Positions 1 to 64,000 of a stretch of DNA of 64,000 bases are shown piece after piece. Under the pieces are notes generated by a model, which was not told the origin of the DNA, ran no database searches, and saw only the letters and a program-made list of their open reading frames with translations. Where the stretch lies: the IMG/VR virus record IMGVR_UViG_3300027808_002667, positions 1 to 64,000 of that record. One strand, 5' to 3'. Each line of letters begins with the position of its first letter. Position 1 is the first letter of the stretch. Both the position numbers and the translations under genes were made by a program. The stretch is from a virus (Duplodnaviria > Caudoviricetes).

Positions 1-1
1 C

Positions 2-91
2 GTCTAAACTCCATGAATTTTTACGTGCAATAACCTCTGGCTGTCTGCCATAGAAAGTTTCGCATATAAAGGGGCGATTAATTTTTAACAT
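2..91 (-). CDS. Partial ORF running off the left edge (MLKINRPFICETFYGRQPEVIARKNSWSLD...), product unknown
   Basis: Manual translation; ATG at 91, open to window edge; TATAAATA late promoter just upstream. Confidence 0.55.
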   Translation of the reverse strand, partial: MLKINRPFICETFYGRQPEVIARKNSWSLD

Positions 92-97
92 ATAAAA

Positions 98-105
98 TAT
101 TTATA
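98..105 (-). promoter_or_regulatory. T4-type late promoter TATAAATA
   Basis: Exact T4 gp55 consensus, intergenic, just upstream of a start codon. Confidence 0.65.
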
Positions 106-118
106 CAACTTAAGGCGA

Positions 119-922
119 TTATAAATTATCTCTTAAAGATTTATTTGATTTAATTGCAGCATTTAAAACAGATAAAGTTATACCTTGCTCTTCTGCAAAT
201 TTGGATAATGCTGCAGTATCTTTAGGAAAACACATTCCACCGAATCCCATTTTACCATCGGGCCCTGGTACTTGCATATGGCTTGTGCCAATTCGTCTAT
301 CTGTTTTAACCAAACCCATTACAGCATTAAAATCGCAATTATTTTTATTTGCTAATGCAAATATCTCATTCATAAATAAAACTTTTGTCGCAAGAAAAGT
401 ATTGATAGTATACTTTGCCAATGCCGCTTCACCGATAGTACAATATGCAACAACATTAAGACACGGTTGACCTAAACGAATTAGTCGCTCTGCTTCTCTT
501 TGATATGCAGGTATGTTGCCACCGACAAACGCAAATTGTCCATTTACATAATCTTCTTCTGCTTTTGCTTCAGTTAAAAACTCTGGCGAATGTACTAGGT
601 TAGGATATTCTTTGCCCAATTTAGTATATACATCAATAGGTGCCGTAGATTTACTAATGATTACGCCTTTGTAATCTTTTAGTTTTTCTAATACAGATAA
701 CAAAATACTAGTATCGCATTTGCCATCTGCACTTTGAGGTGTGGGTGTACAAACGAACACTCCATCACATTCAAACAAATCATCATATGTATGCGTTCCT
801 TTTTCAGGATCGCTATCTACAATGTATATTTCTGCACTAGGCGCTGTAGATTTTGCAATTGCTCCACCTACAATACCTTTACCTATAATGCCCACCTTGG
901 GTGGAGTCCATGCGTCTCTCAT
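119..922 (-). CDS. UDP-glucose/GDP-mannose dehydrogenase family protein (short form without C-terminal domain)
   Basis: Rossmann GIIGKGIVG, KST, SPEFLTE and catalytic GFGGMCFPKD motifs; 267 aa. Confidence 0.85.
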   Translation of the reverse strand: MRDAWTPPKVGIIGKGIVGGAIAKSTAPSAEIYIVDSDPEKGTHTYDDLFECDGVFVCTPTPQSADGKCDTSILLSVLEKLKDYKGVIISKSTAPIDVYTKLGKEYPNLVHSPEFLTEAKAEEDYVNGQFAFVGGNIPAYQREAERLIRLGQPCLNVVAYCTIGEAALAKYTINTFLATKVLFMNEIFALANKNNCDFNAVMGLVKTDRRIGTSHMQVPGPDGKMGFGGMCFPKDTAALSKFAEEQGITLSVLNAAIKSNKSLRDNL

Positions 923-1002
923 CTTAACCTAATCCTTATAATTTTAAAGGCACTGCTGCCCGCCTGATACATAATTGATCAATGGGCAGCAAGCCCTCTA
1001 AA

Positions 1003-1392
1003 TTAGAACGGTGCTTCAGCAAGTTCTTTGATCTCTTCGATTTCGAGATCATCATCAACTACAGGTTTAGCAATTTTTGCGATCTTTGCTTTAGTTTGTG
1101 CAACTGCCTTAACCGGCGTTGCTTTAACTTTTGCCACCTTAGCTGGTGCACCCTCTTTCTTAGCCATCGTTTCGATGATAAGTTCTGTGTAGGGAACAAA
1201 AACTCCGCCTACCGCTAGAAGATGCTGACAAGCCTCAGCCTTTGTCATTGCCTTGGGCAATTCAATAAGCTCAACCAAAGAGGTGTGTGTACCTTTAGAC
1301 AAAATCTTAGTACGAGTAACAATGTCGTTTGCGAAACGAACCTTGGTAACACCGAAGTGAGTAGAAACACCTGCAACTGTAAATTTAGACAT
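1003..1392 (-). CDS. Hypothetical protein with Ala/Lys-rich C-terminus (early gene)
   Basis: ORF with AAGGA SD, directly downstream of a consensus sigma70 promoter. Confidence 0.7.
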   Translation of the reverse strand: MSKFTVAGVSTHFGVTKVRFANDIVTRTKILSKGTHTSLVELIELPKAMTKAEACQHLLAVGGVFVPYTELIIETMAKKEGAPAKVAKVKATPVKAVAQTKAKIAKIAKPVVDDDLEIEEIKELAEAPF

Positions 1393-1448
1393 AATCAATC
1401 CTTAAATAATATAAATGAAATCACCAAGAACAACCGTTCTCATAGTCT

Positions 1449-1477
1449 ATTATATAGCCTTTCGCTACACCTGTCAA
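1449..1477 (-). promoter_or_regulatory. Early sigma70 promoter TTGACA-N17-TATAAT
   Basis: Perfect -35/-10 with 17 nt spacer. Confidence 0.85.
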
Positions 1478-1502
1478 GCATAAAGTTTGCGATGTTGTTC
1501 TT

Positions 1503-1871
1503 TCACAACACCGTTTTAACCTTATTGACATGCTTACAAGTCCTTCGGAATTGGAAACCGACGCAATCGCAAGTAACAAATCCTTCGAACGAAATAACAT
1601 TGTATGTCTTTCCGTTTGATTTTGATTTGACTTTGAACAATCGTTCAAGGCTTCTTTTATCCGAAAACTCATGGCCAACAATAAGTTTTTTGTGGATATG
1701 AGAAACGGGATACATTGGGTTACCGGTATGAACAGACACATAGTCCATATCTAACCACTTTGGATTAGGTACAACTTTACCCTCAAAGGTATTGATGTCG
1801 AACTCTTGTCCAAGTATGTTAGATCGCCATTTTGTAGTAATTGCTACAGATGACCCTATTGAAAAATTCAT
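1503..1871 (-). CDS. SWIM zinc-finger protein
   Basis: C-terminal TCDCVGFQFRRTCKHV (CxC...CxH). Confidence 0.7.
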   Translation of the reverse strand: MNFSIGSSVAITTKWRSNILGQEFDINTFEGKVVPNPKWLDMDYVSVHTGNPMYPVSHIHKKLIVGHEFSDKRSLERLFKVKSKSNGKTYNVISFEGFVTCDCVGFQFRRTCKHVNKVKTVL

Positions 1872-1894
1872 ATCGATTTCCTCATTGTTTCTTT

Positions 1895-1923
1895 ATTATA
1901 ATGCCTTTTGGATCAGTTGTCAA
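1895..1923 (-). promoter_or_regulatory. Early sigma70 promoter TTGACA-N17-TATAAT
   Basis: Perfect consensus with 17 nt spacer. Confidence 0.85.
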
Positions 1924-1989
1924 GCTTTTTTTAATCTTTTCAGCCAAAATAATACCCCAGATTATGGGGTATTAACAGATTAATAATTA

Positions 1990-2172
1990 TTATTTATCTT
2001 TTGATTTTCGAACTTCTGCATCGTCGGTTATTTCTATTATTCCATTATCCTCAAAAAAGCCAACTGTATCAGATATTCCTTTTTGATATCCATATGCTTT
2101 ACACGCAAAGCAGGCAAGTAACATTAAAACAATTTGAATAATATCATATAAAGTAAAGGTAACTTGTTCCAT
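1990..2172 (-). CDS. Small membrane protein
   Basis: AGGAG SD; one hydrophobic segment (IIQIVLMLLACFAC). Confidence 0.65.
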   Translation of the reverse strand: MEQVTFTLYDIIQIVLMLLACFACKAYGYQKGISDTVGFFEDNGIIEITDDAEVRKSKDK

Positions 2173-2215
2173 TACTACTCCTTATAATTAAGATTGAATT
2201 ACATGATTAAGTCTC

Positions 2216-2734
2216 TCACTCATCCAATTCATCGTCTGTTTCATACACGAACCAATCTTGTTGTTTCTGTCTAAGATTTTTAAACTGATCGTGTTCTATT
2301 AAAAATTTTGCAACTAGACTATTCTCTAAACCATATGCCTCAATTTCCCAAGGCTGGTCCCAGTAAGAATGATCTTCTTGGTATGTTTCCCCTCTCCAAA
2401 TAGTTACATAGTTTCGCCTTAAATATCTATCCTTCATCTCGCCCGTTGCCCATTGTTTTAAATGAACCATTTCGTGAGCAAGAACAGTGAACATATGTAT
2501 TTTCTTTTTTGTTCTGCCAATGTCTATATTAAAACATCTAGGAGATACTAACGTATCTTCATCCATCTCGCAGAATCCACCGGCGTTGATTTTTCCTCTT
2601 TCTCTTATTCTAACTTTTACAGTTATATTTTTAGACAATTGTGGTGACAGTAATTTATCAGCATAGGAATTTGCTGCTAACTTTAGCATCTTTGTTAGTT
2701 GAATATCTTTAGCTCCTCTTACACTAACTATCAT
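2216..2734 (-). CDS. Putative zinc metallopeptidase (HExxH)
   Basis: VLAHEMVHLKQ plus downstream PWEIEA glutamate motif. Confidence 0.7.
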   Translation of the reverse strand: MIVSVRGAKDIQLTKMLKLAANSYADKLLSPQLSKNITVKVRIRERGKINAGGFCEMDEDTLVSPRCFNIDIGRTKKKIHMFTVLAHEMVHLKQWATGEMKDRYLRRNYVTIWRGETYQEDHSYWDQPWEIEAYGLENSLVAKFLIEHDQFKNLRQKQQDWFVYETDDELDE

Positions 2735-2771
2735 ATCATTACCTTCCTGATAATTTACAATATTATTTATG

Positions 2772-2987
2772 TTACTTTGTTTCTAATATTGATTTCAAAA
2801 ATGCTTGTTTTTTAATTTCTGCAATGGTCGCATCCCGCATACCACCTTCTACTCTAGTAGTTTTTTGTGCTTTTGGAAACATATCAAGAATATTCATAGG
2901 TACGGGAGAATCAATTTCTACAATTTCTGGCAATGGTTTATTTTTTAATCTTGTAGATGATAAAAGAGTGCCTGATAGTTTTTGCAT
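2772..2987 (-). CDS. Hypothetical protein
   Basis: ORF starting immediately after the gp41 stop codon. Confidence 0.55.
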   Translation of the reverse strand: MQKLSGTLLSSTRLKNKPLPEIVEIDSPVPMNILDMFPKAQKTTRVEGGMRDATIAEIKKQAFLKSILETK

Positions 2988-2989
2988 TT

Positions 2990-4396
2990 TTATACCCTTA
3001 TTTTAGAAAAATCTCTTGTTGCTTTTTCAAATGATTTCCTGGGTGTGTTCGACGACGCCCACTTTGGTTGTTCTTCTTTCATTCCCGAATCCATGATATT
3101 TTTCTGAGCAGTTTGTTCCAAATCATATAACTTCATCTTTGCTCTATCTACACCAATAACGAATCGCTTATACAATGTGGGATCATTATATCTATTCTTC
3201 AATTGCTTAACCATGATCTGATTCATTTGCTCTAGTTCTTCAGTTGAAATCAAAGCAAACATAAAGTCAACAGTTGCAGGCAAACCAAACGACTCAGAGG
3301 TATCTGTTAGTTCAACATCTGTGTTTCCATAACCACTACGAGTTGTCTGTGTTGCTGACAGAATAGGAACATTTTCTTCAACCGCCAACCCACGAAGTTC
3401 TTCAGCAATAGATTTAATTAACGTATAAGAATTAATATTTGATCCTGCTTTGAATCTAGAACTTGCACAAATGTTTAAGTAATCAATAATAATGATATCT
3501 GGCTTAAATTGTTTCTTAAGTTGTAGTTCATTTAACAATGCCTTAAAGTGCCCAGTGTGTGCACCAGTTGTAGGATACTCTTTAATAATTAAAGTGCCTT
3601 CAGTCTTACCCCTGATCTTTTCAATCCTGCTATCAAAAATTGCTTTGGGCAAATCTTTAAGCTGATCCATAGTGATGTTCATCAAATTGGCATCAATACG
3701 TTCTGCAATTCTTTCTTCAGCCATCTCTAAAGTAATATACAAAACATTTTTGTTCTGTGCCAAAACAGATGCCGCAACGTGACACATAAACAAAGACTTA
3801 CCAACACCTGTACCTGCAAGACAAACATTCAATGTCTTATTAGGCATACCGCCATTTGTAATCTTGTTAAAATAATCCAAGTCAAAAGGAACTCTTGTTT
3901 CTACCCTGTGATAGTATTCGTATCGCTTATCTGCACTATCAATGTAATCATGACCAACATTGTTGTCAAAACACACTCCTAGTGCATCCTGCAATAATTG
4001 CGGAATACCGTCTTCAGACTTTCCCTTGTCTCTACCATCAATGATAGCAATCGATGAAAGAATCGCATTGTAAATTGCTTTGTCTTTACAGAACTTTTCA
4101 GTTTCTTTATACAGCCAATCTTTATTGTGTTCCGTAGGATCTAAGTTGTGAATTGCTTCTACAACTTCTTTGTATTGATCCTCGCTCAAGGATTTGTCGT
4201 TTTGTGCTGCAATCGTCAGTGCATCTTTACTCGGAATAGAATTGTATTCGTCAATAAAGCTTTTAATTTTATCATACAGAATTTTATCTGTGTTGTCTAA
4301 AAAATAATCCCGCTTTAAGAACGGGATTACTTTTCTCATGAATACATCGTCATTCGCTAGATTCTGTAGAATTACGTTTTCGATTTTCGAAGTCAT
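2990..4396 (-). CDS. gp41: T4-like replicative DNA helicase (DnaB family)
   Basis: Walker A AGTGVGKS, IIIDYLN, SATQTTRSG, KQLKNRYND; synteny with uvsX. Confidence 0.95.
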   Translation of the reverse strand: MTSKIENVILQNLANDDVFMRKVIPFLKRDYFLDNTDKILYDKIKSFIDEYNSIPSKDALTIAAQNDKSLSEDQYKEVVEAIHNLDPTEHNKDWLYKETEKFCKDKAIYNAILSSIAIIDGRDKGKSEDGIPQLLQDALGVCFDNNVGHDYIDSADKRYEYYHRVETRVPFDLDYFNKITNGGMPNKTLNVCLAGTGVGKSLFMCHVAASVLAQNKNVLYITLEMAEERIAERIDANLMNITMDQLKDLPKAIFDSRIEKIRGKTEGTLIIKEYPTTGAHTGHFKALLNELQLKKQFKPDIIIIDYLNICASSRFKAGSNINSYTLIKSIAEELRGLAVEENVPILSATQTTRSGYGNTDVELTDTSESFGLPATVDFMFALISTEELEQMNQIMVKQLKNRYNDPTLYKRFVIGVDRAKMKLYDLEQTAQKNIMDSGMKEEQPKWASSNTPRKSFEKATRDFSKIRV

Positions 4397-4652
4397 TAAG
4401 TGCTTTCTCTATAATATCCATTATAACCAAATTCAATGTCTTATCGAATTCGGGGCCTTCGATATCTTCGGCCTTTTTACCTTCGGGTGCTTGAAACACA
4501 GTGTAGTCCAAAACTAATTGCTCCGACGCATCCTTCATATCAAAATCATTGAAGGCGATTGCTGTTCCTACGAACTCACCTTCAAGAATTTTTACGCCCC
4601 AAAGAGCGTTATCTTTATCGTTAATTACCCAGGGCTCATACTTCACTAGCAT
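4350..4652 (-). CDS. Hypothetical protein at the T4 gp40 (head vertex assembly chaperone) position
   Basis: Between uvsX and gp41; GGAGG SD; function from synteny only. Confidence 0.5.
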   Translation of the reverse strand: MLVKYEPWVINDKDNALWGVKILEGEFVGTAIAFNDFDMKDASEQLVLDYTVFQAPEGKKAEDIEGPEFDKTLNLVIMDIIEKALNDFENRKRNSTESSE

Positions 4653-5697
4653 TCTCAAACTCCTCCGCAATTGAAACTTGGTCCATATCGTTTATCATCA
4701 TATCATTGCTTGCCATCTTATAGCGGCCTTCAATAAACTCTTTAAACTCTTTAGAAGTTATTATAGGCAACCAAAAGTCTTTAGTGTATGTGTCTTTCAA
4801 ACGAACTTTTTGTTCTTGACCCTTTTTAGAGTACCAACCATTAGATGGCTTAACAACAAATCCACCTTCAAGTGCAACATCTAATAGACCAGACCAAGTA
4901 CTAATACCACCTTCAAATGTTACTTCAACAGGGATCTTAGACTTCTCACGAACAAATCTAGACTTCTCAACATTAATGATAAAGTTATAGCCAATGATAT
5001 CTGTACCGTCTTTTTCTTGTTGACGACCAATAATAAAGATATTGTCTGCAGAATAATAAATGCCTGTGCCGCCAGACACAATCTGTTTAGGGAACAATCC
5101 CATTTCAGAATAGGTATGATTAACAACAATCATCGGAATGTCTTTGATTGTTAAGTGAGGCGTTACCATTCTAAACAAAGATTTCATCTGTTTAGCACGA
5201 GTCATATCTGCAACAGACTTGCCTTCAAGTGCATCGTCAACTTCTTTCTTAGAAGCTAAATTACCTACAGAGTCAATAATGATAATAACATGGTCACCGC
5301 GCTCAATGTTATTGATCTGAGACATAGCATCAAATTTTAATTGCTCTATGTCCGTGATGGGAGTATGGAGTACTCGATTGGTATCGATCCCGAAAGAATC
5401 AAAATAAGACTGAGGACTACCAAACTCAGAGTCATAGAATAAAACAATAGCATCTTCATATTTGTCCAGATAAGACTTCGCCAATAACAACGAGAACGCT
5501 GTTTTAAAATGTTTAGACGGGCCGGCAAAGACAGTAAGCCCAGGTGTCAAACCACCTTCTAAACTACCCGAAAGGGCAACATTAATCATCGGAACGGTTG
5601 TCTGAATCATGTCCTTTTTATTAAAGAACTTTGATTTATTAAGAACTTCCGTTTCTTTGATTGTAGAATTCTTTTTCAATTTGTCAAGTAAAGACAT
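4636..5697 (-). CDS. uvsX: RecA-like recombinase
   Basis: FAGPSKHFKT Walker A, FYDSEFG, IDSVGNLASKKE, VVNHTY. Confidence 0.95.
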   Translation of the reverse strand: MSLLDKLKKNSTIKETEVLNKSKFFNKKDMIQTTVPMINVALSGSLEGGLTPGLTVFAGPSKHFKTAFSLLLAKSYLDKYEDAIVLFYDSEFGSPQSYFDSFGIDTNRVLHTPITDIEQLKFDAMSQINNIERGDHVIIIIDSVGNLASKKEVDDALEGKSVADMTRAKQMKSLFRMVTPHLTIKDIPMIVVNHTYSEMGLFPKQIVSGGTGIYYSADNIFIIGRQQEKDGTDIIGYNFIINVEKSRFVREKSKIPVEVTFEGGISTWSGLLDVALEGGFVVKPSNGWYSKKGQEQKVRLKDTYTKDFWLPIITSKEFKEFIEGRYKMASNDMMINDMDQVSIAEEFENASEV

Positions 5698-5721
5698 TGT
5701 ATCTCCTTAAGTAATTTAATT

Positions 5722-5750
5722 ATTATAATATAAACATAACAAAAAGTCAA
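5722..5750 (-). promoter_or_regulatory. sigma70-type promoter TTGACT-N17-TATAAT upstream of uvsX
   Basis: Near-consensus, 17 nt spacer, intergenic. Confidence 0.7.
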
Positions 5751-5753
5751 TAG

Positions 5754-6194
5754 TTATTTGCACCAACTTTGTTTTGCATCGCCATAATATTCACGAGCAA
5801 AACCATTTTTAATTAATTCGCTTCTTAAACTTACACCGTTTAAAATGAGATCGCCCAATACACGACCGCCGAATTTATCCCAACCATATAGAATGACTTG
5901 TCTTTGCTGGCTGGCGCTAATGAGACCTTTAGTGAAAACGGAAGCGGCTTCACCTCGTTGTTTTTCGCTGTCGCATTGACCTCTAAATCCTTTTTCCGGA
6001 GTATCGACGCCGTAGACTCGTACCGCAAGTTCGGGTTTAAGTGGTTTAGGTAGAAAGGGTGCGGCGATAACAACTGTATCGCCATCCGTTACTCTTAAAA
6101 TATTTGCGTCATATGTAACGCCTTGTGGTGTTTTTTGTGCATAAGCTAAAGATGCACAAAATATAAATGTGAGTGTTAGTAATAATTTTTTCAT
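5754..6194 (-). CDS. Thermonuclease (SNase family) with N-terminal signal peptide
   Basis: DGDT, VRVYGVDTPE, DKFGGRVL motifs; MKKLLLTLTFIFCASLAYA signal; ATGA overlap with gp43 stop. Confidence 0.85.
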   Translation of the reverse strand: MKKLLLTLTFIFCASLAYAQKTPQGVTYDANILRVTDGDTVVIAAPFLPKPLKPELAVRVYGVDTPEKGFRGQCDSEKQRGEAASVFTKGLISASQQRQVILYGWDKFGGRVLGDLILNGVSLRSELIKNGFAREYYGDAKQSWCK

Positions 6195-8683
6195 CCGAAT
6201 AATCCTTCTAAAGTTGCTTGCGGTTTTGACGACCAACCAATACCATTTAAAATTGTGTTCATGGGTTCCAAGAATGATTTCTCAAACATTGTTTCATAAT
6301 CAGCATATTTTAATAAATCAAATTCCACAGGGATAACACTAGTGAAAGCTATACAGTTTTCGCCGATAGTATTTGGTTCTTTTAAATAAATGAATTTAAT
6401 TTTGTCGCCTTCTTTAATTCTCTCATATTTTTTACTCAAATCATATTTGTCTAAATAAAAATTATAGAGAAGGGCTCCCCTTACGTGCATAGGGGTTGCT
6501 TGTTTATATATATTTGCCTTGTCTGTATATTTATCTAATCCGTTGACCCCTCTAGGGAATGAGATATCCTCGGGTTTCATCTTTCTATATTCTGTCTGAA
6601 AGTTCCTAATATATTCTTGAATATTATCTTCTGTAGATGTCAGTGCAAGTTTAACTGCCTTTCGCAAACCTTCTCTAATAGGTTCAGGTGTAGATGACCT
6701 AACAATCTCCAAACCCATAACCTTTAACTTTGGTTCGGCGTATTTTACGCCCTCATTGTTATACACATTCAGAGCATAACGTTTCTTAGCAACCCACACT
6801 CCTGTTTCTGCGATCGCTTCTCGCTTGAAGTAAATCTTTTTATCAAATGCATTCGTATAGTCTGCCATCTCATTACAAACTTTGTTTAATACTTCTTGAA
6901 TCTTTGCCTCGCATACTTGATCCAAAATATCTACAATTTTATCTGGAGATTGATTCTTGTAAAACTTCTCAACCAAAGGAGCAAAGGTAACATAACAAGA
7001 GTCTGTATCTGAATAGAAAGAATAATTGTAATCTGTAGTACCACATACTTTATTCAAATAGGCATTTAAAGCAACACCGACCTTCTGAATAATATATTGC
7101 CCTGTTAGTGTAATACCTTCAGCAATATTGTCATCATAAAATCTAAAGAATTCATTTGCCATTGCCCCGAACAAAGAATTCATCTGAATCTTTCGAGCCA
7201 TCTGAAAATTATTATACTTTGAAATTTCTTTTTGCCAAATAGGATCTTTCGTTTCCTCATATTTGGATTGAGCAACCAACATCAATTTTTTATATTGTGT
7301 TCGATCGTTAAACAATTTCTGAACAATCTCAGGGAATATCCCTTGCTTTGTTCTGGTAAAACACCTACCATTTGCTGCCATACAATAATCTTTATTTGTT
7401 AGATCAGATGTATCCTCTTTGCCTGCAAGAAGATCTTTCATTTGTACGTCAAAGTATTTGGAATCTTTAACAAGAGTTTCTGGTGACATATTATATTGCA
7501 TAATAATACTAGGATACAAACTTGTTGCATCAAATGATACTACCCAATTATATTTGCCTGGTTTTGGTTCTTGCACATAGGCGCCTGCAATATTTCTACC
7601 CGTTTTATGTTCACGCTGATGCACAATGATGTTTTTCTTGAGCAATTGATTATAAAGAATACAATCCCAAGTTCTTACTGCAGAGAAAATGTCTACATAA
7701 TTACATTTAGCATCATACGCCATTGTCATAATCAATTCAATAAGACGCATCTTATCTTCAAGACGATCTACAAGTTCACAGTCAATGACGTTATACTCTA
7801 CAAACTTTTGCCAATTGCCTTTGTAGAATGCAGTAAAAGAATCAAACTCATCATATGATAACTTCTCTTTACCCAATTCTACTTTGGCAATGTGATCTAA
7901 TTTGTATGTTTCTTGCGCTGTATAAGTAAACTTTTTATATAAATCCAAATAGTCAAGAACAGCAATGCCTAAAATTTCAAAAGCAACGCTTTCTTTTTTC
8001 ATTCTGGTGATTCGTTTTTCGTTAACTACTTTCCAGGGAGAAATTCGTTTCAAATAATCCTCGCCCAACATCTTGTAGATTCGATTACACAGATATGGAA
8101 TATCGAAAAATTCCACATTCCACCCCGTAATAATGTGGGGATGATCCTCATTGATATATTCTACAAATTGTTTTAATAGATCAACTTCGTCATCGCAATG
8201 AATGTACGTATGTCGGTCGTTTACTTTTTCGCAAGGATTTACACCGAAAGTAGTCACTCGCTTTGTTTGATAATCTTGAATAGAGATTAACAGTATCTTT
8301 TCTTGCGGGTTTGTAACATCAGGAAAACCTAGATCAGCAGTGGTCTCAATGTCAATTGTCCAAATATTGATTTGAGTAATATCAAATTCCACATCATCTT
8401 TAAAAGCTGAAGATATGTATTGATATGCGTAGTTTGTGTTGCCGAAAATAGGAAAGTTCTCAACATCTTTATATCTAGACACGTAATCTTTGGCCTCATT
8501 AATACTTTCGAATTTAATCTCACCCAGAGGCTCACCAAAAAGCGACTTATACTTAGAATCATTGTTCGATTTTGCGAACAATGATGGTTTAAATGGCACT
8601 CTATCTTGTACTTTATGCCCATTGTTTACCCCACGCACAAGAACATTGTTTCCGTATTGGTTAACACTAGTATAAAATTTCAT
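6191..8683 (-). CDS. gp43: Family B DNA polymerase
   Basis: Exo DIETT; pol motifs SFDATSLYPSII, KIQMNSLFG, YSDTDS, KKRYAL. Confidence 0.97.
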   Translation of the reverse strand: MKFYTSVNQYGNNVLVRGVNNGHKVQDRVPFKPSLFAKSNNDSKYKSLFGEPLGEIKFESINEAKDYVSRYKDVENFPIFGNTNYAYQYISSAFKDDVEFDITQINIWTIDIETTADLGFPDVTNPQEKILLISIQDYQTKRVTTFGVNPCEKVNDRHTYIHCDDEVDLLKQFVEYINEDHPHIITGWNVEFFDIPYLCNRIYKMLGEDYLKRISPWKVVNEKRITRMKKESVAFEILGIAVLDYLDLYKKFTYTAQETYKLDHIAKVELGKEKLSYDEFDSFTAFYKGNWQKFVEYNVIDCELVDRLEDKMRLIELIMTMAYDAKCNYVDIFSAVRTWDCILYNQLLKKNIIVHQREHKTGRNIAGAYVQEPKPGKYNWVVSFDATSLYPSIIMQYNMSPETLVKDSKYFDVQMKDLLAGKEDTSDLTNKDYCMAANGRCFTRTKQGIFPEIVQKLFNDRTQYKKLMLVAQSKYEETKDPIWQKEISKYNNFQMARKIQMNSLFGAMANEFFRFYDDNIAEGITLTGQYIIQKVGVALNAYLNKVCGTTDYNYSFYSDTDSCYVTFAPLVEKFYKNQSPDKIVDILDQVCEAKIQEVLNKVCNEMADYTNAFDKKIYFKREAIAETGVWVAKKRYALNVYNNEGVKYAEPKLKVMGLEIVRSSTPEPIREGLRKAVKLALTSTEDNIQEYIRNFQTEYRKMKPEDISFPRGVNGLDKYTDKANIYKQATPMHVRGALLYNFYLDKYDLSKKYERIKEGDKIKFIYLKEPNTIGENCIAFTSVIPVEFDLLKYADYETMFEKSFLEPMNTILNGIGWSSKPQATLEGLFG

Positions 8684-8716
8684 GAGACATTCCTAAGGAC
8701 ATAAATAATAAAGTCA

Positions 8717-8745
8717 ATTATAATATGTATCAGGGGATAAATCAA
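8717..8745 (-). promoter_or_regulatory. sigma70-type promoter TTGATT-N17-TATAAT upstream of gp43
   Basis: Near-consensus, 17 nt spacer. Confidence 0.65.
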
Positions 8746-8770
8746 TAGAAAAACAACAAAAAGGTTAAAA

Positions 8771-8917
8771 ATGTTAGAGGTCGTCTTTGTCATGTATATG
8801 TACATTCAAAAACCAGAATGTATAAGATGGACATGGAGCGGAGATGTTTATAATAGAAAAGTGATTTGTTTAGAGTGGAGAAAAGAAGAAAAAGAAAAAA
8901 AAGGTAACAAAAAATGA
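8771..8917 (+). CDS. 48-aa protein (MLEVVFVMYMYIQKPECIRWTWSGDVYNRKVICLEWRKEEKEKKGNKK), absent from the ORF track
   Basis: Manual translation; ATGA overlap with next gene; hydrophobic N-terminus and two Cys. Confidence 0.65.
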   Translation: MLEVVFVMYMYIQKPECIRWTWSGDVYNRKVICLEWRKEEKEKKGNKK

Positions 8918-9411
8918 TAGATCCTATCACAGCACTAGCGGGCATTACGTCTGCTATTTCAATGGTAAAAAAAGCAGCCAAGGTCGCAAATGACCTAGGT
9001 TCTCTTGCCCCTATGATCGGCAAGCTGTTTGATGCTAAGAGTACGGCAACTAAGGCATTGGTAGAAGCCAAAAAGTCTAAGAAAGGTTCCAACATGGGAA
9101 CCGCACTTCAGATCGAAATGGCATTAGAGCAAGCAAGAGCCTTTGAAGAAGAACTCAAAATGCTGTTTATGACAACTGGCAAGATTGACGTATGGAATAA
9201 AATTAAGGCACGTCAAGCACAAATGGATTCAGACGATGCTAATGACTTAAGAATGTATAACGACCAAGAACGTAAGCGTAAACAAAAAGAAGAAGAATTA
9301 AATGAATGGGCAATAATCATAGGTGCAGTTTCATTTATCGTATTCATATTTGCCATTGGTAGTTATGAACTGATACAATGGTGTCAGACAAGTGCTAGGT
9401 GCGGCCGATGA
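8914..9411 (+). CDS. Coiled-coil protein with C-terminal transmembrane helix
   Basis: Helical body, TM WAIIIGAVSFIVFIFAIG. Confidence 0.75.
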   Translation: MIDPITALAGITSAISMVKKAAKVANDLGSLAPMIGKLFDAKSTATKALVEAKKSKKGSNMGTALQIEMALEQARAFEEELKMLFMTTGKIDVWNKIKARQAQMDSDDANDLRMYNDQERKRKQKEEELNEWAIIIGAVSFIVFIFAIGSYELIQWCQTSARCGR

Positions 9412-9554
9412 ACGAATATCAAAAAGCATTTGATATAAGTTTAAAAATATTTGTTTACGGATTGGGGGCATTATACTTTGTAGACTTTTTAAGAGTCTTA
9501 CCCGATGATATATCAAATAAAATAGTCAATGGATTAATAGGTAAAGTTTTATAA
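9408..9554 (+). CDS. 48-aa membrane protein (MNEYQKAFDISLKIFVYGLGALYFVDFLRVLPDD...), absent from the ORF track
   Basis: Manual translation; ATGA overlap with preceding stop. Confidence 0.6.
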   Translation: MNEYQKAFDISLKIFVYGLGALYFVDFLRVLPDDISNKIVNGLIGKVL

Positions 9555-9593
9555 AAATTTTACCCGGATAATAAATAGTTAAAGGAGAACGGT

Positions 9594-9710
9594 ATGTTAG
9601 ATATTTTACTTTGGGTAGCGGTAGGAGCATTTTTTGGTTGGAATTTTCCTCAACCATTCTGGGCTAAAATGATGCAAGAAAAAATACAAGCAATGATTGC
9701 TAAAAAATAA
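9594..9710 (+). CDS. 38-aa membrane protein (MLDILLWVAVGAFFGWNFPQPFWAKMMQEKIQAMIAKK), absent from the ORF track
   Basis: AAGGAG SD; manual translation. Confidence 0.7.
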   Translation: MLDILLWVAVGAFFGWNFPQPFWAKMMQEKIQAMIAKK

Positions 9711-9720
9711 AGTAAACACT

Positions 9721-10191
9721 ATGGAACTATCTTTAGAAACAATCACCAAAGGTATAGGGGCTATCACAGCTAGTTTAGCATTAGCGGGTGGCAGTTATAC
9801 ACTTTGGGATAAATTAAAACCAACACAACCTATATTGACCTGGCACGGAGAGTATTTTAAAATTCAGTCAGGACCAGCAAACGGTGAATTTGCAGTGGTG
9901 GTTGCAAGAGAAAAACACCGAGATGATTGTGAAGTAAAAGAATTCAAATTGGAAGTAAAAGATTCACAGTTTCAGGTGCATGATGCCAAAAGTTCTATTA
10001 GTGTGTTTTCTGGCCCTGCTTCTCAAAAAGTTGATAAGTTTGGGTATCGTATTACAATTGCTGATCCTGCTAAGGTTGCACCAGGACCGGCTACTTTACT
10101 GGCTCATATCAAATACAAATGTCCTGAAGGTGAAGTGATTGTAAATTACCCCGATCATCCCAACTTAAAATTTGATATAACAAGGATATAA
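9721..10191 (+). CDS. Membrane-anchored or exported protein, beta-rich domain with two Cys
   Basis: N-terminal hydrophobic helix; ATG at 9721. Confidence 0.7.
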   Translation: MELSLETITKGIGAITASLALAGGSYTLWDKLKPTQPILTWHGEYFKIQSGPANGEFAVVVAREKHRDDCEVKEFKLEVKDSQFQVHDAKSSISVFSGPASQKVDKFGYRITIADPAKVAPGPATLLAHIKYKCPEGEVIVNYPDHPNLKFDITRI

Positions 10192-10192
10192 A

Positions 10193-10741
10193 ATGTCAGA
10201 ACAAAAATTACAATTGTCACGTAGCGAACGTGAAGCACAAATCAAAGACAAAGCTGGATGGCTAATCACCGTTCTAGCCGCTCTGCTTGCAATTAACACA
10301 TACATTTCAAGTGGTAACAGCAGTAAAGTATTGAACAATACAATTAGTGCAAACAATACTTGGGCATTTTATCAAGCAAAATCAGTTAAACAGACTCTTG
10401 CAGAGATGGCTAGAGATGATGCTATTGATAGAAAACAATTTGACAAAGCAGAAAAATTAACAGCCAAGATTGATAGGTATGAATCTGAACCTGCAACAGG
10501 TGAAGGTAAAAAAGAATTAATGACAAAAGCAAAAAGTCTTGAAGCCGAGCGAGATCAGATTCGTAAGTCTGGTCCTTGGATGACATTTGCGGGTTCAGCA
10601 TTTCAAATTGCAATTGTTTTATTAACAGCAAGTATTTTAGCTGTTAGTATGTCATTATATTTTGCTAGTATAGGTGTTGGATTTTTTGCCGCATTGTTGA
10701 TGAGCCAAGGTCTATGGCTTTGGTTGCCGATTGTATTATAA
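10193..10741 (+). CDS. DUF4337-like membrane protein
   Basis: TM - WAFYQAKSVK coiled coil - two TMs, recognised family pattern. Confidence 0.65.
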   Translation: MSEQKLQLSRSEREAQIKDKAGWLITVLAALLAINTYISSGNSSKVLNNTISANNTWAFYQAKSVKQTLAEMARDDAIDRKQFDKAEKLTAKIDRYESEPATGEGKKELMTKAKSLEAERDQIRKSGPWMTFAGSAFQIAIVLLTASILAVSMSLYFASIGVGFFAALLMSQGLWLWLPIVL

Positions 10742-11124
10742 TGGCATATTCTCAACAGGTAATAGACCACTATGAAAATCCGAGGAATGTCGGATCTTTT
10801 GACAAGAGTGATACTGATATTGGTACTGGCATGGTTGGCGCGCCGGCATGCGGCGACGTAATGAAACTACAGATAAAGGTTGACCATGATACAGGTATTA
10901 TTACAGATGCAAAATTTAAAACGTATGGCTGCGGATCGGCTATTGCGAGTTCGAGCCTCATTACAGAGTGGGTCAAAGGCATGCACATCGACAAAGCCGG
11001 AGAAATTAAAAACTCCCAAATCGCCGAAGAATTAGCATTACCGCCAGTAAAGATTCATTGTAGTATTCTAGCAGAGGATGCTATCAAGGCGGCAGTAGCT
11101 GACTATAGAAAAAAATATGTTTAA
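10741..11124 (+). CDS. iscU: Fe-S cluster scaffold protein IscU
   Basis: HYENPRNVG, GAPACGDVM, FKTYGCGSAIASSS, LPPVKIHCS. Confidence 0.95.
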   Translation: MAYSQQVIDHYENPRNVGSFDKSDTDIGTGMVGAPACGDVMKLQIKVDHDTGIITDAKFKTYGCGSAIASSSLITEWVKGMHIDKAGEIKNSQIAEELALPPVKIHCSILAEDAIKAAVADYRKKYV

Positions 11125-11419
11125 GTGGTTAATTTTTGGCATTATACTGTCAGGTGCTGTGTTCGCACAATCAGTGACTATGCAAAAGTCTGTAGAATGT
11201 ACTGACACGGAGACATTGTTTCGAGGATTAATTGGCAGCGACTACAAAGAAAAGCCTATCTGGTTAGGAATTGAATCCGGCGACAAAGTGTCAAAATACA
11301 CCTTGTTTGTGAATGAAGAAACAAAATCATGGACTCTAATTCAGTTTAATGAAAAAATAGCTTGTGTGCTGGGTACAGGTGAAAACAGCACTCCGTTATT
11401 TAACGGACCCAAGATATGA
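11117..11419 (+). CDS. Exported hypothetical protein
   Basis: Signal peptide MFKWLIFGIILSGAVFA; two Cys. Confidence 0.7.
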   Translation: MFKWLIFGIILSGAVFAQSVTMQKSVECTDTETLFRGLIGSDYKEKPIWLGIESGDKVSKYTLFVNEETKSWTLIQFNEKIACVLGTGENSTPLFNGPKI

Positions 11420-11742
11420 TCTCGCTAACTGAAAAAGCATATGAGAAAATTAAAACTCAACTTCAAAAACGTGGCAAAGGAGTTGGTATTCGTCTTGGTG
11501 TAAAGACTACTGGTTGTAGTGGATTGGCATATACAATGGAATATGTTGATAAGTATGATGATGAAGTCGGCGTGACCAATTACGCTCAAAAAGATTTTAT
11601 AGTTCTTGTAGATGTAAAGAGCGAAGCGTATCTAAATGGATTGACTATGGATTGGGTTCGTAATGGACTCAACGAAGGCTTTGATTTTAAAAACCCTAAT
11701 GAACGTGACCGGTGTGGTTGCGGAGAAAGTTTCAGAGTATGA
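11416..11742 (+). CDS. iscA: A-type Fe-S carrier IscA
   Basis: [12 protein letters not shown] and CGCGESF. Confidence 0.93.
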
Positions 11743-12062
11743 TAACAATAACAGAATCAGCAAAGACAAAAATTTTAGATCTTTTTGCAGAAGAAAATAA
11801 CCCCGATTTAAAATTAAGAACTTTTGTTCAAGGTGGCGGGTGTAGTGGTATGAGCTATGGATTTACTTTTGATGAAATAAAGAATGAAGATGATTTTGAA
11901 ATGCCGCTAGGAAATACAGGGTTATTGATTGATGCAATGAGTATGCAATATTTACAGGGCGCAAGCGTAGATTATAAAGATGATCTACAAGGTTCGCAGT
12001 TTGTTATTAGCAACCCAAATGCCCAATCTACTTGCGGGTGCGGCAGCAGTTTTAGCGTATAA
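11739..12062 (+). CDS. erpA: A-type Fe-S carrier, ErpA-like
   Basis: [17 protein letters not shown] and [14 protein letters not shown]. Confidence 0.88.
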
Positions 12063-12085
12063 TGCTAGCGTAAATAACTATACAT

Positions 12086-12110
12086 AAAAAAAGGCGGGGT
12101 AACCCGCCTT
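12086..12110 (-). terminator. Rho-independent terminator between convergent units
   Basis: 8-bp stem AAGGCGGG/CCCGCCTT, 4-nt loop, U-tract on minus strand. Confidence 0.8.
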
Positions 12111-12123
12111 TCCTACCTTAGCA

Positions 12124-12444
12124 TTAAGGTGCTTTAGGTATAGACCTTGGCCTAGGAATATCTCCAGATACAATCTGAATACCTGTACCAAAGATTGCAT
12201 TGTATTGATTATATACATCATCTTGTAGTTCAGCATTCCATACAATAGATCGTTTATCAATATGAATGATATGATCTTTAGTATATCCTGCATAAGGAAT
12301 CAATGCCATTGAATGTTGATCCGGTGTCGATTTGGAATTAACCAACATAACAGCACACGGCTTTTTAACAATTACTTTGTTTTGTTCATATTTTGTGTCG
12401 CCGACAATCTCTTCACCGGTAACTAATTTAATCACTTCAATCAT
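12124..12444 (-). CDS. Conserved T4-like hypothetical protein (possible Sm-like fold)
   Basis: IKLVTGEEIVG N-terminus; GGAG SD. Confidence 0.7.
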   Translation of the reverse strand: MIEVIKLVTGEEIVGDTKYEQNKVIVKKPCAVMLVNSKSTPDQHSMALIPYAGYTKDHIIHIDKRSIVWNAELQDDVYNQYNAIFGTGIQIVSGDIPRPRSIPKAP

Positions 12445-12460
12445 TTTTTCTCCAGTTGTT

Positions 12461-12474
12461 GGGGCCGAAGCCCC
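12461..12474 (-). other. UUCG-tetraloop hairpin GGGGC-TTCG-GCCCC
   Basis: Perfect 5-bp GC stem with cUUCGg loop. Confidence 0.65.
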
Positions 12475-12577
12475 GGTATTACTACCAACCTCTTATATTT
12501 TGTATAATACACAAATGCCTAATTTCTAGCCATTCGTCACAATACGCCATAAAAGATTTTAGTATTTGTTTATACAA

Positions 12578-12670
12578 TCAGTCACCTCTGAATTCCAATG
12601 TACTTCTTCGGGTAGATAACATATATCGTACTTCTTGTACTATTGATATGAAAGCTTTAATGTATTTCAT
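12578..12670 (-). CDS. 30-aa ORF (MKYIKAFISIVQEVRYMLSTRRSTLEFRGD)
   Basis: Manual translation; ATG overlaps the upstream stop. Confidence 0.4.
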   Translation of the reverse strand: MKYIKAFISIVQEVRYMLSTRRSTLEFRGD

Positions 12671-12852
12671 AAAAGCCCCCTGCGCATTAATATTGTCATT
12701 CTAGTTTCTAGATCTTTATGATCTACAGAATCCTTCAAATACATATCAATCTCTTTTTGGTAAGACGGAGTAAACGCTTTACCTACCCATGACCAAAAGT
12801 CTTTTATCGAAGGAACATGAACTCCTTCAAATTCTTTTAGATCATTTTTCAT
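12667..12852 (-). CDS. DUF3563-like small protein
   Basis: EIDMYLKDSVDHKDLETRM resembles the YLxxSxDxxDLExR pattern. Confidence 0.55.
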   Translation of the reverse strand: MKNDLKEFEGVHVPSIKDFWSWVGKAFTPSYQKEIDMYLKDSVDHKDLETRMTILMRRGLL

Positions 12853-13363
12853 TATGATTCTCATCTTCTGTAAGTAATTGCGGCTTAGATTTCTTTACCG
12901 TCTTTGCCTTTACTTCTGAATCTTTAACTTCAATTTTCTTTGGCTTCTTGTGTTCTGGAATAATTCTTTCCAAAAATACTTTAAGCATACCATTGAATAT
13001 TTCAGCATCTTTAACTTCAATTTGATCTTCAAGTGTAAATGCACGAGTAAATGCTCTGTTAGCAATACCTTTGAATAGGAAGTTTTCTTCCTCTTCTGCA
13101 TTTTGTACGTTGCCTTTGATAATCATCTTGCCGTTATCAAGTTCAATCTCAATATCTTGTTTTGCAAAACCTGCAACTGCAACTTCAATAACATAAGTGT
13201 TATCGCCGGTTTTCCTGATATTGTAAGGTGGATAATTAGGGATGCTCTTTGTTAGATCATCATGGATTTTAGCCATCTTGTTGAATTGATCGTCAAAGCC
13301 AACATATAGTTTATCAAAGTCTTTGAACATATCACGACCGAATACGTCTTTAACAAATGTCAT
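12842..13363 (-). CDS. hsp20: Small heat shock protein, IbpA/Hsp20 family
   Basis: NYPPYNI, IEVAVAGF, KGIANRAFTRAF, NGMLKVFLERIIPE. Confidence 0.93.
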   Translation of the reverse strand: MTFVKDVFGRDMFKDFDKLYVGFDDQFNKMAKIHDDLTKSIPNYPPYNIRKTGDNTYVIEVAVAGFAKQDIEIELDNGKMIIKGNVQNAEEEENFLFKGIANRAFTRAFTLEDQIEVKDAEIFNGMLKVFLERIIPEHKKPKKIEVKDSEVKAKTVKKSKPQLLTEDENHNEK

Positions 13364-13364
13364 A

Positions 13365-13589
13365 TTACTCTCCCTTTTTATTTGCAATACCACTAATTGT
13401 ATTTGCAACTGTTTCTGAAGCAATATTCATTACATCAGTGGAAGTCTTGGCGACCTGCTTTGTAAAAACACGTTGTGCTTCTACAAAATCAACCAGAGGT
13501 TTTCGAAGGGATTCTTCCTTGACTGTTTGTTTGAGGAAGTTGATTTTGGCGTCTTGAATTGAATCGATAGCCATGTTTGCGTAAAACAT
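13365..13589 (-). CDS. Small helical protein, phasin-like
   Basis: AGGAG SD; amphipathic helical pattern; phasin similarity is a weak inference. Confidence 0.5.
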   Translation of the reverse strand: MFYANMAIDSIQDAKINFLKQTVKEESLRKPLVDFVEAQRVFTKQVAKTSTDVMNIASETVANTISGIANKKGE

Positions 13590-13777
13590 ATAGTTCTCCT
13601 ATTAAGCGAGTTTTAAAATTTGCTACCCCGAAGGCATAGCGTTAATCCTGCTTACTGACTACAGGGGTACCATACGTTGTACCAGCTTTAGACGTTCCCA
13701 AGGTAGTGGGATCAAAATTAGGTCGGCTTCTGGTTTATACAGCCCACACCGATTGCTGCGTTTCCCATCCCGGGGAT
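13590..13777 (-). promoter_or_regulatory. Structured 5' leader ending in a ROSE-like RNA thermometer hairpin
   Basis: UCGCU-UAAU-AGGAG pairs the SD with a bulged G (13596-13610); several upstream hairpins including cUUCGg; heads the hsp20 operon. Confidence 0.65.
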
Positions 13778-13781
13778 ATTA

Positions 13782-14216
13782 TTATTTAGTGCTAGTAGCT
13801 AGCTTTTTCTTACCAATGTTATACTTTGTTTCCATTTTCCACTCATCTTTTTCTTTGTGGGAAATAACTTTGATCTGTGAAAGTGGAGCATAATCCAAGA
13901 AATGTTCTGGATTATTAATCTTAACCAAGCCCCAGTCTACTAGCAGCTTAGCAATAGTATTTCTTCTTTGTAAATCATTGTCAGATAGATCAGCTGTTTT
14001 CCCGTCTAAAGCAAATAGCTCTTTAAAGTGAACAATAAAGTATCTACCTTGTTTATGCAATATATGACAAGATTGATATAGTATTTTATCTTTTCTAGAA
14101 GCGACACCGATTCTAGTTAGAGTTTCTCGTACTTTTAAAAAATCATCCGGTTCAGCCAATATTACTTCTAGGGGATGGTACCCTGGGAAGTTAATGTTTA
14201 TAATGTCAGTAGTCAT
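13782..14216 (-). CDS. regA: Translational repressor RegA
   Basis: DDFLKVRETLTRIGVAS, LYQSCHILHKQGRYFIVHFKELF. Confidence 0.95.
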   Translation of the reverse strand: MTTDIININFPGYHPLEVILAEPDDFLKVRETLTRIGVASRKDKILYQSCHILHKQGRYFIVHFKELFALDGKTADLSDNDLQRRNTIAKLLVDWGLVKINNPEHFLDYAPLSQIKVISHKEKDEWKMETKYNIGKKKLATSTK

Positions 14217-14649
14217 TCTTACCACCTTTTGTTATTCTTTTTCTCAATTCAATAATAATCGAGTCATTGAGTAGTGGTAATATTTGTTTGGCTTTTTCTG
14301 TGCTGTAGCCATAGTATTCTTTTACAACTTCCAAGTCATCGATTTTCTCAGCCTTGATCCATTTATTGAATCTTTTTCGTGGCCTAATAATATTTATAAG
14401 AAAATCAAATTGTAGGATCTTGTCCAAATGTGGTCTAGAATTCATCTCATTTGCAGGAATTACTGTATCATGCCCGTAAGATAGACCCTTATTAATGATA
14501 TAGGGATTATATTGTTTCTCAGACCAATCATCTACGATCAATTTATCTTTGCTATGATGTATAGCATTGATAAAATCAAAGGGTGAAATCGCAGGAGCCT
14601 TATATGGAACTTCTGCTGGTTTTTCGACAGGGGTTCCAAATATACTCAT
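14206..14649 (-). CDS. gp62: Clamp loader small subunit
   Basis: SPFDFINAI, YNPYIINKGLS, ANEMN; synteny. Confidence 0.88.
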   Translation of the reverse strand: MSIFGTPVEKPAEVPYKAPAISPFDFINAIHHSKDKLIVDDWSEKQYNPYIINKGLSYGHDTVIPANEMNSRPHLDKILQFDFLINIIRPRKRFNKWIKAEKIDDLEVVKEYYGYSTEKAKQILPLLNDSIIIELRKRITKGGKNDY

Positions 14650-14933
14650 AATACCATCCTTATGAGTCCAATAGTATCTATGGTAGTGAGCAGGAGATAG
14701 TTGGCCAACATACCAAAAGATTTACGAGTCCAAGCAGCCCAAGCATAGAGACTGCAGCCGATAATCCATATAGGATAGAGAGTAAGCAGGGGCGGAGTGG
14801 GGACAGTAACAGCCATGGTAATCGAACAGCCAATACTAATAGCCCAAGCAATAAGCTCAACGATAAAGCGAAAAGGATGAGAATTAAAATCATCTTTTAT
14901 CCAATCAAATGTGGGTTTCAATAAATCGTTCAT
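14646..14933 (-). CDS. Three-TM membrane protein inserted between gp44 and gp62
   Basis: Hydrophobic helices; ATGA overlaps on both sides. Confidence 0.75.
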   Translation of the reverse strand: MNDLLKPTFDWIKDDFNSHPFRFIVELIAWAISIGCSITMAVTVPTPPLLTLYPIWIIGCSLYAWAAWTRKSFGMLANYLLLTTIDTIGLIRMVL

Positions 14934-15871
14934 TTAAATTCAACCGCTGCCATAATCTCTGTTAAACAAGCTACAAGATTTATTTCTTGATCTGCACAAA
15001 ATGCTGCCTTATATTGATAATCTGCAAGCAATAGAATAAGCTGTGGTACTTGTGTGACATGATCGGTCAATGTATCATATAATTTTCTAAAGATTGTTTG
15101 CGGGTCATTGTCAATATTATTAACAACCCACGTACGCATTTTTTTCCAATCACCATCTTTCAAAGATGAGATTAGTTCTTGCATATTAGATTCGCCGAGG
15201 CTAACAAAAATTCCCTCATCAATTTTACCAGATGCACTATACCTCTGAAGTTCATTTAGAACTCTACGATAATCAGGAAAATGCTTCTCAATTACTTTTG
15301 CTATGACTTTGCCATCCGATTCGATATTCTCAATTGCCATAATTTCCATGACGCGCTTAAAGAATGCAGCTGCAATCTTTGGCTTTTCACTTTTAGGCAA
15401 TTTGAATTCGATGACCGCTGTTCTAGAATGCAGCGGAGGAATGATTCGATTCTTAAAGTTACAAGTAAGAATGAATCTGCAATTTGACGAGAATTCTTCA
15501 ATGAATGCTCGTAATGCAGGTTGTGTAGAATTCGGATTAAGATAATCCGCTTCGTCTAAAATAACAACCTTAGGTTTGCCACTGAATGATACAGTAGAAG
15601 CAAACTGTTTAATCTTTGTACGAAGAACATCAATACCAGATTCTTCTGATCCGTTAATGATAATATAATCTGTTTCTAATTCTTCACACAACGCTCGGGC
15701 AATAGTGGTCTTGCCCATACCTGCGCCACCACACAATAGCATATTTTGTATCTCACCTTTAGACAACATCTCCTGAAAGATATGCTTTTGGTCTGCAGGT
15801 AAAATACAATCTTCTAATGTGAGTGGCCGATACTTCTCAACCCACAAAAATTCATTTTCACGATAATCCAT
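14930..15871 (-). CDS. gp44: Clamp loader large subunit (RFC-like AAA+)
   Basis: LWVEKYRP, GGAGMGKTT, ILDEAD, SRT. Confidence 0.95.
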   Translation of the reverse strand: MDYRENEFLWVEKYRPLTLEDCILPADQKHIFQEMLSKGEIQNMLLCGGAGMGKTTIARALCEELETDYIIINGSEESGIDVLRTKIKQFASTVSFSGKPKVVILDEADYLNPNSTQPALRAFIEEFSSNCRFILTCNFKNRIIPPLHSRTAVIEFKLPKSEKPKIAAAFFKRVMEIMAIENIESDGKVIAKVIEKHFPDYRRVLNELQRYSASGKIDEGIFVSLGESNMQELISSLKDGDWKKMRTWVVNNIDNDPQTIFRKLYDTLTDHVTQVPQLILLLADYQYKAAFCADQEINLVACLTEIMAAVEFK

Positions 15872-15886
15872 AATAACTCCATAATA

Positions 15887-16237
15887 TTAAATTTTGCGCC
15901 AAATGTTATTTTCTTTGACGTACAGCTTTCCGTCAGGTCCAACCTGCATTTTAGCTTGCACACGTACTTCCGTCCCGGGTTTATAACTAGGACCAGTACC
16001 AATAAGGGTAAACTGGCCATAGGGACTGTAAGGCAGCGGCGGTACCTTCTCACCATATGTTGCATTCAACGCAAGCATAGGATGTTCATCTAATTTGTCA
16101 GATAACTCTTTAGACGCTAGTTCATCGGGTGCAGGCATAAGTCGCTCTTTAGCTTCCTTATAACCTGCAATTCCTACACCAATCAAGCCTATTAGACCTA
16201 GGCCTCTAGCAAATGATCTACGACCTACGGGATTCAT
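15887..16237 (-). CDS. Hypothetical protein with twin-arginine-like N-terminus
   Basis: GRRSFARG followed by hydrophobic LGLIGLIGVGIAG. Confidence 0.65.
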   Translation of the reverse strand: MNPVGRRSFARGLGLIGLIGVGIAGYKEAKERLMPAPDELASKELSDKLDEHPMLALNATYGEKVPPLPYSPYGQFTLIGTGPSYKPGTEVRVQAKMQVGPDGKLYVKENNIWRKI

Positions 16238-16893
16238 TATACTACCGAATCGGGTTCCATTGCAATAAAATATTCAATTGCCTTTGTAGCGTGTTGGAAG
16301 TGAAAAGCCTTCTTCTTAGAAATTGTAACTGTATATGCATCAGGGAAGATTTTAAAGTTCTCAACTGCCATATGGCAATCAAAAGAATGTTCGCTCTTGC
16401 CAATTACTTTCTTGTAGGTATTTGCTGTGTCGTTTTTCTTGTCACCGATAGTTAAAGAAACGTCGTCGCCTTTGCTGGAGATTGTGATTGTAGGTGAGCT
16501 TGTAATAGCAGCCGCCTTCATAATCATATTAACATCTTCAGATGAGAGTTTAAACTGATAGTGATTATCAATCTCAATACTCTTGTCTGGTGCCGCAACA
16601 ATAACTGTTGGACTAGAATAGAAGTACTCAAATTTGCCGTTGTCTTTAGAAATGTTTAGGCTCTTATCGCCAAACTCAACATGTTGATTTTCCATCAATG
16701 TTAGCAACGCCAACAAAGAGTTCAAATCATATACAGCCACTTCTGTGGGGAAATCTTCTACAACTTCAGCTTTAGCAAAAATGTTTTTTGCTGTACTAAT
16801 TGTGGATAAAGTCTTGCCTTTACGGATCATAATATTACTATTAATCGCCGCAAAGTTCTTCAAGATTTGGATTGTTTCATTACTTATTTGCAT
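16237..16893 (-). CDS. gp45: Sliding clamp
   Basis: ILKNFAAINSNI, VYDLNSLL, YFIAME; synteny with gp44. Confidence 0.93.
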   Translation of the reverse strand: MQISNETIQILKNFAAINSNIMIRKGKTLSTISTAKNIFAKAEVVEDFPTEVAVYDLNSLLALLTLMENQHVEFGDKSLNISKDNGKFEYFYSSPTVIVAAPDKSIEIDNHYQFKLSSEDVNMIMKAAAITSSPTITISSKGDDVSLTIGDKKNDTANTYKKVIGKSEHSFDCHMAVENFKIFPDAYTVTISKKKAFHFQHATKAIEYFIAMEPDSVV

Positions 16894-17180
16894 TATTTAG
16901 CTCCTTGGGTTTCAATGTCGTGTACATATAATAGCATCAATGCATAGTGTAACACCTTTAGTACGTCTTGTCTATTGCTTCCGGCTTTCTTGCCGTATCT
17001 TTGTGCATACTTCATTACGTTACCAACGGTAAAACCTACACCGTGTCCGCTATCAATTATAAATTCTGTCGCTTGGAATTTGTTTAAAGAATAATGCTGT
17101 CCATAAGTAGCATCAATATATTGTTTGAATTCTTTTAACAATTCATCTTCGTTGTATTTGTAGTTTATTTCTTTCGCCAC
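16893..17180 (-). CDS. DUF3310-like protein
   Basis: HY...GFTVGNVMKYAQRYGKK...DVLKVLHY. Confidence 0.65.
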   Translation of the reverse strand: MAKEINYKYNEDELLKEFKQYIDATYGQHYSLNKFQATEFIIDSGHGVGFTVGNVMKYAQRYGKKAGSNRQDVLKVLHYALMLLYVHDIETQGAK

Positions 17181-17896
17181 GGATAATCACCTTTGTACTT
17201 TTGTTCCATAAATTTATTTCCTTGCAAGAAAAAATTTGCTTGCACGGAATCCGCTCTATTACCTACTCTATAATTTAGAGAATACTCACCATTCGTATTG
17301 TAGGTAAATCCATACTGAAGTAGAACTTGCATAATAACACGATCTATTTCAGGTTGATCGTCAGGATGTCTAGCTCTCCTATACCATAACGGAGAGATTT
17401 GTATTGCTATAGGTGTCGGTAAAAAGTATGCACCAACATCAACAAACAATTCCTGTTCACTTAGACAGGTTGGCCACAATCCAAGATTCTCACAATCATC
17501 ATTACAAATATAATTGTTATCTTTGTCTATAATTCTTCGCAAAGAAAAAGCCCAATCATGTTTCTCCGCAACCTTAACCAATGTTTCAATATGATTAGAA
17601 TCAATGTGATTATCTTCGTCTAGGAAAATGAGATAATCTGAATTGCAAATATAAGACATAGAACCATATATCCTATGTCCGTTGTATTGATTTGCCCCAG
17701 TATTCTCTGGAAGGCATAAAACAGTTTTTCCATCATAACCACCTATAACTTGTTGCGCATTCTTAATGTAACCAGGACCATCAATAACTACAAGATGTTC
17801 TACATTATCATATGTTTGCTCAGACACAGAACGAAGATTATCTTTTAAATAACTTGACCCTGTTGTCGGCGTAATCACCGTCACCTTTTTACTCAT
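17165..17896 (-). CDS. Glycosyltransferase family 2
   Basis: VTVITPT, LVVIDG, IFLDED DxD. Confidence 0.85.
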   Translation of the reverse strand: MSKKVTVITPTTGSSYLKDNLRSVSEQTYDNVEHLVVIDGPGYIKNAQQVIGGYDGKTVLCLPENTGANQYNGHRIYGSMSYICNSDYLIFLDEDNHIDSNHIETLVKVAEKHDWAFSLRRIIDKDNNYICNDDCENLGLWPTCLSEQELFVDVGAYFLPTPIAIQISPLWYRRARHPDDQPEIDRVIMQVLLQYGFTYNTNGEYSLNYRVGNRADSVQANFFLQGNKFMEQKYKGDYPWRKK

Positions 17897-18578
17897 ATTC
17901 TATAACCTCTATACCATCGGGTACTTTTACTGCAATACCGCCTTTATTGGGTTTTCTTGCATTGTGATAAAAGACTTTTCCTTTAATTTTATCTTTATAA
18001 AATAATTGGAATACTAAATTGTTTAGACCACTATTAATAACATGAACTTCTTTTGCATTGCAGATTGTATCTACATAATCTAATACGTCATCTGTATCTT
18101 CTTTGATAGCAATATGGCAAGGATAATTAGAATCTATTTTGAGGTCAAAACTACCGTATGTACTTGCATTGTGTATAAAGTTATAATCTTGCCCTAGCTT
18201 GCTAGATATTTTGTCATATAACTCTACTGAACCATCTAATCTTGTTGGCAAAACAAATCTATCATATTCATCGTTTGGATTTAGACCGGATGTAGTATAA
18301 AATGATTCTTCAAAATTATCATAGTCACAATTTTCAAAACCGACTCTCATTAAAGGATGAGATGTTTGTTGAGCATGCTTTAAACAATCTTCCATTTCAT
18401 TTTCAACAGGAATAATTGTTATATTAGGAAAGTCCTCATATAAATGTTCTACTGTCTTAGTATAATGTTTTTTGCAAATTAAGTCAATATCGTAGTGATC
18501 CGTTAATGCATGAACTAGACCATTACATATAAAATGGTCACCCAGACCAGTGTGATGATGTACTATTATTTTTGTCAT
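17889..18578 (-). CDS. Putative GT-B glycosyltransferase-like protein
   Basis: HHHTGLGDHF resembles the GLGD motif of GT9-like enzymes; INSG; island context. Confidence 0.5.
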   Translation of the reverse strand: MTKIIVHHHTGLGDHFICNGLVHALTDHYDIDLICKKHYTKTVEHLYEDFPNITIIPVENEMEDCLKHAQQTSHPLMRVGFENCDYDNFEESFYTTSGLNPNDEYDRFVLPTRLDGSVELYDKISSKLGQDYNFIHNASTYGSFDLKIDSNYPCHIAIKEDTDDVLDYVDTICNAKEVHVINSGLNNLVFQLFYKDKIKGKVFYHNARKPNKGGIAVKVPDGIEVIEYE

Positions 18579-19210
18579 ACTAATGCAGGATCATATATTG
18601 AGTTTTCGTGTTCGTCATATGTTTGACCTATAAAGTCTCGGCCAACTTCTTTATAACTTTCACGCATCCAGACGCGTTCTTTAATACCATGTACCATTGC
18701 GTCGTTACTTAAAGAAGGCCAAACCATATCTCGTAAATAGAACTGATCAACTAGATATTGATGTGTAGACCAATATCGTTTAATGCCTTCTACTAGATTG
18801 TCCGACAACCCATCTTTAATTCCCCACATACCTGCAAGTATCGGAAACTCGTAATGGTTAATATGATCTCGTATTACAGACAATTTACTATTTGAATCTA
18901 ACCATTCATCAACAATTTGTCTTTCTCTTAGAGACAATCTAGAATCAGTATCTCTCGACAAAACAATGGTATCTTTTTGCATTGAGAAAAATCTCCAGAA
19001 TGCACCAAATGAACCATTGTCTATCTTAATTGTTTCTACATTAGAAAATTCATCTAATGCTGCAATGTAAATTTTTGGCACAGTCTGGTCATAATAAAAG
19101 TGACAAACCCATTCTGGAAAAAACTTTCTTGCCAATTGGGCATTTCTAATTGCACCAACACAATACTTAGGGTTGTCTCCCCACAAACTAAATGCTATAA
19201 TTTTTTTCAT
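18575..19210 (-). CDS. Putative glycosyltransferase-like protein
   Basis: IAFSLWG, FWRF, SRDTDSR (DxD), ILAGMWG. Confidence 0.55.
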   Translation of the reverse strand: MKKIIAFSLWGDNPKYCVGAIRNAQLARKFFPEWVCHFYYDQTVPKIYIAALDEFSNVETIKIDNGSFGAFWRFFSMQKDTIVLSRDTDSRLSLRERQIVDEWLDSNSKLSVIRDHINHYEFPILAGMWGIKDGLSDNLVEGIKRYWSTHQYLVDQFYLRDMVWPSLSNDAMVHGIKERVWMRESYKEVGRDFIGQTYDEHENSIYDPALV

Positions 19211-19211
19211 T

Positions 19212-19922
19212 TTAGGTATAATACTTAGACAGAGCATCTTTGTTATTTTTAATAAGACCAAATGCTTCTTTTACATCTGGTGTTAAACTATTATACAAAT
19301 GCCACATTTCTTGTTCTGCTTGATCCGTATTATAGTTTGTCCCCCTTGGATGTTCTATAGTATGAGCATAGTCTCTTATAACAGGTCTCTTATTAATAAA
19401 ACATAATGCAGGGAAAATGATATCCCAGCACCATCCCATTTTATATTGACTAAAATCCAAGTTGCGTTCCTTGTACCAATTGATTACATCTTTATGAATA
19501 AACCAACAAGTACAATCTGTATTAGCAACAATTTTTAATTTATCTATAGGAAAATCTAAAGTGTTGACATCTGTGCGAGTAGAATCGTACCAAGTGTAAT
19601 CTACATTCGGAGCATAAATGCCCCAATCTGTTACATCATAATATTTTTCAGCATCGTCATATAACTTTTTCCAATCATTATATGATGCGTCTGCTTGTAT
19701 ATGGAACATAACATCCGCATCAAATAGTTCAATTGCTTTTAAAAATTGAGCAGTGAAATAACTTTCTTCACCAATGTTGTGCCAATTAGGATCGTCCTCA
19801 CGGTGATTGTCGTCACTATTAATAACGACAGGCACGACCCCAATGGCACTCAGTTGCGTTTGCTTTTCTTTGGTCTTTTCATACTGACCTTGCCAATTAA
19901 AGATAAAGGTCTGTATTTTCAT
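19212..19922 (-). CDS. Putative GT-A glycosyltransferase
   Basis: FHIQADA, GIYAP, GWCWD; island context. Confidence 0.5.
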   Translation of the reverse strand: MKIQTFIFNWQGQYEKTKEKQTQLSAIGVVPVVINSDDNHREDDPNWHNIGEESYFTAQFLKAIELFDADVMFHIQADASYNDWKKLYDDAEKYYDVTDWGIYAPNVDYTWYDSTRTDVNTLDFPIDKLKIVANTDCTCWFIHKDVINWYKERNLDFSQYKMGWCWDIIFPALCFINKRPVIRDYAHTIEHPRGTNYNTDQAEQEMWHLYNSLTPDVKEAFGLIKNNKDALSKYYT

Positions 19923-20797
19923 TAAGCTCTCATATCAATTTTATTATACACCACAGAATCAAACCAATTTAAGAAATTGTTCAATATCATATAATCGCGA
20001 GGTACACCACCAGCAAGCTTAGGTGAATTTAAGAATCTGTTATATAGATCTTCATCTTCATCTAATTTCTGAATAAAGTACATAACCTCGCTCATGTTAC
20101 CAAAGTCGTGTACATTGATAAAAGAGTTAGTATTAAAATCTGATGCAACTGTTGGACTGCCCCAGTAAATAGGAATAGTCTGTGCATAGAATGCGTGTAA
20201 AATTTTCTCTGTGACGTAACCAGGATTTGACCCCGATTCAAAACAGATATTAAATTTCCTTGTGGATAAGAAATCAATCTTAGCAACTTCTCCATCTAAT
20301 TTTGCTTTAATATTGTTATACAATGCCCCGCCGCTATCTACAGGCTTAACAGCATTTAGTTGTTTAAAGAACTCATTACGTTCTTCACATCCGGGGTTTG
20401 ATACAACAAAAGAACAAAATCCTGTTTTCTCTTTAGGCGTATGCTCGCCTAGAATATGATAATACTTATAATCAGTATTGTGAATCATATCCAATGACCA
20501 CATATAGATAACAAACAATGGCAAACGATAATGCCAATTATTGTAGTTGTGATCAAATGATATTGCGTAGTGGCAATCGTAATTATCTGGTCTACGATTT
20601 TCACCTGTATAGAAAATCTTAACGCAATCCTTTTTAGACCATTTTTTATTTTCTGTACCGAAATTTTCGTCACCGAAGATCAAATAGTCAGGATTTTCAT
20701 TGTCAATTTCAATGTCATACCGATTAGACAATAAACTATAGAAGAACTGACTTAAATGATCGTGGGTGTCAGCAAACCCCAATTTTAATTTTTTCAT
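19922..20797 (-). CDS. GT10 family alpha-1,3/4-fucosyltransferase-like protein
   Basis: FYTGEN, FVVSNP, KFNICFES...GYVTEKI...IPIYWG. Confidence 0.88.
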   Translation of the reverse strand: MKKLKLGFADTHDHLSQFFYSLLSNRYDIEIDNENPDYLIFGDENFGTENKKWSKKDCVKIFYTGENRRPDNYDCHYAISFDHNYNNWHYRLPLFVIYMWSLDMIHNTDYKYYHILGEHTPKEKTGFCSFVVSNPGCEERNEFFKQLNAVKPVDSGGALYNNIKAKLDGEVAKIDFLSTRKFNICFESGSNPGYVTEKILHAFYAQTIPIYWGSPTVASDFNTNSFINVHDFGNMSEVMYFIQKLDEDEDLYNRFLNSPKLAGGVPRDYMILNNFLNWFDSVVYNKIDMRA

Positions 20798-21753
20798 AGG
20801 CTATCAGTTAATTCTTTCAAAGAGTTATGAATGTTAGCAATATCATCTGAAGACAAAGTACTAATATCACTAATAGGTGTAATAGTATATTTACACTTAA
20901 TGTCTAACCCATTTGACATTGTTTCTGTAGGTGGCTTACCAATGCCCCAGCTTACATTGTAAGACAAGAACTTTTTATTAGGATCCATATAATTTTTATA
21001 TGTTTCGCAGAAAACAAATGGTCCTGAATTCTTACCTACAATCGCATCGCAATGTTCGCTTAGATAAGAAATTTCCTGTAAGTCGCAGTTGTTAACTTCT
21101 CGATCTTCCCATGGCGCTCGTTTATCTTCAACTTCATTATCTACAATAATATCATCAGTAAATAGAACATTGTTTAATGTAGTATCAAATTTTGTAGTGC
21201 AAATAAAGTCAATATTAGGAGATTCTTCTGCAGCAAGATTGATGAAGTCTTGCATATTGTCTGAGAATGATTGTCCAGATTTAGGTGGACCATTACAGAT
21301 TAGAATCTTTTTATTGGTATGGGTCTTTAAAAATTCATCGATACTAGATACATCAAATTTTGTAAAATCAATCTCAGGTAAATATGATTCTTTATCTGTT
21401 CTTAATGCTATTTCTGTATTAAAATGCCCATTGATTGTATCTAAGATTTTATCCCATTGATGCCATAATGAGTTCATGTTAATACCACCATGCTCACAGA
21501 AAATATCCCAGAAACACCCAATCCAAGTATTAATATACAACACACCATCGTCTTGATAAAAAGGAGTTTTTGCATCTAAATTTTCAGGTGCACCAATTAC
21601 AGGAATATTTAAATCCCTAGTTAATTTAGGATGATTAAAATGCATATACTCAAAAGTAAAACCAGGCATTTCATTCTGTAGTTGACGAATAAACTCTTTA
21701 TGTGTTAACAAATCACCTCGGTGATAGTGATTAAAGAAAATAATTTTAGACAT
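20794..21753 (-). CDS. Hypothetical protein (possible GT-B-like fold)
   Basis: HRGDLL N-terminus, IVGKNSGP; island context only. Confidence 0.5.
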   Translation of the reverse strand: MSKIIFFNHYHRGDLLTHKEFIRQLQNEMPGFTFEYMHFNHPKLTRDLNIPVIGAPENLDAKTPFYQDDGVLYINTWIGCFWDIFCEHGGINMNSLWHQWDKILDTINGHFNTEIALRTDKESYLPEIDFTKFDVSSIDEFLKTHTNKKILICNGPPKSGQSFSDNMQDFINLAAEESPNIDFICTTKFDTTLNNVLFTDDIIVDNEVEDKRAPWEDREVNNCDLQEISYLSEHCDAIVGKNSGPFVFCETYKNYMDPNKKFLSYNVSWGIGKPPTETMSNGLDIKCKYTITPISDISTLSSDDIANIHNSLKELTDSL

Positions 21754-22097
21754 TACTTAACACCTTTATATAATTTTACAGAATCTTCTACTAAAGATCT
21801 GTTTGTTCTGATTGCATTGTCAACCATTAAATTAACTGCTTGCACATAACGAGGTCTTTTAACTTTAAAGCAAATGTCGCATTTGCGTTTTAAGTCTGCA
21901 ATTTCTTCATCTGATTTTGCAGCTTGAATCGCATCTTCCAACATCCACATACGAATATGAATGATTGCGAGTTTTTCAATAACTTCGCCTAGGTTATCTG
22001 TTTCAATATATTCAGAATCAGGAAGATCTCCCTTTGCCAATACATCATGAACAGTTTGTTTAATTATTGCTTCTATGCTATTACCGAAATCTATCAT
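21753..22097 (-). CDS. Small helical hypothetical protein
   Basis: NLGEVIEKLAIIHIRMWMLED helix; coupled to neighbours. Confidence 0.6.
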   Translation of the reverse strand: MIDFGNSIEAIIKQTVHDVLAKGDLPDSEYIETDNLGEVIEKLAIIHIRMWMLEDAIQAAKSDEEIADLKRKCDICFKVKRPRYVQAVNLMVDNAIRTNRSLVEDSVKLYKGVK

Positions 22098-23250
22098 CAA
22101 TTTTCTCCACAACTTGTTTTAAGAACGCCATATCTTTTTCAGTTACAAAATGATTGTTACCAATATATACACCTTGAGCATTAATCAAATCCGCATTTGT
22201 TTTGTCTTTAGATGTTTCAATTTTATAACCATTTAAAAATGGCTGTGCCAATAGATTGCCAGCAACAACTGGTCTATATTCAATACCATTTTCAGCAAAT
22301 GTTTCTTTCATAGCCATCATAATCTCTTTAGACTTGCAGATGAAAGGCAAACAAAAACTACTATTCGTTGCTGAATTTTTAATATTATAAAATAAATGTT
22401 CGTATTTGTCTATAATATCAGTAAATAATTTATGATTTCTGTTCCTAATTTCAATCATTTTATCTAAACGCTTTAACTGCGATGAACCTAGAACAGCACA
22501 AATCTCATGATTTCTAAAATTGTATCCATCAGTAACAAACAAGAATTGTTTATCAATGTCTGGATAAAGCGCAGCATAATCGTCGAATCTTGTAGAATAT
22601 CTTGCCATACCGTGACTGCGTTTTAATTGCATTAAATCATATAGGTCGGTATTGTTTGTCGAAACCATGCCACCCTCAACTGTGGACATATGATGTCCGA
22701 AATAAAAGCTAAAGGTTGCACCTAAATCATTTGCTCCGCGCTTAACACCGTTGGGATCAGTGCAACCATGTGATTCACAAACGTCATCTATAATAATTGC
22801 TTTAGGAAAAATCCTAGACAACGATTCGTTGTCTGCAGAGAACCCTAATAGATGAGTAACAAAGATCATTTTAATGTCATGTTTCTTGGAAATCTTTATT
22901 GCGTCTACAAGATCAAAACTAAAATTATCAATATTAATATCGCAGAATACAGGTTCAAGCCCTAGTTGCATAATTGGTGCAACATTAGTTACCCAAGTAC
23001 AGGCTGGCAACAATACCTTATCGCCATTCTTCAATCCATACAATTCTTTAACTGCCGCTACCAATAAGAAGTTTGCTGTGCTACCAGAAGAAACATACAA
23101 TGAATGTTTAGCACCAAGCCATTCACTCCATTCTTGCTCAAACTTTTTAACCTTTTCACCGAAGGTAAATTTTTTAGCTGTTAGCGCAAAATGCGCCATT
23201 TTTAGTCTGTCACCAAAGGTGATTGTTTCACCCATTAAAGGCCATTTCAT
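22081..23250 (-). CDS. PLP/PMP-dependent DegT-family enzyme with His at the catalytic Lys position: ColD-like GDP-4-keto-6-deoxymannose 3-dehydratase
   Basis: VSSGSTAN, DDVCESHG, SFYFGHHMSTVEGG, GYNFR; 389 aa; next to gmd and fcl. Confidence 0.75.
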   Translation of the reverse strand: MKWPLMGETITFGDRLKMAHFALTAKKFTFGEKVKKFEQEWSEWLGAKHSLYVSSGSTANFLLVAAVKELYGLKNGDKVLLPACTWVTNVAPIMQLGLEPVFCDINIDNFSFDLVDAIKISKKHDIKMIFVTHLLGFSADNESLSRIFPKAIIIDDVCESHGCTDPNGVKRGANDLGATFSFYFGHHMSTVEGGMVSTNNTDLYDLMQLKRSHGMARYSTRFDDYAALYPDIDKQFLFVTDGYNFRNHEICAVLGSSQLKRLDKMIEIRNRNHKLFTDIIDKYEHLFYNIKNSATNSSFCLPFICKSKEIMMAMKETFAENGIEYRPVVAGNLLAQPFLNGYKIETSKDKTNADLINAQGVYIGNNHFVTEKDMAFLKQVVEKIDDRFR

Positions 23251-24182
23251 ACTAACCCCTTTTCTTTTTTGTACCAATCAATAGTTTGTTTTAAGCCCAC
23301 ATCAAAAGTAACTTTAGCTTTCCAGCCTAGTTCTTTTAGCTTAGTGTTATCCATTTTGCGTCTTGGTGTGCCGTTTGGTTTGTCTTTGTTCCAAACAATT
23401 TTACCGGAAAAGCCCATTTCTTTTTTGAGCTTATTAACGAGATCTTTAATTGTAAGTTCTTCGTCACTACCAACATTAACAAATTCTGGTTTATCATAAT
23501 TTTGCATTAACCAGAAACAAGCATCTGCTAGATCATCTACATATAAAAATTCTCTAGTGGGTGTACCATCACCCCAGCACTCTATGCTGTTATCCCCTGT
23601 CTTCATAGCATTATGCATCTTAGTAATGATACCAGGAATTACGTGACCATGTTCTGGAATAAAGTTATCATTAGGTCCATATAAATTGGCAGGCATACAA
23701 CTAATAGCATTAAAGCCATATTGGCGTCTGTAATATTCGCACATACGTAAACCTGTAATTTTTGCTAGTGCATAACCTTCATTGGTTGGTTCAAGTGGCG
23801 CTGTTAATAAGTATTCTTCTTTAATTGGCTGAGGTGTTACCTTAGGGTAAATGCAAGCAGAACCTAAGAACAACAATTTCTGACAACCATTTCTATATGC
23901 AGAATCAATTACATTAGTTTGAATCTGCAAATTGTCATAGATGAATTCGCCAGGATTTGTCCAGTTCCAGTTAATGCCACCAACCTTAGCTGCTGCTAAG
24001 AAAACAAAGTCTGGTCGCTCTGTACTAAAGAAGTTTTTAACTGATCGTTGGTCTCTTAAATCTAATTCGCTTTTTGATCTCAGAATTAAATTTGTATAAC
24101 CTTCTTCTTTTAATTTTCTTACAATTGCTGATCCAACTAATCCTTTATGACCCGCAACAAATATTTTGCTATTCTTTTCCAT
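23247..24182 (-). CDS. fcl: GDP-L-fucose synthase / ColC-like epimerase-reductase
   Basis: AGHKGLVGSA, AAAKVGGI, LGSACIYP, YALAK, NLYGPNDNF, DGTPTREF. Confidence 0.92.
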   Translation of the reverse strand: MEKNSKIFVAGHKGLVGSAIVRKLKEEGYTNLILRSKSELDLRDQRSVKNFFSTERPDFVFLAAAKVGGINWNWTNPGEFIYDNLQIQTNVIDSAYRNGCQKLLFLGSACIYPKVTPQPIKEEYLLTAPLEPTNEGYALAKITGLRMCEYYRRQYGFNAISCMPANLYGPNDNFIPEHGHVIPGIITKMHNAMKTGDNSIECWGDGTPTREFLYVDDLADACFWLMQNYDKPEFVNVGSDEELTIKDLVNKLKKEMGFSGKIVWNKDKPNGTPRRKMDNTKLKELGWKAKVTFDVGLKQTIDWYKKEKGLV

Positions 24183-24189
24183 GATATCC

Positions 24190-25203
24190 TTAATTAAAAT
24201 TAATACACATATCTTCTACAAGGGCATTAAAAGAATGCTTAGGAGTCCAACCAAGTACACTCTTAGCCTTAGATGAATCACCCAATAATGTTTCTACCTC
24301 TGCAGGGCGGAAATATTTTTCATCTACACGAACAATAATTTTTCCTGTGTGTTCGTTAATACCGACTTCATTTAGGCCTTCACCTTCCCATCGAATTTTT
24401 AATGCAAAATATGGTGCACATCTTTCAACAAATTCTTTAACCGAATATTGCTCGCCTGTAGAAATAACAAAATCGTCAGGGGCGTCTTGTTGTAGCATCA
24501 ACCACATTGCTTCAACATAATCTTTAGCGTGACCCCAATCTCGTTTAGCATTTAAATTACCTAAATACAAACACTCTTGACGACCTGAACCAATTGATTC
24601 TAAGCCATTTACAATTTTCTTAGTTACAAAATTATGTCCACGACGAGGAGATTCGTGATTAAATAGAATGCCAGAACAAGCAAACATATTATATGATTCT
24701 CGATAGTTCTTAACGATCCAGTATGCGTAGAGCTTAGCTACACCATACGGCGATCTAGGATAAAATGGAGTTGTTTCTTTTTGTGGTATTTCTTGTACCA
24801 GACCATATAACTCAGATGTAGATGCCTGATAAATCTTACATGTCTTTTCCATGTTAAGTAATCTAACAGCTTCAAGAATACGTAATGTACCTAAGCCATC
24901 AACCATTGCAGTATACTCGGGGGTTTCAAAAGAAACCTTAACGTGACTCTGTGCTGCAAGATTATAAATTTCACATGGATTGTGTTTCTTCAATACGTTC
25001 ATAATAGACAAAGAGTCTGTTACATCACCATAGTGAAGATGCAAATTTGGATTGCTGTAGATATGGTCAATGCGACCTGTATTGATTGACGAGCTGCGAC
25101 GGATAATACCGTGAACTTCGTAACCTTTAGACAATAAAAGTTCTGTTAGATAAGAACCGTCTTGTCCTGTGATGCCCGTGATTAGAGCTACCTTTTTTTC
25201 CAT
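24190..25203 (-). CDS. gmd: GDP-mannose 4,6-dehydratase
   Basis: [43 protein letters not shown]. Confidence 0.96.
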
Positions 25204-25204
25204 A

Positions 25205-26041
25205 CTATAATCTCCTGAATAATATATCTTCGTTATACTGTAAAACCTTGGCAATGGTATTCTCTGAGTAATTCCACTCACCTACTCTTATATATTTATC
25301 ACCATTGATATCCATGCTATACACATCAAGATGCTCTTTTAACATACTTGGATTGAGTGCATTAGGTATCGATAAATTGGTGCAATATAATTCCTTAATA
25401 TTCTTTGAACATATTGCCGCAGCTAAAGCAAATGTCCCTATTCCCGATGTTGCTATTGCCTTTGCTCTTAGTAATAATGTTAAACTTTGTTGTACATCCA
25501 ACACATTAACATTGACACCATTATTTTTTAATACTTGTGTTATTGGACTTTTATCATCTTCAGTAATAAAAATTACTTTCTGATTAAATCTTTTATATAA
25601 TTCTAAATAAAAAGATAAAGGATTTTGTACATAAGATGGATGCGGTGCATGTGAATACACGTCTCCGCTTCGTATATGTGCAACACAAACATCATCTCCT
25701 ATAGGCTGATCTAACTCATCATGATTAACTTTTAAATTAGGCAGAATATACTTTTCACATATTTCTTTTCTTTTAAAATTTAAATCAGTAATATCTGCAT
25801 CGAAATCTTTATCTGGGCCTTCAAAAAAATAAAACCAATTGTGAGATGATTCACTTATTTTAAATTCATTGTCCCCAAATGTCAATTCAATTGCATTAAT
25901 AAATGGATGATCTGGCGATGTAAATTTTACGTTATTCTTTTCGCAGTAATATATTCCATTAGATATTTGTTGAATGTTATTACCAAGACGCCCAAACCAC
26001 CTTGGGATAAATGTGTCGTGTACTATTTCATTAGTGTGCAT
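25205..26041 (-). CDS. GT11 family alpha-1,2-fucosyl/colitosyltransferase-like protein
   Basis: GRLGNNIQQ and AHIRSGD (HxRxGD) motifs; start uncertain (no SD). Confidence 0.75.
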
Positions 26042-26053
26042 AAAGAAAGGTGT

Positions 26054-26069
26054 AGGCGCCGAAGCGCCC
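26054..26069 (-). terminator. UUCG hairpin (terminator or mRNA stabiliser) after the AAA ATPase gene
   Basis: GGGCGC-TTCG-GCGCCT followed by a pyrimidine-rich tract. Confidence 0.6.
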
Positions 26070-26090
26070 TTGTGTTAGATTAATTCAATA

Positions 26091-27263
26091 TTAGAATGGA
26101 ATTTCGTCATCCACTTTAATTTCTGGGGGAAGTTGTGCTTCAACAACAACTTCAGGTGTACTCATTTTAACATACAAATCCATAAATGCAGTCTTTGTAT
26201 CGTCGTCAAACCTATTGATACAATAAGTAATTGCATCTTCTCTGTTATTAAAGATTGAATATGCCTGAACAATATTTACCAAACGACGTGTACTGATAAT
26301 CTCATCCACGCCACCTTCTTCAAAAGTTTTACGAATAACTTCTGCCCAGCTAATCAATTTGTCTGCAAATTCTGTATCCACTTTGCCAAAGAATTCCATT
26401 TTGTTGGCAATGATCTTTTTCTCAGTTGCGGGCGACGGATATTCTTGTTCTACAGTAATTGGGAATCGCTCAAGGAACGCATCATCCAAAATCTGAGCTG
26501 CAATAAAACGACCGTCTTCTGTACCACGACCTTTAGTGTTAGCAGTTGCTACAATAGTGAAACCTTTTTCCGCATAGATCATTTCGCCTGTCTTTTTATT
26601 GAAGTAAGGTTTGCCTTCTAGGATACTCTGCAAGCACATCATTTTATTTGAACCACGATCAATTTCGTCAATCAAAAGAATTGCGCCTCGGCGCATTGCC
26701 ATTAGTACAGGGCCTTCACGATAAATTACATTACCGTCTTGCAAAGTATTGCCACCAATAAGATCATCCTCATCCGTTTCAATACTGATATTGACCCTAA
26801 TACATTCGCGGCCCAATTTAGCCGCAGCTTGTTCTACCATTGTTGTCTTGCCATTACCTGATAGACCAGTAACAAATACGGGGTAGAATGTCTTAGATTT
26901 TAAGATCATTTCCAATTGCTTAAAAAAGCCAAAAGGGACATAGGTATTATCTTTTGCTGGGATAGTACTATCAATTTCTACTGCTAATCGTTTTTTCAAT
27001 GGAATAATTTGAGCCTGCAATGCTGGGAAAACATCTTCAGATTGCATAGTCTCACCTTTTGTAGTTTCAAATATCTGGTTCAAATCATATTGACTTTTAC
27101 CAATTTTAATTTCTCGGCAGGCAACAATAAAGTGCGGATTAGGCAATTTATTAGTTTCACAATAAGAAAGAATTTGTTCTTTAGTTACAACTTTGCCAAA
27201 TTCGGCAATCAATTTAGCAACCAATTCTTTGCGCTGTTCTTCAGAATAATGAGATTTAGACAT
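26091..27263 (-). CDS. MoxR/CobS-like AAA+ ATPase
   Basis: TGLSGNGKT, LLIDEIDRG, ATANTKGRG, AFLERF. Confidence 0.88.
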   Translation of the reverse strand: MSKSHYSEEQRKELVAKLIAEFGKVVTKEQILSYCETNKLPNPHFIVACREIKIGKSQYDLNQIFETTKGETMQSEDVFPALQAQIIPLKKRLAVEIDSTIPAKDNTYVPFGFFKQLEMILKSKTFYPVFVTGLSGNGKTTMVEQAAAKLGRECIRVNISIETDEDDLIGGNTLQDGNVIYREGPVLMAMRRGAILLIDEIDRGSNKMMCLQSILEGKPYFNKKTGEMIYAEKGFTIVATANTKGRGTEDGRFIAAQILDDAFLERFPITVEQEYPSPATEKKIIANKMEFFGKVDTEFADKLISWAEVIRKTFEEGGVDEIISTRRLVNIVQAYSIFNNREDAITYCINRFDDDTKTAFMDLYVKMSTPEVVVEAQLPPEIKVDDEIPF

Positions 27264-27298
27264 GATATAAAGTTCCAATTAAGTTCAATTCACAATTA

Positions 27299-27327
27299 AT
27301 TATAACACCTTTTTAATTGCGTGTCAA
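27299..27327 (-). promoter_or_regulatory. Early sigma70 promoter TTGACA-N17-TATAAT
   Basis: Perfect consensus; overlaps the upstream stop codon. Confidence 0.85.
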
Positions 27328-29582
27328 GCAATTTTATCAATAAATCTGCTCAAAAGCACACGATTCACACTCTTGCTTTTTTGCATTTTCATGAATGCTG
27401 TTTTCAATTCATTCCTTGAACTATTTGAATTGACATCCATTTTATCTTCTTTAATTTCCAAATCTTCACCGCCAGGAATAATATAATAATCGTCATAACC
27501 CACATTATTCAACATAAAGAATTTAGTCTTTCTAAATGATTTAAATTTCTCATCGAAATCGATTATATGTGTACCCGATCTTTCAATCCTAGATAGAATA
27601 TATCTTTTAACATGTTTAGCTTGCGGCGTAATAAAAAATCCAATTACATTTACTCCAGTAATATTTTTAAGCAAATTTAATAAACCAACTGTGAGATCAG
27701 CGCCTGGCGGTTTTTTGCCTTCAGTCATTGTACTAGTATCACGAATAATTACATTTGAGCTAAGAACATTATGGCTAGTTCCAATAAATGCTTCGCCATT
27801 TGCTCTTTGTTTATCTATAATTGTATGGGTATCATTAGATTCGCCATCTGTTAAAAACACAGTATTAACTACATCTAATTTATATTTGTCTTTGAATTGT
27901 TTTACAATTGATACACTAGAAACAATTGCCTCATTTAAAGGTGTACCATTTAATACCTCAAATTCGCCCAATTTAAATTCGCGAGGAAGATTAACATCAC
28001 TTTCTTTATAATTCCAGCTACGATTAGCATGCAATTCGCCAACCAATAACCAATATTTAACTGCTTCTTTAAATTCTGTTCCAGACATTTCGCTTGAAAT
28101 ATATTCTCTCAATCTAAATCCATTGGCATTCATAGATAGCTCTTTTTCATTTTCAGAAAACTTAGCATATTTTGGAGCAAGTTTAGGATTGTTTATATAC
28201 CTTGAAGTTGCCAAATACTCTCTATATTCTTCACTATTAGGATAGTTCATTTCTTCTACTAGATCATTTGACATCAAATCTGTAAAGGCGTATACTCGGA
28301 ATGGAATATTTACTTTGCGGCAAAATGTCGCAAGTACTAGTGTTTGTTCAATAGTAGATTTAATATTATCTGTCATTGAACCAGAGTAATCGATAAACAT
28401 TAGTAAGCCATGAGATTTGCCTTTTGGCACAACTGTCATTCGACGAAACAGGTCATCGTTAAACTTATAACCAAATACTTTTTTCATATCTAGTTCACCA
28501 GTTTTAGACACACTTGCTCTCGCAAATTGACGAGCGTTTCGTTTAAGCTCAAATTCCTTAATTAGATAAGACACATACTTTTTATTTGTGTCATGAAACC
28601 GTTTCAACAATTTTGTTTTAGACGTTTCAATAAGTGCCATTGCTTCTTCTTCGGTATATCCATATTCAGGCAAATCAGAATTTAACTTAATTGGATATTT
28701 AAAATCTTTATAATATTTTGCAATATTTTTATAAGGAACAATAATATTTTCTAATTTGGGAGTAGGCATATTAACATAGTAATATGGCTTTGTTTCATCG
28801 CTTAAAAAGTCTTTTTCGCGCTTCCGAAAATTTTTATCAGTAATAGACTCTGGTTCTAAATCGTTAAAATTATCTGGAGAGCCGGGTTTCCATCCACTAC
28901 GAGTGCCTTTACCATATTCGGTATCGCCGTCGTCCTCTTCTTCGCCATCATAATCATAATCATTGTCATCCTCGTCTTCATCATAGAATTGTTCTTCTAA
29001 TTCATCTCGCAACTCTTGTTTGCCGTTTTCAAATAAATCTTTGGCAATATTATATACATCTTCCCAAGTATCAAGTGTATCTAAACGATTTAAATACTCT
29101 TGTTCGTCAGAAGAAAATTGTACATTAAGATATGCACCAATTTTATAATGCAGATTAATTCTATCAATAAGTGGAAGCGTATCAATATCTAGTTCTCCAG
29201 AATTAACACCGAAGAAATCGTTATGCATGAGTTCAGAATAACCTTTGACAAAGGATGTTTTAAGCCCGGGAAATTTTCTTTGAATTAGCTTTTCGATTCG
29301 AACATCTTCAACGACATTCAAATAGGTCTTAAAACCTTTGCTAACATTTCCGGTAACAGCATCATGCCAACCTTCGGCAGGAGTAAAAAGAGCGTGACCT
29401 ACTTCGTGACCCAATAACAGATCATTTAGAAATTCAGACATGGTCTTCCAAATAGGAAGTACCATTACTCTATTCTTAGTATCGAAATATGCGGTCGGGA
29501 CTTTACGATGCTCAATCGTAATATTCTCAGAAGCGAGAAGTTTTGCTAGAAGGGATTTTGAAGATTTAGATGTATTTAACAT
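27324..29582 (-). CDS. CobT-like protein: N-terminal HExxH domain, acidic linker, C-terminal VWA domain
   Basis: GHEVGHALFT, VEDVRIE, DYSGSM MIDAS, GTPL, LTDGES. Confidence 0.85.
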   Translation of the reverse strand: MLNTSKSSKSLLAKLLASENITIEHRKVPTAYFDTKNRVMVLPIWKTMSEFLNDLLLGHEVGHALFTPAEGWHDAVTGNVSKGFKTYLNVVEDVRIEKLIQRKFPGLKTSFVKGYSELMHNDFFGVNSGELDIDTLPLIDRINLHYKIGAYLNVQFSSDEQEYLNRLDTLDTWEDVYNIAKDLFENGKQELRDELEEQFYDEDEDDNDYDYDGEEEDDGDTEYGKGTRSGWKPGSPDNFNDLEPESITDKNFRKREKDFLSDETKPYYYVNMPTPKLENIIVPYKNIAKYYKDFKYPIKLNSDLPEYGYTEEEAMALIETSKTKLLKRFHDTNKKYVSYLIKEFELKRNARQFARASVSKTGELDMKKVFGYKFNDDLFRRMTVVPKGKSHGLLMFIDYSGSMTDNIKSTIEQTLVLATFCRKVNIPFRVYAFTDLMSNDLVEEMNYPNSEEYREYLATSRYINNPKLAPKYAKFSENEKELSMNANGFRLREYISSEMSGTEFKEAVKYWLLVGELHANRSWNYKESDVNLPREFKLGEFEVLNGTPLNEAIVSSVSIVKQFKDKYKLDVVNTVFLTDGESNDTHTIIDKQRANGEAFIGTSHNVLSSNVIIRDTSTMTEGKKPPGADLTVGLLNLLKNITGVNVIGFFITPQAKHVKRYILSRIERSGTHIIDFDEKFKSFRKTKFFMLNNVGYDDYYIIPGGEDLEIKEDKMDVNSNSSRNELKTAFMKMQKSKSVNRVLLSRFIDKIA

Positions 29583-29607
29583 TAGGTACTCCTTGGGGAC
29601 ATACCTT

Positions 29608-29636
29608 ATTATAACACCTTTAGGGGCAGTTGTCAA
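29608..29636 (-). promoter_or_regulatory. Early sigma70 promoter TTGACA-N17-TATAAT
   Basis: Perfect consensus upstream of the VWA gene. Confidence 0.85.
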
Positions 29637-29666
29637 GCCCCCAGTAAGCCATATAGTATGTGGGGT

Positions 29667-29942
29667 CTAGGACCTCGTTATAGCCAAAATGCGTTCAATT
29701 TGCTTTTCTATTAAAGGAATACGGTTTGGCCAATGGATGTAATCTTTATCGGGATTCTTCATCAAATTAACCAAAAGAGGCAGAATTAGCTTTTCAACGC
29801 TGGCAAGCTTCTCTTTAACTTTCGAATCAGCAGTTTGATTCGCTTCACTTATAAGTGGATCTGCAACATCCGACTCATGTACTGCCGTAAATCCGAAGTC
29901 GTTACTTAAATCTAAATATTCTGCAGGGATTTTACTTGACAT
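29667..29942 (-). CDS. Conserved T4-like hypothetical protein
   Basis: DFGFTAV, ILPLLVNLMKNPDKDYIHWPNR. Confidence 0.7.
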   Translation of the reverse strand: MSSKIPAEYLDLSNDFGFTAVHESDVADPLISEANQTADSKVKEKLASVEKLILPLLVNLMKNPDKDYIHWPNRIPLIEKQIERILAITRS

Positions 29943-29943
29943 A

Positions 29944-30537
29944 TTATTTCCAGCGTGGGCCATGCACCCAACCTACTAGCGCCTTACGTTGGCCTTTAGT
30001 GATATGTTTTACATCATGTAATGTGTATGAAGGAAACAAAGTAATAGTTCCTTTTGTTTGTGGAATAGGAAACGGATTCTGTGATGTATGCAAACGAGTT
30101 TCGCCACCCTCATATTCGGAGGGGTCAGTTAATTGTAATGAAAAACTTAATTTTCTTGGGTACTGGCCTGGACCTTGATAATGATGATCGACGTGCGCGT
30201 CATAGAAATCGCCTTCATTGTAAACTGAATACTGAAGACCTTCAATGTTATGAAGTTCAAACCCAAACCATTTTTCATTTGCAGCTAAAATAACGTCTGT
30301 CAATTTTCTATATAACCAAGCGTTTTCTTCATTACCTGGAATCCATGCAATTTTTGTACTGCGAATAGTGGGATCAACTCTACCTTGTTCGTCAGGTCCA
30401 CCTCCAACATATGCCTGATCTAGTCCCGCTTTTTCGCCTGCTGCAATAATACCATTTACCATATCCTCATCAAAAACGCCTTCGTAATAAGCAAACGCAT
30501 TTACTGTATGTGTTGTTAGTTGCCATCCTAATGTCAT
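29944..30537 (-). CDS. 2OG-Fe(II) oxygenase, PKHD/prolyl-hydroxylase-like
   Basis: YDAHVD (HxD), RKLSFSLQL, YEGGE, FPSYTLHDV, RKALVGW. Confidence 0.88.
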   Translation of the reverse strand: MTLGWQLTTHTVNAFAYYEGVFDEDMVNGIIAAGEKAGLDQAYVGGGPDEQGRVDPTIRSTKIAWIPGNEENAWLYRKLTDVILAANEKWFGFELHNIEGLQYSVYNEGDFYDAHVDHHYQGPGQYPRKLSFSLQLTDPSEYEGGETRLHTSQNPFPIPQTKGTITLFPSYTLHDVKHITKGQRKALVGWVHGPRWK

Positions 30538-30546
30538 AATATTCCT

Positions 30547-32262
30547 TTAAGTATTAATTCTGGAAAAATTTTGGTGCTTTTCAAATTTAATAATGCTTCT
30601 AAATTTATCAAAAAGCAAATCACCTTTGTGACTAATAACGAATACATTAGTCTCTTCTCCCAATGTATTTATTAAGTTCATCACATAATCTGTGCCGTTA
30701 GCATCAAGAGATGAATCAAAAACCTCATCAAGTAACAGAAGGTTTGTGCTAGCACAATTCTTCATTTTAGCAATAGTTCTCCAGGTAAACAATAATGCCA
30801 AATCAATTCTTTGTTTTTCACCTTCACTGAATGAAGCATATGAAAATTCATCTCTGTGTCTAGATTTAATTGTCTCATTAAAAGTTTCATCCAATTCAAA
30901 GTGACAAAAGAAATCCATCGCAACAAGATATTTATTAACTAATTTATTGATGACGGGAAGATATTGTCTAATAATTTTAGTCTTAATACCTGTGTCTTTT
31001 AACAAAATGCTTGCAATATCTAAATAGTGTTTATCCTCCGACAATTTACTTTTTTCGCCCGCCGCAATAACAACTTCTTTGGCCAGCGCTTTAAGCTTCG
31101 TCTTCTCATCGTCAAGGTTTGCCGTATCATTAGTATTGCTTGCCAATTCTGTTTGCAATTTTTGTATATAACTCTGATTTGCAATGATTTTTGTGTTGAG
31201 CTCGATGATAGTGTCGGTATGTTCAGAGATTTTCTTTTCGATAGCAGCAATCGCATCAAGTCTAGTTTCAATATCTTGCAATTGAGTGGTAATGGTTTGA
31301 ACTGCTGTCTCAACTTCTTCGAGTTTATGTGTATGAAGTGAGATCGCGGAGTGTTTGTGATCTGTGTCAAGACTTTGGCTACACGTCGGACATACATCGT
31401 GTTCGTGGTAAAATTGTATGCTACTTTCTTGAGTCTTAATTCTTTCGGAAAGTTTTCTAAGGAGTTCTCCCATCTCAGTACGCTTGTTACGTTTCTCAGC
31501 TGAGTCCGATATCGAGGATTTAAGATTACTTTCTTTTTGTTTTTGGATAAGCACTCTGTCATTAAACTGTGATATCTCTGTAGACGTTTCAGATATTCGT
31601 TTTTGTACATCATCTAATTTCTTTCTCTTGTCTTGTTCAAGCGTACCAATATACTGTTGTTGTATTTTAACCTTGCCCTTACCTAACTCAATAGAAGAAT
31701 CAATTTCAGATATTTTAATTTTAATGTCATTGACTTTATTTTTTAACACGCTATTCATTACTGTAAAGATTTGAATATCTAGAATGTCTTCAATAATTTC
31801 TCTACGATGTCCCAACGGCAATTGCATAAAGGGGGTAAAAGAGGCACTACCCAAAATTACAATTTGTGTAAAAGATTTATAGTTTAATTTTAAGACGGTA
31901 TCTTCAAGATACTTTTGATAGTCTTTAGAGGCCGCATCTTGATTCAACAAAATACCCTGGCAATGAATCTCAAAAATGCCAGGTTTAATTCCCCTAACAA
32001 TTTTATATTCTTTTTGTCCAATATCAAATTCAATTTCAACCTGTAGATTTTTGCCGTTAATGCTATTCATTAACTGAGGTTTATTGATGTTTCTAAATGG
32101 TTTGTTAAATAAGCAAAAACAAATAGCATCAAGTATGGTACTTTTACCAGCACCATTCTCGCCTACAATAAGTGTTGTGGATGTTTTATCTAATTTTACT
32201 TCTGTAAATTGACCACCCGTAGATAAAAAATTCTTCCACCTTACAGCTTTAAATCTTATCAT
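30547..32262 (-). CDS. gp46: Recombination endonuclease ATPase subunit (Rad50/SbcC-like)
   Basis: GENGAGKST, CPTC hook, FSEGEKQRIDL, LLLLDEVFD. Confidence 0.95.
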   Translation of the reverse strand: MIRFKAVRWKNFLSTGGQFTEVKLDKTSTTLIVGENGAGKSTILDAICFCLFNKPFRNINKPQLMNSINGKNLQVEIEFDIGQKEYKIVRGIKPGIFEIHCQGILLNQDAASKDYQKYLEDTVLKLNYKSFTQIVILGSASFTPFMQLPLGHRREIIEDILDIQIFTVMNSVLKNKVNDIKIKISEIDSSIELGKGKVKIQQQYIGTLEQDKRKKLDDVQKRISETSTEISQFNDRVLIQKQKESNLKSSISDSAEKRNKRTEMGELLRKLSERIKTQESSIQFYHEHDVCPTCSQSLDTDHKHSAISLHTHKLEEVETAVQTITTQLQDIETRLDAIAAIEKKISEHTDTIIELNTKIIANQSYIQKLQTELASNTNDTANLDDEKTKLKALAKEVVIAAGEKSKLSEDKHYLDIASILLKDTGIKTKIIRQYLPVINKLVNKYLVAMDFFCHFELDETFNETIKSRHRDEFSYASFSEGEKQRIDLALLFTWRTIAKMKNCASTNLLLLDEVFDSSLDANGTDYVMNLINTLGEETNVFVISHKGDLLFDKFRSIIKFEKHQNFSRINT

Positions 32263-33323
32263 ACTTCCTCATAATGTTGTGCTTCTACGTACAGCGTTTT
32301 CAAAATACTTTTGAGACGATCTTTATCAGAATCAGTATCAACGCTATCTACATAGTTAGATAATAATGTCATTGTGTCTTCTAAGTCAATAGATTCATCA
32401 AGAGCTTCAGATTCAAATTCTGAAAAGTCTTCAATAATTTTCAATTCTATTGGGTTCTGTTTATATATTGATTCTATAAATCCGTCAAATTTCACAAAAT
32501 CTTTTTTGTTAACTACAATAATTTTTATTAGCTTAGATGCGAATCTAGTAATATCAATGTTTGCTACATCTTCTTTTTCATCGTCGTAATAATACTTCTC
32601 AAAAATTGTAAAAGGATTTTTAACAAATTCCAATTCTTTAGTTTCGGTATCAAAGATATGGAATCCTCGATCATCGTCAAAATCATTCCAGAATAATTGA
32701 TAGGGGTTACCTAAATATTGAACATTGCCTTTACCGTGTTTGTGATGAAAATGTCCCGAGCAAACTAAATCAAAATTCTTAAAAATAATAGGATCCATAC
32801 CCGAATGATCTAGATGTGCATCTTGACCTTTAAACATCACAAACCCAGATAACTCCAAATGACCAAAGCATATTTTTGCTTTAGTATTTTTAATCATGTC
32901 AGATGCTTCTTGAAAATTATCTGCACATAACCAAGGCATCATCAAAATACTAGTACCATCAAAATCTAATTCAATAGGGCTATCCCAGGCATTTATATTT
33001 GTGTACTCGCCTAATAACAAATCTGGCGAATTTACATCATTGGTATTTTTAAAAAACGTATCATGATTACCTACAATCATATCCATTTTAATATTGCGAG
33101 TTTTTATTTCGTCAAAGAAATAATTTTTGCAAGACTTTAATGAATTGAAATTAATATACTTTCTACGATCAAAGCAATCGCCCAAGTGTATTACATTAGT
33201 AATACCTCGTTTGTCTAATTCCGGAAAGAATATTTCACTATAGAATTTTTTAAAAAATGCATCAAATGGTTGAGAGTCGGATCTTGCCCCAAAGTGTGTA
33301 TCAGTTACCAATGCTATCTTCAT
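32259..33323 (-). CDS. gp47: Recombination endonuclease nuclease subunit (Mre11-like)
   Basis: DTHFG, HLGDCFD, VGNHD, GHLE, SGHFH. Confidence 0.95.
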   Translation of the reverse strand: MKIALVTDTHFGARSDSQPFDAFFKKFYSEIFFPELDKRGITNVIHLGDCFDRRKYINFNSLKSCKNYFFDEIKTRNIKMDMIVGNHDTFFKNTNDVNSPDLLLGEYTNINAWDSPIELDFDGTSILMMPWLCADNFQEASDMIKNTKAKICFGHLELSGFVMFKGQDAHLDHSGMDPIIFKNFDLVCSGHFHHKHGKGNVQYLGNPYQLFWNDFDDDRGFHIFDTETKELEFVKNPFTIFEKYYYDDEKEDVANIDITRFASKLIKIIVVNKKDFVKFDGFIESIYKQNPIELKIIEDFSEFESEALDESIDLEDTMTLLSNYVDSVDTDSDKDRLKSILKTLYVEAQHYEEV

Positions 33324-33783
33324 CAATATACTCCCATGTTGAATCGCCTTTTTTCCTAACACTTGCGACATATGTTAAATGTTCGCCAGGCCCAGCGCAC
33401 CACTCAGTTGGACCAATGGGTGTTAGAATGTTTTTATCTTTATATGAATTAAAGTATATATGATATGCTTTACTATGTATAGTTCTTATACCATATTCTG
33501 CGGCATGCACTAATTCTGTTGCGTCTAGTCTACTAGCAAGTTGTTTTGCTTGTTCTTGTAAAATAGCAACCATTTCCATGATTCTATTATACTCTTGTTT
33601 AGCGTGTTCTTTTGCTACATTTAGATCTAAATCTTTTTGGTCTTGAACATTAACAGGAGCAAAAAAAGCAGCGCCAACTTCAACAGGATATTCACTAGAA
33701 CTACGATTAATGAAAGCAACTAATTGCCCGCCAATGACCGCATCTTTACTATTACGACCTTTTAAAACATTACTTTCTTTCAT
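33301..33783 (-). CDS. DUF2452-like protein
   Basis: YPVEVGAAFFAP, coiled coil, P.EW C-terminus; family recall only. Confidence 0.5.
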   Translation of the reverse strand: MKESNVLKGRNSKDAVIGGQLVAFINRSSSEYPVEVGAAFFAPVNVQDQKDLDLNVAKEHAKQEYNRIMEMVAILQEQAKQLASRLDATELVHAAEYGIRTIHSKAYHIYFNSYKDKNILTPIGPTEWCAGPGEHLTYVASVRKKGDSTWEYIDEDSIGN

Positions 33784-34231
33784 ATTTTCCTTCTAGGTAT
33801 TTTTCATTTTCTACCCATTTATTATCAACCAAGAAACCCCATTCTCTTGTTTGCTTACCAGGCATAAACAATGTCCAACATTCGATAGCTGGATCTAATT
33901 CTATACGATGATATGAATTAGCACTGCAAGTCCTAAAATGCCCCGGTTTTCTCCAACTAGCAACTTCACTAATTTTCTTATTGTTATCATCAAAAATAGG
34001 TACCCACTCGTAGTATCCACCTTTAAGTATTAGTGTTGTATAAGACCAAGGGTGATCGTGAACATCATCAGGATCACCTTTTAAAAATTTGTGTAGAAAA
34101 ATGTTAAACGGAAACTTTTTTCTATCTTTGAGAAAAAGATAATAGCGTTCAAGATATGGTTCGTTATTTACACGATCCATAATAATTCTTTTTCTGTCTA
34201 ATTTTTCTAAAATATTCAAAAACCATTTCAT
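33770..34231 (-). CDS. Cupin-like protein
   Basis: HDHPWSY...GGYYE...HRIEL...WTLF. Confidence 0.6.
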   Translation of the reverse strand: MKWFLNILEKLDRKRIIMDRVNNEPYLERYYLFLKDRKKFPFNIFLHKFLKGDPDDVHDHPWSYTTLILKGGYYEWVPIFDDNNKKISEVASWRKPGHFRTCSANSYHRIELDPAIECWTLFMPGKQTREWGFLVDNKWVENEKYLEGKYERK

Positions 34232-34253
34232 ATTAAATCTCACTATTTATTCA

Positions 34254-34943
34254 TTATTTTCTATCACCAAACAGTTGTAATAGATTAATAAACAAATTGA
34301 TAAAGTCCATATATAAAGTCAATGCTCCACGTACCTCTGCGCTATCGCTAGTTTCTATACTGAGTTCTTCTCGAATCTTCTGTGTGTCGTATGCTGTCAA
34401 TCCGAGGAAGATAATAATTGCCAATGCACTAATAACCATTTGCATTACAGTACTACCGATAAAGATATTAACGATACTAGCAATAATGATAGCAATCAAT
34501 CCAACAAACATAAATTTACCAAGACTATCTAGACTTTGTTTAGTAAAATAACCATATCCACTCATAACACCAAACAGCACTGCCGCACCCATAAAAGCAC
34601 TAACAATACTTCCCATGGTGAACACAGCAAAGATCATTGCAAAGCTTAATCCCATCAATGACGCAAAGCCATGTAGGCAAAGTTGCGCAACACTTTTACT
34701 CGGATTTTTACCTAACACATAGCTAACACCAAAGATTGCTGCAAGTGGGGCAAAGATCACAATCCACTTTAATACACCCGTAAAAAAGAATTGTAGTAAC
34801 TCTGGACTAGTGCCTACAAAGTAACTGACAAACATTGATACAATAACAGCAAGACTCATATGCCCGTAGACACGACCCATTGCTGAGTTAATTTCGCTTG
34901 CAGAGCGATATGATATTCCGCCTGTGTAATTTGTTCCAAACAT
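34254..34943 (-). CDS. Bax inhibitor-1/YccA family membrane protein
   Basis: About 7 TMs, TAYDTQKI, ALTLYMDFINLF. Confidence 0.9.
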   Translation of the reverse strand: MFGTNYTGGISYRSASEINSAMGRVYGHMSLAVIVSMFVSYFVGTSPELLQFFFTGVLKWIVIFAPLAAIFGVSYVLGKNPSKSVAQLCLHGFASLMGLSFAMIFAVFTMGSIVSAFMGAAVLFGVMSGYGYFTKQSLDSLGKFMFVGLIAIIIASIVNIFIGSTVMQMVISALAIIIFLGLTAYDTQKIREELSIETSDSAEVRGALTLYMDFINLFINLLQLFGDRK

Positions 34944-34953
34944 TTTTGTTCCT

Positions 34954-35538
34954 TTAAATATCTTTTAATAAAAACCCTAACCTATCTCCAGCAGCGCTGG
35001 GATAGAACTCATCCTTCCAAACCGGTATAATTGTATTAGCTTCATGATTGGAAAAATCATCGTTGTATCTAAAATGTACTTCAATTATCTTATCCCCTAT
35101 CACCTCTACATTAAACCAAGGATATCTATCTGCAATGTCTTGTAGTATTTTGGGAAGTTTAAAAGCTTCCTCAATCTTTGTCCATCGACTAAATCTATCT
35201 AATCGTAATGGATCGTTCCTAAAACCCTCAACTGCTAGCACTTGCTTACCCCTAAAATAATCAAAACTAAGATGGCGTCCGGTAAATACTTCACACCAAA
35301 AATAGCCATCTGGTATTGAATCTGAGTCTAGGTATTGAATACTTGCACCCTTAGACATCATCTTTAGATTCATAATAGGTCTCACCGCATACTGACCGGG
35401 ATAGGGAGGAACGATGCCGGCAGGACCACATTTGTATCCTAGCTTCTTTGATAAGATTAATTTATCTACACACCAAAGATCATCGAATGATATTTTTTCA
35501 AATACATCTACATCGCCAAGTTGAGGTACGTAAGTCAT
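34954..35538 (-). CDS. Putative minimal ATP-grasp fold protein
   Basis: DKL, VRP..N..M..G, CEVFTG, FNVEVIGDKIIEVHFR pattern. Confidence 0.45.
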   Translation of the reverse strand: MTYVPQLGDVDVFEKISFDDLWCVDKLILSKKLGYKCGPAGIVPPYPGQYAVRPIMNLKMMSKGASIQYLDSDSIPDGYFWCEVFTGRHLSFDYFRGKQVLAVEGFRNDPLRLDRFSRWTKIEEAFKLPKILQDIADRYPWFNVEVIGDKIIEVHFRYNDDFSNHEANTIIPVWKDEFYPSAAGDRLGFLLKDI

Positions 35539-35545
35539 TTATATA

Positions 35546-36022
35546 TTATTCGAACTCGTTGTCTTCTCTGTGCCCAACTCTCATTGCCATGTTTGCATCT
35601 GTTTCTCGTACTTCAACCTTGCTGCACCAGATTCGTTCTGCTTCGGTTTTGCCGTACATTGGGAGGAAGATAGTATTAATATACTCATAAAGAAAATCAG
35701 AAATCCCCTCACAACCTGTTTTCTCCACCTCTGTAATTTTTGCTAATTTTAATCTGCCTAATTCAAGTAAATGTTCCCGCATAGGATCATCCTGTGCGAC
35801 TAATAGAGTATGGTCAAACCAATCCTCTAATTTTTCTTTTAATGGTTTAAGTCCACCGAAATCCATACACCAATTACGAGCATCCAGTGTGTCACATTCA
35901 AATTCAAAATGAAATGATAGTGCATATCCATGAACTAGATTACAATGACTGTCAGCTCTCCATTGTCTGTACGCTACGGGACCTATTTGTTTATATGTTT
36001 TTGTTGAGATATATTTTGCCAT
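35546..36022 (-). CDS. queD: 6-carboxy-5,6,7,8-tetrahydropterin synthase
   Basis: HCNLVHGY, MDFGGLK, FDHTLL, VRETDAN. Confidence 0.88.
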   Translation of the reverse strand: MAKYISTKTYKQIGPVAYRQWRADSHCNLVHGYALSFHFEFECDTLDARNWCMDFGGLKPLKEKLEDWFDHTLLVAQDDPMREHLLELGRLKLAKITEVEKTGCEGISDFLYEYINTIFLPMYGKTEAERIWCSKVEVRETDANMAMRVGHREDNEFE

Positions 36023-36062
36023 CTCTTGCCTCTCTGAGTAAGTTTGATGGCATGCAGAGTAT

Positions 36063-37094
36063 TTAGAGAGGGGTGAATGCCGGAGACCTCTTTGTCATTT
36101 CCTGAAAAGCCCTAGAATCATACCAATCGAATAAATCTTCGATAATTTTATCTAAGTTACATTCTGGCTTCCAAGAAGTTTCAGATTGTAATTTTTCAGA
36201 ATTTGCAATTAATATTGCAGGATCACCATCGCGGCGAGGTGCAACATTGAAAACAATACCGTCGCCAATTCTTTCCGCATCTAATAAAAAGTTTTCTGTT
36301 TTAACAAATACTTCAAGATTCGAATGTCCTTTGACTGATCCTATATTATATATGCCTTTGAGATTATTCTCAATAGCTAAGATGTGTGCTTTGGCAATAT
36401 CCGTGACATGAATATAATCTCTGACACAAGTTCTATCCTTTGTCGGATAATCTATACCATACATTGTAAATGCTTCGTTAGACATTGCTGCTTCAAAAAT
36501 TTTAGCAAAAATATGAGTAGCATTTGGTTCTTGACCGTGTATGCCACCTTCTACTGCACCGCAAGCATTGAAATATCTAAATGACACATACTCTAAACCA
36601 TATGCCTTATTGTGCCAATTAAGCATCATCTCAGTCATTAGTTTAGATTCACCATATGGTGATATCGGATTTGTATCTGATTTTTCGAATAGCATATGAC
36701 TTTTTTCAGGGTCACCATAAACCGAAGCGCTGCTACTAAAAATGAATTTTGTTTTAGGGGAATATTTGTTAATGTGTTCTAAATACTTTGCAGTTTTAGC
36801 AACATTGTTATCATAATATTCTATTGGGTTAGTCATACTTGGACCAACTAAACTAGTGCCAGCACAATGAATAATTGCATCTGGCATATTATTCATTACG
36901 CTTTTTAATGAATCAGCATCAACAAAATCACATTGAATGAATTCATCATAGTATGTTTTTAAATGTGGACTAACTCGTCTGTCAATACCAACAACTCTAT
37001 AGCCTTGATTTTTTAGTTCAATGCAAATAGCGCCACCGATATAACCGGCGGCACCTGTAACTATAACTGTTTTAATATTTTGCTGCTGGGACAT
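36063..37094 (-). CDS. galE: UDP-glucose 4-epimerase (SDR)
   Basis: TGAAGYIG, SSSASVYG, YGESK, RYFNACGA, RDYIHVTD, RRDGDP. Confidence 0.88.
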   Translation of the reverse strand: MSQQQNIKTVIVTGAAGYIGGAICIELKNQGYRVVGIDRRVSPHLKTYYDEFIQCDFVDADSLKSVMNNMPDAIIHCAGTSLVGPSMTNPIEYYDNNVAKTAKYLEHINKYSPKTKFIFSSSASVYGDPEKSHMLFEKSDTNPISPYGESKLMTEMMLNWHNKAYGLEYVSFRYFNACGAVEGGIHGQEPNATHIFAKIFEAAMSNEAFTMYGIDYPTKDRTCVRDYIHVTDIAKAHILAIENNLKGIYNIGSVKGHSNLEVFVKTENFLLDAERIGDGIVFNVAPRRDGDPAILIANSEKLQSETSWKPECNLDKIIEDLFDWYDSRAFQEMTKRSPAFTPL

Positions 37095-38244
37095 GATCTC
37101 TATAATCCTTACCACCTCGCCACCAATGTGATCCTTCGGCATTAAACATAATATCTATACAACGATCAATAGTATTAGATGTCCAAGTAGCTAATTTGCC
37201 TAGATTGGCTCGCTCTTGAAACAACAAACTATTCAATTTAAATATGGCATCATCTTGTGACCATGGGATGTAAAGACATTCACGATCATTAGCAAATGTT
37301 TCTGGGAATGATCTATACGCAGGATACAAACAATTTGTACCTAGTGCATCTGCTTCTGATGCTGTATTACTTACCCAATCTTGTAATGCACAATTAAATA
37401 ATACTCGAGAATCACCCAACAACTCATAGTACTCATTCTTTTTAAGATTCTCATATATTTTAAAATTGTGAGTCTTTTCCAATGCTCGCGCGCGATCCAA
37501 ATACTTTTGGTTGTTGCTACGTAATGGTCCACCTGATAAAACGGCAAACTCTACTGCAGGATTAAGTGTATGATAACGCTCAATTAGATCCATAAAGAAA
37601 TCAGGTTGTTTTTCTTGATCAAATCTTGCCGCAAACACTACACGAAGTTTTCGCTCATTAAATGGAATCAACGACTCAACACGGCTGCGAACTTCATTTT
37701 TGTCAAACGCCAAACCAGAGATATTAAAGATTGGTGCTTCCCAGCCCGCAATTTTCATATGGGCAACCATCTCTTCGTTAGATGCAAGTACACCTGTAAC
37801 GAATTGGTCTGTCATTTTCTCATATAGACCCATCCACTTCTGCATGTCCCATACGTGTACAAAATCATCTGGGTCAATAGATTGTGCAAGACAACGAACA
37901 AATATTCGAGGTTGATATTCATAATTTACTTGATCCATGATGTAAGGCAATGCCTCAATACCCGGAGTAAACATATCTTCAAAAAAGATTGTATCTTCGT
38001 ATGTAATTTCACCAGCTTTCATCTTCTTAATAAGATTAGCCATTTGTGTCAACGAATAATAACTACGACCATGTGCATCAAGTACTTGCCCAGTTACAAT
38101 TGCTTTAGAGTCATCTAAAATATCACCATGAATTACTTCATAATCAATACCACGACGTTTAAATGCTGCCTCGCTCCAATGTTGAAGCTGTAAGGTATAA
38201 CGACCTTCATACGGCTCCAGACCCATATAATATAATTTTCCCAT
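37072..38244 (-). CDS. GT-B glycosyltransferase (GT4-like C-terminal domain)
   Basis: FAARFDQEKQPDFF, VLFNCALQDWVSNTASEA, LYPAYRSFPE. Confidence 0.7.
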   Translation of the reverse strand: MGKLYYMGLEPYEGRYTLQLQHWSEAAFKRRGIDYEVIHGDILDDSKAIVTGQVLDAHGRSYYSLTQMANLIKKMKAGEITYEDTIFFEDMFTPGIEALPYIMDQVNYEYQPRIFVRCLAQSIDPDDFVHVWDMQKWMGLYEKMTDQFVTGVLASNEEMVAHMKIAGWEAPIFNISGLAFDKNEVRSRVESLIPFNERKLRVVFAARFDQEKQPDFFMDLIERYHTLNPAVEFAVLSGGPLRSNNQKYLDRARALEKTHNFKIYENLKKNEYYELLGDSRVLFNCALQDWVSNTASEADALGTNCLYPAYRSFPETFANDRECLYIPWSQDDAIFKLNSLLFQERANLGKLATWTSNTIDRCIDIMFNAEGSHWWRGGKDYRDHVPAAKY

Positions 38245-38246
38245 TA

Positions 38247-38645
38247 TCAATCCCTAGTAAAATACATTCTGCAACCGTTTTCGCCATCTTCTGATACTTC
38301 AATTACATAATCTCGATCAGGCCACTGTGCAATTAATTTCTCATGCAAATCTTTAGCAATCATCTCACAAGACTTATGATTCAATTTTAATGTGTCTTCA
38401 TTATACCAGCGTTCAATAGTACGCTTTGCTTGTATAAATTCAACATCTCTATCATCATGAAATACTTCCATCTCAACACGGAAATGAAAAATATGTCTAT
38501 GTAGATCAGCTAAGAATGAAACATCCAACCAATGTTCTTCCGGTTTACCAAAACGCTTTGTTGCTAATTTTGGATCCGTTGCCGCTGCTGGGTAACGATG
38601 AATACCTTCCTTCTGAAAGGTAACAAAAATAAAACTCTTGTTCAT
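38247..38645 (-). CDS. QueD-paralogous T-fold protein, DpdL-like
   Basis: LADLHRHIF matches LxxxHRHxF; SCEMIA; EVSEDGENG. Confidence 0.65.
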   Translation of the reverse strand: MNKSFIFVTFQKEGIHRYPAAATDPKLATKRFGKPEEHWLDVSFLADLHRHIFHFRVEMEVFHDDRDVEFIQAKRTIERWYNEDTLKLNHKSCEMIAKDLHEKLIAQWPDRDYVIEVSEDGENGCRMYFTRD

Positions 38646-39931
38646 GCAAATAAGTCCTCAAGTGTTGAAGGGGCGACTTCGCTAACAGGCTCTGAATCCA
38701 TAAACCTGCCAACATTCTTTTCCCAATAAAGAAAATCATCAGTATTTTTTACATCGAATAATGTCGAATATTCGTTTTCACAATTTTTATCTCTGCAGAA
38801 TCTTAAAAATTCTTCTTTAGAATTCATAAGTGTACTAACATCCAATGTAAAGTTATGTACATTAGTTAAAATAAATGCAAGTCTGGCTCTCATAACATCT
38901 ACAAATTTACCACCATTCTCAAGATATTCACCTACAGAAATATTCATTAATTTATGATATTGTTCTGCAGTATATTCTGTACCACATACCGCATTAATTT
39001 CCGCGACAACTGTTCTATAGATATTTGAAAATGGTCTTCCCATTTTTACAGATGAGCCACCATAGTCACCAGGATTCTTTTTCTTGCTATGTGAGAAATA
39101 AAACAATCCATTATCTAAAGACATAGAATGAGTAGTTGAATCATATGAAATATCAATGCCATCATATAAGCCAGTTTGACTAAATAACAAATATGGCAAG
39201 ATACGCTTTAACGCACCAACGCCCAATACGTGTAAATGAAATGGTCTTTCAAATGGCACAGCATTAACAAAGAACGCTCGCTTAACATCTTCAAGTGGCC
39301 CCATACCCAAGGCAGCTGATCCCATAGCTACACCGCCAATACGATGATGTAAATCTTTTGGAATTTCATCAAGCATTGCCTCGCCCCACAATTTGTAGGT
39401 ATCTTGGCCTGACCCCTGAATAATAACAAAAGGTCTGCAAGAACTTTTCATATCATCAAATCTTTGAATTTGTTCTAATACATTTTTGCCAGTTTGCCTA
39501 GCATAGCTCTCAAAATTTTCCATATCTACATATCTACGCTTAGTATCAATTTTAGATGATACTCCAGAAGCAGATGTAGACTTAACAGGAATCTCATCAA
39601 ACGCCATTCCGATATCTGCGTATGTTGCTTGATTCTCAAAAACCTTATTACGAGTTTCAGATGTATTAGGCAGACCTCTAGTAATAATCTGCAACCCACC
39701 AGAGTCAGCATGAATGTTTTTAATTACTGGTCTAAATTTTTGTAATTTTGCACCAAAGTTCTTTTCTGTAAATCCATTATACAATAAAGAAAATTGATGG
39801 TTGTTTTTATTGTGAACAGTTTTGGAAATCATATCTTTAATCATTTCCAATGTCTCTGGGTCATTACATTGTTCTGCACCTAACCTCAGATACGCCGGTC
39901 CTGAAATAACATATTCTAATTGTCTGCTCAT
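38642..39931 (-). CDS. dpdA: tRNA-guanine transglycosylase-fold DNA base-exchange enzyme, DpdA-like
   Basis: ADSGGLQ, AFDEIP, IIQG, GGVAMG, HLHVLGVG, SYDSTTH match TGT motifs; flanked by folE/queE/queD; no Zn-binding Cys cluster. Confidence 0.8.
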   Translation of the reverse strand: MSRQLEYVISGPAYLRLGAEQCNDPETLEMIKDMISKTVHNKNNHQFSLLYNGFTEKNFGAKLQKFRPVIKNIHADSGGLQIITRGLPNTSETRNKVFENQATYADIGMAFDEIPVKSTSASGVSSKIDTKRRYVDMENFESYARQTGKNVLEQIQRFDDMKSSCRPFVIIQGSGQDTYKLWGEAMLDEIPKDLHHRIGGVAMGSAALGMGPLEDVKRAFFVNAVPFERPFHLHVLGVGALKRILPYLLFSQTGLYDGIDISYDSTTHSMSLDNGLFYFSHSKKKNPGDYGGSSVKMGRPFSNIYRTVVAEINAVCGTEYTAEQYHKLMNISVGEYLENGGKFVDVMRARLAFILTNVHNFTLDVSTLMNSKEEFLRFCRDKNCENEYSTLFDVKNTDDFLYWEKNVGRFMDSEPVSEVAPSTLEDLFA

Positions 39932-40830
39932 AAAAATAAACTTTCTAATGAAGACTTTTGTATGTCTCCAGCTTTTTCTGTCAAATTGACTGTAATCTGT
40001 TTTAGCTTAGGGTTCTTTTGCTTGAACATTCTCATCCAAGTTCCCTTTGCCACTGTATCTTGTTTAGGCAAATTCCATATCTCTGATATGAACTTTAATC
40101 CCGATGCTGTTCTTTCCCATCTTTGTTCTGCAGTCATTCCAGTTGACCAAGTAGACTTTTCGGCAGTTGCTTGTTCTTCTTTAAAAATAATATTGTTGCA
40201 GATAAAAACACCCAAACCATTTTGGATAAACTCTATACCAAAATTTTGATCTTCACATGGAATAAGGGTACCATCAGAATTAACGAACTTCTCATCAAAA
40301 TATATTTCTTTATTGTGATGTTTCTTAATATTCTTAACAATCAGAATACTTGTCTTTGTCATAAATGTTGGTCTGAATCTCCATCTAATTATATCACCTT
40401 CAGCGTTTTCTGTCAAGTCTTTTGTGAAAGGCTGATTGGCAGGATTGACAGGCAAGAACATATCTACGTCTGCAAGATTCTCAAATGGAATATTTCTAAA
40501 TGTTTTTACGAATGTATCATTTGCCCCATACTTTTGACCAGTATAAAGGTATGTGTCATTGTCAGCAAAAATGGCATAGTCCTCATCCGAATTATAAAAT
40601 TCTTTCAAAAGGATATTTCTTGCATCACCGGGAGTTAGTACTTTACCTTGATGTTTAATATATTGAACATCTGGTTCATATTGTTCTTCTTTATAATTTT
40701 GCGCAAACACTACAGGTTGAAGATCATTTTTCTTGACCCAATCCAATTGCCGTTTGTGTATTTCGGCACGTCTTGCATTTGTACTGTCAGGTCCGAACCA
40801 TGATATAATATAGCATTTCTCAAACTTCAT
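39928..40830 (-). CDS. GT-A fold glycosyltransferase resembling phage DNA glycosyltransferases
   Basis: ARNILL...YAIFADND (DxD), CEDQNF; C-terminal SSLESLFL. Confidence 0.6.
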   Translation of the reverse strand: MKFEKCYIISWFGPDSTNARRAEIHKRQLDWVKKNDLQPVVFAQNYKEEQYEPDVQYIKHQGKVLTPGDARNILLKEFYNSDEDYAIFADNDTYLYTGQKYGANDTFVKTFRNIPFENLADVDMFLPVNPANQPFTKDLTENAEGDIIRWRFRPTFMTKTSILIVKNIKKHHNKEIYFDEKFVNSDGTLIPCEDQNFGIEFIQNGLGVFICNNIIFKEEQATAEKSTWSTGMTAEQRWERTASGLKFISEIWNLPKQDTVAKGTWMRMFKQKNPKLKQITVNLTEKAGDIQKSSLESLFL

Positions 40831-41340
40831 TTACTCACCTAGCATTTTAATTAAGTGTTTTGTTTGATGCATTGCATCGTCAAGCGCATTATGGTAAACG
40901 CCTTCTCGTTCGTCAGCTGGGATCCAATTGAACAAAGCCTTTACTGTACGATAACATCTGTCATCCCAGCATTTCCAAGGTGGTTCTCTGTTCGTAATAA
41001 AATATGCATTTGATAAAATTGTGTTATCAAAGACAGCACCGTTTCCCCAAACAGGCAAACTCTTAGGCCCAAACCATTCCTCAAAATCATCTAATGCTTG
41101 ATTCAAAGGAATGTTATTGCGAGTAAGTTCTCGCAAAGCTTCTTTATTTTGCTCTGACCACCATTTAATAGTTTCTTTTGAGACATGCATACCTACATCT
41201 TTGCAGGTTTTAAGATCAATGGTACAATAGAAAGTATCTAAAATTTCTTTACCTTCAAATTTTACTGCACCAATTGAACATATAGCGGCATTTGATCTTG
41301 TTGACATTGTTTCCAAGTCAACCATTATATTAACTGTCAT
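40831..41340 (-). CDS. DEDDh 3'-5' exonuclease
   Basis: [21 protein letters not shown]. Confidence 0.88.
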
Positions 41341-42017
41341 TTACATCCTTGTCTTGCAATCTGGTAAAATTCGTTTCTAACTTCTGGGTGATTTTTAAAT
41401 CCACCACCTAGACGAACTGTTACTGTAGAACTACCTGTATCTTCAACGCCTCTAGATTTTACGCAATAGTGTTGTGCATCAATTAATACGGCAACATCTT
41501 CGGTATCAAGAATATATTGTAGTGTGTGAAAAATTTGTTCTGTTAATCGTTCTTGAATCTGTGGTCGTTTGCTAAAATATTCAACAATACGATTAATTTT
41601 AGATAGACCAAGAACTTTGTCTTTTGGCACATATGCAACAGTTGCTAAACCGTCAATAACGACAAAGTGATGCTCACAATTAGATTGTACATTAACATTG
41701 CGTTCAACAACCATTTCATTATATTTCATTTTGTTGTCAACAGTTGTGCATTTAGGGAATGCATCATAATCGAGACCCCAAAAGATTTCGTTAACATACA
41801 TTTTGGCAACACGCTTAGGTGTTTCCATCAAACTATCGTCATTTAGATCGAGTCCCAACACTTGCATAATATATGAAAAGCTTTTTTCAATTTCTGCAAT
41901 TTTATCTTTGCGATCCATTGATACTTTAAATGTCGGTGTTTCCACTCCCATTTTAACTAAGTGTTCGTGAACTTGTTGTCCCAATACTGGGTCTGTTTTT
42001 GTCTTGTTATATGACAT
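41337..42017 (-). CDS. folE: GTP cyclohydrolase I
   Basis: [40 protein letters not shown]. Confidence 0.96.
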
Positions 42018-42077
42018 TTTGAATCCTTCCTAACTCGGATATGATGATTGAAATTTGTTACCTTTGTGTAACACTAT

Positions 42078-42085
42078 TATTTATA
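42078..42085 (-). promoter_or_regulatory. T4-type late promoter TATAAATA upstream of folE
   Basis: Exact consensus. Confidence 0.65.
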
Positions 42086-42934
42086 TTAAGTACCCCAAGC
42101 ATTTTTGAATAATGGGATTTGTAATCTGTCGGAATATCTCCAACCTTTTTTCATTGCCAATTCTGCAACACCACGATTGTTCAATGAATACATTTCTTCT
42201 GTGCCACCACAAGGCATAATATAAACGACGCCGCCAAAACCAAATTTGCGATATTCATTTACTGCTTGTTCTGCTTCTTCGGCATCTTCTTTAGTTGCAA
42301 CTACAAATTTAAGGTATGTATTACCTAACAATTGATATTGTTGAATAACTTCTGGTCTAATTGCATCCTCCCATTTTTCACCGCTGATTGATAATTTAGG
42401 GGATACTGAAAATGTTATGTTGCCATAGTCTCGACCAAATCTTGTCCACTCCTGAAATAGATATTCATCGAACTCATCAGTTATAAGTTGCGTGCCATTA
42501 GTTTCAAAAGTAAGTTCTTTTAGACTTTGCATCTTTGGATGTTCTAAAAGATCTGGATAAGCTTTTTGCCAACCCAATAAAGGTTCACCGCCAGTAATTA
42601 CCAGATGTTCGTCACGCCATTCCTTGTACGGTAGCGTATCCACAATAGCATCGGCAATCGAATCAGTAGAAAGAACGGGAGACAAATGCTTAAAACGAGG
42701 ATCCCAAGAAGCATAACTATCACAACCCGTAGACACCAAAGGTAACGAACCATATTCTTTATACTTAGAAGGGTCAACATTGTTTGCTTCATTACTAAGT
42801 TCTCCCTTAGGCATCCCAAAGCCAGCACATTTAAAGTTACAACCAAACGTTCTCAAAAACACTGAAGGCACGCCCATATAGCGACCTTCACCCTGTATGC
42901 TATAAAATAATTCTGCAATCTTAATTTTGCTCAT
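42086..42934 (-). CDS. queE: 7-carboxy-7-deazaguanine synthase (radical SAM)
   Basis: ELFYSIQGEG, FLRTFGCNFKC...GCDSY, ITGGEPLL, ETNGT, SVSPK. Confidence 0.88.
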   Translation of the reverse strand: MSKIKIAELFYSIQGEGRYMGVPSVFLRTFGCNFKCAGFGMPKGELSNEANNVDPSKYKEYGSLPLVSTGCDSYASWDPRFKHLSPVLSTDSIADAIVDTLPYKEWRDEHLVITGGEPLLGWQKAYPDLLEHPKMQSLKELTFETNGTQLITDEFDEYLFQEWTRFGRDYGNITFSVSPKLSISGEKWEDAIRPEVIQQYQLLGNTYLKFVVATKEDAEEAEQAVNEYRKFGFGGVVYIMPCGGTEEMYSLNNRGVAELAMKKGWRYSDRLQIPLFKNAWGT

Positions 42935-43211
42935 ATTCACTTCCAAAAATAGTAGACCATTTTTTTAATTTGGCAATTTTATTATCAGCGGCAATACTTA
43001 CTTGTTCGCTATCTACAAGATCAAATGTAATACATAAGTCAATCATGGCTTGTAGATCACCCAACTCTTCGGCTAGATGTTCTCTGTTTGTTTTTGGTTT
43101 GCCGGGTTTAAAATTGTCAATACCAAAGCGGTCGCATTTGCTAACTGCTTGTATAACTTCAGCACATTCTTCTTGTAGAATGTTCAATATTTCTTTGGTT
43201 TTTGTAATCAT
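42921..43211 (-). CDS. MazG-like nucleotide pyrophosphohydrolase
   Basis: LQEECAEVIQAVSK...LAEELGDL. Confidence 0.75.
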   Translation of the reverse strand: MITKTKEILNILQEECAEVIQAVSKCDRFGIDNFKPGKPKTNREHLAEELGDLQAMIDLCITFDLVDSEQVSIAADNKIAKLKKWSTIFGSEYEQN

Positions 43212-43228
43212 AACAAATTATATGACAT

Positions 43229-43849
43229 TTAGTCAGTAATGTCAATTGTGGGATTGTCCTTTTCAGCAGCAGCTTTCTTTTTGCGAGTTTTTGTCTCAGA
43301 TGCCGTTTCTCGTTTTTCCGGATCTATTGTGTCCAATTGCTTTTTCAAATAATCAATCAAATGACGGCCTGCTTCTGAATCTTCTGCATTTTGAATAATA
43401 GAATCAATGTCCATATTCTCCATGAGTTTATATTTCGTTGCCTGTTGTTTCTTTTCTTTTTGAATTCTGCGAATAAAGGCAAAGTAAATAATTTGAGTAT
43501 AATAGGCAAAGGGATTAGATGATTTTGTGGGATCAAATTTTGCAACAGCAGTTAGGCAATTTTCAATGCCGTCTGAAACCATATCATCTCTAAATGTGTA
43601 ATTGATAAAATTAGATTTATAAGATAAGTGTGTTGCAATTTTAATAAAACATTCACCTATGTATCGAGGTACTCGAGTCGGTTCCTCTCCTACAGCTTTG
43701 GCTTTGTCTAATGATTCTTTATATTCTATAAGAGCAGCAAGAAACTGTTTGTTGTTTACATAATGAGCAGGGGCCTTAATGGAGGGTTCTTCTAGTTCCT
43801 CGATTAATTCTAATATCTCGCTCTCCGGTGTCGTCGTTGTTTTCGTCAT
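43229..43849 (-). CDS. gp55: Late-transcription sigma factor
   Basis: HYVNNKQF, YIGECFIKIA, DMVSDGIENC, NPFAYYTQIIYFAFIRRIQKEKKQ. Confidence 0.93.
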   Translation of the reverse strand: MTKTTTTPESEILELIEELEEPSIKAPAHYVNNKQFLAALIEYKESLDKAKAVGEEPTRVPRYIGECFIKIATHLSYKSNFINYTFRDDMVSDGIENCLTAVAKFDPTKSSNPFAYYTQIIYFAFIRRIQKEKKQQATKYKLMENMDIDSIIQNAEDSEAGRHLIDYLKKQLDTIDPEKRETASETKTRKKKAAAEKDNPTIDITD

Positions 43850-44258
43850 TCACATCTCCTAAAGATTGTTCAAATTTTTCAAATAATTCTTCAATAATTC
43901 CATCATCTGTTTCTTCAGCGTCATCGCTTTCATCATACAGCTCGTCTTGGTTGTCTCTACACATTATATACTCTAAGTAGTTATTTTTCAAGCTTTCTTT
44001 GATATTTGTAGCAACTACAATTTGATGTACAGGTATTTCATATACGTTTTCCTCAGAGAAACTGAATAAAGGAAACAATACGTATGATTCGATTAACACA
44101 CCATCTCTAGGCAATCGTAACATATTTAAGATTACTGGGTCTGATACACTAATGATGCGTTTGCCTGTCAATTGTTTGCAATCATCTGTTGTTTTGCAGA
44201 TTATGCTATCGCCAGATGTGAGGCGTAAGAATTTGTAATTTACTTTTTCTTCTTCCAT
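43776..44258 (-). CDS. Conserved T4-like hypothetical protein with acidic tail
   Basis: LRLTSGDSII; lies between uvsW and gp55. Confidence 0.7.
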   Translation of the reverse strand: MEEEKVNYKFLRLTSGDSIICKTTDDCKQLTGKRIISVSDPVILNMLRLPRDGVLIESYVLFPLFSFSEENVYEIPVHQIVVATNIKESLKNNYLEYIMCRDNQDELYDESDDAEETDDGIIEELFEKFEQSLGDVNDENNDDTGERDIRINRGTRRTLH

Positions 44259-45739
44259 TATAATGATACCTTTACTAATTTATAGTTAAAATGCTCATCA
44301 TTATAAATTTTTATTCGTTCAATCATATGTAATAATGTATAATTCTTTTTAGATTTCCATGTTAAATCATCTGCAATATCATATAGTTTACACGATGTTT
44401 TACTTTCACTTGTTCTTAAACCTCGGCCAATAGATTGTAAATTTCTTACTCTCGATTTTGAAGGTGACGCAAAAATAATATTATGCAGGTTTTTAATATT
44501 TATTCCTGTAGAGAAAGTACCATAGCTAGCAACAATAATTGCATCAGTTTCTGTTTCAGTAATTCTACGAATATCTTCACGCTGCTCAGTATCAGTTCCA
44601 CCATAAACAAAAAACACTTTTCGATTGTCCGCCTTTTCTTTAATCATATCTTTTAAAACTTTGCCATGTTTTTCAACATACTGAAATAATACTAATGTAT
44701 TGCTCGTTTGTTTTATTGCAAGGTTTCTAATAAATTTATTTCTAGCTTCATGCTGAACTAAAAAATCCATTTCATCTTGATACGATTTTCCTTTTTGTGC
44801 CTTTTTAATTTCATCAGAATATTCCAAGATAATATTAAAAATTTCTAAGTCGGCAAGTGTTTTATCGTTAATTAATTTCTTAGTTGTTGTGACTTTATAA
44901 ACTGGCCCAAACAATCCTTCTAGAACTAATTTATGGGTATGAGTACCATCCAATGTCCCCGTTGTCCCAACTCTGTATGGAGTGGTAGTACATTTATTTA
45001 GTATGCTTGTTAATGACTTTGCTTTAAATAAATGAGCTTCGTCACCATAAATTGCTTTAAAATCTACAAAGAACTGTTTGGGCAATTTATAAATTGATTG
45101 CCAAGTACTAATGACAATATCATATTCATTAGATTTTTCGTGACCACCATAAATGCGATGGCAATGTTCTGAAGCTTTCCAGCCATTCAAACAAGAATAA
45201 TCTTGAAAATCCGAATACATCTGTTCAACTAAAGAAGTCGTTGGAACAAGTATTAATTGTCTACGACCAACTCGCTCATGCCATCTGATTAAACAGTAAA
45301 TGATAAGAGATTTACCCGACCCCGTAGGGGACAATAATAATCTCCTGCCATCTTTAATTGCTTGAAATACCGCATCAAATTGATAATCCCTAATTTGTAT
45401 AGGTTTACCTTTTGAACCAACATTTAGATCTTCGCAAAACTTTCTAACTATGTCGTAAGTAACTGCATCGTTTTCTTCTACATAATTGGAATAATCAATA
45501 ACATAATCTCGTTCTTCACAGAATCGTTCTAGGTAACTTTTTAATCCAACATATAATTCTTGTGTGAACATAGAGTAAAGTCTTACTTTACCATCCCACA
45601 TACGAGATTTATAAAGAGGATGAAACTTAGCACCAGGAACGTCAAAAGAAAAATGATCGTTTAACTCTTGACCTATTGAAGGCTCACATCTTACTTTTAA
45701 ATATGCTTCGTCTTTTTTCGATAATTCGATATCTGCCAT
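44258..45739 (-). CDS. uvsW: SF2 DNA helicase
   Basis: SPTGSGKS, GDEAH, GTTGT, ASYGTFSTG, QSIGRGLR. Confidence 0.95.
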   Translation of the reverse strand: MADIELSKKDEAYLKVRCEPSIGQELNDHFSFDVPGAKFHPLYKSRMWDGKVRLYSMFTQELYVGLKSYLERFCEERDYVIDYSNYVEENDAVTYDIVRKFCEDLNVGSKGKPIQIRDYQFDAVFQAIKDGRRLLLSPTGSGKSLIIYCLIRWHERVGRRQLILVPTTSLVEQMYSDFQDYSCLNGWKASEHCHRIYGGHEKSNEYDIVISTWQSIYKLPKQFFVDFKAIYGDEAHLFKAKSLTSILNKCTTTPYRVGTTGTLDGTHTHKLVLEGLFGPVYKVTTTKKLINDKTLADLEIFNIILEYSDEIKKAQKGKSYQDEMDFLVQHEARNKFIRNLAIKQTSNTLVLFQYVEKHGKVLKDMIKEKADNRKVFFVYGGTDTEQREDIRRITETETDAIIVASYGTFSTGINIKNLHNIIFASPSKSRVRNLQSIGRGLRTSESKTSCKLYDIADDLTWKSKKNYTLLHMIERIKIYNDEHFNYKLVKVSL

Positions 45740-46179
45740 TACATCATGCCGTTGGTAAATTTATTCCATTCAATAGCATTTTTAATATCCCATGTTCTAC
45801 TATTCAAAGAGCGAATGATTTGTTCTAACTGATACATCACTGTTTTAAAGTATTCGACTTTATCTTGATATATTACAAGATCGTAGTCGACAGTTAGAAA
45901 CTCATCCATTTCGTTCTTTAATGGTTTATTGCCTTGCCATTGTTCCCACCCTTCGTCTGTTAATTCTGTTTGTGACATTTCGCCGCGATAATAACGATAT
46001 TTCTTACGGCGACAATTCAAATAATCAGATTCAGCTTTGCGAAGGTTGAGGCGTGTTGAGGTTAGGTAGTTCAAATACTTGGCATGAAGGTTAGGAGTCC
46101 TTGCAGACTCTTGGCCAAGATTCATCTCATTAATCCTACAATCCTCTACCCATGATTCTTGTAGATCGGATAATTTCAT
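45739..46179 (-). CDS. uvsY: Recombination mediator
   Basis: TPNLHAKYL, YYRGE, RTWDIKNAIEW; synteny. Confidence 0.88.
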   Translation of the reverse strand: MKLSDLQESWVEDCRINEMNLGQESARTPNLHAKYLNYLTSTRLNLRKAESDYLNCRRKKYRYYRGEMSQTELTDEGWEQWQGNKPLKNEMDEFLTVDYDLVIYQDKVEYFKTVMYQLEQIIRSLNSRTWDIKNAIEWNKFTNGMM

Positions 46180-46195
46180 AATATAATTTACCTAT

Positions 46196-47089
46196 TTAAC
46201 CAACTTGTATAATTTGCGCAGGATTGCCCTGGAAGTTGAATGAACCGTAGTGGTTCAAGGAGATTGAAGGATCGAGCCAGATTTCTCCGCCGATATCTTG
46301 CCAGCGTCTGCTGAATGTGTAGTCCTCAGACAAATAACGCTTGTCTTTAGGATCAATCATTGTATCGAAGAATGCATAGAAGTGAGGGTTCAATTCTGGA
46401 GGTGTATTCAAATCGTTGTTGTATTTCAACTCTGGATACTTCTCAATCATCTGGTCGATAACTTCACGCTTAATCATCATGAAGCCTGTAGCTCCATCAT
46501 GTAAACGAATTAGACCATTCTCAATTGCAATTTGTTTTGCTTCACGATTTAGGAACTTAAAGTTAATTGCGTAATCGCTACCAAATGATGCAATTGCTTT
46601 GTCATCGATTGGATCGTTCGTTTGTTTAAGGCTTTCACGAATGCGCTGCCAATTAACGCCCTTCTTAGGGTAAGCGCCGACTGCAACATCTTTGTTGTGT
46701 GCAATTAATTTAATAACGTCTTCAACCTGAAATTCAATGTCGGCATCAATAAACATTAAGCGAGTGAAATTGCTTTGTAGAAAATATGCCACAAGAACAT
46801 TACGTGCTCTTGTAACTAAAGATTCATTTGCAATTGTACCAAACGCGATTGGAATTTGATGTTGATTGCAAAATGTTAGTAACCGAATTGTTGATCGGAA
46901 ATACGCTTCCGTTAATTGACCGCCGTAGCATGGGGTCGCAATAAAGATTCTTTCTTTACGAAGAGCATCTAGACTGACTTCTAATTTTTTCTCATTAGGA
47001 GCAGCTGCGCTAGATTGTTGTCCCGCTTTAGGCAAGTTAGGAACAGGGGGCAAAGCCATAGGCGATACTTTTTTAATTTTTTTATCCAT
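46196..47089 (-). CDS. GT-A (GT2-like) glycosyltransferase
   Basis: IATPCYGG, SLVTRARN, MFIDADI, LSEDYTF. Confidence 0.7.
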   Translation of the reverse strand: MDKKIKKVSPMALPPVPNLPKAGQQSSAAAPNEKKLEVSLDALRKERIFIATPCYGGQLTEAYFRSTIRLLTFCNQHQIPIAFGTIANESLVTRARNVLVAYFLQSNFTRLMFIDADIEFQVEDVIKLIAHNKDVAVGAYPKKGVNWQRIRESLKQTNDPIDDKAIASFGSDYAINFKFLNREAKQIAIENGLIRLHDGATGFMMIKREVIDQMIEKYPELKYNNDLNTPPELNPHFYAFFDTMIDPKDKRYLSEDYTFSRRWQDIGGEIWLDPSISLNHYGSFNFQGNPAQIIQVG

Positions 47090-47106
47090 AATAACTCCAA
47101 GTTATA

Positions 47107-47694
47107 TTATAAAGGTTCTACTTCGAAAATAGTATATTTGAACGATGCTATCGCTGTAAAATATTCTACGCTTGCTGACGCAATATCAAAATCTAAGGCT
47201 TGTAGGGACACAGGGAATAGATTTTTAAATATTATATTTACTTTAGGCGTATTTGTCGAGTCGAGAATAGTCAAAGTACCATCCGAGTATGCCAAAACTT
47301 CTTCTTTTCCGCTTGTTTTTGTAACAAACGGGAATCTGCTCGGCCTATTAGTTGTAAATGTTTTGAATTGCGAATAATTGTCAGGAAATCCTAAAGCAAT
47401 TAACCACCTATACATTTCCAAATAATTGGACATATCCTCAGCTATAATGAAACGAATTGTAAATTCACCAAAATTAATTTTGTCACCTATTGTCGGTACA
47501 TCGATAAAAGGCGTTGGTTGTGTAGCAAATCCTAATTGTAAGTCAGGGATGTTTGCTGATTGACAGGTAAAAGATGTCTTAGGCATGTCCTTAATACTAA
47601 ACTTAAATGCGTTCGGTCTTAAGAAATCATTTGTCGTGGGTGTTGAATTTATCCAACTATCTTTTACGACATCAATGTTTGCAGTATAAGCCAT
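47107..47694 (-). CDS. gp3: Tail tube terminator / sheath stabiliser
   Basis: FLRPNAFKF, CQSANIP, FIIAEDMSNYLE; position after gp23. Confidence 0.8.
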   Translation of the reverse strand: MAYTANIDVVKDSWINSTPTTNDFLRPNAFKFSIKDMPKTSFTCQSANIPDLQLGFATQPTPFIDVPTIGDKINFGEFTIRFIIAEDMSNYLEMYRWLIALGFPDNYSQFKTFTTNRPSRFPFVTKTSGKEEVLAYSDGTLTILDSTNTPKVNIIFKNLFPVSLQALDFDIASASVEYFTAIASFKYTIFEVEPL

Positions 47695-47717
47695 CTTTTT
47701 CCTTTATGCTATCTATA

Positions 47718-47725
47718 TATTTATA
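47718..47725 (-). promoter_or_regulatory. T4-type late promoter TATAAATA upstream of gp3
   Basis: Exact consensus. Confidence 0.75.
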
Positions 47726-47749
47726 TAGCCTGTAGTGTGTGCAAAGATT

Positions 47750-47776
47750 AAAAAAGGGGGAATTGCTTCCCCCTTT
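47750..47776 (-). terminator. Rho-independent terminator after gp23
   Basis: 10-bp stem AAAGGGGGAA/TTCCCCCTTT, GCAA loop, U-tract. Confidence 0.85.
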
Positions 47777-47799
47777 AAATCCGATCTTTGCCGGCTTGA

Positions 47800-49086
47800 T
47801 TACATTAGGTTAATAACCTTAGTCTTACGATAATACTGATTGCGGCCTGCTGTAAATCTATCAGCATCTGCATCAGATAAAGAATCGCTAGATGTAACGT
47901 ATGGGTTAGCAATTAAACCGTAACGTGTCTTGAAGCCAATCTTTGGCTGGAAGCTGTTAGGATCAATTGCACGAACCATTTGTAAAGGAACATATGGGCA
48001 GTAGAACATACCTGCGTCATATGGGCTAGAACCCTTATAACCAACCATGTAAAACTGATTAGAAGCGCCTAGGTTTGCAGAATACGGATCAATGTAAACA
48101 CGATAGCGTCCGTTTAGAACACCTGCGAATGTATTGCCTGTATCGTCAACAGTTAGACCTGTGCTCAAAGCTGGAGTGTAGTCTAGAACACCAGACATAG
48201 CTAATGCACTTGCAACGTCTGCAGAGCAAACGATGAAGTTACCTTTACCACGACGTGTGTCTTGTGCAATGTGGTTAGCATCACGTTCAATGTTGAACAA
48301 TAGACCTTTGAAACGCTCTACAGACCAACGACCATTAGAATCAACGTCTAAGTCGAATGTGCCGGCAGTTGCTGTTGCTGGAGAACCGTTCTTTGCAACT
48401 TTGTAAATTGTACGAACAACTTCGCGATTAATTTCAAACATAAACTCTTGTGACAAGATGTTTGATAATTCTGCTTCTGCGTCAAGACCGTGAATTGCTT
48501 TCAAGTCTTGTGCCAATTCAACTGTATATTCAGCTTTCAGTGCACGAGATTTTGCAGTAACTGTTGTTTTGTCAATAGAGAAAGACATTTCGCCGAAAGT
48601 ATCTTGACCTTCCATTGAACCTGTTGTTGTAGCGTTACCAGTGTTGTATGTTCCAAATACTGGGTTATTGCCTGTTGCGTCTTGCATAGAGCTAGAGAAA
48701 GAAGTATTTGCCTCATTGTACAATGCTTCTTTTCTTGTCGATGTGTTGTTACGCTCTGAACCATATATAGAACGCATTGCAAAGATCAAGCCTGTTGGAC
48801 CTGTCATTGGCTGTACACCGCAAATGTCATATGCCATTAGGTTAGGCATTGCACGACGTACTAAACCGATCATGATCGGGTCATACTTGTCAATACCGCT
48901 AGTAGCAGAAATGTTGTTTGTTGGAGCTGCCTCAAACAATGCATTACGCTCTTCACGTAATGAACGCTCTTGGTTCTCTAACAATACAGACGTTACTTGA
49001 CGTTTGTAGCTGTCTTTAATTGGAGGAAGGTCTGGGTGATCCAGAATTGCTTCCCATTTCTTTTGGTAGTTTTCGGATAAAAACAT
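47800..49086 (-). CDS. gp23: Major capsid protein
   Basis: LVRRAMPNL, GVQPMTGPTGLIFA, SRALKAEYTVELAQDLKAIHGLDAE, QPKIGFKTRYG. Confidence 0.97.
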   Translation of the reverse strand: MFLSENYQKKWEAILDHPDLPPIKDSYKRQVTSVLLENQERSLREERNALFEAAPTNNISATSGIDKYDPIMIGLVRRAMPNLMAYDICGVQPMTGPTGLIFAMRSIYGSERNNTSTRKEALYNEANTSFSSSMQDATGNNPVFGTYNTGNATTTGSMEGQDTFGEMSFSIDKTTVTAKSRALKAEYTVELAQDLKAIHGLDAEAELSNILSQEFMFEINREVVRTIYKVAKNGSPATATAGTFDLDVDSNGRWSVERFKGLLFNIERDANHIAQDTRRGKGNFIVCSADVASALAMSGVLDYTPALSTGLTVDDTGNTFAGVLNGRYRVYIDPYSANLGASNQFYMVGYKGSSPYDAGMFYCPYVPLQMVRAIDPNSFQPKIGFKTRYGLIANPYVTSSDSLSDADADRFTAGRNQYYRKTKVINLM

Positions 49087-49126
49087 TTATGTCTCCTTGT
49101 TGTGACTGTTTTAAATAACTTTTACT

Positions 49127-49134
49127 TATTTATA
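49127..49134 (-). promoter_or_regulatory. T4-type late promoter TATAAATA upstream of gp23
   Basis: Exact consensus. Confidence 0.75.
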
Positions 49135-49136
49135 AG

Positions 49137-50264
49137 TTATTGTCTTTTGATTGTTCTCGATAAGGCATTTGCATAAGCTGAAACAACATCGTTGCTTTGC
49201 GTGAAGCTAGCTGGCGTGTCAGTCTCCTCTGTTAGCGCTTGCTTGGCTGTCTCTTTAATTACAGCGTCGCGTGGAAAATAATTTTCCTTAATAACAGAAA
49301 CTTTTTCTTTGTAGATTTCTTCATTCTCGAAATCGACACCTTCTAAAAGTTTTGTCAATTTATTTACTTCAGTATCTGCCAAATCCTTAGCCATTTCCTT
49401 AATAATAAGTTTGCGCTTTAGTTCTGTTACTGAAGTATTTAAGCCAACATTGTTTTCTACTTGACCATTTAGGCTTTCTTCCAACTCTGTTACCTTAGCT
49501 TGTAATTCACCTATTACATCATATTTTTCCTCAGGCACTTCAATATAGTGTTCTTTGAAGAGCGCCTTAAGACCTGTCATAAAGTCTTCAGCGATTTCAC
49601 CGCGAAGACCATTTTCTACTGCCAATTTATTTTCTTCTATGTAATTTTCAACTACATAGTTAAGATATGCATCTACTTTTTCAACAATGCTTTCCTTATA
49701 CTCAAGGAATTCTTCAGCATATTTTTCTTCAAGTGATGCTGCAACTTTTTCCATTTCATTATTAACGCGAGCAATAACTGCTGCTTCAAAAATGGATGTT
49801 GCTTTTTGTCTAAAATCTTCTGAAAGTTCTTCGCCAAAGATTGGAGAAAGATCGATAGGTTCAACTATTGATTCTTCTGTAGTCTCTTCTTCAGACACAA
49901 CTTCTGCAGATTCATCAGTTTCTTCATCTTCATGAATACCCGTGTTCTGTGGGATAGTTGAAAGATCTTTTACTGTTGTGAAGTTAGGTGCATCGCCGAC
50001 CGGACCCTTCATTGCAATAGTATTTTTAGAAATACCCTTTGCAGTAATAGCTCCTTGGTTTACATCTTTCTCTTCACGATCTTCGTGACTTGCAGATTCC
50101 GAATCACCCTGTTTAGGGTTTGCTGTGTCGCCAGAATTGGCGGGCTTGATTGTGGAATCTTTTCCGCTAGTTGGAACCATTGGTCCTGCGCCCTCATTAA
50201 CTTCCTGCGAAGTCTTAACAGAAACGCGTTCTAGCAATTCCTTAACTTTACTTTCTACTGACAT
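49137..50264 (-). CDS. gp22: Prohead core scaffold protein
   Basis: FRQKATSIFEAAV, VDAYLNYVVENY, GLKALFKEHYI; acidic; synteny. Confidence 0.9.
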   Translation of the reverse strand: MSVESKVKELLERVSVKTSQEVNEGAGPMVPTSGKDSTIKPANSGDTANPKQGDSESASHEDREEKDVNQGAITAKGISKNTIAMKGPVGDAPNFTTVKDLSTIPQNTGIHEDEETDESAEVVSEEETTEESIVEPIDLSPIFGEELSEDFRQKATSIFEAAVIARVNNEMEKVAASLEEKYAEEFLEYKESIVEKVDAYLNYVVENYIEENKLAVENGLRGEIAEDFMTGLKALFKEHYIEVPEEKYDVIGELQAKVTELEESLNGQVENNVGLNTSVTELKRKLIIKEMAKDLADTEVNKLTKLLEGVDFENEEIYKEKVSVIKENYFPRDAVIKETAKQALTEETDTPASFTQSNDVVSAYANALSRTIKRQ

Positions 50265-50299
50265 TAGAGTCTCCTAAATGTATGAATGTTCTCAATCTA

Positions 50300-50307
50300 T
50301 ATTTATA
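50300..50307 (-). promoter_or_regulatory. T4-type late promoter TATAAATA upstream of gp22
   Basis: Exact consensus. Confidence 0.75.
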
Positions 50308-50314
50308 AGTTTTA

Positions 50315-50965
50315 TTACCTAGACAATTGATTGACGAATTGTTCAAAAATTTGTAATTTAACTTCGTCTAAATTCTTAGCTGAAGTCTTCCTTATTTGCT
50401 TTTGTGCATTTTCAATTTGTATTGCTTTCCACACGCCATTTTCAAGAATCCACTCCGCAGATTCCATGATTCCTTGAACAAAGGCGTCTGGGGCAGATGG
50501 GTCAGCAACAATGTCAACAGTTGCAAGGTGAAAATCGCCTTGTACTTCGTTGATTCCTTCGGAGTTCATTTTCAACGACCCTAAACCTCTTGTGGATACG
50601 CCTAACTGAACTTCATTTTCTATTAAATTCTTTGCTATAATTCCCATAGGTGTATCCAATATTTTGGCTCTACCTATAACATCATTACCTTCCATTCTTA
50701 GACTGGTAATAAGGTGGGAAACTTGATGTAAGTTGATTGAAGGATTCTCAGGATGACCTAACTCTCCTAATGAACGTTTTTGCCCAATAAGCTCTTGATA
50801 CTTTTGGACTTCTCGTTCCATAATACCTCTACCATAGGAACGATTGTTTCTATTTGGTTTTTCAGCTTGAGCAAAGATACCCTCAATAAAGATATTTTTT
50901 CCGCCACCCTGTTTGTCTTCTACAAGGTAGTGTAAATCTTGTGCGACTTCTTTAATTAATCTCAT
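50315..50965 (-). CDS. gp21: Prohead protease
   Basis: LGELGHP, GVSTRGLGS, DIVADPSAPDAFV. Confidence 0.95.
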   Translation of the reverse strand: MRLIKEVAQDLHYLVEDKQGGGKNIFIEGIFAQAEKPNRNNRSYGRGIMEREVQKYQELIGQKRSLGELGHPENPSINLHQVSHLITSLRMEGNDVIGRAKILDTPMGIIAKNLIENEVQLGVSTRGLGSLKMNSEGINEVQGDFHLATVDIVADPSAPDAFVQGIMESAEWILENGVWKAIQIENAQKQIRKTSAKNLDEVKLQIFEQFVNQLSR

Positions 50966-50977
50966 ATTAGTTCCTAA

Positions 50978-51358
50978 TTATTTTTTAGTCTGTTGGTCAG
51001 GTTCTATAAAGCCTGCAGGTTTAGATAAATGCAAATAAACTAATGAATTTGCTGGCATGGCAAGAGAAATATTAGAATTTGTATTTGATGTGTCAGCGAA
51101 TCCAAACATTTGTGTCATAGACCAATTATCATTTCCATTGAGGTATAATGTTGCTATACCATTGCGAGAAACAACAACTGGCGATGTACCTGATGTAGAC
51201 CACATCATACCTGTAATATTCATTTGAACATTTGGTTGATCTACAGTTTCATCTGATAGTTTTAGATCTAAACTAGTAATATTTGCTTGTCCATCGCCAA
51301 GAAGTTTTATGACTGCTTGTTGTCTAACTTTTTTAAGTACTGTACGTGTTACTGGCAT
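50978..51358 (-). CDS. Hypothetical protein in head gene cluster
   Basis: Co-oriented ORF between prohead core genes and gp21. Confidence 0.65.
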   Translation of the reverse strand: MPVTRTVLKKVRQQAVIKLLGDGQANITSLDLKLSDETVDQPNVQMNITGMMWSTSGTSPVVVSRNGIATLYLNGNDNWSMTQMFGFADTSNTNSNISLAMPANSLVYLHLSKPAGFIEPDQQTKK

Positions 51359-51370
51359 CTTAATATCCTA

Positions 51371-51961
51371 TTAATCTTTAACTTCTTTAGCATGATGCTT
51401 AGAAAGTTCGAATGTGAAATTTCCGCCTTGAACTGGCTTACCAGTATGAATAGCCTGATGCTTAACATTTGTACCGTGAATAGCATTGGCAACAGAAAGA
51501 TTGGCATGTGTGTGAATATGTCCCTCGGAGTCTTTTGTAACAACAAGCGGATCCTCGTGTGTTGTCTCAACTTCTTCATTGACATCTTTATTCGATTGCA
51601 TATAATCTCTAACTGTTGATATATAATCAGCACTTAAAGTAATTTTACTCTGTACCCATTCTGCAAGGTTAGTATTATCTTCTAACATATCATGCACAGT
51701 TTGAGCATTGGCAATAATAGATCTCAGTTGAGACTTGGCCATATCGCCTTCATAATCATACTCACGAGAATCTTTTGCCTCATTCGTTTTCTTTGCACCA
51801 TAAGATGCACCCAACGCCATACGAATACGTTCTTTTTTAGATTTGCCGGCAAACTTAGGATTATCCGAATGGACAAAATCGCTAATATATTTGCCCGTAG
51901 GATCAGAAGCCTTTAGCTTTTCTTCTAAAGTTTCTTCTCTGATACTATTAAACGTTTTCAT
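51371..51961 (-). CDS. Prohead core-like protein (gp68 position)
   Basis: Glu-rich multi-module protein (EYDYEGDMAKSQL...WVQSKIT); synteny. Confidence 0.6.
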   Translation of the reverse strand: MKTFNSIREETLEEKLKASDPTGKYISDFVHSDNPKFAGKSKKERIRMALGASYGAKKTNEAKDSREYDYEGDMAKSQLRSIIANAQTVHDMLEDNTNLAEWVQSKITLSADYISTVRDYMQSNKDVNEEVETTHEDPLVVTKDSEGHIHTHANLSVANAIHGTNVKHQAIHTGKPVQGGNFTFELSKHHAKEVKD

Positions 51962-52139
51962 TTTCTTGTTCTTCTACGTCTATTGTAGTTTTACCTATAG
52001 ATGATGCAATCTCTACTTTTCTAACATCAAGGGCATCAGAAATTTTATCTGCCATTGCGGTATTAAAATCTTGTAAAGCATCAGCTTGCTTGTTATTGAT
52101 AATATTATCAATCATGTTTTGAATAACTGTGGATTCCAT
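51948..52139 (-). CDS. Small prohead core protein (gp67 position)
   Basis: Acidic 63-aa ORF directly after the portal gene. Confidence 0.65.
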   Translation of the reverse strand: MESTVIQNMIDNIINNKQADALQDFNTAMADKISDALDVRKVEIASSIGKTTIDVEEQENENV

Positions 52140-52148
52140 AATTTTTCC

Positions 52149-53693
52149 TTACTGTGAATTATTTATAGGTTGTTGTTGTCCCGGTGGCATACCCGGCATT
52201 CCAATTTGCGGTGGAGGACCTTCATTCTCAATTTGTTTCTTCATTTCCTGAATCTCTTTATCAGACATTCTCAAAATATTTTTCATTACATAATCTTGAC
52301 TATAATATGCACCAACAAATGGTTGAACTTGATTTAATAAATCTACACGATTCCTCAAATTCTCAGCATTTTTCATTTCTTCAAAATATTGATCTTGTGC
52401 ATATCTATATTGAATGTCATCTTTAATTTGATTCCAGTCTTTATCTGTCAGAACACCCTTTAAAATTAATTGGGTTCTCAACATATCACCAAATATTTCA
52501 TTAAACTTTTTGCGAAGTCTTCCAACAAACTTGGCAAATTTTAATTCGTCTCTTGTTATCTCGGTTGCTCTACCAAAAGAAATACCAGTTTGCGGCTGCA
52601 TTCTAGAAAGAGGAACATTTAATGCCTGATATAATTTACCCTGAAAGTAATTAATATCTTCAATCTGTCCCAAATTTTCGCCGCCAGGTAATGTAGTAAT
52701 CTCAGTACCTCTGCCGCCTTCTCTTCTTGGCAACCAAAAATCTTCCAACATAGACATCATTTTACGATCATCTCGTATCTCGCCCGTATTAGAATCATAA
52801 ACGATCTTATTACGATAACGAGCCATGATATCTTTTAAATATTGCTCAGCTTTCAATTTAGGCAAATTGCCCACATCAATATAAAATATTCTTCTTTCAG
52901 GCGCTCTAGCCAATCTATAAATTACTAAAGCATCTTCCATCATCTTTAACTGATTCACAGGTTTAATGGCTTTATGTAAATGACTTAACACTACATTCTT
53001 ATCCAAATCCATAACCCCAGAAGGCACAAATGTTATAGCATCTGTTGCTATCTTAATACCTTGTGTTGGGTTATTTGCAGTATAACCCGGATTATATGTA
53101 ATACCTTTTTCATTATATAAGAAAAATTCTTCTACTGACTTGATAATTTCAACACCAGTCTTTTGATCTTTTTCTTTTTTAACTTCTCTGATCTTTTTAA
53201 TTTTTCTAGGATCTATAATCAATGTTTCCAAAATACCACGTTTTGGATTAGAAGTGTCTATAATCTTTTGAAAATAAATTCTCCCATCTATATACCATCT
53301 GCGAAAATAATCAAATCCTCTAGTATCAAATTCAATCAATTTGTAAATTACTTCAAATTCTTTAATGATACTATCTTTAATATCTTGAGGAATCTTAGAC
53401 TGATCCAAATTAATTTGTACTAATGCTTCATCATCAACTGCCGCAATAGCTTCAGTCAAAATTTCATCAATAGCTGCAGATGTATCTGAATACATTGCCG
53501 CTTCACGATATCGTGTAATAAGTTCATACTCAGATTTCGCTGTCGCATCTAGATCAACGTATGTGCCAAAATGCCCACCCGCTTGTACTGTTGATGCACC
53601 GTCGTCAGAAACAGGAGTAGCGAAACCTTGCAGTTTACGATCTATCTCATCTTCCCCACGACTAATATTAAAACCAAATAATTTAATTGCCAT
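52149..53693 (-). CDS. gp20: Portal vertex protein
   Basis: RRWYIDGR, YRLARAPERRIFYIDVGNLPK, EDFWLPRREGGRGTEI. Confidence 0.97.
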   Translation of the reverse strand: MAIKLFGFNISRGEDEIDRKLQGFATPVSDDGASTVQAGGHFGTYVDLDATAKSEYELITRYREAAMYSDTSAAIDEILTEAIAAVDDEALVQINLDQSKIPQDIKDSIIKEFEVIYKLIEFDTRGFDYFRRWYIDGRIYFQKIIDTSNPKRGILETLIIDPRKIKKIREVKKEKDQKTGVEIIKSVEEFFLYNEKGITYNPGYTANNPTQGIKIATDAITFVPSGVMDLDKNVVLSHLHKAIKPVNQLKMMEDALVIYRLARAPERRIFYIDVGNLPKLKAEQYLKDIMARYRNKIVYDSNTGEIRDDRKMMSMLEDFWLPRREGGRGTEITTLPGGENLGQIEDINYFQGKLYQALNVPLSRMQPQTGISFGRATEITRDELKFAKFVGRLRKKFNEIFGDMLRTQLILKGVLTDKDWNQIKDDIQYRYAQDQYFEEMKNAENLRNRVDLLNQVQPFVGAYYSQDYVMKNILRMSDKEIQEMKKQIENEGPPPQIGMPGMPPGQQQPINNSQ

Positions 53694-53714
53694 AATTTAA
53701 TTCACTTTATATTA

Positions 53715-54290
53715 TTAAGCCAAAGTTGTAATTGCGTCTACCAATTGTTGTGCAGGATTATTAGAAAATTCAAAAGTTTGATACTGGAAAGATACCGAGA
53801 ATGTCGATAACTGATCGTTGCTACCAAAGTCTAAACCAACTGCTCCCAATTCAACTGGGAAGGCGCCTATTAATTTATATTGTTTCAGAACTGCACCATT
53901 ACGGTCCAATTGAGAAATAAACATATCTGTTTGATATTGAGCAGGCTGTAATGCACCTGTTTTGTTTCCGAGATTTTCCATCCCGTTCATCCATTGTTCT
54001 ATAGCGGATCTAATAGTAAATCCGGAGTCATTTAGAACTGTGCATTGGAACGGAGCAAATTCTCTGTCGCCAGCCATCTTAATTAGACGTCCTCTGTAAT
54101 ATACAGGGGCAACACCAATGGTTTGCCCTGGTAATTCAGCTACACTAATTAAAAATGGGGACTTTGTTACGGCAGCTGCTCGCCCCGTAACATAGTTTGG
54201 AAATGTCAACTGAACCGCAAACTGATTGGGACGTGCCCCACCATTTGTTAGTTCCGATTTAAATCTCTCTACATTAAATGGTATTGCCAT
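53715..54290 (-). CDS. gp19: Tail tube protein
   Basis: GGARPNQF, ELPGQ, AGDREF, QLDRNG, GAFP. Confidence 0.93.
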   Translation of the reverse strand: MAIPFNVERFKSELTNGGARPNQFAVQLTFPNYVTGRAAAVTKSPFLISVAELPGQTIGVAPVYYRGRLIKMAGDREFAPFQCTVLNDSGFTIRSAIEQWMNGMENLGNKTGALQPAQYQTDMFISQLDRNGAVLKQYKLIGAFPVELGAVGLDFGSNDQLSTFSVSFQYQTFEFSNNPAQQLVDAITTLA

Positions 54291-54305
54291 TTCTTATACT
54301 CCTAT

Positions 54306-56978
54306 TTAGGCGCCGACTTCTTCAAACGACACGCCACTTCTTGTAGCTACAAAATTCAACTGAATAAAGTTGATTGCTCTTGCAGGCTTGATGAATATGT
54401 CCGCAACAAATTCATTACGGTCTACAACCGATCCTGGGTTATTCGTGTCATCACATATTACTCTAAAGTCTGTAATACCACGACGACCTTGCACATCTCT
54501 TAAGAATGGTTCAACAAGATTTCTAAATTGTGCTCTTGTGAATGGATCATTAAATTCAAATAATTGGAATTTAGATGCTGTAGAAATTGCTTTTTCTAAT
54601 ACGATAAACAATCTACGAACATTGATACGATCAAATGCACTTGGTCTTGCCAATAGAGTTTTATCTCCAAATAACAATGTTCCTTGTCCAGGGAATGTTA
54701 CTACTGGATTAATACCTTTCTTGTACAGATCATCTCTGTCTGTCTTAGTAGGTGAGAAAGCCAATTTAACAACATTCTTAATAACGCCTCTGTTATAGCC
54801 TGCAGGAGAGAACCAAGGATCAGCAATGTAATCTGTTCTTGCAGCTAAGCCTGCGACGTCACCATTTAATGGAACATAACGATATTTATCATTGTAACGA
54901 TCGTACTGATATTTCCAACCAGAATCCAATACCGCAAATGAGGAGCTTGTTAAAGTATCTCTATATGCCGCAATTTTACTTGCTTGGTTCGTAGTGTTAA
55001 CAACATCTGTATATGGAGGAGATACAAATACTACACAATCTCTTCTTGATTCAGCAATACCAATAACAGTATTAACTACACCAACATTTGTTGTAGGTCC
55101 CATTGGAATTAAGCTTACATCATATAATTCGTCATTGCTAAATAATTCGTAACCGGCCTGTATATTTGCTGCAGAAACAGATGAACCTGTTACGCCGCCA
55201 CTTAATGTAGTTGTGATATTTGCAGATAATGTTGCAAATGCTTTAGCTGAACCTGTTGTGCCCCAATTTGTACCTGCCGTTGGGTGATCTAACCAACTAA
55301 TATATCTAGATTGATTGTTAATTACATCTTTGTAATAATTTGTAGAATTGTCAGAATTCTTGGCATCCGATGCTTTAGAAACATATGAGAATTTTTCAAG
55401 AATTGTACCAGCAGTTCCTGTCCAGTCGCCATTTGCATCTACAACAATTACGTGTAATTCGTCTGCAGAACCGTTTCTAGCAGAAACCCAAGCCGATGTG
55501 CTTGGAGCAGAATTGAATTGGTTAGCATATTGCCAGCCTGTAAATGTATTAGAATCTGCAACTGATACTTTTAATGAATTGCCCAATGTTCCTGGATATT
55601 TAGCAATAAATTCCCCATATCCAAACCCACCTGTGCTATATTCGCTATCATATACATCTGAATTTTCAATTAATAATGCATCAAAAGATAGAGTTGCGTT
55701 TGCTGTTGCAGTACGATTTTGAGAATCAACGATTGTAACTGCAGGAACAGAAGTATATCCTGTACCGTTTCTCGTAATAGTAATACTATTAAGAGTGAAA
55801 CCAACTACTGCAATAGGATTTGCATTACTAGAAATAAATGCAGAATCGCCTAATACTGGAGTAATAATTACGTTGGGGGTAGATGTAAAACCCGAACCCG
55901 AATTCGTAACTGTGATACTACCTACTATTGCTTCTATTCTAGCAGTTGCGTTAGCAGTTGCACCACCTAAAAGATTATTTTTATTAATAGTAACATTTGG
56001 TGTAAAATTATAGCCACCAGCACCAATATTGATGATATTAATACTGTCAATAATACCGTAACCTAAATTAGCAGTTAAAACAGCACTAGTACCAGTGTTA
56101 CCATCTAAACGATTTAACACAATATTAGGTGCAGCGAGGTAACCGTTGCCATTATTTGTAATAGTGTAACCTGTAATAATATTGCCAGTAATAATAGGAT
56201 TCGCTGTTGCTTGTACGCCACCGGGCACTATCACGCCGCCAGAAATTGTAATATTACATGCTGTGCCTGCAGGTCCAAAATTTGAACCCGGGTTTGATAT
56301 TTGAATATCTTCTAACTTAAAGTGTATTACTAAATTTGCGCTTGCACTTGTTGACTGTTGATTTTGAATTACTACATTAGATAAACTATTATAGTTATTT
56401 CCTCCGTCTTGTACGTTGATTGCCCCAATGCCACCAGAAGTTAAAACAGCAATTGCTGTTGCGCCGGAACCGCCGCCGCCACTAACTGTGACTGTAGGTG
56501 TGGCAGAATATCCTGCGCCGCCAGTAGTTAAATTAATTGAATTAACTACACCGGTTGTTGATAGTACAGCATTTCCTAATGCTCTGGTACCACCTGCAGG
56601 TGCAGCAGCAAAAGTTACTGTTATATCAGCAGCTGATGCAAATGTGTTTGGTGTATTAGTAATTGTTACACCAGAAACTCTACCAGACGGTGTAGTAACG
56701 GCGTTTCTTGCAACAGATTTATCTGCAACTCTAACTAATTTTAAATTATTTCCATATGATAAAAAGTTTGCCGCTGTGAAAAAATAACCTGCAGTATCGT
56801 CATTTGGGTTGCCAAATTGTTCTACAAGATTTCTCTCCGTGTCTACGGTTGTAACTTTTTCCACCGGTCCCCATTGAAAGGCTCCCGAAAATGCTCCAGC
56901 AGAAGTTGCTACCGCGGGAACAACCGTACTTTTATCTTCCTCGGTAACTAAAACGCCAGGTGAAAGCTGAAATGCCAT
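54306..56978 (-). CDS. gp18: Tail sheath protein with ~330-aa repeat insertion
   Basis: SPGVLVTEED, FQWGP, WFSPAGYNRG, RINVRRLF, FIKPARAINFI. Confidence 0.95.
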   Translation of the reverse strand: MAFQLSPGVLVTEEDKSTVVPAVATSAGAFSGAFQWGPVEKVTTVDTERNLVEQFGNPNDDTAGYFFTAANFLSYGNNLKLVRVADKSVARNAVTTPSGRVSGVTITNTPNTFASAADITVTFAAAPAGGTRALGNAVLSTTGVVNSINLTTGGAGYSATPTVTVSGGGGSGATAIAVLTSGGIGAINVQDGGNNYNSLSNVVIQNQQSTSASANLVIHFKLEDIQISNPGSNFGPAGTACNITISGGVIVPGGVQATANPIITGNIITGYTITNNGNGYLAAPNIVLNRLDGNTGTSAVLTANLGYGIIDSINIINIGAGGYNFTPNVTINKNNLLGGATANATARIEAIVGSITVTNSGSGFTSTPNVIITPVLGDSAFISSNANPIAVVGFTLNSITITRNGTGYTSVPAVTIVDSQNRTATANATLSFDALLIENSDVYDSEYSTGGFGYGEFIAKYPGTLGNSLKVSVADSNTFTGWQYANQFNSAPSTSAWVSARNGSADELHVIVVDANGDWTGTAGTILEKFSYVSKASDAKNSDNSTNYYKDVINNQSRYISWLDHPTAGTNWGTTGSAKAFATLSANITTTLSGGVTGSSVSAANIQAGYELFSNDELYDVSLIPMGPTTNVGVVNTVIGIAESRRDCVVFVSPPYTDVVNTTNQASKIAAYRDTLTSSSFAVLDSGWKYQYDRYNDKYRYVPLNGDVAGLAARTDYIADPWFSPAGYNRGVIKNVVKLAFSPTKTDRDDLYKKGINPVVTFPGQGTLLFGDKTLLARPSAFDRINVRRLFIVLEKAISTASKFQLFEFNDPFTRAQFRNLVEPFLRDVQGRRGITDFRVICDDTNNPGSVVDRNEFVADIFIKPARAINFIQLNFVATRSGVSFEEVGA
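55690..56680 (-). repeat. About 7 degenerate IxxxNxGxGYxxxPxVxI beta-repeats inside gp18
   Basis: INLTTGGAGYSATPTV, ITNNGNGYLAAPNI, ITVTNSGSGFTSTPNV, ITITRNGTGYTSVPAV; boundaries approximate. Confidence 0.7.
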
Positions 56979-57029
56979 CTTCTTCTCCTTGATAATTTTA
57001 TAGATAGCTCTATAATATGATTTTCTATT

Positions 57030-57037
57030 TATTTATA
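57030..57037 (-). promoter_or_regulatory. T4-type late promoter TATAAATA upstream of gp18
   Basis: Exact consensus. Confidence 0.75.
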
Positions 57038-57048
57038 AGTATGTTCAT

Positions 57049-58734
57049 TTAGACATTTTCAAGGAATTTTCTTTGCATTTCGTGAATCTCATCCGGAGAT
57101 TTCGAGGATGCTGTAAACCATATTTCGTCAGTTGTTATTACTGGGGCTTCGTGTTCTGGAACGCCCCTGTCAACAATACCAAACGGAGTCAGATTTTCTT
57201 CAATCTGTTTAAATTGTTCTTCGTACAGGGCTTTTCTTAAATTGCTATCAGTTAGGTCTTTAAAAAACGATTCGTTAGTTGCCCATGCAAACAGTACTAG
57301 AGTCATGACCAAATCGTCATGATATCCCTCGTCTGCTTTGTGTGTTCCTCGAACTTCAATAAACGTAGAAATTTCGTTTATAATATCTGGATCATGAATT
57401 AGTAGTTTTGTGCCCTCAACTAAACTCTTGAACGATGTACATCCCAATCGTTTAACTTGTTTAGTTGTTCTCACACCAAGGGTTGCCCCATTTGAAAATC
57501 CGCCAGACAGATACTGTCCCGATTTACTGTTATTTCCGACAAAGAATACATTTTCGTATTCTAAGTCCATGTATAATGTATCAGCCACTTGCTGGCCGTT
57601 GTCATTAATCTCAACTAAACAATATGCTTTGTTGTAATCTTTTGCTACTTTATATATTATATTTGGAAAAAGCAAAGGACTTATTTTATTGTTTCTATAC
57701 TTTGCAACGACAGAATACGGGTATGCTGTGATATCCAATACCGTAAATGCTGAGTAATCTCCCCCCACTCCTCTGGATGTATCAGCTACAAGCATATACA
57801 CCTTGTCCTCTTCTGGTTCCTCAAATATATCTAAACCATCTTTACTATAGATATAGGGTTTAACCGACATTCTACCAATTGTATCCGGATTAACTAAAGT
57901 ATTAGAAGACCCGAGGAATCTACATAAAACCTCTTGGTTGAACTTGAGTTCGCCCAGCATAGCTTTTTGTTCTGCGGCCCATTTCTCATCTCTACCAGGA
58001 ATTTTGCTATATGGAATAAACAATGGAACAAACCCGTTTAATTTTTGCTCAGCTTCATTCCAGAATTTCCAGAAATGATTGTAGCCAAGCGGGGTAGATG
58101 TCAATAGAATCTTTGTGGTATTACCAGCAGAAATTGTTGGATAAACAGATGTGAAGAAATCTTCTGCAACATTATTAGGAATAATTGCTGCTTCGTCAAT
58201 GTACAACCAGTTTACAGATTTGCCTCGAATACCAGATGAGCTTGTTGCAGCTGTAAATACTTTAGAACCATTCTCTAGTTCAATGTCACCTTTGTTGAAT
58301 GTCTTTACACCCTGTTGCATCCATATTGGAAGCATTTCATACATTAGTTCATATCTAGAAAGTACTTCTCGAGCAGCGGAGGATTTGTTTGCTAATATAG
58401 CAACTGTTTTATTTTCCTGAAATAATGTATACCAGAGAATACAAGCAGCCGCAGTAATTGTCTTACCTTGTTGCCGACCTTCCATCAGAATAACTTTACG
58501 ATTATTAAGTATAATGTCTACTTTTTCTTTTTGACAATCGTATAATTTAAAAGGAATTAAACCTTTATCCAATGAAACAATTTTACAATAATTCTCAATA
58601 AAGTAAATTGGGTCTTGACTGCATTTTATAATTTCTTTAACCTGTTCCGGAGAATACGATATAATCGTACCAATCTGTTTTAGATTGGGGTTACCATTAT
58701 AGGATAATTTTTTACTGGTCGATGATTTTGTCAT
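57049..58734 (-). CDS. gp17: Terminase large subunit
   Basis: GRQQGKT, LYIDEAA, TSTPLG, ADTSRGVGGDYS, HDDLVM. Confidence 0.96.
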   Translation of the reverse strand: MTKSSTSKKLSYNGNPNLKQIGTIISYSPEQVKEIIKCSQDPIYFIENYCKIVSLDKGLIPFKLYDCQKEKVDIILNNRKVILMEGRQQGKTITAAACILWYTLFQENKTVAILANKSSAAREVLSRYELMYEMLPIWMQQGVKTFNKGDIELENGSKVFTAATSSSGIRGKSVNWLYIDEAAIIPNNVAEDFFTSVYPTISAGNTTKILLTSTPLGYNHFWKFWNEAEQKLNGFVPLFIPYSKIPGRDEKWAAEQKAMLGELKFNQEVLCRFLGSSNTLVNPDTIGRMSVKPYIYSKDGLDIFEEPEEDKVYMLVADTSRGVGGDYSAFTVLDITAYPYSVVAKYRNNKISPLLFPNIIYKVAKDYNKAYCLVEINDNGQQVADTLYMDLEYENVFFVGNNSKSGQYLSGGFSNGATLGVRTTKQVKRLGCTSFKSLVEGTKLLIHDPDIINEISTFIEVRGTHKADEGYHDDLVMTLVLFAWATNESFFKDLTDSNLRKALYEEQFKQIEENLTPFGIVDRGVPEHEAPVITTDEIWFTASSKSPDEIHEMQRKFLENV

Positions 58735-59137
58735 CTTTTTTACCTAACAATTTCATTAGTTCGCTAGTAGAACCAGCAAACACTACATTATTTTGTGTTC
58801 CAATTTGAACCGGATCGTCCGCCTGTAGTTCTTTAACCTGTTTCTGCAACCCCAACAAATCTTTTGAAACATCAGATAAGGTTTTAATAAATTGCCCCGT
58901 TACCTCATAGCTTCTAGGATGCTCAGAATTTTTAGATAGACTAATTAATTCCTCTAAAGTGTCTTCACCTTTTAGCAACAATTTTCTCATTGTTTGTCTG
59001 GCCAATTGGTAATCATCTTCCTGATCCATTGCTTTTGTTGCATTTAAATTTTCAGGAATTGTGGGCAAATTTGTATTTTCAGTTTCATCCATCGGATTGA
59101 TATTAAAAATATCATTCAAATTTTCTATATTTTTCAT
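58712..59137 (-). CDS. gp16: Terminase small subunit
   Basis: DYQLARQ, HPRSYEV, FAGSTSELMK; synteny. Confidence 0.88.
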   Translation of the reverse strand: MKNIENLNDIFNINPMDETENTNLPTIPENLNATKAMDQEDDYQLARQTMRKLLLKGEDTLEELISLSKNSEHPRSYEVTGQFIKTLSDVSKDLLGLQKQVKELQADDPVQIGTQNNVVFAGSTSELMKLLGKKDDKIIDQ

Positions 59138-59139
59138 AG

Positions 59140-59889
59140 TTAAAAGTCTTCAAAGTTTTCAATATATCCAAACGAATCGGTTACATTTGCAGTTACCGGA
59201 TCGGGTTGTACTGTTATTATTTGTTGCTGAGATGTAAGCTCCGCATCATTAAAAATATTGGATGTTGTCTTTTTAATAATACCTTGTTTACTAACAGGAC
59301 CGTAAAAATTAAGTTTTAGTACAAAACTCAATGTCCATATGATAGATCTTCTTGTAGTTAGATCTCCCTCATAATCATCTTCAAATCCTATAGAACTTAA
59401 GATTATAGGCAAATCGTTTTTAATATTAAGTTGCGGTACAGCTTTAATAGTTAAATTATAATCAGGATTAAAATAAGGTAGAATTTGTTCTATTACTTGT
59501 AATCCATCATCTTGATTTTTTGCATATACATATAAAATTACATTTATATTATAAGGTGTTGGGGCATATTGAGCATTTGCTGCAGTTGAACTATTAATTG
59601 TTCTTGATTGTTGAATTGGACTTATTTTTCTGTTGGGATCATAATCCAGCGATATCATCTCAAATCCCATTCTAGGCAATAAGACTTGTACATTCTGAGT
59701 ATCTACATCGGGTAGTTGTCTTATCTTAGTTAAGAATTTTTGTTTAGGCGAATATGATAACGGTACTTTTTGTAGTTGCACTACATTGCCATCAGCATCT
59801 GTTCTTTGTATGGTAATATTATTAAACATATTACCAAACGCAACGATTGCTTTACGGATTGTTCCCCAATAAAAACGTTGATCTAACAT
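59140..59889 (-). CDS. gp15: Tail sheath stabiliser / completion protein
   Basis: AFGNMFNNI, KVPLSYSPKQK, LPRMGFE, QILPYFNP. Confidence 0.92.
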   Translation of the reverse strand: MLDQRFYWGTIRKAIVAFGNMFNNITIQRTDADGNVVQLQKVPLSYSPKQKFLTKIRQLPDVDTQNVQVLLPRMGFEMISLDYDPNRKISPIQQSRTINSSTAANAQYAPTPYNINVILYVYAKNQDDGLQVIEQILPYFNPDYNLTIKAVPQLNIKNDLPIILSSIGFEDDYEGDLTTRRSIIWTLSFVLKLNFYGPVSKQGIIKKTTSNIFNDAELTSQQQIITVQPDPVTANVTDSFGYIENFEDF

Positions 59890-60638
59890 TATTTGTTAAC
59901 CTCACCAAACGGATTTCTTTCAGAAAAATCCAAAACGTTATCTGCTTCAGCAGTAAAATAATCATTATCCGCGGCAGTTGGATCATTATTTGTAGATTGT
60001 GTTTCATTAATTATAGGAGACAATGCGTTTGCTTCTGTAACTAAAGTTTCACCATTTTCTTGTAGCATTTCAAAATTGTCTAATGGGTCGGCAAATTGTT
60101 TAAATATGTCATCAATCTCACTAACTCCCGTATCAAATACTTCATTAGAGTATTGCATCAATTCGCAACTCATTCTAAATACAAATAACTTACCTACCTG
60201 GAAAAAAGGACTTTGGCTATCTACTTTTCGAATCTCAAATAAAGATTTTGTCAAAGGCATATAAATTATATCACCTTCTGCTGGTCTAATACTTAATACC
60301 GAAGTACCAGTTGATCCAACTGTCTCGACCCACCTTTTTCTAGCAACAACAAAATTAGCCTGATCTCTGATTTCCAAACCGAATTTAGTAATTATTTCAT
60401 CATCACCGTCGTAACCCGAAACATTTTCCATATACATCTCAATTGGATAAGCATGTTCATAACTATTATAAGGATCTTCAGTTAATATAGGATCGGGATT
60501 ATACGGTTTTCTAGGTAAATAGTAGACTTCTACGCCGTAAATCTTCATGGATTCGATAATCAAATCTTCGTATAAATTCTGTTCAGAAGAACGACCTATT
60601 GTTCTACCTGACTGAAAATAATGATTAACTGTTGCCAT
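59889..60638 (-). CDS. gp14: Neck protein
   Basis: ESMKIYG, YYLPR, KFGLEIRD, RPAEGDIIY, FFQVGK. Confidence 0.92.
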   Translation of the reverse strand: MATVNHYFQSGRTIGRSSEQNLYEDLIIESMKIYGVEVYYLPRKPYNPDPILTEDPYNSYEHAYPIEMYMENVSGYDGDDEIITKFGLEIRDQANFVVARKRWVETVGSTGTSVLSIRPAEGDIIYMPLTKSLFEIRKVDSQSPFFQVGKLFVFRMSCELMQYSNEVFDTGVSEIDDIFKQFADPLDNFEMLQENGETLVTEANALSPIINETQSTNNDPTAADNDYFTAEADNVLDFSERNPFGEVNK

Positions 60639-60645
60639 TTTACTA

Positions 60646-60674
60646 TTGACTTCCTATTGACATGATGTTATCAT
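60646..60674 (+). promoter_or_regulatory. sigma70-type promoter TTGACT-N17-TATCAT with extended -10, antisense to gp13
   Basis: 17 nt spacer, TG at extended -10, shares the CTATTGAYT context with uvsX and gp43 promoters. Confidence 0.55.
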
Positions 60675-60706
60675 CATCTATGTACCGGTTTAATAAAGTC
60701 TACAAA

Positions 60707-61450
60707 TTATCCAGTAAACATATCTACTGGTAATTCAAATCTAGATTGCATCTCTGCTTCAATCTTGTTTATCTCATCTAATGCGTCTTCATAAATTTTA
60801 TCGGCATTAAGTGTTACACCTCCAGGAAGTTGAACTCCGCTGAATTTTTTAAGATTCTCTCCCCATTGTCTTTTAAATAGAGCAGTGGTATATTGCTTTA
60901 AGAATCTGTCGTTATATACATCTCTGTATGTATCTGGGTCTAATATTCTGTAGCATTCCACAATGATGTAATCCCCTACATTTACATCACCTGCCCAATC
61001 CATATCAATGTACAACCTATTCATGTGCCTATTGAAACGGACTGGCTTTGTTCCAACCAATACTTGATTTATCAATTCTAATTCTTGTTTAACCTGATAG
61101 TAATATATTAGGTTTGTAGACATTAAACTATATAGATCGTTAATCAATATTTGGTAACGAATACTAAAAATATTCATACCATCTGATCTATCAGAAAACG
61201 GTAAAATTCTACTAACACCTACAACAGAATCAGGTATTGGTACATATAAGTTTGCTATATCTTGAGCCGTTATTTGGTGTTTTAAGTAGACCATTTCTAC
61301 AGCATCATAATGATAATCTCTATAGAATTGAAAAGCATCATCTATACGATCTTCGATTTGATCGTCGTCTATATTAATTTCAATAACAGGCGCACCTAAT
61401 CTGCGCAAGCAATAATCTTTAAGTTGTTCTCTTGTTGTTACTGTTGCCAT
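60707..61450 (-). CDS. gp13: Neck protein
   Basis: YCLRRLGAPVIEIN, KRQWGENLKKF, LPGGVTLN. Confidence 0.93.
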   Translation of the reverse strand: MATVTTREQLKDYCLRRLGAPVIEINIDDDQIEDRIDDAFQFYRDYHYDAVEMVYLKHQITAQDIANLYVPIPDSVVGVSRILPFSDRSDGMNIFSIRYQILINDLYSLMSTNLIYYYQVKQELELINQVLVGTKPVRFNRHMNRLYIDMDWAGDVNVGDYIIVECYRILDPDTYRDVYNDRFLKQYTTALFKRQWGENLKKFSGVQLPGGVTLNADKIYEDALDEINKIEAEMQSRFELPVDMFTG

Positions 61451-61776
61451 TATTTTGTTACTCCTGGATTTACGGTAACTATACCTTCTGTTATTCTTAT
61501 AACACTATTAGCATTATATGCTTCAACATCATATAGGTATCTGCCTGCTACTAAATTTGTAGTAACGGTTGAATCTAAATTCAAAGATACTATTCCATTT
61601 GCAACATCTGTAATTTGTGAAGTAAAACTTATAGCGTTTGCGCTATAATATGAACGTCGTAGTTGAGATCTTACAGCATACCCCGTCAATGAGGTGGGTG
61701 TTTTATTGTCTATATAATAAACACTTGTAGTAAAGCTTGCGCCTTGATCTATATTTAAATTTTTAGTTGTAGCCAT
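61450..61776 (-). CDS. Putative virion structural protein (beta-sandwich)
   Basis: NLNIDQGASF...GRYLYDVE...EGIVTVNPGVT; late cluster. Confidence 0.65.
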   Translation of the reverse strand: MATTKNLNIDQGASFTTSVYYIDNKTPTSLTGYAVRSQLRRSYYSANAISFTSQITDVANGIVSLNLDSTVTTNLVAGRYLYDVEAYNANSVIRITEGIVTVNPGVTK

Positions 61777-61970
61777 TATAGCCCGTTATTTTTTATTTCG
61801 TTGTCAACTAATGTCATTAAATCATCGTTTATTGTTGTGTGGATTCCCGATAATATAACTCTTACTTTGTCTTTAACTTTCTGCAATGAACCCACGGTTT
61901 CATAAATTTCTGCAGTTATAGTTGTAGTATCCGCAACATGATCTGCGGTAAGTTGTGTAATATTAATCAT
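61776..61970 (-). CDS. Hypothetical protein
   Basis: Coupled ORF in the late cluster. Confidence 0.55.
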   Translation of the reverse strand: MINITQLTADHVADTTTITAEIYETVGSLQKVKDKVRVILSGIHTTINDDLMTLVDNEIKNNGL

Positions 61971-62449
61971 TTGAATCTTCCGTAATAAATTCTATATGCT
62001 AAGTTAATTATGTCATCGCCAGCAATATTAATAAATCCTTGTCGGTCAAACTTGTGCTTGCATACTATTTTTAAAATTCCAGGTTCAACTATTGTTGTTA
62101 TAATAGATGAACCAAGATACAATCCTGTACTAGGTTGTATAATTTCTCTAATCATAACTGAACCAGACCCACTAATTACAGAACTTCCTGAACCTGCAAC
62201 CCCACCATTTACTTTATAAAATGGCATAACAAAGTAGTCATCAGTATTTATTAAAGAATTATTAATCAGAATAAATTCGTCAGAACGATCTACATAGTTG
62301 GCAGTTGGACTTAACGCTAATACTTTTGGAATATTAATAACGCCCGGTGTGTTATACAGTATATGTGGCATTCTTCTATTCAAAGAAAACTTAGTATTTC
62401 CCGACCTATCGGTTATATTGAATGCGCCAGAATTTAAAGAAATACCCAT
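61967..62449 (-). CDS. Putative virion/tail-associated protein
   Basis: Beta-rich ORF in the late cluster. Confidence 0.55.
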   Translation of the reverse strand: MGISLNSGAFNITDRSGNTKFSLNRRMPHILYNTPGVINIPKVLALSPTANYVDRSDEFILINNSLINTDDYFVMPFYKVNGGVAGSGSSVISGSGSVMIREIIQPSTGLYLGSSIITTIVEPGILKIVCKHKFDRQGFINIAGDDIINLAYRIYYGRFK

Positions 62450-63591
62450 TATTGAATTCCAAGATAAACTAAATTGCCTGTTATCTCCACGCTTCCGTTT
62501 AGGAAATAATTAGTTGTGTTATATTTGTATGTTAAAGAAGAACCAAGACCAGCAAGAGTTTCTCCCTGGGGCCAAATAATAACGTCTGTCTGTAATGTGA
62601 CCGCACCATTTCGTTCATCATATAAACCACCACTTTGAGGATCCTCGCCACTAGCATTTTCTATAGTTCTGCCTTCATTATAACCAGTTGTTATATAGTG
62701 AATAGTTGCATTATAAGTATCATATCCGTACAATGATCTAATATCTGCATATTTGTTTAAATACGCAATAGGATCAAACGTAATTGTTCTATCACCTTTT
62801 TCATTTGCATAATGTAATTGACCTTTAGTGTAATCTGATCCGTATGCAAGAATTAAATCTGTATAACTAGCAATATATCTTAATGCATCCGCGGGTGAAA
62901 TATAAAATAAGTTTATTGGCAATACACCGTTTGTTCCTTCAGGTTCTCCCGGAATACTATTTAAATATGAGTTAGGATTTATAGTTGTCGGTATTGAAGT
63001 TATTTCCTCATTTCCGGAAAGACCTCTTAAGAATAGATTTAAATCTGTTGGTATATACTCATAAACACCATTTACTAAATTTGCAGTATACAATAAATTT
63101 TTGCTAATTTCTATAGCATATCCTAAATCATTTGGTTGTTCTGTATAAACGTATTTGGAACCAACTCTTTCCCAATTATAATATGTATACTTTGTTTGTT
63201 TAGTAATCAACCCTGTGAATGTTTGACCACCTACAAAGAATTGAAAAAATCCTGTTCTAACAGGTGGCTTATCTAATAGTAAAAGATTAATAAATGTATT
63301 AGTATTTAAATCACCGTTAACAGAATAGTTTTCTATAAATGGTCCTAATACTGGAACATCCGGTCCAATATTTTCTCTTTTACTTATTTGACTGTAATCT
63401 GTAATCTTTATACCGGTCTGCGTTTCTTGATACAATCGCAAATCATTAGACTGTAAAGTTTTAGTAAAAGCGTAGTTTGCCGCAGATGAATATTGAGAAG
63501 TATTTTTGTAAAGATAACTATTGTCTGTACTAAATACATTACCCATTGAAACAAAATCTTGGGTTAAATTTAAAAGATATACATTAGCCAT
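62449..63591 (-). CDS. Putative virion protein with two Y(I/L)xxYxD...HY repeats
   Basis: Asn/Thr/Tyr-rich; repeats at ~62665-62895; start MANVYLL at 63591. Confidence 0.6.
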   Translation of the reverse strand: MANVYLLNLTQDFVSMGNVFSTDNSYLYKNTSQYSSAANYAFTKTLQSNDLRLYQETQTGIKITDYSQISKRENIGPDVPVLGPFIENYSVNGDLNTNTFINLLLLDKPPVRTGFFQFFVGGQTFTGLITKQTKYTYYNWERVGSKYVYTEQPNDLGYAIEISKNLLYTANLVNGVYEYIPTDLNLFLRGLSGNEEITSIPTTINPNSYLNSIPGEPEGTNGVLPINLFYISPADALRYIASYTDLILAYGSDYTKGQLHYANEKGDRTITFDPIAYLNKYADIRSLYGYDTYNATIHYITTGYNEGRTIENASGEDPQSGGLYDERNGAVTLQTDVIIWPQGETLAGLGSSLTYKYNTTNYFLNGSVEITGNLVYLGIQ

Positions 63592-63592
63592 A

Positions 63593-64000
63593 TTAGAAAG
63601 ATGGTACCGATGCTGTATTTTCAAACGCTAACAATGTGTATCTTCTTGTTAGTGTTGTTAATGAATCTGTATTAACAATATTTCGTTCTTTAATATAAAA
63701 TTTAGTACTATCCATTGCTAATGATACAATCCTAAATGAATTGTTATTTACAATTTGTACATATGTGTGTCCTGCTATAATTTCTCTTGTGTCATAATCT
63801 ATTAAAATTGCAGCAGGGACATAGCCAAAATTGTGTATTGCTATAGTATACTCATTTGTATTTTTAGTTGTTACTGTTGGATCGGGGTCCGCGGTAACTA
63901 AAGAATAATTTTGAACAAAATCTGTTTTCTGTATTATATTTAAATAGTCGAATCTAGTATCAAAATATATTCTATTCAAATATGTTGTTGGATTTGTCAA
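63593..64000 (-). CDS. Partial putative virion/tail protein (5' end outside the window)
   Basis: Open frame to right edge; YFDTRFDYL, HNFGYVP. Confidence 0.55.
   Translation of the reverse strand: MTNPTTYLNRIYFDTRFDYLNIIQKTDFVQNYSLVTADPDPTVTTKNTNEYTIAIHNFGYVPAAILIDYDTREIIAGHTYVQIVNNNSFRIVSLAMDSTKFYIKERNIVNTDSLTTLTRRYTLLAFENTASVPSF

Follow-up and report, generated by a model that had tools for sequence, protein, structure and literature searches.

Polymerase-type C-terminal tails on a DpdA-family transglycosylase and its neighbouring glycosyltransferase in an uncultured T4-like phage suggest tethering to the gp45 sliding clamp

Introduction

Why do two enzymes encoded side by side in a deazaguanine gene cluster of an uncultured T4-like phage end in the same few residues as the phage's own DNA polymerase? 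Modification of phage DNA with 7-deazaguanine is regarded as a base exchange that follows replication. A preliminary description of this DNA, made from the sequence alone, proposed that a DpdA-like transglycosylase and the adjacent glycosyltransferase are tethered through their C-termini to the sliding clamp and act on newly replicated DNA. Here we consider this proposal using the window (the whole stretch of DNA that was analysed, 64,000 nucleotides), the 80.3-kb record that contains it, and related phages. Our reading, which we hold to be probable, is that the tails of both enzymes are gp45-binding peptides of the type found at the polymerase C-terminus, and that they hold the enzymes on phage DNA. 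There are no binding data. The genes discussed are listed in Table 1.

Table 1. Genes and C-terminal tails considered in this study, with positions in the window.
Feature	Position	Strand	Basis or remark
gp43 family B DNA polymerase, 830 aa	6191..8683	-	PF00136, PF03104, phrog_262; tail TLEGLFG at 6194-6214
gp62 clamp-loader subunit	14206..14649	-	phrog_225, E 5e-40
gp44 clamp-loader subunit	14930..15871	-	phrog_168, E 3e-119
gp45 sliding clamp, 218 aa, proposed tail receptor	16237..16893	-	phrog_223
QueD (PTPS family)	35546..36022	-	PF01242, E 4e-15
NAD-dependent nucleotide-sugar epimerase (GalE-like)	36063..37142	-	PF01370, E 1e-56
Second glycosyltransferase (GT-B, Glycos_transf_1), 392 aa	37072..38250	-	PF00534, E 5e-6
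DpdL-like T-fold protein, predicted 7-carboxy-7-deazaguanine decarboxylase	38247..38645	-	phrog_17812; LADLHRHIF
DpdA-family DNA guanine transglycosylase, 429 aa	38642..39931	-	phrog_10773; closest to DpdA2 / ACP17-type DpdA of T4-like phages
DpdA C-terminal tail TLEDLFA, proposed gp45-binding peptide	38645..38665	-	translation
GT-A fold glycosyltransferase, 300 aa	39928..40830	-	stop codon overlaps dpdA start
GT-A C-terminal tail SLESLFL	39931..39951	-	translation
FolE, GTP cyclohydrolase I	41337..42017	-	PF01227, E 5e-61
QueE-like radical SAM enzyme	42086..42946	-	PF04055 + PF13353, weak matches

Three proteins share a rare C-terminal tail

In translation, gp43 ends in TLEGLFG, the DpdA-like protein in TLEDLFA and the adjacent GT-A protein in SLESLFL. 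These ends, each [ST]LExLF plus one residue, read exactly as the preliminary description had stated. The region flagged in it (38642-39951) consists of dpdA and the seven codons for the GT-A tail. Each of the three tails has its own codons (ACT TTA GAA GGA.., ACA CTT GAG GAC.. and TCA TTA GAA AGT.., respectively), and thus the tails are not one repeated piece of DNA. That no other protein of the window has such a tail is true also of the complete 80.3-kb record, where the ending occurs on these three alone among 602 ORFs of at least 30 amino acids. When a relaxed form of the motif, [STGN]L[DE]x[LF][FY], was allowed at any position in the approximately 100 likely genes, only the same three C-termini matched. 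A complete relative with a 190-kb genome and 260 genes (G002) has the motif only in the polymerase, DpdA and the glycosyltransferase encoded upstream of dpdA, always at the terminus. A megablast search of the locus against cultured phages returned no match; the phage is known from metagenomes only. More distant relatives in culture include Stenotrophomonas phages of the genus Menderavirus (for example Moby and Ps15), Acidovorax phage ACP17, Xanthomonas phage BUDD and BUCT-ZZ01.

Tails of this kind could lack any role in targeting, and represent signals for stability, folding or degradation, or chance convergence. Hydrophobic C-termini can serve as protease tags, and a gp26-like baseplate protein has a look-alike end (GL[DEQ]xFF), so such ends do exist outside replication proteins. 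However, only 0.0018 such ends per 100 genes are expected by chance from amino acid composition and, the polymerase aside, the motif is confined to enzymes of the DNA-modification cluster.

Predicted functions of the cluster genes

Searches of Pfam with DpdA and the GT-A protein, and of PDB sequences with DpdA, found no match, so the folds were predicted by model. The AF2 model of DpdA (pLDDT 90.7), which includes a short helix at residues 424-428, was matched by Foldseek to tRNA-guanine transglycosylases (TGT) from Z. mobilis and mouse (prob 1.0, TM 0.5-0.6), and thus has the TGT TIM-barrel fold. Residues 5-274 share 35% identity (E 6e-45) with the validated DpdA2 of phage nt-1 (VPFG_00171), and the protein is 32% identical over its full length to the DpdA of phage ACP17. 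D76-S-G-G79 and Y263-D-S-T266 are invariant in an alignment of 51 DpdA sequences, and presumably the DSGG and YDST motifs provide the TGT catalytic aspartates. We did not identify the Cys/His cluster of the canonical TGT zinc site in this alignment: C165 alone is invariant and, unlike in tRNA TGT, there is no conserved Cys cluster. Fold, aspartate motifs, a validated homologue and linkage to FolE, QueD and QueE place the protein in the TGT/DpdA superfamily, and base exchange on DNA is inferred.

The preliminary description took the tail to mean that DNA, not tRNA, is the substrate. DNA is the substrate of the DpdA family, but the tail is not needed to conclude this, as the DpdA2 enzymes of nt-1 and VH7D have been shown experimentally to act on DNA (PMC10516641). 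In fact, the tail-less nt-1 DpdA2 can insert preQ0 into DNA in E. coli, where there is no phage clamp (PMC10516641). Thus, the tail is dispensable for catalysis.

The QueE-like protein, with its weak domain matches, is 52% identical to the L251 gene at the QueE position, and its gene is syntenic with the annotated QueE of BUCT-ZZ01, ACP17 and Ps15. The T-fold protein meets the DpdL signature LxxxHRHxF, which replaces CxxxHGH in QueD-like T-fold proteins (PMC10516641); a literature search on DpdL found Cui et al. alone. QueC was not found in this phage (G000) or in two complete relatives and, because of this absence, the base is predicted to be 7-deazaguanine itself. The second glycosyltransferase ends in ..VPAAKY, without a clamp-type tail.

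A PHROG search gave no match for the GT-A protein. Its AF2 model (pLDDT 90.1) has a flexible end (residues 286-300, pLDDT <50) and resembles TarS, TarP and PcManGT (Foldseek prob 1.0), and the DxD motif (D90-N-D92) is invariant. The modelled fold and this motif place it among the GT-A glycosyltransferases; sugar transfer is inferred. The only indication that its acceptor is DNA is the tail, so this too remains an inference. Plain 7-deazaguanine has no obvious point for attachment of a sugar, which counts against our reading.

Conservation of the tail and exchange of the upstream gene

The C-termini of homologues were aligned, as the preliminary description had proposed, and, of 120 DpdA homologues with identities as low as 40%, 118 have the tail ([ST]L[DE]x[LFM]F). 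In the 51-sequence alignment, L424 never changes and F428 is present in >90% of the sequences. The stretch immediately preceding the tail is freely variable. A constant motif beside a variable linker is not what a stability signal or chance convergence would lead one to expect. Two family members depart from the pattern: the DpdA of pf16, whose end is degenerate (..TLDLMCA), and the tail-less nt-1 DpdA2. Rescanning IMG/VR with the DpdA alignment gave mostly close relatives; the distant homologue P0113 was then taken as the query. This DpdA is present on approximately 340 contigs of IMG/VR.

Among 2935 ORFs of 40 close IMG/VR relatives, the tail is limited to DpdA and the product of the gene upstream of dpdA. 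That gene is the GT-A in a clade of 99% identity, and in the other relatives it is an unrelated GT-B of 454-457 aa with the same tail. The BUCT-ZZ01 orthologue of this GT-B (42% identity) is also tailed. Across the swap, the DNA from the tail codons to the dpdA start is conserved as one block, and the junction falls immediately before the tail. The swap was considered as a case of independent tail acquisition and this was rejected; because the tail-coding DNA was kept, it indicates retention of the tail rather than a second independent origin. Homologues of the GT-A with at least 47% identity keep tail-like ends. More distant ones (less than approximately 45% identity) do not; some of these lie in other contexts, and one adjoins QueE. 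Thus, the tail is not family-wide in this glycosyltransferase. Among DpdA homologues, over 100 of which have it, the tail is conserved in the manner of a functional site.

Co-variation with the polymerase tail

Polymerases of relatives with 70-97% identity have the gp43 tail too. Comparison of DpdA tails with the tail of their own polymerase in 13 lineages gave 39 letter matches, versus 25.1 +/- 3.6 for polymerases of other genomes (permutation P = 6e-5), and 10 of the 13 have the same residue at the L/F position in both proteins (permutation P = 1.5e-4). These P values (about 1e-4) are not corrected for shared ancestry, and the statistic rests on no more than about two L/F changes that occurred independently, together with two idiosyncratic cases. 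In the polymerase tree, LF-type tails have at least two origins, in separate clades. The odd tails common to polymerase and DpdA are an exact FF end in one relative (G007) and a shortened end in another (G018); in ACP17, also, the DpdA tail matches the polymerase tail. By contrast, the end of the gp26-like baseplate protein stays FF regardless of the polymerase tail. This difference counts further against a mere stability signal or chance, an explanation to which we give scarcely any credence.

The ArcS2 of nt-1, the enzyme that converts dPreQ0 to dG+, ends in ..SLANFF, matching the FF-type polymerase of nt-1. An extension of the pattern to ArcS2 was weakened by the finding of a tail-like end in only two or three of six homologues, and it is no more than a hint.

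The sliding clamp as the proposed receptor

The genome encodes gp45 and the gp44/62 clamp loader. The gp45 is homologous over its full length to the RB69 and T4 clamps (1b77/1b8h, 1czd, 6drt; E 1e-17). The precedent invoked in the preliminary description is sound: the C-termini of T4 gp43 and gp55 are of the SLDFLF/Y type, and such peptides bind a pocket of the T4/RB69 gp45 (PMC6212786). In both phages clamp binding goes through the gp43 C-terminus, and the Kd for the interaction of gp45 with the LDFLF loop of T4 ligase is approximately 11 uM (PMC6212786). The features of a gp45 client are present here (peptide type, likeness to the end of the phage's own polymerase, a cognate clamp with loader), and physical binding is inferred.

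Modelling of the DpdA tail with this phage's gp45 placed the tail on the clamp and offers weak support only. The prediction for gp45 with DpdA residues 385-429 scored 0.52, against 0.00 for the best of three controls; the runs share at least 86% of contacts, and partner pLDDT is at least 42. Of 80 solved complexes, 58 pass the mark used, as do 2 of 110 mismatched pairs, and scores above the mark but no higher than 0.60 include only 7 of the 80 solved complexes and both of the passing mismatches. Like complexes have been solved already (1b8h, 6drt), so the pass may reflect structures that the predictor had learned.

The tails might instead bind another common partner, such as a replisome or scaffold protein, or mediate mutual assembly of polymerase, DpdA and glycosyltransferase. 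No partner has been identified experimentally in this lineage. Furthermore, the gp55 of this phage has no T4-type tail, and thus the rules for clamp clients may differ from those of T4. We nevertheless find this very improbable, since the T4 and RB69 polymerases bind the clamp through their C-terminus (PMC6212786), the motif in this phage belongs to that type, its clamp is homologous to theirs over the full length, and the predicted complex, weak as its support is, puts the tail on gp45.

Proposed mechanism

If the tails do bind gp45, FolE, QueD, QueE and DpdL would make the 7-deazaguanine base, and DpdA would exchange guanine for it. The gp44/62 loader would place trimeric gp45 on phage DNA. 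From the end of a flexible linker of variable sequence, the last approximately seven residues of each enzyme would occupy the hydrophobic pocket of a single gp45 subunit. Both enzymes could then be held by the clamp on duplex phage DNA, either at the fork or behind it, with the glycosyltransferase acting on the same DNA as DpdA. Tethering may confer processivity and confine the reaction to replicating phage DNA. We infer, rather than show, that these tails dock on the clamp, that docking increases modification and that the glycosyltransferase has its acceptor in DNA.

It is also possible that the tails bind gp45 but the enzymes use clamps that are left on DNA or loaded at nicks, in a clamp-dependent but post-replicative scanning of finished duplex. 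This would be like T4 late transcription, as T4 gp45 serves gp55 and gp33 away from the polymerase (PMC6212786; T4 record note). One gp45 ring took only one full-length ligase (PMC6212786), making crowding at the fork plausible. We regard such scanning as unlikely without dismissing it; timing is the sole difference from fork coupling, and sequence cannot separate the two.

Comparison with known systems

Tethering of a DNA-modifying enzyme to a clamp occurs in eukaryotes, where the DNA methyltransferase DNMT1 is tethered to PCNA and recruited to newly made DNA by a clamp-binding peptide. That system differs in its N-terminal PIP box and in carrying out methylation rather than base exchange or glycosylation.

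The gp45 clients of T4 and RB69 (gp43, gp55, gp33 and the ligase loop; 1b8h, 6drt) share with the tails described here the pattern [ST]L[DE]x(L/F)F on a flexible linker, a homologous trimeric clamp and the gp44/62 loader. Unlike those clients, which are replication or transcription factors, the carriers here are a transglycosylase and glycosyltransferases. The fourth position of the tail is E/G/S-L here versus F-L in T4. The lack of the tail on gp55, and of binding data, also sets this phage apart.

The T4 alpha-glucosyltransferase is, likewise, a DNA-hypermodifying glycosyltransferase of a T4-like phage. It co-purifies with gp45 (PMC13216743, confirming Sommer 2004), and its association with the clamp has been proposed to let it work alongside replication (PMC13216743). 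However, it lacks a C-terminal tail like that of the polymerase, the element by which it binds gp45 is undefined, and it glucosylates 5-hmC. Promoter swaps in T4 led to the conclusion that the amount of alpha-glucosyltransferase modification is set mainly by factors other than gp45 binding (PMC13216743), so a tether may have a modest effect.

The DpdA2 enzymes of Vibrio phages nt-1 and VH7D (PMC10516641, PMC6884629) resemble this DpdA in catalytic domain, in T4-like phage background and in a cluster with FolE, QueD and QueE. The nt-1 enzyme has a different C-terminal region and modifies <0.1% of G. Its cluster includes QueC and ArcS2, whereas the cluster described here has DpdL, two glycosyltransferases and an epimerase, but no QueC. 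ACP17, with a predicted dDG pathway (PMC10516641), is like this phage in its tailed DpdA and in a cluster of FolE, QueD, QueE and DpdL without QueC but with a glycosyltransferase. Its authors make no mention of a clamp, and dpdA plus dpdL of ACP17 gave no dDG in E. coli (PMC10516641).

It is already known that DpdA2 acts on DNA and that T4 alpha-glucosyltransferase binds gp45. A literature search found no paper linking DpdA or deazaguanine to a sliding clamp. A glycosyltransferase that binds gp45 has the T4 enzyme as a precedent (PMC13216743).

Conclusions and implications

Clamp tethering of both enzymes is well supported because of the rarity of the tail, its conservation, its persistence through the glycosyltransferase exchange, its co-variation with the polymerase tail, the presence of gp45 as a receptor and, weakly, the complex prediction. 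The interpretation advanced in the preliminary description is to this extent supported, with binding and fork coupling inferred. More doubtful is the broader idea that the polymerase-type tail is a portable address label by which T4-like phages direct enzymes to replicating DNA, and that the tailed glycosyltransferases build a chemically undescribed, glycosylated 7-deazaguanine-type base.

Modification levels ranging from <0.1% to 100% of G lack an explanation, and a docking tail offers a concrete mechanism for DpdA targeting and processivity. If a DpdA that rides the clamp is processive, tailed enzymes could reach far higher substitution than the DpdA2 of nt-1 and VH7D. The absence of phage proteins could account for the failure of ACP17 dpdA and dpdL in E. 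coli, and the clamp tail suggests a reason for some failed heterologous reconstitutions. The glycosyltransferases encoded nearby are likewise marked by the tail as enzymes that act on DNA, pointing to a sugar-bearing base that is still unidentified. An end like that of the phage's own polymerase may serve as a sequence key to further DNA-modifying enzymes in clamp-encoding phages.

The polymerase tail on two putative DNA-modification enzymes

The window covers the opening 64 kb (G+C roughly 35%) of an 80.3 kb IMG/VR record that is about 45% complete (CheckV). Its source is a T4-like phage, and it encodes UvsX, a gp41-type helicase, regA, gp62 and gp44, with structural genes past 46 kb. A DNA-level search against cultured phages returned no match.

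The gp43 polymerase, a DpdA-like protein and the adjoining GT-A glycosyltransferase end in TLEGLFG, TLEDLFA and SLESLFL, respectively. Re-deriving all three C-termini gave exactly the shared tail of the preliminary description, which had also seen it on no other protein of the window; no further ORF of at least 30 aa in the 80-kb record ends in this way. A looser pattern, sought at any position in ~100 likely genes, occurs only at these three C-termini (0.0018 expected by composition). Because the tail codons differ from gene to gene, a DNA repeat is excluded. The GT-A stop codon overlaps the start of dpdA.

Positions of features in the window and in related phages
Feature	Genome or locus	Position	Strand
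UDP-glucose dehydrogenase-like gene	window	119-922	-
gp43 polymerase	window	6191-8683	-
Two small tandem proteins	window	11416-12062	+
gp45 clamp	window	16237-16893	
Sugar-nucleotide/glycosyltransferase-size island	window	17165-25281	-
Bax inhibitor-1 family protein	window	34254-34943	-
DpdA-like protein	window	38642-39931	-
GT-A	window	39928-40830	-
Rv2179c-type exonuclease	window	40831-41340	-
gp55 late sigma factor	window	43229-43849	-
gp26-like protein	G002 (complete relative)	69852-70544	
gp26-like protein	ACP17	88633-89394	
gp26-like protein	BUDD	3737-4519	
gp26-like protein	pf16	101344-102057	
gp26-like protein	BUCT-ZZ01	7844-8554	
219-aa protein	BUCT-ZZ01	8799-9458	+
435-aa protein	L250	1907-3214	+
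Polymerase match in pieces	G028:C1 (L239, L245)	37586-40336	
ArcS2 (VPFG_00169)	nt-1, L003	4498-5178	

Identity of the enzymes and their cluster

The DpdA-like protein (429 aa) has no match in Pfam. It shares 35% identity with the DpdA2 of phage nt-1 (VPFG_00171; residues 5-274, E 6e-45) and 32% over its full length with a protein of ACP17. An AlphaFold model built from 51 homologues (pLDDT 90.7) matches tRNA-guanine transglycosylases with probability 1.0, and the DSGG and YDST motifs are invariant, whereas the zinc cluster of the tRNA enzymes is not conserved. Together, homology, fold and motifs place the protein in the DpdA family. The nt-1 and VH7D DpdA2 enzymes insert preQ0 or preQ1 into DNA (Cui et al., PMC10516641).

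The 300-aa GT-A protein is modelled with a GT-A fold (pLDDT 90.1; disordered end at 286-300) that matches TarS, TarP and PcManGT with probability 1.0; its D-N-D motif is invariant. The surrounding genes encode QueE, FolE, an Rv2179c-type exonuclease, a DpdL-like T-fold protein carrying the signature LxxxHRHxF published for DpdL, a GT-B without the tail, a GalE-like epimerase and QueD. QueC is absent both from the fragment and from two complete relatives, and thus the base is predicted to be 7-deazaguanine or a derivative rather than preQ0. The 3'-5' exonuclease, encoded between FolE and GT-A, has no known role in the pathway. A 174-aa gene of unassigned function closes the cluster of the cultured phage BUCT-ZZ01.

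Distinct from the two cluster glycosyltransferases are a UDP-glucose dehydrogenase-like gene (phrog_9148) and a separate island of about nine genes of sugar-nucleotide and glycosyltransferase size, without family assignment, adjoining the clamp gene. A membrane protein of the Bax inhibitor-1 family (PF01027, E 2e-53), an unusual phage cargo, follows immediately downstream of the modification cluster. Two small proteins encoded in tandem (108 aa and 116 aa) share the ending CGCGxSF[RS]V and look like duplicated Fe-S scaffold genes (IscA/HesB-like), by appearance only.

Conservation of the tail

We compared the C-termini of the best 120 DpdA homologues, down to 40% identity, from 5.8 billion proteins. 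All but two end in [ST]L[DE]x[LFM]F, at times with one further residue (118/120); those two are either fragmentary or, once, end differently. The residues directly before the tail vary freely; in the 51-sequence alignment the tail Leu is invariant and the Phe is kept in >90% of sequences, on a par with active-site residues. Cultured T4-like phages ACP17, Ps15, BUDD and BUCT-ZZ01 carry the same DpdA tail, the end is degenerate in pf16, and nt-1 DpdA2 lacks it. Conservation in GT-A is only partial: homologues of at least 47% identity have tail-like ends, which are missing at lower identity, in part from genes in different contexts. Two genes upstream of one such tail-less homologue, a 435-aa protein of unknown family ends in NNLFEVV and is a candidate for a further tail-bearing enzyme.

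Among 2935 ORFs of 40 close IMG/VR relatives, the tail occurs only on DpdA and on the gene directly upstream. This gene encodes GT-A in the 99%-identity clade and an unrelated GT-B (454-457 aa; weak Glycos_transf_1 matches) in the 74-87% clade; the BUCT-ZZ01 orthologue of that GT-B (42% identity) is also tailed. When window positions 39900-40050 are aligned with loci L036, L044 and L027 (alignment A4), the GT-A/GT-B junction falls just upstream of the tail codons, which form one conserved DNA block with the dpdA start. The swap is thus ruled out as a second origin of the tail; judging from this alignment, the catalytic body was exchanged while the tail was kept. Such retention argues for selection on the tail.

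Co-variation with the polymerase tail

DpdA and polymerase tails were paired by genome in 13 lineages. A polymerase with L ahead of the final F is matched by a DpdA of that form (the window's clade, the G012 clade, ACP17, Ps15, BUDD), and an FF polymerase by a DpdA with FF or FW (BUCT-ZZ01, G007, G021 and G022). In G007, FF is the very end of both proteins; in G018, both have a shortened end. Own-genome tails gave 39 matches versus 25.1 ± 3.6 in permuted pairings (P = 6e-5), and the L/F position agrees in 10/13 lineages (P = 1.5e-4). These tests ignore shared descent, and the polymerase tree has at least two separate LF clades; hence few independent events underlie them. The gp26-like baseplate protein served as a control: its GL[DEQ]xFF end, present throughout these phages, remains FF whatever the polymerase type.

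In each of the T4-like phages examined, this baseplate-hub protein (230-260 aa) has that end followed by a single residue. The end is similar to the polymerase tail and may be structural or else an extra clamp-like end without explanation. The polymerase match of relative G028 is in pieces (1-490, 482-509, 508-829) with a TAA stop inside, which suggests an insertion (mobile element, intein- or intron-like) or a broken gene. In nt-1, where DpdA2 is tail-less, ArcS2, the enzyme turning dPreQ0 into dG+ on DNA, ends in SLANFF, in agreement with the FF-type tail of the polymerase; of six ArcS2 homologues, only two or three have such an end.

The clamp as proposed receptor

Over its full length, the gp45 of the window is homologous to the clamps of RB69 and T4, for which peptide-bound structures exist (1b8h, 6drt). 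Peptides of this type are already well known from clamp clients: T4 gp43 and gp55 end in SLDFLF/Y, in line with the preliminary description, the gp43 C-terminus is the clamp-binding element, and the LDFLF loop of T4 ligase binds gp45 with a Kd of ~11 uM (PMC6212786). Modelling DpdA residues 385-429 with gp45 gave a score of 0.52 (best of three controls, 0.00), with contacts agreeing by at least 86% between runs and partner pLDDT of at least 42. The mark used is reached by 58/80 solved complexes and 2/110 mismatched pairs; scores of 0.60 or less at that mark include only 7/80 solved complexes, and both mismatches. As like complexes are already solved, the pass may reflect memory, and the prediction is only weak support for the DpdA tail on gp45.

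In the window's gp55, a lysine-rich stretch precedes the terminal NPTIDITD, and the SLDFLY-type epitope of T4 gp55 is lacking; clamp coupling of late transcription may therefore differ in this lineage. In BUCT-ZZ01, a 219-aa protein has NSLEKFFDD ~30 residues from its C-terminus; this may be an internal motif of the clamp type, comparable to the one in T4 gp55.

Proposed mechanism

On the reading we consider most likely, with some confidence, gp45 is the docking site of both tails, and the clamp holds both enzymes on phage DNA. Tethering of the transglycosylase and glycosyltransferase would provide targeting and processivity; sequence alone does not distinguish action at the fork from action on clamps that stay on the DNA afterwards. 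Catalysis does not require the tail, since tail-less nt-1 DpdA2 shows low-level activity in E. coli. There is a precedent in T4 alpha-GT, a gp45-binding DNA glycosyltransferase in which clamp binding was found not to be the main determinant of modification level (PMC13216743). Any tethering effect may thus be modest. GT-A would resemble alpha-GT in its inferred clamp link; its acceptor is unidentified, and its action on DNA is likewise inferred.

The preliminary description inferred that the tail would make DNA, not tRNA, the substrate of both enzymes; DNA is indeed a known DpdA substrate, so for DpdA this part is not new. Its suggestion that a clamp mechanism is undescribed for DpdA holds, in that our literature search found no paper linking DpdA or 7-deazaguanine modification to a sliding clamp. 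Clamp tethering of DpdA and GT-A is directly testable.
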